From NCBI GenBank assembly GCA_964016885.1, contig OZ024740.1, positions 336,784,001-336,848,000 on the forward strand: DNA of 64,000 nucleotides, read 5' to 3'. The DNA is from Eledone cirrhosa. Taxonomy: Eukaryota. Positions within the stretch are counted from its first letter, which is position 1. Every line of letters begins with the position of its first letter. A model generated the notes under the pieces. It was not told the origin of the DNA. It made no database searches and worked only from the letters and a program-made list of their open reading frames with translations. The position numbers were made by a program, and so were the translations under genes. Positions 1 through 64,000 of this stretch are shown here, piece by piece.

Positions 1-2941
1 CACTGCGAAGACGAGCAGCAACTATGCCTAAATACTCTAATGATGCAACTCTCAAAGACATGTCCGTAGATTTATTGCTGAACTGCTGTACAAGGATTCT
101 CCCGAGAAGACTAAGCAACAGTTCTGAAGCTGGCCATTCTGGTTTGTTCACTGTAGATAGTAAATCCTGAACAAAATTTTCAAAAAGAGGACGATAGTCA
201 TCTTCACTTTTGGCTGTACACTTCTTAAGAAAGACAGAGAGGAAGTTATAACCAGTTCTCATTGCTGTCTCATATGATGTTACAATCATGACATCACCAT
301 CTACATGCTTTTTTCTATCCCCCAATAATCTTTTATCTATTAAAGGTTTTTCATCAATGCAAATCTCAGATATAATAGATTTTGCTGAAGGCAATTTAAC
401 AACACATTGGATCAGCTGCAAGGCAAGAGCTGTTACCATCTGTATAGATTCATCAGCATTCAAGCGATAGTTGCGAAGGTTCCGTTTGGTGGATGGTAGT
501 CGAGCTAGTGAGGCAAAAATATCTTCCAAAATAAGTTGCCTGTGTTTATCATACTTAGAAAAAATATTTGTAACCAACTTCATTGAATTTAACTGCATTT
601 CACTAATGTTCTCAACAAAGAAAGGAGACACACTTAATGTAGACACTTGCAAAATGACAGTGTCTGTCAGTTCTTGAATGCTCAATAACTCACTCAGAGC
701 TTTGATGAGCTCACAAAGTTTATTATATAAAGTTATTGTAGCTTTGTGCTTAACTGATTGAGTACGAGCTCGTTTAGATTTCAGGTTGCCTTGGTAACCT
801 CCTTTCGCATGAGGATCTATTTTATATACCGGATCAAACTCTGGGTAAACTGTATTCTGAAGCTGCCACTTACCAAATAGAATGATTCTTTCAATAACAT
901 CATCTAAATACACCTGCTTTGGCATTTCTGGGGCAGTCATTATGTAAAGAGCTGCCAGAGAAGCATCCACGCTCCTCATCACTCTCTCCATCATCATTTC
1001 TCGCCACATTACAGATTCCTCATCGTCTTCATCTTCATCTTCCTCAGGTTTTATATTTGGTGCTAGCTTTACACCATCTCGTACATTCCACTGAAGTATT
1101 GTAAGTAGCTTCACAAGTTTATCGGAGGGAATTTGATTTGTTACTTTTTGGGCTTTCAGTTTTGCAGCTTCTCCACAGATTTCGGCAAGTACCTGTCTTG
1201 CAATCAATGATTCCGGTGGACATTCTGTATCATCATCATCTGGATCAAGAGATCCAAAATCAATCTCCTCCGCACTATCAAATACATACTCCACTGCCTG
1301 AGCAAATTTTCTAAATGTTGGACTATCAAATAACTCCTCAGAACTTAATGCTCGCTGATTCATACGTTTGTGTCGTTTCCGACGTTTTTTCCGTGCTGAT
1401 TCATCCATTTCTTCTTCTTCATCACTTGAATACAATCTTTTTGTACTTTTTATTTTTTTCATAGTGTCACAATCTGTCCTAATTCTTCCTCCAGAGACAA
1501 CAGACTGAAGTGTTTTGGGATCTAAAAGTTCTAACACCACAATAGGCTTAGAATTTTTAGCAACTAAAAGGTCAACTTGCTTACTAAAAGATATCTCTTC
1601 GACATCTTCTGGTTTCATTTGCCTTTGTTGTTGTTGTTGCAGTAAATAATCCTCCGGTAGAACAATAGAGAAGGGTGGACACTGCTTTGATTTATCTGTT
1701 TTCTCCGAAGACATGTTGCGTGTTCGTCGTTTACACAGCTCCATATCTGCCTCTACACAGGAAGAACTAGCAGTGGCCGTGAATGGTGCAGGAAATCTGA
1801 TACTCTGGTGAAATTCTCCACTAACAGAGGCGGAATCTCTCCGTAGACCATGTGGCATTTGTTGCAGAGACAGGCTATCTGATCCACTCTTTCTGCGACC
1901 AGACATGTCCTGACAAATGTTCATACACTCAGTGGAAGGCTTGTTCTCAAAAGAGATGCTGCGCTTCGGTACTGAGGTAGATTTGGTACTACTGGTTCGC
2001 CTCTTACAGGAGTAAGCAGACCCTGCAGATTCAGGTGGAGATAAAACATCTAAGTTGATGTGTTCAGCCACTGCAGCCAGAGGGGGTGACACAGTATTCT
2101 GATCAAATCTTTGATTTTGAGCAAAGTGTTGAAACTGTTGTTGCTGCTGCTGCTGCTGCTGGTGATGTGGTTGTTGTTGTTGCTGCTGTTGATACATATT
2201 TGGTGAAAGAAAATTAGCATGAGGTGAATACTGAGAATTTGTTGGGTATCGAGATGATGGATCTGACTGCATATGTTGCAGTCGGGGCGAAGCATTATTC
2301 TGATTTAGATGATATGGCATGGCAAAATGACCTGAATGGTATTGTGGAAGAGGGGTTTGCTGGCTTTGAATAAGTTCATGGGGTGGTTGTGGGTGAAGTA
2401 AGTGTTGCTGCTGCCTGGTTTGAATAAAGTTTGCAGGCTGTTGCTGCGATAAGTTCTGATGGGGTGTCCGACTGTCAAAACCTCGAACATCAAATCCACT
2501 GCCACTACTACTACTACTGCTACTACTACTACTACTACTGGCAGTGGAAGTAGTTGTAGTAATGTTACCACCGACACTAGCAGTAGTGGTGGTAGCATTG
2601 TTAGTTTTAGTATGAAAAACACTGGGGTTCTGTCGAAGAACCATTTTTAACAGATCAGGTATATCTCCTTCTATGGCATCACTTGCTAAACTGTCTTTTA
2701 ATTCAATATGATCTGTAGAAGTTTGTTTCAGAGCATGAGCAAGCTGCTGAGCTAGAGTTTCATCATGTGTCTTAAGTATTTTACGAGCGTCATCAGCAAT
2801 TTTCGGATTAAAGAGGAGACTTTTATTGTGCATAGCTGGGGAGAGAGGTGTTGGCAGGGGAAGCTCAGGCAGTAAGTCTGTAAGGCTTGTCACTCCTGCC
2901 AATGTGATAATAGGAACACTTGGAATTTCGCCGTTCATCAT
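1..2941 (-). CDS. NIPBL: Nipped-B-like cohesin loader, N-terminal ~980 aa, apparently a single uninterrupted exon, runs off the window edge
   Basis: Manual translation from ATG 2941 gives MMNGEIPSVPIITLAGVTSLTDLLPELPLPTPL (cf. vertebrate MNGDMPHVPITTLAGIASLTDLL). Further on are KPIVVL (PxVxL), a basic NLS-like RKKRRKRHKR, LSSEELFDSPTFRKFAQAVEYVFD, and SLRVASLEYLGIVAARLRS at the window edge. Both ends are in the same frame; internal segments were spot-checked, not every codon. Confidence 0.96.
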   Translation of the reverse strand, partial: MMNGEIPSVPIITLAGVTSLTDLLPELPLPTPLSPAMHNKSLLFNPKIADDARKILKTHDETLAQQLAHALKQTSTDHIELKDSLASDAIEGDIPDLLKMVLRQNPSVFHTKTNNATTTTASVGGNITTTTSTASSSSSSSSSSSSGSGFDVRGFDSRTPHQNLSQQQPANFIQTRQQQHLLHPQPPHELIQSQQTPLPQYHSGHFAMPYHLNQNNASPRLQHMQSDPSSRYPTNSQYSPHANFLSPNMYQQQQQQQPHHQQQQQQQQQFQHFAQNQRFDQNTVSPPLAAVAEHINLDVLSPPESAGSAYSCKRRTSSTKSTSVPKRSISFENKPSTECMNICQDMSGRRKSGSDSLSLQQMPHGLRRDSASVSGEFHQSIRFPAPFTATASSSCVEADMELCKRRTRNMSSEKTDKSKQCPPFSIVLPEDYLLQQQQQRQMKPEDVEEISFSKQVDLLVAKNSKPIVVLELLDPKTLQSVVSGGRIRTDCDTMKKIKSTKRLYSSDEEEEMDESARKKRRKRHKRMNQRALSSEELFDSPTFRKFAQAVEYVFDSAEEIDFGSLDPDDDDTECPPESLIARQVLAEICGEAAKLKAQKVTNQIPSDKLVKLLTILQWNVRDGVKLAPNIKPEEDEDEDDEESVMWREMMMERVMRSVDASLAALYIMTAPEMPKQVYLDDVIERIILFGKWQLQNTVYPEFDPVYKIDPHAKGGYQGNLKSKRARTQSVKHKATITLYNKLCELIKALSELLSIQELTDTVILQVSTLSVSPFFVENISEMQLNSMKLVTNIFSKYDKHRQLILEDIFASLARLPSTKRNLRNYRLNADESIQMVTALALQLIQCVVKLPSAKSIISEICIDEKPLIDKRLLGDRKKHVDGDVMIVTSYETAMRTGYNFLSVFLKKCTAKSEDDYRPLFENFVQDLLSTVNKPEWPASELLLSLLGRILVQQFSNKSTDMSLRVASLEYLGIVAARLRS

Positions 2942-3140
2942 GCGATTCAATACATCGCTTCTGCTACATGCCACTACATCTTGAACAACCATCTTTTAGT
3001 ATTCCTGCTATGGTAATTCCATCAAATTGGTCCCCAAAATTGTCATTGATAACAAAAACACAACTGCTGACACTGCCCCAAAACTTGTACTTCGTTAATA
3101 GCATAAAGACAATTTTCACTTGCTGAACTTTTGAAAATAT

Positions 3141-4496
3141 CTGTTGAAAGTATTGTTATACTTGGCACTTCTCAGACTTCTATAGTTAAAAGTTATGTCA
3201 CCAATATATACAATTGGTTGTTTGGGTTTGTTTTTTTTGTTTTGTTTCGTTTTTTTTCCGATTGAAATAAATCAAGAATAGCAGTAAGGAAGCGTCAGCG
3301 TAATTCTAGTCAAATTTCTGTTCCTTGGAAGTTTGAAAATAGTTTGATACAAGCATGTGTATAATTTATTGAAAGTTTGTTATGGATTTAGACAAGAATT
3401 TCAATCAGAAATTCTTTCTTTTAGTAATCTCCTGAGTAATGATTTAAAAAGTGAAAGGTTTAAAGTGTGCGATCTGTTTTATGTTCTGTTGTGCTTCCAT
3501 AATTATCAAAAGAAACATAAGTGTATAAGCAGGAGGTAGATGAAAGAAACAGGTAAGAAAGAATTGGCTACAAATACAAATTGGATGGATTCAAAACAAA
3601 CCCAATGTCGATGTAGCTGGTGGGCACAGGTTTCAATCCTGTTCAAGTATACCAATATAATAGAAGTGATGGGTCTGTTGCAACGACTTTGATCGACCGG
3701 GGACGTTAATAATTACAGTAAATTTACTGCTGATGTTTCGTGTCCGAATCAGACACTATAAAACCATCATCTTTTGATTGTGGTCTTACTTCCGGTTTAA
3801 GGTCAGCTGAAGCAACTAATCAGTTTTAAATTTCATTTAGTCAATTTCTCATATTGGGACGTTTATTTATTTATTGCTGTTGCTACTACTAGTAGTGGTG
3901 ATGGTGACGGTGGTGGTGGTGGTGGGTGAATTTGATTTATTCCGTGATTAAGTGAGATCGGTTCAAAGACAGGTTATATCGGAGAGGAATCAGAAAAGAA
4001 CTGACATATAAACACTAGTCTTTCTCCCAACAACTTGAGAGATATAATGAACTATATAGCACGTTAGCAGAGAATTTTAAAAAAACGGGGGAAGATGTGA
4101 TATAAATAAAATCAGTCTTCAAAAATAAGAGGAAACGGTTATTTGAGGAGATCAGGGTATCCTGGTAAAGTCTCTCATAGGACGTGTGTTTCACACTTGT
4201 AAATATCAATTCAATTGAGAACGATGGAAGGGAGGGGAGATTGCACTGTTGAGTAACCCAGAAGATGTTTATATGTATGGATTTGTTTGGTATGTGGAGC
4301 CAGAAGAGGTGATCAGTGTTCAATTCTGGAGGTCGCACTGGTCGATTGTGTTTTTCCTAGGGCGATTAAACTACATTGGTCGGTTTTCAGTGCTTTGTTT
4401 TAAACAGAAGATCAAATAATATCAGTGGATAGAGGCGAAACAACCGAATGTCAGGAGAAAGAGACAACAATTATTGAGAAATTAGAAAACATTTAC
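3141..4496 (-). other. NIPBL: Putative 5'UTR intron of NIPBL
   Basis: Minus-strand donor CAG|GTAAAT at 4496 and acceptor TACTTTCAACAG| at 3141. Motif-based only. Confidence 0.4.
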
Positions 4497-4599
4497 CTGA
4501 GGTCTTTAACGACAGTTTTGCGTGTTTTCATTGTTGTTTTTTTTTTCTATATTGTTTGTTGTTGATGGAGAATAAGTGGAGATGTGCATTTGTTTTCGT

Positions 4600-4647
4600 T
4601 CACATCCACTTGGTTTCATAAACAAACAGACACACGCATATTTATAA

Positions 4648-4701
<54 letters not shown>

Positions 4702-5900
4702 TCACACAGATAGTCACATAGTGATATCTATACGCTCACATCCATATTCACACACAACCGCACAGACACACACAAACACACTCAGTTCTCGCATTCACAT
4801 ACACAATATGGCGTCGTGGTGGCGGTGTTGGACAATTAAAGTAGAGTTACTGTTTTCAACTTCTTTGCTGTGTTGTATTTAATTGTTCCACTTCTGTAGA
4901 CATGTAAATAAATGATTTAGAAAGATTTCAATAGGGTTTCGTGTCAGAAACAAAAGATTAGGCAAATATTCACTTGGCTCAGTCTTTTCAATAGATTCAG
5001 TGTTGATCTTTAAAAGAGAGCGTAACACCCTACAAGGTTTTACGGCCACTACCAAACTCTAAACAATAACAGTAACACCAGATAGACATCAAATACAATA
5101 TTTTAGGTGTTAAATCAACAATCGGTTCACATTCTTCCCGTCCAAATTTTCCCATCGTCGTTTCGTTAACGTTTCTTCTTCCTCGTTTTTTTTTGTTTTT
5201 TTGTTTTCTTCAAAACTAATGTTGTTATAATCGATTATTTTACTGGCCTTTGTCTTCCTTCTTCCGATATTATTTTCTTTCCTGCAGAGAAAGTAAACAT
5301 CCAGGAGTTATTTGTACGGTAGGGCTGTAGAGATGGGACGAGAGTTAATTAAAATATAATGAGGAGATAAAGAGAGTGAGTCAGTTTGGAGAGACGGTGA
5401 GCAGCCATTGTTGACGATGAGTGGAGAGGTAGAAACAAGGGAGGTAACTAACTCACAGGTGCGCCGTCAAGCTTTGTAGCATGTGCTCTAGAGTGATAAG
5501 GAGAGGTTTTCTTTTCACAACAATAACATCTACATCTAAGACACTTCTGGTGACAGTTGAACATATTTGGAAATTATTAGTCTACTCAAAAAGGATATTA
5601 AAGAAATGTCAAAATTCTTTCTGAAGTCGAAGTGAGTTTTAAAAAGTTTTAACAGTATATAAACCCATACTCATTCATTTTTATAAATACACATATATTA
5701 CTTTATGCAATTTCATATTGCTTATCTTTTTTTCTTTACTATAATACTTAATTTTAGAATTCTCTCGTTGGTTAAACATATTTCCTTAATATGTACTTTC
5801 GGTTATTCTACGGTCAACGTGTGTTCGGGGCTGTTTCAAACTAATAATTAGTTTGACAGACGGAAGTAGCAGCAACTTGAAACATGAATGTAATTAAAAA
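4600..5900. promoter_or_regulatory. Probable NIPBL promoter region, possibly bidirectional
   Basis: TE-free and relatively CpG-containing. Has YY1-like AATATGGCG (+, ~4805) and AACAATGGCTGC (-, ~5402-5413), Inr-like TCAGTT (~4782) and ETS-like CGGAAGT (~5861). Confidence 0.4.
4653..4700. repeat. (TA)n microsatellite
   Basis: Directly visible. Confidence 0.95.
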
Positions 5901-6326
5901 TCCTTTAAAAAACATTGGGAACAATTAGAAATTTTTATTTTAAATTAGATATAGTCTAGTCCTCTACCCAGTAAAGTGTTTCAAATTTGTCACAAGTTTT
6001 GAAAACTTTCGATATAAGTATTGTATCTTATAAACATAATAATACTTGTTTTTAATTTGAATTTGCGAACTTCTAAGAAATTCTTTTATACTATTATCAA
6101 AGTTTATATATGTGTATGTGTATATATATATATATATTCCACTTTAGAACGAAAGGGACCGCAATTAAAGTAAGGTATATCAAATAGAATATATTTATTT
6201 AATAAATGACTCTTGCAGGACTACTTATTTTTTCTTCCTAAAGAATTATCCATGAGACGAATTCTTTAAGCAAAAACAACTAGTCCTGTAAAAGTATATA
6301 TTTAATATAAGGAAACCAGTACACAA

Positions 6327-6400
<74 letters not shown>
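6327..6400. repeat. Compound (TC)n(TA)n microsatellite
   Basis: Directly visible. Confidence 0.95.
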
Positions 6401-6406
<6 letters not shown>

Positions 6407-7019
6407 GTGTGTTTTCTCCGAGTGGAGAGTTCATTGTATGATGCCTGCTTCAGAAGTGCGATGTTGCATGTCAGTGAGTCATGGACGGTGAATGCAGAAG
6501 ATATGCAAAGGCTGATGAGAAATGGAGCAAACATGATCCATTGAAAGTGTAATGTTAACGTGCACGAACGATGAAGCACGAAGGCTATGAAAGCATCAGA
6601 GGAATCAGATGTAGCGTGCAAGAATGAAGACTGCACTGGTGTGGATATGTGATGCCAGTTGAATGAAGCTACAATAAATGAAGACCTGGACAGGTGGTGG
6701 TGAGAACTGATCCCAAAATGCTGAATCTCACACAAGGGGATACGAGTCGAACCAGGCTATACTGGTTAGTATTTGTCTTTCCAGATTCATGTTATTCAAA
6801 TAAAAAAATAGAGTTAATAATTTATTCTTTTGTTTAGTATTCACCTTTCCTTTCACTCTGGTGGGTTTTTATCCTCTATGATTGAACACATATCTTTATG
6901 TGTACTTCTCTCTATATACTGATTTATATATATGTAAATGAAATGACAGAGTAGATTTCTTTAAATCAGTTTTTTATTGTGAAGATCTAACATGGATATT
7001 TTAAAAAAATATATATATA

Positions 7020-7975
7020 TATGTGACCAAATCAGTAGTGGGTGAGGGGGTTCTGAAAGCACAGTAACCAGAGTGAGATCGGGTTGGAGAAAGTTCAGGG
7101 AGCTACTACCGTTACTAACTACAAAAGGTTTTTCCCTCGAAATGAAAGACAGACTGTATGATGCATGCATATGAACAGCAATGTTGCACAGTTGCAAGTC
7201 CTGGGCACTCTGTGCTGAGGACCTGCGAAGATTGGAAAGAAATGAAGCCTCCATGCTTCACTGGATGTGCAATAGCAATATACATGAACGGCAAAGTATA
7301 AATATATTGTGTGAGAAATTAGGCATAAGAGGGATCAGTTGTTGCATGCAGGAGAGGAGATTGCGTTGGTATGGACATGTAATGCATATGAAGGATGAGA
7401 GCTGTATAAAAAGGTGCAAAGCACTCAAAGTTAATGGTAGCCGTGGAGTAGGCAGGCCTAGGAAGACTTGGGATGAAGTAATAAAAGCTGTCCTTGCACA
7501 ATTACACCTCACCAAGGCAATGACACAGGACTGTGATCTCTGGCACTGTGCAGTACTACAGAAGACCCGCCCTCCCATGTACTTGAGCTGAGGCATATAT
7601 CTAATAGGAAATACCTTCCTCTACCTTCTCCCCTCCCTATGCGATAACCATCCCTCCCCTATTACCTACGTCCACAATTTCCTCAAACTTCCTCCCTCTC
7701 CCTTCCTAGTTCCAAGACTAAAGCACCCAATCCACACTGTAAAGTGGTCATGTCGGCGACATGACAAAAAGTGTCCAGTCCGCATTGTAATGTGGTTGTG
7801 TAGGTGACATAATAAAAAACACCCAGCACACACTGTAAATGTGGTTGGCGTTAGGAAGAGCATCCATCAGTTCTGTGTAAGCGAAACATGGTCCCCTGAC
7901 CTGATCCCTCACAAAGGGAGAGCCCGTCCTATCCATGCTAGCGTGGAAGATGGATGTTAAATGACGATGATGATA
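7020..7975 (+). mobile_element. RTE-clade LINE, 5'-truncated, with 3' tail
   Basis: ORF 7181-7591 (LERNEASMLHWMC...RRLRWYGHV...GRPRKTW) matches the other RTE copies. Ends in ccatgctagcgtggaagatggatgttaaatgacgatgatg. Confidence 0.9.
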
Positions 7976-8766
7976 ATGTGTTTGTATATATATCTGCTAT
8001 ACTGCGGCTACAACTTCGATTTATACCTATTATTATTATATATGTGTGAGTGTGTGTATAAAACACCCATTCTACCCAGTAGGGTGGTAGTGCTGTTGCC
8101 TTGGAAAAAGCTCCCAGTGCATATGGTTGACGTTAGGAATGACATCCAGCCAAAGAAAACCAACCCAAAAGCAGATCGTATGAGCAAGACATGGTCATCT
8201 GATCTGTAATATGACAACCCGTCTAACTCATGCAAGCATGGAAAACAGATGTAAAACAATGATGATGATATAAGTTAGTCAAAAGACTAGGTGCACTGCT
8301 TATGTCCCTTGCAGGTCACCAAAGCCTGGTAAGATCTATGCAGCAGTGAATTATCAGTTTGAATGTTTCTAGTAAAATGAACTCTGGTAAAGCCACCACT
8401 CACCCATGACCAGGTAACAGTGTTAACCCTTTCTTGACCATATTTTCTAATGATATACGCTGCATTTCAATTAATTAATTAAGAATTTTGAGGGGTTTAC
8501 TAAAATTATTAATTATTCTATTATTAAGATGATATTTGTACTGATCTAGAGTCATGACTATCAGAATCATTAGAATGCCAGATGAGAAGCCTTGATGCAT
8601 TTGTTCCCCTTCTTTATATTCTGAGTTCAAATCCTGCTATAATCTACTAGCCACCATTCATGATTAACCATGGATAGCATTAGAATAATTTGTGTTATTC
8701 AGTCTGCTGAAGGGAGATGGTGGTTAGATTCTGTTGTTGGAAAGGATATTAAGACAACAGAGTGCA

Positions 8767-8990
8767 TTAACCCTTTAGCATTTACATTACTCTATATTTA
8801 CTATTGTATTTTTGCAGTAAAAGCTTTATCCCACATAATTATCTCACATAGTATCAAATCTATGAGATGTTATTTATCTTGAGAACAATACCTTAACATC
8901 AGTTGTGAGTGGCTAGTTATGGTTAGTTTGAACAGAAACAGATGAGAGAATTCTGGCCAGATATGGCCAGTTTAAATGCTAAAGGGTTAA
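8767..8990. mobile_element. piggyBac-like MITE
   Basis: TTAA-CCCTTTAGCATTTA ... TAAATGCTAAAGGG-TTAA: terminal inverted repeats with TTAA on both sides. Homologous copies at 14598 and 18512. Confidence 0.8.
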
Positions 8991-11112
8991 GTTAGTTTAG
9001 CAGGAATTATTCTACATTTATTAAGTTCTGGAACTGAAAGAATAGTAGTAGAAGAAACAGGAAAAGGACAATCTGTGTATGGTTTTGAACTGTTGATAAC
9101 TTATTATTGGCTGCATGAAGAATGTTTGATCATAAATAAAAGGTCATCGCATACGATAGGACCAAGCATTTTAAGGGTACATGATGAATAGTGAAAATTC
9201 CTTAATCTTGCAGTGTACAAGGCAATGTCTCTATTGCTTGTATGAGAATAAAATGCTCCTTGTACACACTGAAAAATGATTGATAAATGAGCAGTGACAA
9301 CACAGTTTTGAGAGGACCATTTAGTCTTGCTAAGGACATGACAACCTTTCTATTGTTGGTGCTATGATAAAAAATCTCCCAGTACACTCTATAAACCTTT
9401 TTGTATTAAGAATGGTACCCAACCATAGATACTATGTCAAAAATGAAATATACAAATGAAATGTGGTCTCTATCCCATCTAAAATAGCAGTAAATCAAAA
9501 TAAATTTACTCAGAACATCAACCCATGCTAGCATAAAAACCAAATACAAAGTGATGAGGCACTCTTGATGAGTAAGTTTGTATAAAAAATTAAGAACCTT
9601 TCTCTGACAGAAAAGAAATTGTTTACACCTCAGGGCTTTATCGTTTGTTTTTTAATAAGAATCTACAGAGAATTAATAGATGCTATTGTTAAGTAGTTGG
9701 CTGAAGCAAAACCAAGTCTTCAATGGCACATCATCATCATCATCATCATCGTTTAACGTCTATCTTCCACGCTAGCATGGGTTTGACGAGGTTAATATTA
9801 ATAATTGCTCATCATAGATAGAATATATTGCAAGTGTTGTGTGATTTCTTGAAATGTATTTTGTTGTTGAATGAGACAAGGTTGTTTTCATACGTAATTA
9901 TAGAAAAGATTTGAGATCTTTGGAAATGGCTGGCAGGAGATATTTAGGTTCTATACTGTTTTGTATACTTAATCTTTTCACTGTGAAATCTTTGATCAAA
10001 TTAACAGCAAGATCCAAATAAAAACTTATCTGTGTGTGTTGCTAGAGGCGACTAAAAAGGTTGGTGACAGAAAGGTCATCCAGTTGTAAAATTTTGCCTC
10101 CCAAAAGACTCCACGAGGAGTATGAAGCTAACCCCTGTTTTAATTGAGAAAATGTCCCTAAAGTGCCTGTTGTTTTTATAATTGCTATCCAAGTAAAAAA
10201 AATTCATATTTATTTTGCCACAGAACTGGAAGGAATGTTTGAAGACTCTGCCCCCACGACCCTCCCAGGAACAAGTGGGCGAAAAAGAAGAATCCTTATT
10301 TTAAATTGCATGGCATTTTCATTAACTGAGCATTAGCTTGGATAGTGGACAGTGCAGTACTGAAGGGGTTATACATGAATGAGTGGTGTTCTTGCCTAGT
10401 TGTGTGTATATAGTCAATAAGTAGGTAAAAAACTAGAAAGAAAAAAAAGTTTACAAAAGAGGTAAGTGAACCTGAAGGTCATGTGGTATGATAGAGTAGG
10501 TCAACAATAACCCCTCCCATAGTATAATGGAACAAATTGACAAGTGAATAGTGTTGGGTAGGACAGACATACAACTTTAACGAAGATTATCCTGCTATAT
10601 TCAGTTGCATGATTTGCTGATGTCAAGGGAAACAACTTAGCTCACGTCATAGTTTCTACTTGCAGTAAACCAACCTTGAATATTACAATAAAGTTGTACA
10701 AATATGAGTATGACTATGAAGACGGAGAATTATTAAAAAAAGCCAGATAGAATGCTTTGGGGTATTAGTTCCAGCTCATTGCACACTTTGAGTTCAAATC
10801 CCATTGAGTTAAACTTTGCCTTTCATCCTTTCAAGGTTGTTAAAAAAAAGCACCACTCAAATACTCGGGTTGATTCTTCTATATCCCTTTCTCACTTCTC
10901 CTCATTCCTTCTCTGGAAGAAATTGGTTGTGTTCAGATATGCTATCAGGAGTTACAGGCCCTTACAATTACATCCATGAACTACTCAGATGGTTCAGTAG
11001 TAGTTGATATTACCATGGTGACCAATTTAGTTTTGAAACTAGTTGTAAAGATGCTTTAGTAGCTAGAGTAACGAAATGAAAGATCTACAGAGATTTATTA
11101 AACTAACTCTCA

Positions 11113-13110
11113 TTGTCATCATTTTACACGTTTTCCATGCTGCTATAGGTTAGACAGGTTGTTATGATCCAACTCTAAACCGGTTCCATTTTGGGTATGG
11201 TTCCTATGCCAGTCACTTTACAGAATGTACTGGATGCATTTTACAGAGTGTATTGGATGCATTTTATCATGGCACTAGCACTACCACTTTGCAGAGTGTA
11301 CTGAATGCAATTTATCACAGCACCAGCATTTTGTAGAATATACTGAGTGCATTTTATCATGCCAATAGCACTAACAATTTCCCACTACAGAATTTATGAG
11401 AGCAGCTGGACTTGAAATTGATCAGCAATGTCTAGAGGGGGCGGGGAGTAAGTATAGTGTCATGGACATATAAGTGTGGTGGGATTTGACAATGAGGAGT
11501 AGAAGGGGTGACCTGTATTAGTGGGGGGGGGTACTGTGATGATAACAGTTACTAAAGGGTTATAACTAGTTTATCAAGATTTTAGAGGTGGTCATGGATA
11601 GAGTAGGACTGGGGTAGAGATTAATCATGTATAGAGTAAGGGTTTGGGTATGCAGTGATGGTAAGAATAGCTACTAAGGAGTAATAGAGGAGGGGTCGTA
11701 AACGGACTGTCTCGTCTTTAATGCTGGTGAGCAAGTCTTTAACAGTACTGCATGTCACCAGTCCATGTGATACCTTGTCATTTCTACCATAAGGTTCAGC
11801 TTTCTAAAGTCAGTTTTCATTACAGCATTCCATGGCTTCCTAGGTTTACCTTTTCCCTGAACCCTATCAACTGTGATGTCTCTGCACTTTATACAGCTGC
11901 CATCTTCCATACTCATCACATGTCCATACCAATGCATTTTTCTATCTTGCACATTACATCTAATTCTTATACCAAGTTTTTCTCTAAGCTCATTTATGCC
12001 TCATTGTTCATGCTCACTAACATTCACATCCATTGGAGCATACTCACTTCATTTCTTTCTATCCTTCTGCAGTCAAAGTCTATGCCTCAGTGCTATGTAA
12101 TATTGCAGTTCACAAACAGATATCATACAGTCTACCCTTCACTCTGGGAGAGAAGCCCTTTGTTGTCAGCAGAGATGCTAGTTCTCTAAACATCTTCCAA
12201 ACTCTTTTTACCCTGACTTCCATGTTTTCAGAACATCCTCCCTCACTGCTGATTAGGTCACCTAGATAACAAAAGCTGTCAATAACTTCTAGGGAATATA
12301 TTTCATATAAACTCTTTGTGCCTACTTCTCCTGTGCATGCACCACATAAAGTGTATATTCTCTGTTAGCCAGTCTACAATCCCATTACATCTCTTTTGCA
12401 TCCTTACATCTATATGCACTTTATGGAATGTTTGCCCATCCTTTTTTTTCAACATATTGACTAAGGCCATTTTGCAAATTTTACTTTTTAGCATTTTGAT
12501 AATTCATTTTTCTTCCATGTCTGGAATTTTACCTCTAACTCTTCAACAGATTTAGCTATATGGACTAGGTCATCAGCATACAGGTATTTCCATGAAGTGT
12601 CAGTTGTAAACTCCTCAGTTATGGTCTGAAGGACAATGATAAAGTGATGTGGACTGAGGACTAAGCCTTGATGGACTCCCACCTACACTTAAAATGCATT
12701 ATTGTACTCACTGTCAACTCTCGCCTTGATCGTTTCATTTCTATATATGGTTTGCACAACCCTTACAAGTTACTTGTCTACATCTAGCTTCCTTAACATT
12801 CATCAGATTACAGAGCAGAAGATTCTGTCTAAAACCTTCTCCAGATCTACAAATGCCAGGTACAGTGACTTACTCTTAGCGAAGTATTTCTCTTGCAGTT
12901 GTTATGCAATGAAGAGGGCATAAAACTAAACAGCATCACATCTACCTTGATTTTGTCTCTAATTACTTGTGCCATAACTCTTTCAGTAACTTTTATAACC
13001 CGGTCCATCAACTTGACGCTTATGTAGTTACCTCTCTCTAGTCTGTCTCCTTTGCCCTTGGAGCAGTTTACAATAGTACTATTGCACCAGTCATTGAGTA
13101 TGACATCATC
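11113..13110 (-). mobile_element. Degenerate RTE LINE (RT region plus 3' tail with ~46-bp repeats)
   Basis: Fragments DWCNSTIVNCSKGKGDRLERGNY, GVHQGLVLSP...LYADDL and WYGHV...GKPRKPW, with many stops and frameshifts. Confidence 0.88.
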
Positions 13111-14597
13111 CTGTGTGTATGTACAAAGATATTGCACCACAAGACATTGTAAAAAAGGTGAGATAGACAAAAACAGACACAAACAAGCATATTGCTTCAA
13201 CAACTGCTGTATTGTTGACAGTTTTGGCACTTTAAACAACAGTACTGCTCTCCAGTGCAGACATGGCTGTGTGGTTAAGAATGATAACCTTGGGTAGAGT
13301 TCTTCTACTCATTATAATCATCATCATTTAATATCTGCTTTCCCTGCTATATGTGTATTCTGTACTTCTGTTGTATATTTTTTTCCATGAAATACACACA
13401 CACACACACATACACTGTTGTAGATTTCTGATTCCCAATGTAGAATAACATGTTATGTGTGCTGATGAAAACTGGAGATTTAATAAAACTAGGGGAGAGA
13501 AATAAATATCATCTGATATGAAACATGAATTCAGAAACCAAAGTTCAAAAACATCTTTGTTTTCTTCCTTGGGTCTACCCTGATCAAAGTTGTGATCTTA
13601 GACATTCCCACTGCAACCATCGCATCTTTTTGTAAATGCACAACTACATTGACGATGAGCTTTTTTGTTTTTTAATATTGTTGGATTTGGTTAGTATTTC
13701 TAACAGGTCAAGCAAATGCTTAATGGCTTTGGTGTGTAAAATAAAAGATAGTGGTTTTTTTCCATACAAGGGACATAATTTTGGTAGTCTGATTATGTGA
13801 TGAAATAAATGGGTGAAGTTATCTGGTTGGGTATCGTACCAAAAGAAAACTGTGCGTGTCAAGGGAAATAATTGAACCAAATATAAAAGTCTGATATATG
13901 ATAGTTGAGATATGTTATGGCAGACACTCATATAAAGGATGCTAGCCATAACTTTCTCAGGTGTTCTTATATGTAATTGGTATATTTGAATTGATGTTAG
14001 CATTGATTAGACAGGGAAGAAATTCCAGTGAAATGTGAATCAGAAGAAAAAGGAATATTAAAGTGATTTATATGGAGTATCTTGAAGTAAAATGTATAAT
14101 AATAATAATTATTATTGTGTACAGTGCTCAGGTGCACTACAACTCATCAAAGGTGCATGTATAGTACATAGAATAATGTACAAATGTCAAGAAAGCAAGA
14201 TCATAAAAGAAAAATAGTTTTTCAAGTACTTTTAAGTGTAAGTTACACTATCTGAAGGATCAAAGATTACTTTAATCCCAAATTGTAATCCTTTAAATTA
14301 ATACCATCTGAATGTAATAATAAAGGTTGTCTGTTTAGCCAAGGAATTGGCTAGAGGAATCTGCCAGAGACCCAGCTTGGTGTCTAATTTGTTAAAGACC
14401 TGAGCATCTGTTAATGACCTTGAATATGTTCTACCTATGGCAGTGTTTTTTTATACACCCTGATTTGTTTAGTTATGTGAGATCAACACATTCAAGGATC
14501 TCCTTTGCTAATTATACCATTTGTGAGAAGCATTTAATGGCTTCTTCCACACAGCTGATGACTCTTATCCCCTCTATATGGTGCCCATCACAGCGTC

Positions 14598-14997
14598 TTA
14601 ACCCTTTAGCATTTACATTACTCTATATTTACGATATTATTTTCACAGTAAAGGCTTTATCTCACATAATATCGAATCTATGAAATTTTAATATTATTTA
14701 TTTTGAGAACAATACCTTAACATCAATATGTGTAGCCGGTTACAGCCAGTTTGAACAGAAAGAGGTGAGAGAACTCTGCCTGGATATGGCTGGTTTAACC
14801 CGTTTAGCATTCACTCTGTATTTACTATTGTATTTTCACTGTAAAGGCTTTATCTCACATAATATCGAATCTATGAGATTTTGATATTATTTATTTTGAG
14901 AATAATACCTTAATAATCTGTATGAATGGCCAGTTTGAACAGAAAGAGGTGAGAGAATTCTGGCCAGATATGGCTGGTTTAAATGCTAAAGGGTTAA
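14598..14997. mobile_element. Head-to-tail dimer of the piggyBac-like MITE
   Basis: Two ~200-bp copies joined at a TTAA (~14795). Outer ends are TTAA-CCCTTTAGC and GCTAAAGGG-TTAA. Confidence 0.8.
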
Positions 14998-15514
14998 ATG
15001 AGAACAACTCCACTCCCAGGTTTCAAATTGATGGTTTATGGCTATTATATAAAGGTAAGACCACTGCCCAGATTTGGATGACTGTTTTTCAGTGTGTCAG
15101 GTCTGTGATATTGATTTATGCGACCAATGTCAGCTTGATGACAGCTGGTCTACCTTGTGACATTATAGGCTGGTTCCTTATCTCATTAATGTCCTCTTGT
15201 ATCTGCTGTCTCCACTTTCTGTAGCATGATGTTTGAGACCTCTAGGACATCCAGTGGAGAGCAGTTTGGTCCTAGTAGTGACCACTTAATGTTTTTGGAG
15301 AGACTTTTTTATCACTTTTGATATCAACCAGCACAAAACTGTTTCTGTGAAAGAAAACCACCTATTTTAAAGGGATCCTATTTAAATTACCATCTTCCAA
15401 TATAATTTAATATGAGAACTTTTTAGTAAATCCATCCAAATTCTTCATTAATTAATGAAAAAGGAAGTGTATTTCATTATAAATGTGGTCATAAAAGAGT
15501 TAATACTAAATTCA

Positions 15515-15705
15515 ACATAAAGACAACAGTCACATCAGTACCAATGTCTATTTTAAATATGACCTTTCTGACTACTAATCTGTTCCTAATCAGTTCATCA
15601 TGTAAAGCTCTAGATTTACAGTATTCAGCCAATGTATAGAACAGAGTCAGGAAATAATCTATTTCATTAGTTTCTTGCTTTGTCATATTAAATCTGATTC
15701 TGAAA
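15515..15705 (-). mobile_element. Gypsy-like LTR retrotransposon remnant (gag fused to protease motif by deletion)
   Basis: LYTLAEYC..LHDELIRNRLVV-like gag segment is directly followed by FKIDIGTDVTV (cf. aspartic protease FKxDTGADVT). Confidence 0.55.
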
Positions 15706-15808
15706 AGGCTATAGAGAAATCCCTAAACTGAACAGTCTGAAGAAATGATAAAACCATGAACACTTAAAACGTAGGACTTAAATTACAGCACTCATTAATA
15801 TCTGCAAC

Positions 15809-15972
15809 CAGTGCCAGATTTAGGACAAATGAGGGCCTGTACTAATTAAGTCATGAGACCCCTTACTTGTAAAAAATTTGTTTTGCAGGAAGATGCACAC
15901 CCACCCCCACCACCCAAGCCAACGGGGCCCTGTGCTTAAGCAGACCTAAGCACAATGGTAAATCCAGCCATG
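15809..15972. mobile_element. hAT-like MITE
   Basis: Imperfect TIRs CAGTGCCAGATTTA / TAAATCCAGCCATG, flanked by an 8-bp duplication TCTGCAAC / TCTGTAAC. Confidence 0.65.
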
Positions 15973-16394
15973 TCTGTAACTATTCTTACCCACATTGTCC
16001 AGTTCTCAGAATCTTGGAATTTAGATAATATCACAACTTTTCTTTCTTTTTTTAAAGCCAACAAGTGAAGTAACATCATGGAGTCCAATCACTGTCTTTA
16101 ACATTCTCAAGCACTGTAGAAAGACTCATCCATGACATTTCTAATTCACACTCTCACCCCTCCAAATTAGAACATGGATCCAGACTATGACATTACTACT
16201 CACAAACTTACACAGAAGATAAATGATTTTTTTTTTTAATGATGAAGTAAAAACAAAAAAATCGTCTGAACTATTCTAACTACAAATAACATCAGCAGAG
16301 GTTTCAACTTCGAATGTGTAGCCTTAGGCTAGTTTTGATTTAGCAGGCTTATGGTATGGAGGTAGTCAGCTAAATGACTAGGCACAATCCACAG

Positions 16395-17135
16395 ATCTGT
16401 TATTCAAGAGGTTTTGAGACTTTTATAAGAGAAATATTTATTTAACTCAGATCAACACAAAACTCTAGTCTTCCCAAAATAAGATCCTCCTTCAATGCAC
16501 TTGTGGTAATGCTCCAGCCACTTCTGGAAGGCCTCTTTGTAGTCCTCCAAAGTGAAGGGGCCCAGCCTGCTTGTCACAGCTTCCTTCATCTCCTCCACAT
16601 CCTCAAAGCAGATACCCCTGAACTTCTTCAGCTTTGGGAACATCTAGGTCTCGCTGTAGGGAAAATAAGGGACAGTCTTGATCAACCAAGTAGTTTGTCA
16701 CTTGAATTCGAAGCGATCCACTGGACCTGCTGTCATCAATGTGCCTCTGCCTTTGATCTTCATTGAGCACCCTGTGAACAAATTTTGCACATGTTCAGTT
16801 CGTCATGAATTACTCTATGCTCAGTACCATCAGCCACTTCAAATTGTTTGGCAATTGTCAGAAGAGATGCACAACGATCTTCGTCCAGAAATTTGCGAAT
16901 TTTGTCAACCAACTTTGGCGTGCTGATGTCCCTCTTCCTGCCATAACACTCGTCGTTCCACACCTGCTCCCTGTGTTTAAAGTGCTGTAGCAGACCGAAC
17001 CTTCAACCTGGAGAAAAAAAGATTTCGCATGTTAGCTTATTATAACCATATCAAATATGTATTAGAGTGACAGTTATGTAGGCTAATTAAAAGTGCCTGA
17101 AAAGAAAAACTCTTACAACTTCAATGTACCTCATA
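16395..17135 (-). mobile_element. Internally deleted mariner transposon
   Basis: N-terminal HTH-like LVDKIRKFLDEDRCASLLTIAKQF and C-terminal FPKLKK..FEDVEEMKEAV..AFQKWLEHYHKCIEGGSYF, typical of mariner transposases. Ends are approximate. Confidence 0.75.
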
Positions 17136-17950
17136 TCATTCTTTTGCCTAGCTGAGAGTCATACTGCACACTATAACTACTAGTACTTTTTTCTTGTTCT
17201 TAGGAGGATCGTTAAGCACACCTTCCAGTGGGTTCTGTCAGAAGTGACTGTCTCTAATTACTCCAGCTGGATCCCCAAACAAGACCAGCCGAGGTCATAG
17301 ACTCTAACATGCATTTATAAATTGTATGCTATTCAGTGTGACACTTTGGATGACTCTAACATGCAAAGTTATCAGGGTTACCTTTTACTCAAATTCACAC
17401 TTTTTCTCCAAAGTTACTTGTTTTGGACATCACCCATCTCTCTCTCACACATGAACTTGTATATGATATATGAGTGTGTGTATAAATGTATACATAGATA
17501 TGGGTAAATATGTAAGTGTGTATATATGTAAATATATACAAAGTGTGTCAGAAAAGAAACGACTGGGGTTGCAAAAAAAATATTTCAAATCCAAACTACA
17601 AGTTTTCCCAATAATCCCTCTCGAGTCTAACACTGCCTTCTCTGCTTCACCTCCATGCACACAATATCTAAAACTTTCCTTATAGTAGCTTGGTTCTTAA
17701 ACTTTAACCTTGTACTCCACTTTTTAACCTAATTGACTATCTATTGATACACCTGCCTCTCCTTCTTTTCAATAGCCCAGCCCTGCCACTTCCTTTAGAC
17801 AGCTATACTACTCCTTTCATAACACTTCAATTCATTAGTCGCCAAACATTATCCACCCATTCTGAAAAATATTGGCACCCACAGATACCTATGACTAATA
17901 CATCTGCCATATAAGCATGCAGAATACATGGTGTACCTGCATTTAACAAT

Positions 17951-18282
17951 GGAGGCACATGGCTTAGTGGTTAGAGCATTGGCCGTGCAATCGAAAGGTT
18001 GTGAGTTCAATTCTCAGACCGGGTGATGTGTTGTTTCCTTGAGCAAGACACTTTATTTCACATTGCTCCAGTTTACTCAGCTGTAGAAATGAGATGATAG
18101 GGACTGGGGGTCCCTATTATTCCACTGCAAAGTGGTCGTGTAGGTGCCACGGCAAAAACCACCCAGCACTCACTGTAAATAAGGTTGGTGTTAGGAAGGG
18201 CATCCAGCTGTAGAAATCAAGCCAGAATCAGTTCCCGTCCCACCCTTGCAAGCAGGGAAAAGTGGACGTAAAATGATGATGA
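17951..18282 (+). mobile_element. tRNA-derived SINE with RTE-derived tail
   Basis: A-box TGGCTTAGTGG, B-box GAGTTCAATTC, central CCTTGAGCAAGACACTT, and tail GGACGTAAAATGATGATG shared with the RTE copies. Confidence 0.85.
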
Positions 18283-18511
18283 ATGGGCTATGCAACCTTC
18301 CTCTCTTGTACTTGACATAACCTTTACATGTAGACATGTCTTTGATTAAAATATACTCTCATCTAACCCATGCTAGCTTGGAAAGTAGACGTTAAATGAT
18401 GATGATGATGTATATATATATATATATTCTTTTTATATATACCCTTGTATGCATGTGAACTTGCACATGTTGTCTAGGTGTACGTGTGAGCGTACAGCTT
18501 CACATCTTTTT

Positions 18512-18720
18512 TTAACGCTTTAGCATTCACATTACTCTATATATACTATTATATTTTCATGGTAAAGGCTTTACCTCGCATAATTATCTCACATAATATT
18601 GAATCTATGAGATTTAAAAAAGTATTTATTTTGAAAACAATACCTTAACATCAGTTTGAGTGGCCAGTTTCAACAGAAAAAGGTAGAGAATTTTGGCTGG
18701 TTTGAACATTAAAGGGTTAA
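18512..18720. mobile_element. piggyBac-like MITE (third locus)
   Basis: TTAA-CGCTTTAGCATT ... AAAGGG-TTAA, with interior homologous to 8767-8990. Confidence 0.75.
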
Positions 18721-19685
18721 ACCTCGAACACATGGTCACATAAATCTCTGTATACTCTACCTATTAACATACCACAGAGAAGCGTGACAAACTTCTTGGA
18801 ATTTAAATTCAGTGCCAGCAGTTGAATATCAAAGCTGCCCCCAATTGAGCTGTAAAAATAAGAAATAAATAACTAAATTTACCAGCCTACTTTTATCTCT
18901 TGTAAATTGAAGCGACTGACTTGACAGCTTAGCTCAGTGACCTACCCAGCCACAAAATATCCTAGAGTAGTATCTCCCAACACTTGCTTGCCTATCACCA
19001 TCATTTTGTACATCATATGTTCGCTTATAACCAGACTGCTATCATTGTGTTCCGTACTATGGCAAGCATATAAAAAACAAAAACATAATATTACAACAAT
19101 ACCCGTCTGATGACAACACATCAAACGATTACTATGCAACTACTTTAATGTCTTTGAAATGTGTGCATAACGGTATTATATAATAAACAGGTTGTATTCA
19201 TAAAACTATCTCTCTTCTTTTTTATTATATATATATATGTGACGATGATGATACACACTCACATACAAAGTTTATACATTACTTAATCACATACATACAA
19301 CAAAATATATCGAATAAATTTAACATTTGACAATAACTACTGAAATGGAATATATTACTCATAATTTGAAGATAAATATTTTTCTTAAATGTAATTTCCC
19401 TTGTCTTCGCTCCCCTCACATACACACATATGCTTACATGGGTTAAGTGAGGCTTTTTGACAAAGTTTTTCTTTGACCAGATACTCTTTCTGATGTCAAG
19501 CCATACCTTAGTTTTAAATAATGGTATATTCAGTGGACGTTTGTCAAACTGCAAAACTGTGGGGTTTATTTTGTTTATGGAAGATGTAAACAAATACCAT
19601 TACTAGCTTTTTTTTTTTTTATAAACTGTGTTGATATGACATTTGCAGTGACTGCGATACACATACACAGACACACCCATATATA

Positions 19686-20135
19686 CATCATCATCACCAT
19701 TTCACATCTATTTTCTATGCTTCCAGATGGCTATTTCACTCACACATTACATTCTAGTATGTTTTCTATGGATGCATATCCTTCCTAACACCAGCCACTT
19801 CATGGTGTATACCAAGTGCATTTTGTCATGGTACCACCACTACCATTTGATAAGGTGGACTGGGTGCTTTTTATCATGACACCAGCACCCCCACTTTATT
19901 GTATGTGCTGGGTGCATTTTATCTTGGCACCAGCACTACCACTTTTTAGTATGGGCTGAGTGTATTTTATCGTGACACCAGCACTACCATTTTACAGTGT
20001 GAAATAAGCACATTTTATAATGGCACCACCATTACTACTTTGCAGAATGGGCAGAGTGTATTTTATCACAGCACCACCACTTAGCAGTATGGACTGAGTG
20101 CATTTTATCATGGCATCAACTCTACTATATTTCCA
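19686..20135 (-). repeat. RTE 3' tail with ~7 diverged tandem copies of a ~46-bp unit
   Basis: Unit resembles accactttacagtgtggactgggtgcattttatcatggcaccagcact and follows a (CAT)n tail. Confidence 0.75.
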
Positions 20136-21109
20136 CACTAAGACATTTGTGTCCTCAGCCAAGCTGTGAGGGTAGTGATAGGGGGTGGGGGAATGAGAAC
20201 AGGGGCTAGGCTACCTGTTGTTTCCTGAGGAAGGGAGAAGCAGATTTAAACATCTGGCAGTATTGTGGTGTGCACATGGCCTTACATGTTGGTAAGGTAG
20301 GGTGATTGAATTGCAGAGTGTGTAGTGGGGAGAGAAAGTGTTGGGTCATTAGGTTGGTCTTGGAGAGAGTGAGTGAGCGGCATTTGGCAGTATAGTGGAG
20401 ATGCATCCATCTTTCCATGTTGGGATTGGTTGGGCAGAGATGTGAATGGAGGTAAGACGAAGGTGAGGGAGGAGGATTGGTCCAAAGGTGGGGTTGAGGG
20501 CTTTTCGTCTATGATGTAGGTTTCTAATTCTCTTCCTTGCTGTAATAAGCATCAAACAACTCTCTGAATTTGTCCTCAGCCGAGAGCTCTTTCGGCCTAA
20601 TTCTAAGATCACTAACTACAAGGTAATGTTAGGTAGTATATTCTTCACCAGAGATCAATTTTGTATTTAGGACATCAGTCTGTTCCAATTTCTAGTGAGG
20701 ATAAAATCTATTAGGCTTGTGTGAAAAACTGTTTAATGAAGAAAAGTATGGGTGGAGGAGAGGCTACCCTAAGTAGATTGAACTGAAGGACTGGCTATCC
20801 AGATTAGCAGCAGTTTGGTAGGTAAGGTAATCAAGGATATGAATATAGGCAAGGGTGCTGACAATTGGGGATATTTGCCAAGGTGCTGAGATGATTGAAC
20901 ACATGCTTGTCATGCAGATATTGAATCAGTTATTACAGGATAGAAACATACCCAGTTAACTGCGTCTAGGGCAAATGAGATGCATTGGACAGAGAAAACT
21001 ATAGGGCCATCAAGTTTAAGAACCAGGTCATGAAAGTTATTGGTGAGGGTGAGGGGTATGTTGGAGTAGCTCAAAACAGCAGCAAAATGTGACATTAATG
21101 TGTTGATAG

Positions 21110-21570
21110 CTTCTGGTACCTAGATGACAAAATTAGCAATGACAGGTTGCTCTGAGAGTATAGTAATTAGAATAAGAACAGGAAGGAAAACGTTCAGGGA
21201 GCTACTACCTGGCTGTCAATGTTGCATGGTTGTGAATGTAGAGGATATGCTAAAGCTAGAGAGAAATGAAGCAAGCATGCTTCATTGGATGTGCAATATT
21301 AATGTGTGTGAAAAACAAAGCATGGATGAGCTGAAAGAAAAACTAGGTATAAGAGGAATTAGATGTAGTATGTAAAAGAGAAGGCTATGCTGGTATGGAC
21401 ATGTGATGCATATCGATGATGATTGTTGGGAAAAAAAGTGCCAGGAAATCCCAGAACTGCTGTAGAGGAATAATAAGGAAGCTCACAGAGAAGAATACAA
21501 AAGAACAACAGATGGAGGGATGCTGTGCTGGAAGAGAACCGGCAAGCATGGAAAAACATTAAATGATGAT
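21110..21570 (+). mobile_element. Degenerate RTE LINE 3' fragment
   Basis: ORF 21124-21375: GCSESIVIRIRTG..FRELLP..LERNEASMLHWMC. Confidence 0.8.
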
Positions 21571-23512
21571 ACAATGGGCTTCCTTACAGTTTCCATCCAC
21601 TAAATACACTCACAAGACAGAGCAGTTGATGCTAAATTAGGAGATACTTGCCCAATGTGTAGATCATGACTTCCTAGTCTACAGGCTCCTACTTGAATAA
21701 CTTAATACTTCTACACCCAACTATCTTCTTTCGTGTTTGTACTAGTGCAGTGTTTTCTCTTACCTTCGACTGCTGATTCTTCTACTACCCATTTTTTCCT
21801 CTCAGCTCATCTGTTCTCCATCATTTATACACACCCAACAAAGCTTACCTTATTTCTTTCCTGTCTTTGTACATCCTCTACAATCTGTTCTCATGTCTTG
21901 CTATCTTACAGTATTATACTTTACACATAAGCATCATACAACTTGCACTTCTCTCAGAGAGACAAAATCTTTATTGCCAAGAGAGGTGATAGTACCTTAG
22001 ACTCAACACCCACCTCCCCTGCTGATTTGGTCATCTATATAACAGAAACTGTTAATTATTTTTAAAGGACCTTCTGGTTAAATGAAAGAATGCATTACAT
22101 GAATTATCTTATTGCTAACTACTCTTGCATCAGTTGCATACTAAGTTCTTGTCTGTCAGCCTGCCTGAAATCTCATAGAACTTTTTGTCATCATCATCAT
22201 TTTAACGTCTGCTTTCCCTGCTAGCAAGAGTAGCACGGGTCTACATAGACCAAGTCAGTACTGATTTCCCAGACAGGCCAGGGATCTATGTCTTGCTTAT
22301 GTATGGTCTTACATTCTACCGAGTACACAGGAGTCTGTCATGTCTTTGACACAGCTAAGTGTCCTTCCCAAGCCTTTTATGGCTAGATGCCCTTCCTATC
22401 ACCAACCACTTTACAACATCTACTGGGTGTGTTTATAGTGTAGGTCACCAAATACTAGAGAAGCTGGCATGTCCTTGACATGACTGAATGGTCCTCCCAA
22501 CCCTTTGTTTGGCAAGCCCTCCATGGCTGGATGCTCTAACCACTTTTGTGTATCCATAATTTACATTAGGAACACAATATGAGGGATCCTTTATTGGTTC
22601 CGACATTAAGCATTTGGTTGTTCAATCAGCATCCTACTTTAAATTAAAATAACTGAGTATTCCACACAAATCTTTTTAACAAAATTTCCAACTCGAATCA
22701 GCAATACACAATATGTCATAAGGTTAGACTTTTGAATTACATTTGCAATCAATTCACTAAGTCTGCACAGTTTCTTTCAACTAAATTTCACTCATAAGGC
22801 TTGAGTCAAGCAGAGGTTATGGTAAAGATACTTGTTCAAGGTTCCCACTGGGATTCTGAAGCAAACTTTGTACCTACTCAGTCATGACTGATAAACAGTA
22901 AAGAGTTACAATTTACTGATAGTGAGAAGAAATACCAGAGATCTTTAACAGAAAGATTAGTAAAGAAGATTTGTAATTCAACTTTGACTTAGTAAAGTTA
23001 ACTTACCTACACCATGAAAATGACTGAAGGTGCAATTTATATCTTAAACCAAATTACCCAAATAATTACTGGTTCTTAAAACTAGTATTGCATCACCTGC
23101 CCCTTTTCTGCTTATATAAATTCCCTGATCAAGGACTCCTAGTCCTGCCATGTATTAACTTACCATCTGGCCCTAATTCTCGTTATACAGTGATTAAACT
23201 CAACAGTTTTGATTACAACACCATATATCTAAAACATGAAAGAACAAATCATTTGTATATAAGAATCAATAGCTTTTACCACTCCACACTTCAACCACCC
23301 CTGTAAAGAGGTGAAAACACATGACTAAGTGGTTAGGGTGTTAGTCTCATAATCATAAGGTTTCACTCCTGGACCAGGAAGTGCATTGCAACCTTAAGCA
23401 AGGCACATCATTTCAAGTTTCTCCAGTCCACTCAACTGAAGATATGAATATTAATGACAACTAGGAGTTAACCTTCTGACAGTCTTGTCTAAGAATGTTG
23501 TAATCTGTCACT

Positions 23513-23930
23513 TAACCCTTTCATTACCATATTTCTTAAGAAATACACACTATTTCAATTAATTAATTGTTTCTACTTTTGGCACAAGGCCAGCAATTAT
23601 CCCAGTGAATTATTGGTACTTTATTTTATCGACCCCCATAAGGATGAAAGGCAAAGTTAACCTCAGCGGAATTTCAACTCAGACCGTAAAGGGCCGTAAC
23701 TCTACACTGCATATCATGGTGTCCTACTCTCTATCGATACTGTCAATCCTGAAGAATCTTTAGGGATTTACTAAAATTATTGATTATTTCATTACTAAGA
23801 TAGTAACTTAACATGTTTTTTATATAAAATTGTAGGAAGATTTTAATTTAAATAGGAGCCCTTTAAAATAGGGGTTTTTGTTTCATAAAAGAAGAGCCAG
23901 TTTTGGGTTGGTTAGTATTAAAAGGGATAA
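23513..23930. mobile_element. Second piggyBac-like MITE family, interrupted by a SINE (~23570-23750)
   Basis: Starts TTAACCCTTTC and ends AAAAGGGATAA. An uninterrupted homologous segment lies at 8423-8540. Confidence 0.55.
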
Positions 23931-25152
23931 TTCCACATACAACCAGGATAAGTTCCAGTCTAATGAACTTATACTTTCAATAAAGACTTTAACATTTTTA
24001 AACACCCCATTAGCTCTAATATAATTAAAAAATGTCCTAACCCAGTTTTCTTATTTCTCTTCATTGATGACCTTCTACCAGTGTCCATTAACTTCTATAC
24101 AGACAACACAATATTTCAGTTTAATCTTCAAAATCTCACACATTATCCATTAATATCAGGAGCTAATGTCAGATCAATGGTCTTTTACCAATGATCTTCT
24201 TCACCATAACCTTTAGAGAAATCCAACAATCTGGTAGTTTATATCATCATCATCATCTTTTTATGTTCACCTTCGTGGTCCGAAACTAGGTCGGTTGGAG
24301 AAGCCACATCTTGCTCACATCTTCCATATTTGACATGGTTTTTACAGCTTCCAAATACCAACCACTTTGCAGTGTTTACTGGGTGCATTTTATCATAGCA
24401 CCAGCACTGCCACTTTACAGTGTGTGCTGTGCATTTCAATGTGGCGCTAGCACTAGAGAGGTTGTCAAATACTCGACCAGACTGAAAAGTCCCCCTCCCC
24501 ACCCTGTATTGTCTCCATTTGAGCACTAACCATTTTACAGTGTACTCGGTCTATTTTATAGTGGCACCAGCACTAGAGATGTTGTCAGGTACTCAATATG
24601 GTCCACAGGTCCTCATTATAATACCAAGAATTATATCTAAAGTTTTCATTAAAACACCACAACTTAAGAGATCCTTCAGTATATACACCTTAACTCAGCT
24701 CTGCTAGAAGCCTCACTCACTTAGCTTTGTTGAACTTATATGAAGGGGTTTTAATTTTCCATTCAGGACTAAGAACAATTTGATATTTGTTGATGCTACA
24801 AATGTTAAAGTGCTCTAATCCAACCAAAATCAATTTTGCCTTTCATCCTTTTGTAATTGATAAAATAACATAGCAGTTGGTGATGTGAGATTGGTAGAAC
24901 ATCAGACGTGATATCTTCTATTAGTTCCAACTATATGTGTTTTGAGGTCTCTGCAGTGGTCTTCTTGGATACTAGACTTAATCCATTGCCCAGTTTAATA
25001 ACAGCACCTGCCCATTTAGTGCCTTTAACATAGTCTGCTCTGTTGCAAGTAAATTGTGCCAATTCTCTGAGGATACCTTTATCCCCCTAGCCTGGACAGT
25101 CTCAAAGGCCATAAAAGGAGTTACAGACACTGCCTTTCTCTCCCTGACTATA

Positions 25153-25479
25153 CATCATCATCATTTTACGTCCGCTTTTCCTTGCTTGCAAGGTTGGGAC
25201 GGGAACTGATTCTGACTTGATTTCTACAGCTGGATGCCCTTCCTAACACCAACCTCATTTACAGTGAGTGCTGGGTGCTTTTTTGCTGTGGCACCTACAC
25301 GACCACTTTGCAGTGGAATGTTAGGGACCCCAGTCCCTATCATCTCATTTCTACAGCTGAGTAAACTGGAGCAATGTGAAATAAAGTGTCTTGCTCAAGG
25401 AAACAACACATCACCCGGTCTGAGAATTCAACCTTTCGATTGCAAGCCCAATGCTCTAACCACTAAGCCATGTGCATCC
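25153..25479 (-). mobile_element. tRNA-derived SINE, near-identical to 17951-18282
   Basis: Reverse complement aligns along its whole length by eye. Confidence 0.88.
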
Positions 25480-26934
25480 ATTGAAATACAGTAAAAATAA
25501 AATACACTCCACAAGAGAGAACTACTCTCATTTATGAAAGTATTCTGCCTTTCGTTGTTGATATCCAAGATTACATTCAGAATAAACTTTTGCAATAGAT
25601 CCTTTCTACTTGCTGTTGTTATAGTCTGTAGGCAATCAATTGGCAGAGTCATTAAAACATTGGACATTTGTTCCAGATCTGCATTCTGGGTTCAAATCCT
25701 GCCAAGATCCACATTGCTGTTCATCTTTTTAGGGTGAATAAAGAAAGTGACAGCCCAGTGCTAGTGCAGCCCTTTTCTCTTCTATTACATTCTGGATGTG
25801 CTGGTGGATCAAGGGAGGGAGAGCTAAGAAGGTGTTTGTAACTGTTTGGGCACCTAAAACCCTTAATCAAAACATAATATATACTACCAAGTCATATTCG
25901 ATTATGTGAGGCAGCTGTAGTTTGTTATTGTGTAGTCTCAGGTCAGCTCTGATCAAACTGACCCATAACACTATCAAATGACTTGTTCCGGATATTCCCT
26001 GTCTCAGTTTAGCTGAAGATCACACTGCATATTCCAATAAACAGTGGTTTATGGTGGGGTACAGTGTAACAGTTTGGACATATTGCACCCTCTTCACTGT
26101 CTAGTATATGTCTGTATTCCTGTTATCAGGACAGCTCTGATTGACCATTTTATATTTTTTTCTCTCTCAGGCATCTGTATCTAGGATTACATTATTTGAT
26201 GTGAATTCATGTTTTTGTAAGATGGTAAGGTATTATTCTAAAGTCAAGCAATCAGGTAGAGGCTCTCAATGACTCATCTGTACTGGTGATGACCACAGCA
26301 AGCAGATGTGGTGCAAGGTAGATTTAGTTACAGTGCAACAGTTGCTAAACCTTAGAGTCTATCATTGAAGATGAACATCTTAGTACAGGGCTTATTGTTA
26401 ATCAATCTATTGATTCTGCATTCATTTTAACTGTTTGTTTGTCCAGACAGGATGGCAGTAATAGTGTTCTGAGATGTTGTGCGAGTGTCTTGTGAAAGCA
26501 CATGACTTAGTGGTTAGGGTGTTTGGCTTTGGTTAATGATTGTAAGGTCATGAGATCAATTCTTGGCAGTCCATTGTGTCCTTGAGCAAGACACTCTATT
26601 TCAGCTAGAAGTGAATTGTGTGGGTAATTCTAAGTCAACCTTATTACACACTGTGGTGTGCGGAATCTCCCTGAGAATTACGTTATGCATACATGTGTCT
26701 GTGGAATGCTTAACATCTTGCACAACTAGAACACTAATGATTAAAACTGATGGAAATCTAACAACTTTCACGTGTGTTAGTGTCTTGACTGTTGTGTTGT
26801 GGAGTGTTGGAAGTGCTTGTTTAGGAGTGATTGGGAATATAATAGCAGGGAATATGAGGGTTACTGTTTGCTTTAGTTACAAACTATCTCTCACAAGTCA
26901 GGGTGGAATTTTATACCTAATAAATGTCAGATAA

Positions 26935-28350
26935 GGATGGTAGACTGGCAGAATTGTTAGAACCATCAAACAAAATGCTAAACAGTATTTGTCCCAACTC
27001 TTTACCTTCTGAGTTAAAAAAGCCTATCATCATTCCCAGAGACAATAAAATAAAGTACCAGTAAAATACTGAGATTGATATATTCGACTTTTCCTTCCCC
27101 ACAAATTGCTGACTTTGTGCCAAAATTAGAAACCATTACTAGAGTGCCAGACGAGATGTCTTGCAGTATTTGTTCTGACCTTATGTATTCTGAGTTCAAA
27201 TCACACCAAGGCCTACTTTTTATTATGGAAGAGACTGGAGCCCCAAAATGTAACTGCATTCAACCTGCTGGGAGCTGCCAAACTTGATGATGATGATTTA
27301 GTATTTAGAGATGTTCTGTGTTGTAGTACTGTTCCATATATTAGTTCTATGTAAATGTTATTTACAATTAGGAGTATTTTAGTTGCACAAAACTAAAATC
27401 ACGTTGCTTGCTTGGCCCCTCAGCTCCTGACAAAGAGTCACAGGGGTGACATTGACATTCTGGGCACCAGTCTTTTCCATGTCATGGTTTATGTGCCAGA
27501 TCTCAAGCTCAGGTTTCTGTTAAAGATTATGCTGTCCACTCTTTGATATTATCTGTCCATCTTTTCTTTTGTCTACTCCTCCTCTCCCTTTCCACAAACC
27601 ATTGTAGAATAATTTTTGTAAGACTACTGGATCTTGTTACATGGCCCCACCAGCCAAGCTCTATTTTTTTTCAGTTGTGAGGTAATCTTCATGGAGGGCC
27701 AATATGAGGCTGGGTGGTTTTGTGGACCTGCTTGTTTGTGTTATATTTATGTATGAAATACTGGAATTTCTGAACATGCTTTGCATGGAGCTGTGGCTTT
27801 GAAAAAAGGGGTTAATAGCAATATTTCTACTTTCTATTATTGTGATTTATACTAGGGCTGTCGATTGGCAGAATTGTTGAAGCATCAGACAAATACTTAG
27901 CAGTATTTGTTCTGGCTCTTTACATTCTGAGTTCAAATCATGCCTAGGTAAAACTTTTCCTTTCATCCTTCTCGAGTTGACAAAATCCAGTACCAATCAA
28001 TTACTGAAGTCAATAGAACCAACTTTCCTTCCCCTAAATTGCTGGCCTTGTGCCAAATTTAGAAATCATTATTATGAGTTATGCTGTGTGTATCCAATGT
28101 TTTAACAAATATTAGTGAGTGCATGAGATTTTTCTATAAATTTTAGAGCACGTTTTAAAGTGCAGGGTAAAATGCCTTGTATTTTTCCAGCTCTCTCTGC
28201 TTTGAAATAAAATCCTGCCCAGGTAAAATTTGCTTTTTTATGCTTTCGGGGGTGATAAGATAAAATACTAATCTAAGATAGTAGATGCAGAATTTGTTAA
28301 TGTGTCAGACGTGATGCTTTGAAATGTTTCTCCCAGCTCTTTGCATTTTA
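26935..28350. mobile_element. Cluster of older SINE copies and an old RTE/BovB-like 3' fragment (~27470-27800, minus)
   Basis: Recurring ttctgagttcaaatc...tttcatcctt...aaagtacca motif, also seen near 10730, 25640, 35520, 39380, 46940 and 48630. Confidence 0.6.
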
Positions 28351-31300
28351 AATACAAATACTGCTATAGCTTACTTCAGTAGTAAACTTAATCTGTCACC
28401 TGGTTTAACACCACCACATGGCTCATGGATGATCATCTCTCCATGAGTAAAAAAAAAAAAAAAAAGTCATCACTTTCTGACCATTTTATCATTTAATTAG
28501 AACTCCACAAATGATTTTCTCTTCAGTGTTTCAACTATTTATGAAGTGTTTTTAAAATTTCATTAATGTTGGTTCAATTTTCATTTTCTTAACTTGAAAG
28601 AAAGAGATATGTGAAATATCTTTTACATGTTTAATAAATACAAATTTAAAATACTTTTGAATTAAAATGTTTATATACAGAATAAGTTTTATTTAAAATT
28701 ATTTTACATTCGCGATTACAAGATATATAAAGCATAAATACATATATTAGGGTGTGAAAATTAAAACCTATGTAAAGATAACGTTTCTATTATAATCTAA
28801 GTTTTATTATTCATAAATTTTGTAAATAATAATTCCATCACCTAAAATATCAATCAAGATAGATTTGTAAAAATGACATATGCCTGGAACTCATCTAGCA
28901 TGTCAAGAGACGCATAACTTTTTCCTATTAGAATGTTATCAAGTCACCTTATCTTTGAGTAGAATTTACTGACAAGGAAGAGAAGAGATGCCAGGGATGT
29001 TTAGCAGAGAGACTAAAAAAAAGAGCTGTTATTCAACATTGTCTTAGTGAAATTAACCAATATATCCCAGAGAGGGGATGTAAAATTTATACCTTAAACT
29101 TAAATACCAAAAGAATTATTGGTACTTAAAACTCTCTAACATTTGAACACAGAAACCTAAGACAACAAATCTTTTGAGTGACATTTTTTTCCAATATGGT
29201 CTATATGTGAGCAACAACAAAACTGCTATTGCTTTCACATTTCTTTAATCTGTAAATGATTCAGATTAGCTGTCTGATGTGAGGAAATCATCATCATTTT
29301 ACGTCCGCTTTTCCCTGCTTGCAAGGGTGGGACAGGAAAGCAGCTAATTAACAGATTTCTAGGTCAACACAAAAGACAATTGCAAAGAACATGTTCTTGC
29401 GTTTATCAGTTTAGAATTCCATTAAAGTATCTATATACCATATTTCTGCTTATTACATGACAAAACAAAAAACTATGTCACAATCCCAGAACAAAGCCAT
29501 AATCAACCAACATCTAAGTACCCTATTGTGAAATACATATGGGTTTATCTATATATCACATGAACCATAAATCTCTTTGTTGAAACACTTTATAATATTT
29601 AGCCAAGTATAAATATCTATGTAACTTTATCATGATGTTACATAGACATTTCAACAAGAATAGATGGGAATAACTTCATGATCACATATGTAATTATATT
29701 ACTACCAAATAGAAATAAAGAGGTAGTACTGTAATATTGATTCAGTCATGTTAGATGGACCAAATACTAACTAATTAGTAGGTTTGTAACCAGTTATGTT
29801 GCTGAAGGACATCTCCTTCCTGAAATTTGATGAGTTCTTTTACAGAATGAAATGAGATTGTGAGTATAAGTCAGAACTATCTGAATATATTGTAACTGTC
29901 ACATTGGTAAGTGCCAAATATAACCAAAATACATTGAGTTGTTAATAACACTTTAGTGTTCTAATAAAACTACACTATATGCAGAAATTTCAATCCAAAC
30001 ATCATTTATTACATCAGTCTGGAATTCTCTAAATATCAACGACACCTTTCAGGTGAAGCAGTGTAGTCTAACTAATAGAAATATAAAACAAGTTAGAAGA
30101 ATGTAGCTACCACATGTCTCTCAGCTTAGCAGATACAATGAAATATCTTTAGATCAAGCTATCCAAACAGATGTAGGAAATAGACTTACAGTGAAATATC
30201 ATGTTTTTTGTTAGAAATATCTGGAGAGATTGTGCCGGTGGTGACAAGAGAGTTATAACATCTGTCAATGATCTTTCACATCATGAGACAGCTGAAGACT
30301 TTCTTTACTTACTTCTAAGCTCATAGAGTTTTGATTTAAAAATGTAACTTGAAATTAGCACATCAAAGTAGTCTAGTAGCTGAAGCTACATCTCTGATGA
30401 ACTATATACACATCTAATGAGTCTTGCTATTTTTTTTTTAAAGATTCTTATACTATGTTTGAAGAAAAGAAATACAGAATGGTCACAACTGGAATGCCTT
30501 TAATTATAGATTTGCTCTGAAACTAACCAATAACAAAATACACAACCCAAAGTCATGATGTAATTATGTATAAATAAGTGTTAGGTTTTAAGTTCTTGTA
30601 TCATAATAAAAATTACTTTGGGGGAATAATTAATGAAAATGTCTCAAATAAATACATAAGAGAGAAATTAAATGTTGATGCTAATAGCAGCAATATACAC
30701 AAAATTAGCTACGGTGGTAAGGAAACCTGTTCTAAAGCTGGTTACACATGGAATTTATTTGCAATGACGGTTTTATGTATGTCATTTATATGATACACTC
30801 ATTTATGGACGATTGTTTTTAAGGCACAGATATTTGCAAATGGCACAGACAAATAAAGACAATGTATCTGTTAGAATAAGTACCACTGTACTTTTCACCA
30901 CCACTACCACCACCCCAATCCTAAGCCATATATTGAAACTAATTAAAAGTCTATAAAATCAACACCATACTGTTGTGATGGTGACACAGTACAATATTGT
31001 CATTATTTAAGTCTGATTTCCATGCTGGCATAGGTTCAACTATATAACAATATATATAATTTACCTACAAACTGAAATATCATGTTTAGAAATATTTGGA
31101 GAGGTTGAGATGGTGGTGGCAATAGAGTTATAATATTACTTGATCTAACTCCAGCATCATAGATCACGAGATAGCTGATAAATGGCTTGCTGATAAATGT
31201 TGAAATGATAAGAGAAAAGAGGATATTTAACTGCCATAAACAAGATTACAGGAATTTAGAATTAACAGCACAATATTGAGTTTCTAAAGTGAAAATTCTC

Positions 31301-32081
31301 CACTGTCAATCAAAGTAAATTCTACATATTTTCTCATTTCAATGCCCAAAAGGAAAGATTACTTTTTGAAATAATCCCGAAAGTATTTTCAAACAACGAA
31401 AGTTACAATGAAATAAAGCCAATTTTCTTTATTTTCACATCACAGTGTATCAAAAAGTGAGGCTGACAGAGAAAAGATTGAAGAATTAGCTCATTTCTAA
31501 GTGAAACTTTCAAACCAAAAAAAAAAAAAAAAATTTTTTAAATTAAAAAATCTAAAAATCAAGTTTTAAAGGAAAATATCAAATAATTTGGATGCAAATA
31601 TTGATTAAAGCAAAGATAAAATGAAATCTCTAGTGTTTTAAGAATTGGTTAATACATTCAGAACTGGACCAATTACACGTTTTAAAAAAAAATGAAAATA
31701 TCACACACATATTTATATCCACACATATGATTGTGAATGTAGTATGTGAATACGTTTGTTTAATTTGTATGTATATACATTCAGACACAAGTACATAAAT
31801 TTGTATGTATGTATACATATATTTAAAAATATACTTTTCCATATATATAAATACACACACACGTTCGAAATAGAGTACACAAGAAATATGGACTCTACAG
31901 AAAAACACAGTTTTATAAACCTAACCATTGGTGTAAAAATAAAATTATTTGCTGTTTATTTTTTTAGCCATTATTATCAAAGTAGAAGTTGTTTCAAGTA
32001 AACTCTGTGATATTGTGAAACTGTGGCAATGTGCCTGAATCTAGTTAGATCATAAATAACCCCTTCATAAGAATGCTGAAA

Positions 32082-32392
32082 TCAGCACATGACAGCCTGT
32101 GGTACAGGATATTGGGAAAGTTGTGTAGCTGATGGAACCAAGTCCAGTTTACATTGACGTTCTTCAAGAGTTTTTAACAGGCTCTGGCACATATTTACAG
32201 CACGTTTGTCCTGCAATGTGCCATAAAGATGTGCAGCTTCTTCAACCATCTGTCTGCGACTTCGATTGTGGCCACCAATTGATTCACATGTAGATGTGGC
32301 AGTTGGTAAGTGACAGCTGGCTAGGATTAATGCTGAGGCTTCATCGTGATTGCCAATATGACTTTTATTATCATGATTTGAAGTGTTTTCAT
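32082..32392 (-). CDS. SREBF: SREBP terminal coding exon
   Basis: TTGTCCAG| phase 1. DENTSN...DEASALILASCHLP...RRQMVEEAAHLYGTLQDKRAVNMCQSLLKTL...QAVMC-TGA. Confidence 0.9.
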
Positions 32393-32971
32393 CTGGACAA
32401 GAAATAGATTTTTAAAAAATAAAACTTACTTTTATTAGTTATTCAAAGCGACAAGGTCAGTAAAGAAATTACATAAAATAAACATTTTAGTCATCAACAT
32501 CATCATCGTTTTTATATCCATTTTTTTCACGCTGGCATGGGTTGCATGAAATGTTTTGAGGCAGAATTATATCCCCATATGCTCTCACAATACCAACTTT
32601 CACTTGGGTCTGCGTGTGTGTGTGTGGGGGGGGGGGGACAGTCTGAACAATGAGACTTCTGTTTATGCAGACATAAACAAACATCACAAGTGATGTAAAA
32701 TTTGAAGCAATGATGAAAAGCACCCAGTTAGTGGTAATGCTGGTGCCATAACATAAACACTCAGTCCACTCTATGAGTTGTTGTTGCCGGAGTTATGTTG
32801 AAATGCTCCCGGTACATGTAAAGTTGCTGGTGTTAGGAAGGGTATCCAGTCGAAACCAAACCAAACTTACAAGCAAGACGTGGTCATCTGATCAGTCCAG
32901 CCTCAGTACATGACAATTTGTCTAACCTATACAAGCATGGAGAATAGACATTGAATGATGATGATGATATA

Positions 32972-33171
32972 TACGTGGGTAGGCTGAAAAATTCATAGGC
33001 TGACTATGAAGGAGTGTTGCGAGAGTTGTGAAATCTTGCATACATTAATTTCAACTCTTATTAATAACTGCATTATTTCTTTCGAGCGGACTATGTTGAA
33101 AAATAAACCTCATTTGGTCATTCCATGAGAGTATCTTAGTCAGCCTATGAACTTTTCAGCCAACCCTCATA
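32972..33171. mobile_element. Mariner-type MITE
   Basis: TA-flanked TIRs of ~33 bp: CGTGGGTAGGCTGAAAAATTCATAGGCTGACTA ... TAGTCAGCCTATGAACTTTTCAGCCAACCCTCA. Confidence 0.8.
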
Positions 33172-33268
33172 TATAACCAAGATAGGAATGGACATCACTA
33201 AGTTTTAAAAGGCCCAAGACAGTGCTCTTACGACTCCATTACAAGTTAAGGAACCAGTGAAATATATA

Positions 33269-34553
33269 CAGGGTGTGGACGATATTTATTCGCAATTTTC
33301 AACTGCTAATTTTATGCAAATTTTTTTTACTTCCGTTGTCACTCTTGTCTTCATAAAAACAGTGACTATATTTCCATTATTTATTTTCAGAATAATTGAT
33401 TATAAATAATTTTGAACCTACAAATTTGTGGAAGAGACACGGAGTTCTTCTTGGAATCTGTGCCGGGAGGACAAATAAGGAAATTTCAGACTTTCTCAGC
33501 GTCAGCAGGAGAATGGTGGAAAAGGTCAGAAAGGAATTGGAAGATTCAGGATTTGACTACGAAGCAACTTCAGAGAGGAAAACACATGATCGACGATCTG
33601 ACGCCTTCAGAATGCCCGAGTTTGTCGCTGAAGTTCAGGATATCATCAACAATGAACCTAGCAAGTCGATGCGTACCATTGTAAGGGAGAAAGGCGTGGA
33701 TGAAGAGCTCATTAGGCTGGTGGTACATGAAGACATTCGCTACGTTTCATACAAGATGAGGAAAGGACAATTTTTGTCAAAAGTGATGCAAGAAAAGCGA
33801 CTGAATCACGCAAAGAAGCTGATCAACAAGTTGAAACACCCACTGGAGCCAGACATGCTGTGGTTTTTCTTCGACGAGGAATACTTCTGCCAAGACCAGA
33901 AGATCAACTCCCAGAATAACAGGTGGCTTGCTGTCTCATCCAAAGACGTGCTCAGAGTCATGGAGACAAAGTTTCCAGCGACAACATTGGTCTTAGGTGT
34001 CGTCAGCAGTCAAGGTGACGTCATGCCACCTCACTTCTTCCCTGAGGGCCTCAAGCTGAACACCGATGGCTACATCCGCGTTCTGAGCGAGGTAGTAAAG
34101 CCCTGGATCGACCAGGTAGCTGCAGGTAGGTCGTACGTGTGGCAGCAAGACTCAGTGCCCTGCCATACTAGCCGAAAGACCCAAGCCTGGCTGTCAGAGA
34201 ACATCGTCGACCACACTACACCTGACATATGGCCTCCCAGCTCGCCTGACTACAACCCCCTCAACTTCTTTGTGTGGGTACAGTGGAACGAGACACCAAC
34301 AGATCTAGCTGCAATACGAAAGACGATCTGAAAGCTAGGATCACAAGTGCCTAAGTCGGGGGACAGTGACGAGGGCCTGTAACCGGTTCCGAGGCCGTCA
34401 TCAAAACCAATAGCGAGTTTATCGAGTGAGATCGAAAGAACAAGTCATGAAGACAAACTGACCCAAGTTTGATAAATATATCTTAAAAAATAAAACTACT
34501 GTGTTATTTTTTCCTAGACAGTAATCTTGCGAAAAAATATCGTCCGCACCCTG
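33269..34553 (+). mobile_element. Full-length Tc1/mariner-superfamily transposon, maT (DD37D) type
   Basis: 27-bp TIRs CAGGGTG(T/C)GGACGATATTT(A/T)TTCGCAA, TA on both sides, 1285 bp long, with an internal transposase ORF. Confidence 0.93.
33396..34331 (+). pseudogene. maT transposase, probably inactive
   Basis: Motifs WFFFDE, WQQDS and SPDYNPLN. There are 37 residues between the second D and the third catalytic position, which is N here. The C-terminus appears frameshifted after FFVW. Confidence 0.85.
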
Positions 34554-35927
34554 TATATATACAATTTCCATTATCAATTTTGTTTACAAAGCACTGAGAA
34601 ACCCAACACTTATAGTAGAAGACACTTGCCTAAAGTACCTCACAATAGAATAGAACCTGAAACTACATGGACATGAAACAAACTTCTTAACCACACATAC
34701 TTCGGTTTTTAAAAAGTGATCTGACTGATAAGAGACCCTTCGCTGAACAACACATTACAACCACTCACGTGCATACATATATATTCCCACTTAATACACA
34801 TATCTCTCTTCCTACAAAATGTTTCCAACCCCCACCCCCGTACAGAGGTTCAAGCTGATCATCACCACATCAACAACTTAAAGATCTATTGTTGTTCCTA
34901 GGAGTAAAAAGGTTAAGCATGCCTATGATCAAAAATTTTCTAGTAATGAACTAGAATCACATCTAAGGGAAACTAGAGATTGTATGATATCATTGAACAT
35001 TCACTGACTTGTCAATGTTAGATTGAAATATATCTTAGCAAGTATTTTCTGAACTAAAAATAGACTGATTGTCCTTGTAGCGTGTGGAAACTGGAAGATT
35101 CCAATTGAAATTAATTCTAATTCTTTTACTATTTAACTGAATGCAGTCAATTGGTTGTAGCCATTCTGAGACACTGCTTTAAAAAGATTTAGTCAATCAC
35201 ATCAACTTCAGTACTTATCTATTTTAAGTCTGATACTTATTATATCAATCTCCTTTTATCAAGCCACTAAGTTACAGAATATAAACACACACAATATCAT
35301 CTGTTTTACTATGCTTGCAATGGGACATGACAGACTTCTTCAGTTTCCATCTACCAAATTTCAATCGAGGCACTGATCTACCAGAGGCTATAGTAGAAGA
35401 CACTTGCCCAATGCATCACACAGTGGAACTGAACTCAAAACTATGCAGTTGCGAAGCAAATATCTTAACCACACAGCCATGTTGGTGGCTATGAATATAG
35501 ATGCTAATAATAATGTAAATTTCTAACTTTGACACAAGAGTACATATTTTGGTGGAAGAGTATAACTGATTTACTCCGCATGACCTGAAAAGGGCAAACA
35601 GCAAATCAACCAGTGGTATTTAAGCTTAGAATGTAAAAAAAATATATATGCCACATGCCCCTAGGTAACTTAGTGCAGCATTCAAACATTTCTATAAATT
35701 GCTTCTAACATAGCCACAATGCCAGATTTGGGAAGGGGCAATTGATTAAATTTGCCTCATGTAATTGACTGGAACTTCATTTTTTTTTTTTTATCCTGGA
35801 TGAACAAGAGGCAAAGACCTGGGCATAATGTAAAGAGCCAGAACAAATACTGCAAAGCATTTATCTGACTCTTTAACAATTATGCCAATCTACTGCCATT
35901 AATTAAGACCGATTTGCAATAAAATAC

Positions 35928-36036
35928 CTTCTTTTCCTTTGCCAGCACGTCTTCGAAGACTTTGATCTAAAAGTTGTTGAGTACGATATGGGTTAGCACC
36001 AACCATGATGCGTGCTGTGGCCTCATATAGAAATAC
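35928..36036 (-). CDS. SREBF: SREBP exon
   Basis: [30 protein letters not shown] (cf. [30 protein letters not shown]). AG/GT boundaries, phase 0 to 1. Confidence 0.96.
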
Positions 36037-36414
36037 CTGAAATTACACAGGAAAAAACAAAATATTTATGAATATTTAATAATTTCAACTGGGAAAACTA
36101 GATTTGACAGAAAGATCATGACACAAAGTAATATTATACAAGTCTTCCATTCTTTGGTAGTGTTTTCAATTAAAGAGTGAAGGAAAAAAAAACAGTCTAA
36201 CTAGTCTATTCACATAATATTAATATACCTGCCATATATGGACGTTAATGAACGAGGTTGATGATATATTTATTTGTGTATATATGTGAAGTGTGTATGT
36301 ATATGTATGATATGTGTATGTATATTACATATATATACGTGTGTATATCATTATCATGATATGTGCATGCATGTGTGTATAAATATATATATATATATAT
36401 ATCTAAAAAAAAAA

Positions 36415-36698
36415 AGTCTAATGTCTTTCTTGAGCCAGAAGGGTCATTTGGCCGGTGCTTATCCCGGTTTCATGGCGTGTAGCGACTTAGAGTACAAGAC
36501 TCCCCCCTAGACAGGACGCCAGTCCATCGCAGGGTTAAACCTCCAGCTATTGCTGGTACTCATTTTCAGCTGAGTAAACTGGAGCAACGTGAAATAAAGT
36601 GTCTTGCTCAAGGAAACAACACATCACCCGGTCCAAGAATTGAACTCACAACCTTTCGATTGCAAGCCTAATGCTCTAACCACTAAGCCATGCGCCTT
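36415..36698 (-). mobile_element. tRNA-derived SINE, same head as 17951 but a different tail
   Basis: Head and central region match 25340-25479. The 3' part (36415-36560) is unrelated to the RTE tail. Confidence 0.8.
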
Positions 36699-36724
36699 CA
36701 CATATATATATGTATATATTATGC

Positions 36725-37018
36725 TGGTACCACAAAATATCCAGCCCACACTGTAAAGTGATCGTGTAGGTGTCACGACAAAAAGCACCCAGCCCACAAT
36801 GTAAAGTGGATATGTAAAAGACACAGCAAAAAGCACCCAGTACACACTGTCAATGTGGTTGGCGTTAGAGAGGGCATCCAGCTGTAGAAAACCAGCTAGA
36901 AACACTCCTATATGAGCGAGACACGGTCACCTGACCCAACTTGCCTCTAAATGGGACAAACCCGTCTAACCCATGCTAGCGTGGAAGATAGACGTTAATT
37001 GATGATGATGATGATGAT
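36725..37018 (+). mobile_element. RTE 3' tail fragment
   Basis: cacactgtaaagtg repeats, then ccatgctagcgtggaagatagacgtt and (GAT)n. Confidence 0.8.
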
Positions 37019-38200
37019 AGCCATTGTCTGTAGATATACATTACTATATGTAGTCATATCGTTATCATGTAAGGGTGGGTGGTTGTCACAGACCAAGTCA
37101 ATACTTGATCAGTGCTACTGAACTCTCAGATAGGCCTGGGGATGCATCTCATTAACATACATTCCCACACTCTACAGAATATACTGAGTACATTTTATCA
37201 TGGCACCAGCACTAGGGAGGTAGTCATGTCTTTTGACATGACTGAGGAGTCCTTTCGACTCCTTGTTTGGCATGTTTGTAGATATACATAGTCCATAGAT
37301 ACTATAGTCATAGTCTGTATAGTCATTATCAATTGATATCACAATACTATGTTGTCGTAGTCCATTCATATCACAGTACTATGTATAGTCAGTCTACTGA
37401 TATTACAGGGTTCAAAGATTAGATATTTGAGAATGAACCTGAGATTCAGGTCAGATATTTTTTAATCAGGAATATAACTTTATATTACCAAGCAAGATCA
37501 ACAAAAGTGTGACTGTTAGGGTATTTTGTATACAATAATTGAGTTACTGCTAACATATTTGAGTATGCAGCAACAACTAAACATGGTAACTAGAAATAAT
37601 TATGCAGTGAAGAAAATAGTGTTTCGCATCATTTGGCAAGTCTGTGAGATAACTTAGTGTAGTTTAGACATCAGAGAAGCAAGAAATAAATGTATGATAT
37701 TTTGTAGGTATGGAAAAACTCTTAAACACTAGTTGCATGAAAAAACAACAGTTAGGTTACCGCTGACATATATAATACGGAGGACATCAAATATGTTAAC
37801 TAGAATTAAAAAACATTTGGCAAGTCCAACAGATAGTCCAACAAATAAAGGAACTTTAATATTAGGTGATAAAACTAACAAGGGAAATAATTCAGTAGTA
37901 AACTTGTTAGATTATTGGTTACTGTGTAGTGATACAGACAAGATGCTGTAATGTATAGTTTTCTGCCCCACTTGTATGTTTCAAATTAATAACAATGACA
38001 GTTTTGATTGCTTAAGGAGAAAAAGAGGAGACAATCCAACAAAGAGTTTGCATCTTAATAAAAAATATTTTCTCGATATTCTATGTATATGTGTTCTGTG
38101 TTGTGACTGACTGGAGGATATGGGAGACACAGGAACAGTACGGCTATCAATTGTACCACTCCCAAAAGGTCAATAGTGGTTGTCATGAGGTTACTTCAAA

Positions 38201-38432
38201 TCAGGGTTTCCCAAACTGTGAGTCACAACACTATAATGTATCTCCAATAATCTTTAGGTGTATCACAAAATTAAATCAAAAATAGATAAAGTTTTGCAAA
38301 TATTTGAGATCTGCTAACTCTGCATATAATTAGACATATGATTGATATGATATTTCAGGTCACTAACAAAACTTAATTAATGTGTCATAAAAATACTTTC
38401 GCCACTAGAGTAAAACGTTTTGAAAGCTCTTC
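38201..38432. mobile_element. Old hAT/Charlie-like MITE
   Basis: Starts CAGGGTTTCCCAAACTGTG; the right end (aaacgttttgaaagctct) is degenerate. Confidence 0.4.
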
Positions 38433-38561
38433 TTTAAATACAGACTTTTAGTATGACACCTTTAATAATTCTTATTACTTTGAACAATCAAACAAGTGGT
38501 TCTAATTAAAACAAGTCAACTCTGTATGTTATACTAGAATATAAGAAAAAAAAAACCTCAC

Positions 38562-38738
38562 CTTTTGCAGTGCATGTTTCATGGTATGAGTAACACGACG
38601 GAGGCAGTATAAATCTTGCTGGAATGCAATAATCTGCAAGTGTGATGGTCTGGTATAACTTGGATCTTGGCTCTGGCGTTGTTGCCAAAGTTCTCGACGA
38701 GTACGAAGAAGGAAATCACATGTCAACAATTGGATGCC
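38562..38738 (-). CDS. SREBF: SREBP exon
   Basis: GIQLLTCDFLLRTRRELWQQ...AFQQDLYCLRRVTHTMKHALQK; 177 nt, phase 0 to 0. Confidence 0.96.
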
Positions 38739-41601
38739 CTGTAGTAATATAACAGTTGTTAGTTCAAATATCAAATGTTAAGACAGGTTGAAAGGAAACC
38801 AAACATATGGTTTTCATTTACTTCTTAGATGTCAATTGTCATATTACTTTTGGTATTTATTCTTGTAATAGAAACATTGTCCCAAATAAAATATCTGGAA
38901 TTAAGCAGCTCCTACTCATACAAATATTTTTATGAAAAAATTCTTTGATGTAATTAACAAACCAAGATACACTACAATTCTACACCATGTGTTTTCTCTG
39001 CTGTGTTTTCATTGCTACTACATTTTCTGCTTCTCTCAGTTAACCAGCAGATATCACCAACCCTATGAAGCCCACCCCCATCAACTTGTGCTTCTCCCAC
39101 CATCCTTACAGTGTCTTAATTCTCAAACCCTCCTGCACTAAACATTTCAACTAATCCTTCATCCCTACAACTGCTAAACTCCTCTCCTGCTAATTCCCCT
39201 TACAAGTATCAACTTCAGGCTAAATATCAACGACTGACCTTACCAATATGTAATGGTCTGCCTAGACAATGGGCACTGATCCGCTGTTTTTTTTTTTGCA
39301 GTATGTAATGACAAAACACTTATAGTGAGTGCAAGTGTAACTAAAATATAACCCAAGCTTTCAGGAATTCACTAGTAAGGATGAAAGACAGAGTTAACCT
39401 CGGCAGGATTTGAACTCAGAATGGCAAGGGCCGTAACTCTATGCGTCAAAGCATGGCGTCCGACCCTCTACCGACACTGCCAATCCACCACCATAGTTAA
39501 GTTATGATAATGAACATATCTCAAATTATTAAAGTCATTTTAACATTTCCATTTACACGATGTTGTTCTTCAGCCACTGAACTAGCAAATCTAAGATTAA
39601 GGGTCTTCCAGTGATTCAAACTCAGATTTGTTTTCTGATAATTCTCAAATGTCATATTCCTATGTACATTGGTACAGGCTTGATCTAAACTCAGAACTTT
39701 GATTTCAAAATGATGGCTATTGCATACGCTTGTAGTTCAGTGGATTAACATTCTTCTCTTAGAAATAAAAGTCTTAAGTTCACATACAGCCCGAGACAAT
39801 GTACATATTTAGGAACATGATCTTTATAATGATCAGAAATCAAAGTGATTAAAATGTCTTATAAATGCCAACACAAAAGACGAGGTTAATAGTTCAAAAA
39901 ACTTTATAGAAAATTAAAAACTCATAAGAGGTTGTGTACAAACTATTTTATAGTAGAATTCTCAAAGTATCTTCTTAAAACAACTCAAACCAGTAACTTA
40001 ATTTGACAACTTTATATAGAGTAGCAAAGATAGTTATTTAGTTCAACCTATGCATTTAAGGCCATTTTTTCTGCTAGAGTAGGGGTTAGTCTTGCAGGCC
40101 ACATGATAGACTTCATACTAATTATGGAGTCCTTTTCATAGCAATGTTTTAAGGCCAGATACATTTACCAGTACCAACCCATTTAGTTGCCTATTACACT
40201 GTAAAGATAATATATTGAATAACTCAGAGAGTAGGTAGTTCTCCACATTCCTTTCTACAAAATGTAAAATAGCTGAGAGAGAGAGAGAGGAAGCAAGCCT
40301 CATTGTTTTTACCTCCCAGAAGATAGTTTATAAAACTGAGGCAAATTTCAACATTTTTAATGTTTTTATAATTATATATAATGTAATGTTTGAATTAGAA
40401 AGTAAGACAGGATCATTGTATTGCTGATACCTGTATTTCTGGATTGATACTTTATCAGCAGGTAACAATGAAATATGTGTGAACAAATAGCAGTTGTTCA
40501 ACAGTTAAGTGATATGTTACAAAAGAGTAACCTGATCACAAAACAAGATAGCTGACCTCACACAGTTCTATAAATATCAAATATTATTTTTTAGTGTTCA
40601 CAACACAAAGTCACATGATATTTAATGGGAAGGTAAAGAAAGTTGCAGTGTTCATACATTCCCAAAGTTATTTCAAAAATAATAAAACAGTTCCAACTGA
40701 AGATCAAAAATCAGGTCATGTACTTGATACATGAAAAACTTAACCACTGCATCATAGCATACTTATCATTGTGGCAGTGGTGATGGTGGTGATTATTATA
40801 ATAATGAGCTTTGAATTAAACATATTTCTACCATCTTGACTAAAACCAGTGTAGTTACCTTGCCCATAGAGACAATGTTGACAGTAGATTGAGAAATTAA
40901 CAGCTTAATGCATTATTCACTTCCCTATTTTATGTAATAATTTCTTCCTGGGGAATAAGACCAATATTTGAAAAAGATGATCATGGCTAAATAGATAAAG
41001 TCTGTTTGTTGTTAGTTCTTATTTTATTAATCTAAAAGAGGAAATTGAGCAGACTACTCTGGAATTTATCTCAGAACCTAAGATAAATAAAGATATTTCC
41101 TCTAGTATTCAATTATTTCTGTCAACTCCACTAACATAATTTGTAAGAATTGTTTCGTTTGTTTGTTTTCTTGATATTATCAGATGTTATGGAACTGCGA
41201 AATATGACTAATACTATTAGATTGTGCCCCTAATGAAATACTGTAGACATGAATACAAAAGATAAACCACTATTTCCACATACACATTCGAAGTAGTTAA
41301 AACATCTCAATATACAAAATATGATAGGGTCTTGCATATGCAATATATCATCATCGTTGTTTTTTGTCTCTTTTTCCATGCTTGCATGGGGTGGACAAGA
41401 TATTTTAAGGTAGCTTTCCTGCCTTTCCTGGTGTCAACATATACTATATTTTAAGTTTGGTAAGTACCACTGACATTCATCAAACCACTACACTGCAGTA
41501 AGAACTGCTAGTGAAAGACATAAACAAATACCACGACTCTTCCTGCCTCTCAGGATGGTGTCAATATGAAAACATTAGCAACAACTGATATGTGTGCGTG
41601 C

Positions 41602-41636
<35 letters not shown>

Positions 41637-42302
41637 ACAGATTTCTTCATAGTTTCAATCTACCAAATTCACTCATAAAGTATTGGTTCAGCCTGAGGCT
41701 ATAATAGAACTGAGAGACTGAACCCTTTGTTAAGTTATACTCCAAACACCAATTTAACAATGAGAAAATTAGAAATATTACTAAATCCCTTCAAATTCTT
41801 GATTATTGTTTCAAAATTATCTGCAAATTATAGGAAGTGTATTTCATTAGAAATATGTTAACAAACAGGTTAATGAGATATGAAACCGAGATAAGCTTTG
41901 GTCTTCATGCAACCCATGCAAGCATGTAAAAACAATGACTCTTTCTCTCTCTTTCTATCAACTGATACTAGAAACATTCACTAGATACCGAATACACACA
42001 CATTGCTAATCACTGATAATATACATACATCACAGATATATACATCTACACACAAACTGCAATCCACTTAGAAAAGTAATACTAATATCAGTAGAAATAC
42101 ATACATGTACTTACATACATACATACATATTCATGCATACACATACATACATACACACTGCAATGCAAGAAAAAATGTTAGAGTGGTGATGGTGGTGGTA
42201 GTGGTATTGGTGGCGGCTATAGTGGTGATTGGTGGTGGTGGTCGTCGTAGTGGCTGTGGTAGCTGTCGTCTAAGTCTGGTGTATTGAGCTAGATGATAGC
42301 AA

Positions 42303-42380
42303 CTGTCCCTGATTACACTGTGTATGCACTGCATAATGCAAAGCTAATGCAATGCAACTAACAATGCAAAACAGACACAG
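42303..42380 (-). ncRNA. mir-33: pre-miR-33 hairpin (mature 5p 42369-42348, UUGCAUUGUUAGUUGCAUUGCA)
   Basis: Matches miR-33-5p GUGCAUUGUAGUUGCAUUGCA except G1U and one inserted U. The 3' arm UGCAGUGCAUACACAGUGUAAUCAGGGACAG pairs with the 5' arm. Basal UG at -14/-13 and CAUC (CNNC) at +16. Sense orientation within an SREBP intron. Confidence 0.93.
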
Positions 42381-43862
42381 TCAAAAGCAGCCACATCAAC
42401 ATTAGGAGACACAGATTTGAAGCTGGTGATGTCGGGAAACAGGCTAGCCAGTAAGATGCAGGATGGTAGACAGACACAGGGGTGCAGGAAAACAATAAAC
42501 AATGCAGCACAACTGATGGTAGCAACTGAAACTGCAGCTGGATATAGTTTCAATACAATGGGCTCTCATGATCTGTTTTTGTTCTGACACAAAGCTTTTG
42601 TTATTCATACACACAGAAACAATGTTTTTGTTGTTTTGTTTTTTTTTTGCTTTGGATAATTTCATTTCAGTACTTCTTTATTGCTTTTGCTTTTCTTTAT
42701 TTTTATCAATTTAAATAAATACTTTTCGAAATATTTTTTTATTTTTGGAGACAACTGATAACCTCACATCTGCAATGTCTTCATATTCTGTCATTAAAAT
42801 AAAATTGTTTTTACCCCAACAAGGACTGCAACTATAGTTGATAAAAACAAGTTTGTGAAAGCCTATATGGCTAGGTGATTATGGTGTTGGTTTTATAATC
42901 ATTATGTTGTGGATTCAATCCCAAGACTGGATGGTGTGTTGTGACTTTGAGTAAGCCACCCATTTCGCATTGCTCCAGTCCACTCAAATGAAAAAATTGA
43001 GTAACAGCAGTTAACCTTGCAATAGACTGGCATCCCACCCAAGCTGGTATGTCTTATATTCTCAGCCAGTTAATGCTACATGAAACCAGGATAAGCTCCA
43101 GCCTGATGGGCCACAGGGGCTTGAGGAAGACTTTGTTTTGAGACACTACAGTTAAAGAAAGGCCCAACAGGGGAATAAACAGATGTTATTAAGATGAATG
43201 TGGCATAAATGAATCCAAATTCCTAGTCTTTAGTAATATGATATTGATAATAATAATGATGATTTTTTTAACATAGACGCAGAATTGATTCTGGAAGGAT
43301 GAACGGCAAATATATGACTATCTTTTAAAAGTTGGAACAGAATGAATAAAAACGTTATTGATTTAGTTCAAGGATTCATGATTCATTTAAAATTAGTACA
43401 AAATATATTGCTTAATCTTTTTCATACCAAAGTGCCTAAAATTGCCCCTGGTTCTATGATACAAAACTATTTGTTTCAAAATGTCTAAATTTATCTAAAA
43501 TCTTTCCATCATAAAAAAAAAGCTGGAAAAAATGTCCATACCAAACAAGTTATTGATTACAAAATTGATACATACATGCATCTAAATTTGATCAATTTCA
43601 ATGATTAGGCATAGACATTGTTATGTGGTTAAGAGTTTCATATCAGGTTTGATTCCAGTGTGTGACACCTTGGGTGAGTGTCTTCTACTATAGCCTTGGG
43701 CTGATTAATGCCATGTGAGTGAAATTTAGTATGTGAAAATTGTGAGGAAATTGTGTGCACGCACATGAAAGAGAGAGAGAGTCTGTCTCCATATTGATAC
43801 TGTTTAAAAACAATTGGTGCCGTATGTTTATGCAGTAGTTAGGCAGGCGAAGATCAGTGGAA

Positions 43863-44540
43863 TCATCATCATCATCGTTTAACGTCCATGTTCCACGCTT
43901 GCATGGGTTTGGATGGGAGTTTTCCCACTTGAGGCAAGAATGGTTGTCTTGCTCACATAGGACTGTCTGGCGGGTTTTCTACAGCTGGATGTCCTTCCTA
44001 ACACCAACCACATTTACAGTGTGGGACTGGGAGGTTTTTACCGTGTTGCCTACACAGCCACATTACAGCGTGGACTGTGTGTTTTTTTTGTCGTGACACC
44101 TACACGATCTCATTTGTTTCGGCCTGGATGTTGTGGCACCAACATAACTTTACATAGGAGGGGGCGGTGTGGATGGGGTGGGGGTGGTGGGACGGGGGTG
44201 TATTTTGTTAGAGGTGCCTACTGACTGTAGTAGGTTTTACTTTGTATTTAGGAAGGCGGGTCTTCTCTATTACTGAGTACCGCCAAAGATCTCGGTCCAG
44301 TGACATTGTCTTGGAGAGGTGTAAGTGTGTGAGGTCGGAATTTATCAGGTCGTCCCAGGTTTTTCTGGGTCTGCCTACTCCGTGGCTACCGTCTATCTTT
44401 ATTGCCCTGCACTTTTTTATACAGCTGTCGTCTTTCATGCGCATCACGTGACCATACCAACGTAGCCTTCTCTCGACTAAACAACATCTGATCCCTCTTA
44501 TTTCTAATTTTTCCCTTAGTTCGTTTATGCTTTGCCGTTC
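43863..44540 (-). mobile_element. Young RTE LINE 3' end
   Basis: ORF 44208-44447 is nearly identical to the end of ORF 45507-46430; (CAT)n tail at 43863. Confidence 0.92.
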
Positions 44541-45489
44541 GGAATAGATACCATATTTAAAAATAAGGATGGGTATCAGGAAAGGCTGTAGAATACTGCC
44601 TCAAAATATCTCAACCAATCCATGACATCATGGAAACTTGGACATAAAACAATGAAGACAATGATGAGTCATGTAAATTTGGCATAAAATATATTGATTA
44701 AAGATCGTTTAAGTATGTATTGCCACCATAACAGACACTATTTGCACACAGGTGTAAAGTTTTACTTTTCGTCATTTCATTTATTCAAGATGATTAAAAT
44801 TAGTCATCATCATCGTTTCATGTCCACTTTTTATACTGACATGGGTTGGACAGTTTGTCACAGTCAAAGACTAGATGAATCAGAGGATCACATCTTGCTC
44901 ATATGTTCGATTTTGGTATTGTTTCTATGACTGGACGCCTTTCCTAATGCCAACCACTTTACTGAGTATACCAGGTGCATTTTATTGTGGCACCAGCACT
45001 ACCACATACTGAGTGCATGAGCTGCATTTCATTGTGGCACTAACACTGTCACTTTGTAATAATGTAATTCCTAATGTCATTAAAAATTTCAAATTGATCT
45101 ATTTTTACCTGCTGTTTTTGCAACTCAGTAATTTACAGCATATTTTGAAACTCTCTTAAGTTTTGGAGTATCATATATTGAAGAACATTTAGTTAAGGAG
45201 AGAAGGACAATGCCCATGGCCCTTTTCAGGGCTCCAAACACTGGTGGGAGAGAAGAAGGGAGGAAGATATCCTCAAACCAGAGACCTGGTCCAAATGCTT
45301 GCAACAGAGGCCACTATAGGGCAAAGTGGTGGTGCTAAACTGGATTATGGATTAAGTCTACCATCCATGTAGGCCATACCAGGATTTCAAGTTAGAACCA
45401 ATAAGATGGAACAAATACCATAAGGCATCTCATCAGATGCTCTAACATTTCCAACAATCCACTACTCTAGATCGATAATTTATTTATAA

Positions 45490-46935
45490 CGCTCATAGCT
45501 GAATCAATGGCTGAACTAGAGAAGAAATTCCAAACATGGAAGCATGGCCTAGAATCAAAAGGCCTTAAAGTTAACTTGTCTAAGACTAAAGTTCTAGTTT
45601 GTAGGAAGGAAAATAGGGCACCGGTCCCATCTGGGAAATGGCCATGCTCAGTGTGTAGGAAAGGAGTAGGCAGAAACTTCATTTTATGTCCCAAATGCAA
45701 AATATGGGTACATAAAAGATGTAGTGGGATCACAGGTAAGCTAACTAAGAATATAGATTTTATATGTGGCCGGTGCTCTGGTGCAATAAGTAGCAGCAAG
45801 TGCCCACAGAATACTAACTCATTCCATTGCACAGATGGTTCTATAGAAATAGTGGACAGCTTTCGTTACCTGGGTGACAAAATCAGCAGTGGGGGAGAGT
45901 GCTCTGAAAGTACAGTAGCTAGAGTCAGAACTGGATGGAAAAAGTTCAGAGAGCTTATACCACTATTGGCCGCTAAAGGGTTCTCTCTAAAAATGAAAGG
46001 CAGGCTGTATGATGCCTGCATACGAACAGCAATGTTACATGGCAGTGACACCTGGGCATTGTGTGCAGAGGATATACGCAGACTGGAGAGAAACGAAGCT
46101 TGCATGCTCCGCTGGATGTGTAATAGTAATATACGTGAACGGCAAAGCATAAACGAACTAAGGGAGAAATTAGGAATAAGAGGGATCAGATGTTGTTTAC
46201 TCGAGAGAAGACTACATTGGTACAGTCACGTGATGCGCATGAAAGACGACAGCTGTATAAAAAAGTGCAGGGCGATAAAAATAGACGGTAGCCACAGAGT
46301 AGGCAGACCCAGAAAAACCTGGGACGACTTGATAAATTCCGACCTCACACACTTACACCTCTCCAAGACAATGTCACTGGACCGAGAGCTTTTGCACTAC
46401 ACAGTTATACAGAAGACCCGCCTTGCCTAAGTACAAAGCGAAACCTACAGTCAGTAGGCACCTCTAACGTCCCACTACCCCCACCCATCCATACCACCCC
46501 CTTAAATGTGAAGTTATGTTGGTACCACAACATCCAGTTCGAAACAAATGAGGTTGTGTAGGTGTCATGACAAAAAAACACACAGTCCACGCTGTAAAGT
46601 GGCCGTGTAGGTAACACGGTAAAAACCTCCCAGTATACACTGTAAACGTGGTTGATGTTGGGAAGGGCATCCAGCCGTAGAAAACCCGCCAGGCGTGTAG
46701 GTGTCACGACAAAAATACACAGTCCACGCTGTAATGTGGCCGTGTAGGTAACACGGTAAAAACCTCCCAGTCTACACTGTAAACATGGTTGGTGTTAGGA
46801 AGGGCATCCAGCCGTAGAAAACCCGCCAGACAGTCCTGAGCAAGACAACCAATCTTGCCTCAAGTGGGACAATTCCCGTCCAGACCCATGCTAGCATGGA
46901 AGATGGACGTTAAATGATGATGATGATGATGATGA
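45490..46935 (+). mobile_element. 5'-truncated RTE LINE (C-terminal RT, PHD-like finger, 3' tail)
   Basis: ORF 45507-46430 has CSVC..CPKC..HKRC..CGRC, FRYLG and GRPRKTW. Tail ends in (GAT)n. Confidence 0.93.
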
Positions 46936-47273
46936 ACCCTGAAAGAATGAAAGCTAAAGTTGACCTCAGTGAGATCTGAAAAGACGGCCAGAAAAAATAT
47001 GGTAAAGTATTTGCCCTATGCTGTAACATCTCAGCCAATTCACTACTTTTTGGTATCAGTATATCAAATGACACACACAAAAATTGTAATTACCTCAAAG
47101 AAATGGTATGAAACTAAAGTTTAATAAAGAAACATTTTTTTTACCTTTTGTTTGAGTAATAACTTCTTTCAATTATCAAATATTAGCAATACACATCAAG
47201 TGTAATAAATAAAGCTGAAAAATATTACAATATCTGCTTAATTGAAAAGATAAAAGTCCAAACTACAGCTTAC

Positions 47274-47445
47274 TTTAATAATATCGTCATGTTCAGAACT
47301 CTTTTCAAATTTAAGACTTTCGCGAAGTAAGCGTCCAGCATGATCGCACTGGCGGAGTATGCTAGAGTCAGAAACATTTTGAGTACTGGACAGGAATCGG
47401 CGTCGAGCTTTGTAGGCAAAGAAGACAGCTTTAGGAAGTGGATCA
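47274..47445 (-). CDS. SREBF: SREBP exon
   Basis: DPLPKAVFFAYKARR...CDHAGRLLRESL...DIIK; phase 2 to 0. Confidence 0.95.
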
Positions 47446-49110
47446 CTGTAGAAATAAAATGGGATAGAATAAACCAATGAACAATAAAATAAAAACTGAT
47501 AAAGAAATTTAAAATTAATTGTTAGGATCATATATGAAAATATATTAAAAATATCACAATAAAGAAGTAAAGAAAATCCTTACAAGATTTAGATTCAAAT
47601 CTATAGAATACGTTCAAAATATGAACTCTTTATTTCTGTTCCTCAAAGTTATCTTCTAATATATTCTTAAAACAAGTTTCGTGATTTTAGGTGTGCTTTG
47701 TGATTTCTGTTGTCTAGCATCAAATTAGCCCTGATTTAGTAGACCTATGATCAAAGTTGTTCCAGCTATGATCATCCTGTTTTTTCTTTAGGCATCAACT
47801 TCTCTAGTACTGGTGCAATGAAAAATACACCCAGTACACCCTGTATGGTGGTTGGTGACAGGAAGAACATCCAGCTTTAGAAACTATACTAAAAAAAAAG
47901 GGATGAAAGGACTCTCTAGTTGTGTCGAGGGCACAACCTCTATAATGTTGGTGACATGATAAATTGTAAAGTGGTTGATGGAAGGAAAGGCATCCAGTTA
48001 TAGAAAACTTGCTAAACAAAGGGTTGAGAGGGTCCTATAATTATGTCAAAAACATGACAACCTGCCTAGCGCTGATGCCACAATAAAATTAACCTTGTGC
48101 ACTCTGTAGAGTGAGGGAATGTATATAAGCAAAATGCAACTCCCTTAGCCCATCTGAAAAGTCAATAGCTTTGATTAAGTTCTGACTTAGTCTCTGACAA
48201 CACATCCAATCCTTGCTAACAGGGAAAACAGATGTTGAATGATGATGATGTTTCTGTAGCCTAGACTATGTTATTCAATGTGGCCTTTTTGAAGATAGTA
48301 GGGTGTGATTTGAGGGAGATTTGGCTTCTATTTCTAGTTGGTTAAGTGACCAAGTAAAATCCACTTCATTGGCTGGTGATTGTGGTTGTTGCAAAGAAGA
48401 GTAATCAGTGGACAGATAACGATGATGATGATGATGACCTAAGCTGTAATGATATAGAAATTTTGATTCTAACATTCTCTATTGGCTTTTATTATTGACA
48501 TACCATATGTATATTAGTTTTCTTCAAAAAGGAAAGGAGCTGATCATCAGATTGGACCAAGAAAACTATATTTCTATTGGTCTTTCCATTGTTCATAATA
48601 TCTACTGATCACAACTTCTAGCAAAAGGAGGAGGTGGGATTTAGACTTAGGATGCACAGAGCCAGATTAGATACCATAAGGCATCCTGCCAGTCTCTAAC
48701 AGTTCTGCCAATCCCTGCCTCTAGACTGGTACTTTATTTATTGACCCCAAAAATGATGAAAAGCAAGTTACCATTGTTGGGATTTGAACTCACAAGACCA
48801 GAACAAATACCAAAGTATTTAATTTAATACTTTAACAACTCTGCCAATTTGTCACCTAAAAAAGCTACACCATATTCTTGAATGACATAAGGAAGAAAAG
48901 AGTTGAAAAATAAATTTTAATACAGAACACCCACTTTATCTGCTTACAAGTTCCAGGCTTTAACATATACAGGTATAAACAGATAAGCTCTTATCCCACA
49001 GACACATCATCATCATCATCATCATCATCACCTACTACAGATATATAGAAATATTATAGAAACATGTCATCAGTCACGCATAAAACAAAACACAAAGTGT
49101 TAATTCTTAC

Positions 49111-49261
49111 CTTGCACCAATAAATTTCTTGGGGAAAACATCGAGAAGATGAAAGTTTCGTTCAGCATTTCCATAATCACCAGTGAACCAGTAAGTTGCC
49201 ACATTGACAATAGCTGACCACCACCGAGCTATTTCATCAACATCCAACACAGAAGGAACCA
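49111..49261 (-). CDS. SREBF: SREBP exon
   Basis: DVDEIARWWSAIVNVATYWFTGD (cf. DPVAKWWAS..IHWL..D); phase 1 to 2. Confidence 0.94.
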
Positions 49262-49678
49262 CTGATAATAAAACAAAAGATGTCTTACTTAATACTTTGG
49301 TCATGCTGGCCCAGTATTCCAGTCCCAACAATGTTTGATTGTACTCAACCAGCTCAATATACCATTCACACGCCTCTGTTTACTACTGTTATTTACACTA
49401 ATTTCTTCATGAATCAGTAAATATTGCTTTAGTCTGAGGTTTTCAGTAAAGTATATGTCAAATTTCAAGTATGATTGACAAATATAATTTTTTCAGTGAT
49501 TTTTTGTGAACATCTAGGTTTGAGATCTGCACATATTGTAGAGGGTCAGAATTCAAAAAGTTAAACATGTTACAATAGAAACAACAGATCTGTGAAACTG
49601 TCTCCTTTCACTCAATAAACTTCAGTTATATTATCAGTTACATTATAGGACTGGTAACAGTATTGTATCAAATAGACC

Positions 49679-49725
<47 letters not shown>

Positions 49726-50053
49726 CATCTGCCCACCCACCCTAGGGTAGTGAGGTGATGACATTGTGTTGATTGACAATATTATATATAGAACACTTGA
49801 CTCAGCCCTGGGTAGAATAGTGATGATAATTTGTTGATAAACTATTTATGTATAGGTATACAGTGTTTCTGGACGATATTACAGCACACCTATTCCACTC
49901 ATTATAGTACATTGGTTATGTTACAATGATGGTGAAACACAAAACAACTGACAGCAATTTTGTAAAATTTAATCATAGTCACAGGGACACACTAGTTTTT
50001 TGAGACAATCTAAATCTTTCACTCACTAAAATATAAAGAAACCATATTCTTAC

Positions 50054-50169
50054 CTTGATTGGGCAGCTTTGCAGAGTCTTGAATAAGAATTGTTGATTCT
50101 TTAGACTGTAAGCAAGAACAATCTGCCAAAAGCTGGGTGTATTGTGTCACCTCACTTATAAAACTAGTT
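50054..50169 (-). CDS. SREBF: SREBP exon
   Basis: TSFISEVTQYTQLLADCS (cf. ALGYLQLLNSCS); phase 2 to 1. Confidence 0.88.
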
Positions 50170-51005
50170 CTGAAAACAACAAAGATAATTAATAGATGCA
50201 AGATTAGAGTTTCTAACTTCTAAGCATTTTAAAACTTTCACATATTTATTTGTACTAGTCAAGATATTTCTACATTTTTCTTATTTTCCAAAATTTTATT
50301 TTTCACAAGTACAAAGCTTCACATTTATAAGACACTTGGAAATTAGATTGTTTGACATTCATGTCATCATCATGAACATTAATTAGATAAATTAACTGAA
50401 AAGCAAAACCTATTCCCTCAGCTCATATAGCTCAGTGATTTCATCTCATGTAGCACACTGGCTGGTCCATACTACAAAGATCCCGCAACTCATGAAGTAA
50501 CTGACAGACCATAGCACTGATTCCTTCACTCATGTAGCACACAGCCTAGTCATCACACACATAGACGTTCAATGATGTTGATGATGATACAGAGTATTCC
50601 TGCATGCCGTAATAGATGACTAAAATAGTTGATATATGGATGAGCATTTAGCCATAAAAAACTGCTTCAAAAAGTTCCATTCAACCCATGCCAGTATGGA
50701 AAAGCAGGCTTAAATATGATTATGATATTTGTGACATAACTTCAGAAAAGTAATGATTTCCCAACTTAAGTAGCACATTAGTAGGTGTGTTAATTAAAAT
50801 ATGAACATTTTAAAATGAAAGGTACAGTATCACAGATGCAAAGATGGTCTAATTTAGATAAGTATCAACAAGAAATAAAAATCTTAATTGGTCAGTGAGT
50901 GTAAGGTCATAAATTTAAAAGAACTCTCCACATTGGTTATAAAAAATATGTTGAATATTTTGAAAAAAGAAATATATTTAAAATTGCCAAAGATTGATAC
51001 AGTAC

Positions 51006-51099
51006 CTTTCCCATTTTTGAGATGGATTGTTCAAGATAGCAAGTGACTTAGCTAAAAGGTGTTCGCGGAAGTGCCTAGTCACAATAGCCAGGGGATCAA
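51006..51099 (-). CDS. SREBF: SREBP exon
   Basis: DPLAIVTRHFREHLLAKSL (cf. DPLAQVTQLFREHLLERAL); phase 1 to 2. Confidence 0.95.
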
Positions 51100-52019
51100 C
51101 TGAAAAAAAGAATTAGCAAAAAAAAAAAAAATGAAATGTAGGTTTTATTTGATGGCAAGAACATTTGATCCCTAATTATGTAGACAATGTATTGGATACT
51201 GATCCTAAATATCATGGGCCCTTAACTCATGGTGTTGAGAAAAGACGATAGAAGAAATTGATACCTTCAAACAGGGATAGGTTTCCATTATTTGGTGTAA
51301 CAGACAATATCACTCACTACAGACCATTTATCAAAACTCTGTAGAAACCTTCCAAGTAACTAAAACATTGATTCCACCACAGAACCAAGCAAGTTCTTCA
51401 TACATCCATAGATGCAAAACCTTTGACACATCATCAGTGTTATATTCTGGAGTCACTGAGTGTTTCAGGTCTTAGAACATACACCTTGATATAGGTGACA
51501 CAACCAAAGTTGATCATGCCTCAGTCAGTATCCAAGTACATACTACTGACTCCACCAACCACTTCTTTTCATCTAAAGGCATCTAGATGCCCTCTCTGCT
51601 ATTTCCATGCTATTCCTGATAGTTCTCCATCTGTTTGCTCCCATAATGTCCAAAGTTCCATAGGCTTTGCTAAGAGAACAAGCTACAAACCTCAGCTACC
51701 TATCTCTAATGATATACACCTGGTCCTCCACCCATTCCTGTGGCAGTCCTGCACCAAGTCTTGTTATGTTGCTCAAAAGCAACAATATTATCATTTTGTT
51801 GATAATCCCAGTTTTTTTATCCCGCTTATTTAACTTCATTTATTTTATAACATGCATTTTATGAAAAATAGAGCCGTTGATTATAGGTTTCTAAAGGGCT
51901 AATCATTGGTTTACTACAATTTATGGTGGTGAGAGTAACACAAGAAATCTGTGCAACTTGGGCTATATATATACTACAAAATATTTTTGCTTAAATATAC
52001 TGGTTTATCAGTTTCTCAT

Positions 52020-52186
52020 ATCATCATCATCATCATCATCGTTTAACGTTCATGTTCCACGCTTGCATGGGTTTGGACGGGAGTTTTCCCACTTGAGGCA
52101 AGAGTGGTTGTCTTGCTCGCATAGGACTGTCTGGCGGGTTTTCTACAGCTGGATGCCCTTCCTAACACCAACCACATTTACAGTGG
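52020..52186 (-). mobile_element. RTE 3' tail, near-identical to 43863-44022
   Basis: Direct comparison of the two segments. Confidence 0.88.
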
Positions 52187-52446
52187 TGAAAAATAAACAG
52201 ACACACAATAAGATTTCATACAATTTCTGTCTTCCAAATTTAACTCACAAGGCATTGTTAGAACCATAGTTATGGTAGTAGATACTTTCTCAAGGTGCTG
52301 CATAGTAGGATCAAACTCAAAACCATGTGGTTGTGAAGCTAACTTCTGAACCACATAGCCATTCCTATTACCACTCTACAAGTAATTCTTGAGAATATAT
52401 TTAATGAATGAAAAAATAAATGTTTTTATTTTCATTTTTTTCTTAC

Positions 52447-52609
52447 CATTATTCCCAATACTGGAGAAAGAATTTTCTTCAAAGCTTATATCCCAGAAAC
52501 TGTCAACAAAGAATCGGTAGCCATCTTTATGGCTTAACCACTGAATATAAGCTGGAACTTTTCCTTCACTGCGAGAACAAGCATGGCTTACTTTATGGAG
52601 GAAATACCG
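52447..52609 (-). CDS. SREBF: SREBP exon
   Basis: RYFLHKVSHAC...VPAYIQWLSHKDGYRFFVDSFW (cf. [22 protein letters not shown]); phase 0 to 1. Confidence 0.95.
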
Positions 52610-53543
52610 CTGAAAGAGAAGAGATAAATCATAACTTTAATTGAAAAAATTCTAACTTTGGCTTCAGTATCAAAAGATTCTTGAATAAGAATTATTAAAC
52701 AGTAGAAGATGTTAAATAGTAAGTTAGTTATTGTTTTATGTGATTCTCCATGCTTGCATAAGTTAGATGAAGCCTGGAGTTTATCCCGGTTTCATAGGCA
52801 TTAAATGACAGAGTACAAACTATCGCATGACTCACTCTGATCTCTAAACCTCCCAGCTGCTGCTGGTACTCATTTATATCTGAGTGAATTGGAGCAACAT
52901 GAAATGAAGTGCCTTGCTTAAGGAAATAACATATCATGAAGCCCGAGATTCAAGCTCACAGCCTTATAAACATGAGCCATGCCAGTATAGTAAATCAGGG
53001 ATAAAAATGATGAAGGTGATGTTTCGTATTTTGTAAATCATGTAATCAGCTTAGACTTTGATTGTTCTGGGACTTTATTAAGGGAAGATGAGAAAGTGAC
53101 CGTAGAACATTGAAATTAATGTTTCATCAGAATTTACCAACAACAACGTGATGGAAACAGCATGAAATAGCTTCCAATAGCTATTACTAAAATTAAATTA
53201 TATATGCAAATAAACAGTATGGCCATAGTTTAATGACTGAAAACAGAGTGTCATCATCTTCATCGTTTAAGGTCTATCTTCCACACTAGCATGGGTTAGA
53301 CGGGAATTGTCCCATTTGAGGTAAGATTGGTCGGGTGACCATGTCTCGCTCGTATATGACTATCTGGCAGGTTTTCTACGGTTGGATGCCCTCCCTAACA
53401 CCAACCACATTTACAGTGTGGATATATATATATATATATATATACATATATCACTGATGATGATGATATATATATATACACACATCATCATCTGTCTAAC
53501 CCATGCTAGCATGAAAAATGAATGTTAAACGATGATGATGATA

Positions 53544-53575
<32 letters not shown>

Positions 53576-53886
53576 ATGAAGAAATTGTTCTAAAGATAAG
53601 CAATTACTTGAGGACTAATAAAAATGAACAGGGAAATAGTTTTACGATTGAAAAGATTATCTCAGATTAATGATTTTAAACCTAACATTCTCTACATACA
53701 TTTGTTTATCATCATTCATGTTCTTTGTACTTTAAAATACTCAACTAGACATTATTACAGAGCATGGTTGTTTTCAATTAGTAGATTAATAACCGGGAAG
53801 ATTAAGCTAGCTTAAGAACAGTGGGGCCTAATCTACTTAGTGATTTGGTATAAATCTTCAAGTAAGATCAGTAAAATGCAACTCAC

Positions 53887-54053
53887 ACAGAGAGATTTCA
53901 AATTAAAAGGAGCACTCTGATGGATTGTTATAGCAGCTGTAGCATATATCTCAGCTAATGTAGCAGTAGGAAGCATTTCTCCAGCAGCTTCAGCAAGGTT
54001 GACAGCACACAGAGCCAAGTTAATCCCATATGCTGAACTGCCACTAGTGTGAC
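53887..54053 (-). CDS. SREBF: SREBP exon
   Basis: NLALCAVNLAEAAG...ATLAEIYATAA; phase 1 to 0. Confidence 0.96.
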
Positions 54054-55362
54054 CTACGTAAGAGAAAGAGATAAAGATTATAGAACAGAGGGAGGGGGGA
54101 ATAAAAATCTCTGCAAATGAGAAAATCTATGAAAAAAAATGAAGAGCAAAAATGTTTTTTGAAAGTAAATAATTCTCAAGGCAGATATTAAATGCATTAT
54201 AAGTGTCAGGTAACCACAGAATGATCTTAAACAGAAATTCTATTTCAATTTTGAATACATACTTAGCATGCGAGAGAGACGGAGGCAGTAACAATGGGAG
54301 TTTGTTTCTTTTGTGTTCGGACCTGATGTATATATGTGTACATAAGAGAGAAGACTGTGCATGTATTAACACCACCATTACCAGCACCACAGAGCACATA
54401 CAAGTACAAAAGTGTACATGGATACATGCAAGGTAAATATTTAGCATTGTGAAAACAATAATACAGAATATTATTGTTATGCTTTACTGATGTCATGTGT
54501 ATGATTATGACTGAGGCAACACCTACATACCAATATCAACAAGTTTATAGCATTTTGATTATTTTTCCTTGAAGATGGTAACAATGTGTAACATGATCTA
54601 AACATATATGGTAATATGAGCCTACATTGGACTGAACCTCAGTCAAAATCCAGTCACAATAAGATCAAACTTCAATTAAAAGAGTTTCTCTGCTCATGAC
54701 AAGGAATTAATGGTGATGTTAAACCAAATAATGAATTAAATCAACATACACTTTTTATTAAGATTTTATTCATTTAAAATATCCACTATAATATCAATTC
54801 TGCTATGGTCAACACATGTAATAGTTTAACTATGGAACAAAACTGAAAGACATTACCCATTATGCACACAACATTTATATTATTTTACATTAAGTGTGAT
54901 GTATCATCCTTCTCCTCTTCATATTCATCAATATTTTACATCCGTTTTTCCATGTTTGCATATGTTGGATGGGTTTCTTCACCATAGCTTACCTCTATTC
55001 ATTGTGTTCCTTTATCAACTCTTCTGTGAGGTTCAATATTTTGAAATCAGCTCTCACCATTTTTACCTATATTTTCTACCATTTCAGCTTCTTTCTACTG
55101 GGATTTATTGACACTTCTTCATTCAACAATCACCATTTATATATATCACAGGTTCCTACCAGCACAGTCTTCTCTCTTGCACACTACTACTGTTATATAT
55201 ATTTTTTAGAATCCACAGCCCAATGGAGCCGCTACTACAATTTATTCACTGGGACTGTGAAATAATATAGATAAATTATGTCTTCGATTTTATTTCATAG
55301 ATCTGTTTACTTCTTGACATAAAGATAAAAATAACCTAACTTTCAAGGTGGGAGAGGCAACA

Positions 55363-55399
<37 letters not shown>

Positions 55400-55603
55400 C
55401 AAAGAATGCAGTTTCCAAAAATGTTTCCTCTTCAGACTGCACTTTCAGTACTACTATGTGGACAATCATCATGACTAAATAAAGGACAATATATCATTTC
55501 TAACAGTCTAAAGTCCAATGCCACATACTCTGAGGAGGGGACAGCTGATTACATCAGATTTTCTCAATAAATATTATGCAAGAAATTGCTAGAGAGCACT
55601 TAC

Positions 55604-55865
55604 CAGTAAGATGGAGTTGATGAAGTCTGTGGTAAGCTAGAGCAGCATTTACAGCAGACTGTTTCACTTCAGATGCCTCAAATTCTTTCGACCATAGACC
55701 ACCAGCTCTGTTACTTAGCCATCTTCCTAGGTAGATGTAATGTAAAAACTGACGTAAGGAATGCCAAGCCAAACTGGCAACCAGGTCAATCTTAGATGCT
55801 GGAAGGGGTCGACCAAGAGCAAGAAGGCCAAGATGTAACTGTTGAGCAGCTGCTGCATAGTTTCC
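55604..55865 (-). CDS. SREBF: SREBP exon
   Basis: GNYAAAAQQLHLGLLALGRPLPASKIDLVASLAW...AALAYHRLHQLHLT; phase 0 to 1. Confidence 0.96.
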
Positions 55866-57212
55866 CTAGTAATAGAACAATGTAATAAATGAGGATGGTG
55901 AATTCCAAAAAAAAATGAAGATACGATATTACCTTTGTGTAAGTATGGGTAGATAATATATATGATGCCAGGATATTCAAGGGGAAAGAAGCTACAAAAA
56001 AGGAAGATCAAGAAATATCTATGTAGGTGATTTTTCTTTTTAAATAAGTTGACGTAGATGAATTGTAAACAAATCATAGCTAGATAAATAGATAAATTGT
56101 AGTGAGTGAATTCACTAAGAATCAGTTTTTTTAGGGTGGATGGAAGTTTGTTGACTGCTATGGAGAAAAGCTAGTGCTTGCTCACTTAATGACCAGGTTC
56201 CATTCTTGCAACTTGGACATAAAGTGAATTGGTCAGTAAACAAACTCCACAATTAACAACCAGGTTCCAATAGGTAGAAGCAGTGGAAGCTGATCTCAAG
56301 AGTCTAAAGCTCACAAAGACAATAACAGAACGCAACATGATAAGACACTGCTTTAGGGAGGATGCGTCCAACCCATGCATGGGAAAGTGAACATATAAAT
56401 GATGATTATGATGGGGATGATGGGTGACAGAATCTTGCATAGACAAATATCAAATACTTTCTATTGTATTATAATACCATAGATTGGATGGTTGTACAAA
56501 TAATAACATAAAATTATACTTTAACTAAGAAGCTTAAATGATATTTAGCCTTTCCTAAATCAAGGAATAAAAGGCTTTTCTTCAAAGCACGAATAAAAAT
56601 GGTAGTAATATTTGAACTTATGGTTCCATGGTGAGCAGTGTAATTGCTTCAAATACCTATGAATTTTCTTCATAACGGTAGCATAGCTAAATGATTAAGG
56701 TTTTGCTTCACAATCATGAAGTTCCAGATTCAGTTCTACACCATGGTATCTTTGATAAGTATCTTTTACCATTGCCATAGATCAACCCTACCCTTCTAAG
56801 CGAAGTTAGGTAGATGGAAACTGTTTGGAAGCCTGTTGGATGGACTGTATCTTGCCCCACACTGTATCACATACTGAATCTTCCTGAGAATTACATTAAG
56901 AGTAAACATGTCTGTAGAATACTCAGACACTTATATGGTAAAAACAACTGGAATGCACATTGTCAAAACCAACAGAGGTCCATTTATCTTTACCTTTAAT
57001 CTTCTTCAAACTGATATTATAAATGTTCCTACACTGCCCATTAAACAATCATAACTTACACAAGTCTTTCAGCTCTCCTCTTAAATATTTTCCTTCAGAT
57101 ACTCCTGACAAGTTTCTTAGCTCTTCTTTCTCACTTGTTCTACTTCAGATATTCCAGATCAACTTAACCACTTTTTTCTCACAAACAAACCAAATAAAAT
57201 TTAAACACTCAC

Positions 57213-57385
57213 CTGGCTGATGTATTGATCAGATTGTTTTTTGTGTCTCCAGTAAGCTACTGATGCTTGACTGTTCTTAGATTTAACAGGTTCACCATAC
57301 ACAAACATCATTAACAACATGATTAATATGAAAACACTGTTCAAGACTTGTGGCAGGAATGCCCAATATGAGCTCTTTTCTTCAT
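57213..57385 (-). CDS. SREBF: SREBP exon (TM2 and start of regulatory domain)
   Basis: VLNSVFILIMLLMMFVYGEPV...AYWRHKKQSD (cf. FVYGEPV...FWRHRKQADL); phase 1 to 0. Confidence 0.96.
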
Positions 57386-57727
57386 CTGAAAATAAACAGA
57401 AATAATACTAAGTCACTTCCAGACTGCCATATACCAACAACTGCTATCTAGCATAGAAAATGGATGTTAAACAATGATGATGATGATGTCAACCATGATT
57501 ATGTGGTTAACAAGTTCCATTTGCAACCACATGGTTTGGGGTTTGATCTTACTGCATGGCACCTTGGACAAGAAATTTCTACTATAGCCTCAGCACAACC
57601 AATGCCAGTAAACTTGCAGACCAGCCAAAATGGATTGGGCCCTTCGTTGGGATTTTACGAATTACTATACCAACTCTGTACCTCAACATGCATTGAGTAC
57701 TACACTGTACTGCAAACATTTTATTAT

Positions 57728-57729
<2 letters not shown>

Positions 57730-57783
<54 letters not shown>
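57730..57783. repeat. (TA)n microsatellite
   Basis: Directly visible; other (TA)n tracts at ~49683-49722, 53422, 55375 and 58022. Confidence 0.95.
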
Positions 57784-57788
<5 letters not shown>

Positions 57789-58024
57789 CATTTTATGTCC
57801 ATTTTCCATGCTTGTTGGACAGGTTGTCACAGTCCAAGACAATACATGGTTGTATAACCATGTCTTGCTCATACGTTCCATATTTTGGCATGGTGTCTAC
57901 AGCTGAATGCCCTTCCTAACACCAGCCACTTTACAGAGTATACTGAATATATTTTACCATTGTACCAGCACTTTGCAACGTGAGTGTGTGTGTATATATA
58001 CACACTTGTGTGTGTGCATGCATA

Positions 58025-58060
<36 letters not shown>

Positions 58061-58175
58061 CACATACATGCACACACACAAGTTATAATCTAAATGCAGA
58101 GATGATGATGTATTCACTTTTCATCGTAAGTCAAAACAATGGATAACATGACGTAATAAAAACTATGATACTCAC

Positions 58176-58358
58176 GCATAGTTGACTCAAGCAGAAAACG
58201 AGAATCGTGTCGAGAAGACATCCCATAAGAATTTGAATACATTCTGGTGTTCAAGAAAAATCCAAATGGATTGAAGGCTAGAACACCAAACATAAACATA
58301 CAGAGAGCCAAGCGAGATCGGTCAAGCATACCGATGTTGAAAATATGGTCATCAGTCC
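58176..58358 (-). CDS. SREBF: SREBP exon (TM1, S2P and S1P sites)
   Basis: GMLDRSRLALCMFMFGVLAFNPF...SRFLLES contains DRSR, NP and RxxL motifs; phase 1 to 1. Confidence 0.96.
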
Positions 58359-58832
58359 CTGATAAAATAAAAGGATAAAATAATTAGTTTAAAGAAATCT
58401 GTAGAGATAATGAAGCGTTTAGAAAAAAATTATAAACGTTAATTTCTGAAATAAACAATAATTAATCATGTATTTCAAGCTATTGCAGAAAATATTCAAA
58501 CCCAATACACCCACAATGCTTAGCAATGTCAGCTGCTGCATGATACAGCTTTCCCATTATCTATCACCACCTGCTAGTGTTGCTTTCTTCAGTGAAGCAC
58601 AACAAAAGGTCTTTTTCTCCCTTGTCAACAGTAGTGAGAGTGTATTTATCTGTGTGTGCATGTGCAACTGAAAATATGTATGATTTCATATGAAAGTTCT
58701 AAGTGCAATCATGTGGTCACAGGTTGTTTAAGCCCAAGTCAACTCCAATCAAGTAGACATATGATCAAAGGCATTCCAGTCAGAACCACAATCTCTTTTC
58801 TTTTTTTTTGTTTCCAGATATGCCTTGAGGTT

Positions 58833-61417
58833 TCATCATCATCATCATCACCGTTTTACGTCCGTTCTTCCATGCTAGCATGGGTTAGACGGGTTGTCCT
58901 GTTGTGGGCAGTGTCTGGTCGGCTGACCATGCCTTGCTCATACAGGAACTGATTTTGGCTTGATTTCTATAGCTGGATGCCCTTCCTAACACCAACCTCA
59001 TTTACAGTGAGTGCTGGGTGCTTTTTCCGTGGCGCCTACACGTCCACTTTACAGTGTGGGCTGGGTGCTTTTTTGCCTTGGCACCTCCATGACCACCTTG
59101 CAGTGGGAGGGTGTGGGGGCATATTGTCTATATGCTTCAGCTTGTACCCATGGGAGGTCGGGTACTCTGTATTACTGCGTGACGCCAGAGGTCACGGTCG
59201 TGTGTCATCGCCTTGGAGAGGTGTAATTAGGTAAGGTCGGCTTTTATCACCTCATCCCAGGTCTTCTTGGGTCTCCCCACTCCGCGGTTTCCATTGACTT
59301 CTAGTGCTCTGCACCTTTTTATGCAGCTGTCATCCTTCATACGCATCACATGTCCATACCAACGCAACCGCCTATCCTGCACACAGCATTTGATTCCTCT
59401 TATGCTCAGTCTCTCTCTCAATTCATTTATGCTTTGTCGTTCGCGTATATTACTATTACACATCCATCGGAGCATGCAGGCTTCGTTTCTTTCTAATCTA
59501 CGTAAGTCTTCCACCTTCAGCGCCCAGGTCTCACTACCATGTAATATTGCTGTTCGGATACACGCATCATACAGTCTGCCTTTCATTTTGAGGGAGAAGC
59601 CTTTTGCAGCTAGCAGTGGCAGTAGTTCCCTGAACTTCTTCCATCCCATTCTTACCCTAGTTATTGTACTTTCTGAACACCCACCTCCGCTGCTAATTCG
59701 GTCACCTAGGTAGCAGAAGCTCTCTACTGTTTCTACAGAGCCCTCCCAGAGATTGGTGGTACTTGTTTCCTGTGGCTGTTTGCTGCTTGCTGTCCCAGCA
59801 CAGCTGCTGCATGTGAAGCCTACATTCTTAATTAAGCTTCCTGAGATCCCACTACATCTCTTGTGTACCCATTGTTTGCATTTGGGGCAGAGAATGGAGT
59901 TCCTACCTACACCTTTCCTACATACTGAGCAAAGCCATTTCCCTGAGGGGATCTGGGTTCTGTTTTCTCGTTTACTTACAAGGACCTTAGTCTTTGTCAT
60001 GTTGACTTTCAGACCCTTTCTTTCTAGTCCCTGCTTCCAAGTTTGGAATTTCTTCTCTAGTTCTACCATAGATTCAGTTATAAGTGCGAGGTCATCAGCA
60101 TACAGGAGTTCCCATGGGCATCTAACTTTGCTGACTGCTCCACTATACATGGCTTGTACAGCTTTCACAAGCCATTCATCTACTCCTAGTTTTCTAAGAG
60201 TCCACCAGATTACAGCACGTGGAACTCTGTCAAAGGCTTTCTCGAGATCGACAAATGCCAGGTAGAGTGGCTTACTTTTAGCTAGGTACTTTTCCTGTAA
60301 CTGCCTCACAAGGAAGAGGGCATCAGTGGTGCCTCTTCCTGGTACAAACCCAAATTGCATCTCATCTAGTTTCACCCGGTCCCTAATCAACTGTGCTATA
60401 ACTCTTTCTGTTACTTTCATGACCTGGTCCATCAGCTTTATACCTCTATAGTTTCCTCTATCTAGTGCATCACCTTTACCTTTGTAGCAGTTGACAATGA
60501 TGCTACTGCACCAATCTTTTGGTATGACACCTTCTAGTATTACCTGGTTAACAATACGTGTGGTTATAGTGTGACCTACAGACCCAGATGCCTTCAGCAT
60601 CTCGGCAGCTATACCCGATCGACCGGTTGCCTTCCCCATCTTCATATCTTTGATTGCCTTACTTACTACGCTGCTGCTGACTTGTACTGCTGGCCCCTAT
60701 AGGGTCTACTTGGGGTAGGGTCTCTTCTTCCCATGCATTCTCCTCATTTAGTAATCTATCATAATGGCTCTTCCATGCATCTTTCTTCTCAGCACTTGTG
60801 AGGGCAAGCTCACCTTTATCATTCCGGATACACTTCTCTCCAATGACATCACAATTCTCTCTGACACACTGCCTCGCAATCTTGAACACCTCCTGTTTCT
60901 GGTCCTCACGTTGCAAAACATGCTTGAATTTTCTATCCTCTGCTTCCCCCCTAGCTAAGTATACTTGTCGCCTAGCTTCCTTCTTGGTCTCTATGTAATG
61001 TACCCTGCTCCCCCATTCTTCCATTCTTGTCTCTTGGCCTTAACTGCCTCATCTACCTTATTGTTCCACCACCAAGTCACTCTCCTCCTGCTTGTGGTCT
61101 TACTCCAGCCACAGACCTCATCCGTCGCCTCTAGTATGTTATTTTTTAGGAACAGCCATTGAATGTTTCTATCTGTTCTTCTTTACTGTCGTAGGCGTTG
61201 AGTAAAATATCTTTAAATCTGTTACTGGCTGAGGGGTCTTTCAGCTTCCAGATCTTTCTTCTCCAGGTTGGCCTCTGTTTCCAGGTTCGTCTAGTTCTGA
61301 CCGTGAGGTCGCTGACAACTAAGCTATGTTGGGAGGTACATTCCTCACTAGAGTAGGCTTTCGTGTTTACGACCGTCCATCTGTCACGTCGTCTGATAAG
61401 GATAAAATCTATCTGAC
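58833..61417 (-). mobile_element. RTE LINE, 5'-truncated within the endonuclease, with frameshifts and an in-frame RT deletion
   Basis: Endonuclease end QIDFILIRR...SQHSLVVSDL (~61415-61305), WWNN motif, and ORF 59227-60645 with QFGFVPGRGT, FVDLEKAFD and LLYADD. (CAT)n tail at 58833. Confidence 0.95.
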
Positions 61418-62865
61418 ATTAACAATATAATGCAGCAGTTTCCCCCATACACATACACACTCAGATACATACCATTTTTTCCCCACAACTTGGAAGTTTT
61501 ATTGGTATCAGAATGTTGAAATCAAGTACTTTCAATTGTCTTAACCCATTCATACCATATTTGTAATAAAATACATAGCCTATGTATTTTAATTTTTAAC
61601 TCTTATGAAACTACTAGGTTGATACATCAGACTCAATAACATTGCCAAAAGCACTGCAATGGCAACATATCAACCTAAAAGTGTAATGCTCTTCTATTGT
61701 TTTTGATAGTTAACCTATATCTTTTATTATATAGCCAAAAGAGCAATATCGCTAAAAAGGTTAAGAAGATTTTTAGAATAAAATTAGATAAAATTATGAT
61801 GAAATGTTTTAATTGAAATATGTCCACATTAAAAGAAAAGGTTTATATAATAGAATCAGGTTGGCTGGCTGGTATCAAAAGGTTGAGTTAGTACATATAG
61901 AAAATGTGAACTGATTGTATATATTAATCGTTTACTGGTTTCAGTCATTAGACTGTGGGCATGTTGGCTTCCACGTTTTTAGTCAATCATAGTTACTTTC
62001 TCATGACTGGTGTCTATTTTATAAATTTCTTTTTACCAAATTGTTAAATTAGAGGACACAAACAAAGGTGGGGCATGCTTACAATTTTCATCTACCAAAT
62101 TCCAATCACAAGGCATTGGTGGTTGTAAAATAAACACTTTAACCACACAGACATGCCTACACTTTGCATTAATAAATTTCCATTTCACAATATTGTTTAG
62201 ATGGGTACACATTTCCAACATGTGTAAAAGCACATACACAATATGTAAAAAACAGGAATGTTAATAAAAGTCAGTTTTTTTTTTACTGTTTAGCCAGGGA
62301 AAGAAGAGCAATACGCAAGGCATTTAGGGCCTCTGGGACTAGTGGCAAGGAGGAATGTATCCTTAAACCAGACACCAGGCCTGAGTGCTTGCAAAAAAGT
62401 AGACTCTGCTTAAGGTGGGACTCAAGGACCAAATGGTGGTGCAAATTTGAAGAAAAAATATTATATGTATATTCTTCCATTTTCCAATATTAGAAACTTA
62501 TCAGATCAATGCCATATTTTTTTTCTACTCAAAGAGAAATAAAATTTGTGGCGTAACAACTTTGTTTACTTTGCACAGTGAGATTAAATGTGAGGCGAGG
62601 GGTGGCATGTGTGTGTAATATAATAATTTATGGACATTTTCAAATGCATCTATCACTTGGACATCAATAGAGTTAAATGTAAAGTTATATGCATCAGCCA
62701 TGCAGATGTTGTTCTTAGTCATACAAATGGGCATGCTGAAGAAATATTACAGAACATTCTCATTCTATGCAAACTTTACATTTGACTATATTATCATCAT
62801 CATCATCAATATATTTGATGTCAACACCTCTTAATTCAATGTTAAGACTAATCATTCTCAAGATC

Positions 62866-64000
62866 AATATTTACAGCAGTAAGGAAGGTCTATGGAAGGT
62901 CACAATGTTTACAGCAGTGTGGAAGGTCACAATGTTTACAACAATATGGAAAGTCACGTCTACAGCAATATGGAAGGTTACAGGAAGGTTACAGTGTTTA
63001 CAACAGTATGGGAGGTTACAATGTCACCAGCAGTATGGAAGGTCACAGTGTTTACAGCAGTATGGAAGGTCACAGTGTCTACAGCAGTATGGAAGGTCAC
63101 AGTGTTTACAGCAGTATGGAAAGTCACAATGTCTAGAGCAATATGGAAAGTAACAGTGTTTACAGCAGTATGGAAGGTCACAGTGTCAACAGCAGTATGG
63201 AAGGTCACAATGTAAAGAGCAATATGGAAGGTCACAGTGTTTACAGTTGTATGGAAGGTCACAGTGTTTACAACAGTATGGGAGGTCACAATGTCACCAA
63301 CAGTATGGAAGGTCACAATGTCACCAACAGTATGGAAGGTCACAGTGTTTACAGCAGTATGGAAAGTCACAGTGTCTACAGCAGTATGGGAGGTCACAAT
63401 GTCTACAGCAATATGGAAGGTCACAATGTCTACAGTAATATGGAAGATCACAATGTTTACAGCAGTATGGAAGGTCACAATGTCTACAGTAATATGGAAG
63501 GTCACAATGTCTACAGCAGTACGGAAGGTCACAGTGTTTACAGCAGTATGGAAGGTCACAGTGTTTACAGCAGTATGGAAGGTCACAGTGTTTACAACAA
63601 TATGGAAAGTCACGTCTACAGCAATATGGAAGGTCACAATGTCTACAGTAATATGGAAGGTCACAGTGTCTACAGCAGTATGGAAGGTCACAGTGTCTAC
63701 AGCAGTATGGAAGGTCACAGTGTTTACAACAGTATGGAAGGTCACAGTGTCTACAGCAGTATGGAAGGTCACAGTGTTTACAGCAGTATGGAAAGTCACA
63801 ATGTCTAGAGCAATATGGAAAGTAACAGTGTTTACAGCAGTATGGAAGGTCACAGTGTCAACAGCAGTATGGAAGGTCACAATGTAAAGAGTAATATGGA
63901 AGGTCACAGTGTTTACAGTTGTATGGAAGGTCACAGTGTTTACAGTTGTATGGAAGGTCACAGTGTTTACAGCAGTATGGAAGGTCACAATGTCTACAGC
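62866..64000. repeat. 27-bp minisatellite (~42 units, continues past the edge)
   Basis: Consensus ACAGCAGTATGGAAGGTCACAGTGTTT; 9-aa periodicity in the overlapping ORFs. Confidence 0.97.

What the first reader, a model, noticed from the sequence alone, without database searches (positions are those of the whole stretch)
42303..42380. Intronic miR-33 hairpin inside the SREBP gene, in the third-from-last intron
Seen: the minus strand reads CUGUGUCUGUU-UUGCAUUGUUAGUUGCAUUGCA-UUAGCUUUGCAUUA-UGCAGUGCAUACACAGUGUAAUC-AGGGACAG, which folds into a long stem. It has UG exactly at -14/-13 and CNNC 16 nt past the predicted 3p end. It lies sense to SREBP in the 8.5-kb intron before the QLLTCD exon. Known: miR-33 is hosted in SREBP introns in mammals and Drosophila and co-regulates lipid metabolism. 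Inference: this is the orthologous intron (human SREBF2 intron 16 of 18, recalled rather than aligned), so the SREBP/miR-33 unit is preserved in a probable mollusc despite heavy TE turnover around it.
Basis: partly seen in the sequence, partly recalled or inferred. Interest (0 to 1): 0.75.

Follow-up and report, generated by a model that had tools for sequence, protein, structure and literature searches.

The report
Octopus miR-33 inside its SREBP gene
An octopus lipid-control gene (SREBP) carries a miR-33 microRNA hairpin in the same intron as in many other animals, an ordinary and already described arrangement that likely lets the gene also damp fat-burning genes, and the only oddity is two small changes in the predicted mature RNA outside its seed.

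Summary
The hairpin folds at -44.7 kcal/mol (z -3.5) and matches Rfam mir-33 (39.6 bits, E 1.6e-7, under the gathering score of 50). It is the only match in the 3-Gb genome by three searches. It lies sense in the 8,535-nt third-from-last intron of an octopus SREBP gene.

Intron orthology is now tested. Of 22 SREBP-linked miR-33 loci from other animals, 17 have the splice acceptor at the same codon and phase.

The unit is already published for a mollusc (oyster, PMC4138081), and an O. vulgaris Mir-33 has 4,334 reads in one library (PMC9699675, table S4). No reads could be laid on this locus.

One extra: the predicted mature arm has U for G at nucleotide 1 and one extra central base, and the star arm facing it has changed. 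The seed is unchanged, and an assembly error for the extra base is not excluded. Seed sites lie behind CPT2, CrAT and ACAT1 but not CPT1 or HADHB (suggestive, partly post hoc).

This scan had no earlier miR-33 note. Verdict: real, ordinary, low interest.

The parts
42301..42382 (-). pri-miR-33 stem-loop, from the basal junction to the loop and back
   Evidence: fold; Rfam RF00667 at 42309-42374, 39.6 bits, E 1.6e-7
42348..42369 (-). predicted mature miR-33-5p, 22 nt; seed identical to oyster miR-33, U instead of G at nt 1, one extra base at nt 9/10
   Evidence: comparison with cgi-miR-33-5p and 14 homologous hairpins; start consistent with A at nt 5 of Ovu-Mir-33_5p; ends not shown by reads
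42311..42331 (-). predicted star strand (3p); may end at 42312
   Evidence: pair table and 2-nt overhang rule; oyster star begins at the same C
42382..42383 (-). basal UG at -14/-13
   Evidence: present in only 3 of 15 homologs tested
42292..42295 (-). CNNC motif 16-17 nt past the 3p end
   Evidence: present at +16 to +18 in 12 of 15 homologs tested, background 0.119
38739..47273 (-). host intron of SREBP, 8,535 nt, phase 0, third from last
   Evidence: same acceptor codon and phase in 17 of 22 SREBP-linked miR-33 loci
47274..47445 (-). SREBP exon upstream of the host intron
38562..38738 (-). SREBP exon downstream of the host intron (QLLTCD exon)
32082..58358 (-). SREBP gene, last 12 coding exons (58358-58176, 57385-57213, 55865-55604, 54053-53887, 52609-52447, 51099-51006, 50169-50054, 49261-49111, 47445-47274, 38738-38562, 36036-35928, 32392-32082); the bHLH exons lie beyond the window end
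   Evidence: all AG/GT, one open frame of 691 aa, 92.8% identical to O. bimaculoides P0001 and 38% to human SREBF1 P0091; five further exons in the next 16 kb; HLH domain in P0001

Best explanation
This is the single miR-33 gene of an octopus, sitting sense in the ancestral intron of its SREBP gene; it is likely co-transcribed with SREBP, likely cut out by Drosha and Dicer as a 58-59-nt precursor, and predicted to give a 22-nt 5p guide with the standard miR-33 seed that likely represses fat-oxidation genes while SREBP drives lipid synthesis. Shown here: the sequence, the fold, single copy, the host gene, and the intron position shared with other animals. Taken from papers: 5p dominance and the SREBF host in oyster; an expressed Mir-33 5p in O. 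vulgaris; CPT1A, CROT, HADHB and ABCA1 as mammalian targets. Inferred: processing at this locus, co-transcription, and the octopus targets.
For: Rfam mir-33 is the best family, full length, E 1.6e-7. One locus in the genome by DNA search, by the Rfam model (67 of 459,424 candidates scored) and by an exact pattern with or without the extra base. Standard geometry: 13 nt on the 5' side and 11 nt on the 3' side between the basal junction and the predicted cuts if the 3p end is 42312. In the 18-pair consensus of 15 hairpins the window keeps 16 pairs. Intron orthology: 66 metagenome loci held the core pattern; 22 carried SREBP exons, all on the hairpin's strand; 17 of 22 had AG at the same codon and phase as here, 3 could not be tested, and 2 lay in another intron (the 17 include duplicates). 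Two mammalian SREBF1 models break at the same column (P0012 ends there, P0039 has a gap that starts there). Oyster miR-33 lies in SREBF on the same strand, with 68,375 5p against 138 3p reads (PMC4138081). Ovu-Mir-33_5p has 4,334 reads in axial nerve cord and an A at zero-based position 4, which fits a start at 42369 (numbering checked with three oyster miRNAs). Full seed sites (8mer) lie within 2 kb of the stop in 4 of 10 carnitine-acyltransferase and thiolase genes against 0.48 expected; 1 of 419 control words does as well.
Against: No read has been placed on this locus, and the Ovu-Mir-33 sequence itself was not seen, so its identity with this hairpin is inferred. The score is under the Rfam gathering cut-off (39.6 against 50). 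The alignment shows 0 pairs with changes on both sides, which is expected of an invariant guide but adds no covariation support. Co-expression with the host is weak in oyster (r 0.58) and not supported across chicken tissues, and fly miR-33 is reported as directly regulated by E2f1, so simple co-transcription may be incomplete. Target test: both CPT1-like genes and HADHB, the classic targets, have no site within 2 kb. The CROT site lies in a repeat beyond the first AATAAA, which leaves 3 of 10 (p 0.013). The 2-kb window was fixed after six genes had been seen, and the four genes tested afterwards gave 1 of 4 (p 0.18). UTR ends are unknown.
Confidence: 0.93

Rival explanations
1. The gene is a normal miR-33 but the extra base at nt 9/10 is an assembly error in a two-base U run, so the true guide differs from the canonical one only at nt 1.
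For: The extra base lengthens a short run, a typical long-read error (own knowledge). The star arm has no matching insertion. The hairpin folds slightly better with one base fewer, -37.3 against -36.2 kcal/mol. None of the 18 metagenome matches with an extra base has SREBP beside it.
Against: Three star-arm positions facing that spot, nearly invariant in the 14 homologs, have also changed, as have nt 1 and one more star position, so this region has really been remodelled. The energy difference is about 1 kcal/mol.
Confidence: 0.12
2. The hairpin is a real miR-33 but is made mainly from its own intronic promoter, uncoupled from SREBP, and works chiefly in neurons.
For: Fly miR-33 is reported as E2f1-regulated and targets Trio in neurons (PMC12866572). 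Host and miRNA correlate weakly in oyster. The one octopus read count seen is from nerve cord. The hairpin is 4.9 kb from the upstream exon.
Against: The same strand and the same gene in 22 of 22 SREBP-linked loci argue that the host link matters. The nerve-cord row is a single maximum-mismatch entry, not an expression profile.
Confidence: 0.2
3. The hairpin is a decaying, silent miR-33 relic.
For: Sub-threshold Rfam score; changes in an otherwise invariant guide and star; no sites behind CPT1 or HADHB.
Against: Intact seed, stem length and flanking motifs; the only copy in the genome; thousands of Mir-33 reads in O. vulgaris.
Confidence: 0.03
4. The hairpin is a chance fold or a repeat-derived stem.
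For: 18 of 66 metagenome matches to the pattern with an extra base look like chance hits, so the core word does arise by chance; 37% of the intron is repeated DNA.
Against: The hairpin is unique in the genome, its star arm also matches the family, and it lies in the very intron that the family occupies elsewhere.
Confidence: 0.005

Closest known systems
Ovu-Mir-33 of Octopus vulgaris (MirGeneDB name; PMC9699675 table S4; seen: one row and part 3 of 3 of that supplementary file, plus passages of the main text)
   Same: Same family, 5p arm, A at nucleotide 5, an octopus; probably the same gene or its direct ortholog.
   Different: Its sequence and host gene were not visible to me, so identity is inferred; the main text has no mention of Mir-33 or SREBP.
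cgi-miR-33 in SREBF-1 (CGI_10004108) of the oyster Crassostrea gigas (PMC4138081; seen: passages and supplement rows)
   Same: Mollusc, intronic in SREBF, same strand, same seed, star begins at the same C.
   Different: The oyster guide is the canonical 21-mer with G1; the octopus guide has U1 and one extra central base. The passages seen do not give the intron number.
Human miR-33a in SREBF2 intron 16 and miR-33b in SREBF1 intron 17; chicken SREBF2 intron 16; rabbitfish srebp1 intron 16 (PMC5027541, PMC3953336; seen: passages)
   Same: Same seed family and host family; mammalian SREBF1 models break at the same protein column as the host intron here.
   Different: One copy found here against two in humans; the intron is at least number 15 from the 5' end; CPT1 and HADHB lack nearby seed sites here. 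No human genomic DNA was aligned, and '18 introns' is recalled.
Drosophila miR-33 in SREBP (PMC12866572; seen: passages)
   Same: Intronic in SREBP, stated as conserved from fly to human.
   Different: That paper reports an E2f1 input and a neural target, Trio; neither was tested here.

Membership tests
mir-33 (Rfam RF00667 / MirGeneDB MIR-33) | Seed (nt 2-8) identical to known miR-33-5p | tested here: met
   identical to oyster cgi-miR-33-5p and to 14 homologs, given a start at 42369
mir-33 (Rfam RF00667 / MirGeneDB MIR-33) | Best match to the family covariance model over its whole length | tested here: met
   positions 1-69 of 69, E 1.6e-7, best of 13 matches
mir-33 (Rfam RF00667 / MirGeneDB MIR-33) | Rfam gathering score of 50 bits | tested here: not met
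   39.6 bits. This is a curators' threshold, not a biological criterion; the hairpin would not enter Rfam's own member list, but seed, star and synteny place it in the family.
mir-33 (Rfam RF00667 / MirGeneDB MIR-33) | Sense position in the conserved SREBP intron | tested here: met
   17 of 22 SREBP-linked loci share the acceptor codon and phase
canonical Drosha/Dicer microRNA | Stable hairpin with a basal stem of about 11 bp, precursor near 60 nt, loop of 8 nt or more (criteria recalled) | tested here: met
   z -3.5; precursor 58-59 nt, 16 nt between the arms, basal junction at -13
canonical Drosha/Dicer microRNA | Processing motifs UG, apical UGU/G, CNNC (named in PMC6943042) | tested here: inconclusive
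   UG and CNNC are in place, apical UGU is absent; chance rates 0.08 and 0.119
canonical Drosha/Dicer microRNA | Reads from both arms with homogeneous 5' ends and 2-nt 3' overhangs | not testable with these tools
   no run was listed; only an indirect count for O. vulgaris Mir-33 5p was seen
SREBP transcription factor (host) | bHLH domain, two membrane segments and the C-terminal regulatory domain | tested here: met
   bHLH exons in the next 16 kb, PF00010 in P0001, 38-44% identity over about 680 aa to named SREBP1 proteins; membrane segments judged by alignment only
SREBP/miR-33 lipid circuit | Repression of CPT1, CROT, HADHB and ABCA1 (PMC3420088, passages) | tested here: inconclusive
   no site within 2 kb for two CPT1-like genes or HADHB; CROT site in a repeat; sites behind CPT2, CrAT and ACAT1; ABCA1 not tested; UTR ends unknown

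The most novel reading that the evidence does not exclude
Octopuses have remodelled one of the most invariant animal microRNAs (U at nt 1, an extra central base, a changed star arm, same seed) and have moved its targets within fat oxidation, from CPT1 and HADHB to CPT2, CrAT and ACAT1. The SREBP/miR-33 circuit would then be kept at the level of the pathway while its target genes turned over.
Probability: 0.2. Interest if true: 0.45.

Novelty: already known. Interest (0 to 1): 0.17.

Why it matters
As it stands it confirms, for an octopus, a host-gene and microRNA pairing already known from oyster, fly and vertebrates. It adds a direct test that the intron position is shared across many animals. 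It would matter more if the changed guide and the shifted set of seed sites are real, because that would be a clean natural case of a conserved regulatory job kept through new target genes.

Tried and rejected
Reads: the one search for sequencing runs (RNA, library word miRNA) listed none, so no reads were laid. This is no evidence either way.

Library searches: Rfam at the gathering threshold found nothing in the window. Pfam found nothing for four single SREBP exons or the NIPBL frame. The PDB gave no SREBP match for the QLLTCD exon. Other Rfam hits near the locus (mir-297, mir-1277, mir-466) fall on a simple repeat at about 42084-42163 and were rejected; mir-92 on the hairpin scores 19.6 bits.

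Genome: a whole-protein search for SREBP paralogs got no answer, so single copy is shown for the hairpin, not for the host. Exon 1 of SREBP was not found in 80 kb upstream. One search had an off-by-one exon end, corrected. No 8mer or 7mer-m8 site lies in 6 kb behind the SREBP stop itself.

Papers: searches for the octopus guide sequence in full text found none, nor did the supplements of PMC9699675 that could be read or that of PMC11701709. Data S1-S4 of PMC9699675 could not be unpacked and may hold relevant annotation. Searches on miR-33 with octopus, cephalopod or mollusc gave only the oyster paper as relevant. Two primary papers on mammalian targets were not held, so a review was used. bioRxiv 10.1101/2021.09.01.458616 (passages) notes only that Mir-33 changed linkage group in vertebrates.

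Rows dropped: 15 of the 22 SREBP-linked loci went into the motif count and 14 into the alignment; duplicates and long-loop or truncated hairpins were left out. The CROT site was discounted as lying in a repeat.

Full report
Observation. The stretch 42280-42400 folds at -44.7 kcal/mol, z -3.5, with 0 of 200 shuffles as stable. Rfam finds nothing in the window at gathering scores, but with E-values the best match is mir-33, RF00667, at 42309-42374(-): full model, 39.6 bits against a cut-off of 50, E 1.6e-7. With the guide starting at 42369, UG sits at -14/-13 where the basal stem ends, and CNNC sits 16 nt past a 3p end at 42311 or 17 nt past 42312. These two motifs have chance rates of 0.08 and 0.119 in this intron. 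In 15 homologs CNNC is in place in 12 and UG in 3.

Host gene. Twelve exons between 58358 and 32082 on the minus strand all have AG/GT ends and join into one open frame of 691 aa. It is 92.8% identical to an O. bimaculoides bHLH protein (P0001), 44% to a snail SREBP1 and 38% to human SREBF1. The bHLH exons lie just past the window: five more coding exons were found in the next 16 kb, and exon 1 was not found in 80 kb. The hairpin lies in intron 47273-38739 (8,535 nt, phase 0), third from last and at least number 15 of at least 17 from the 5' end. Repeated DNA covers 37% of this intron but not the hairpin.

Copy number. The hairpin has one match in the 3.0-Gb genome by DNA search, by the Rfam model (67 of 459,424 candidates scored, so a lower bound) and by an exact pattern that allows the canonical form too. 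No canonical copy was found elsewhere.

Is it the orthologous intron? A scan of metagenome contigs for the miR-33 core gave 66 loci, 48 without and 18 with an extra base. Twenty-two of the 48 and none of the 18 carry SREBP exons, all on the hairpin's strand and all with G at nt 1. In 17 of the 22 the next exon begins with AG at the same codon and phase as in the window; this count includes two exact duplicates and some near-duplicates. Three loci could not be tested, and two (L036, L057) have the hairpin in the bHLH intron. Two mammalian SREBF1 models also break at this column. Papers place miR-33 in intron 16 of human and chicken SREBF2 and of rabbitfish srebp1, and in intron 17 of human SREBF1 (PMC5027541; PMC3953336; passages read). 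No human DNA was aligned.

What is already known. In oyster, miR-33 lies in an intron of SREBF-1 on the same strand, with 68,375 5p and 138 3p reads, and the authors drew the parallel to humans in 2014 (PMC4138081; passages and supplement rows). Table S4 of PMC9699675 lists Ovu-Mir-33_5p with 4,334 reads in axial nerve cord and an A at position 4. The rows for Mir-124, Mir-71 and Mir-153 fit only zero-based numbering when set against the oyster sequences, so nucleotide 5 is A, as a start at 42369 requires. I did not see the O. vulgaris sequence. Fly miR-33 is likewise described as intronic in SREBP (PMC12866572, passages). The search for runs listed none, so processing at this locus is inferred.

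What differs. Against oyster and 14 homologous hairpins, the predicted guide has U for G at nt 1 and one extra base at nt 9/10. Three nearly invariant star positions opposite, and one further star position, have changed too. The seed is intact, so the target set should be largely the same, with supplementary pairing shifted by one base (inference). The comparison set is biased, because the pattern could not find other divergent forms. The extra base could be an assembly error: the star has no matching insertion and the fold is 1.1 kcal/mol better without it. The changed star positions argue for real remodelling.

Mechanism. Most likely the hairpin is cut from the SREBP pre-mRNA by Drosha, diced, and loaded as a 5p guide that lowers fat-oxidation transcripts while SREBP raises lipid synthesis, as described for mammals (targets CPT1A, CROT, HADHB, ABCA1; PMC3420088, passages). 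I looked for full seed sites within 2 kb of the stop in all six carnitine-acyltransferase-family genes and all four thiolases that the genome searches returned. CPT2, CrAT, CROT, ACAT1 and HADHB were named by PDB matches; CPT1-like, ChAT-like, ACAA2-like and ACAT2-like were named from recalled motifs. Four of 10 have a site against 0.48 expected, and 1 of 419 control words does as well. Against this: the CROT site is in a repeat beyond the first AATAAA, leaving 3 of 10 (p 0.013); the window was fixed after six genes had been seen; the four tested afterwards gave 1 of 4 (p 0.18); and both CPT1-like genes and HADHB have none. This is a lead, not a result. Weak host correlation in oyster and chicken and E2f1 control in fly leave room for an independent promoter.

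Verdict. A real, single-copy miR-33 in its ancestral SREBP intron. Novelty: already known. Interest 0.17.

Noticed in passing
L036 (hairpin near 3643) and L057 (near 2221), against L061: Two metagenome contigs carry a canonical miR-33 hairpin in the bHLH intron of SREBP instead of the usual intron. L061, from the same assembly as L057, has it in the usual intron. This may be a duplication or move of miR-33 within the gene in some invertebrate.
   Followed up: partly
window 2995-2 (-): A 998-codon stop-free frame matches human NIPBL (E 1.7e-153) with no intron across it and runs off the window start; an intron-poor gene or a retrocopy is possible.
   Followed up: partly
window 60696-59230 (-): A LINE-like frame of 489 aa with a reverse transcriptase and a PHD finger sits in an SREBP intron; similar-looking fragments occur at about 44600-44211, 13308-11758 and 61418-60662.
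   Followed up: partly
L003, about 5100-4880 (-): An early SREBP coding exon holds a run of about 60 glutamines, and the next exon a second Gln/Pro-rich run.
   Followed up: no
L013, L016, L049, L051, L054, L055, L065, L072: Several canonical miR-33 matches fold with unusually long loops or no compact hairpin in 96 nt; three of them (L049, L065, L072) lie in the usual SREBP intron.
   Followed up: no
window 42369-42364 (-): With U at nt 1 the predicted guide begins with the same six bases as oyster miR-153-3p; the seeds still differ at nt 7.
   Followed up: no
window 64000-62981: A tandem repeat of about 27 nt gives a 340-codon open frame of repeated units.
   Followed up: no
L078 and L081 (G000 C27 and C10): The genome has two CPT1-like genes on different contigs (named from recalled motifs).
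   Followed up: no
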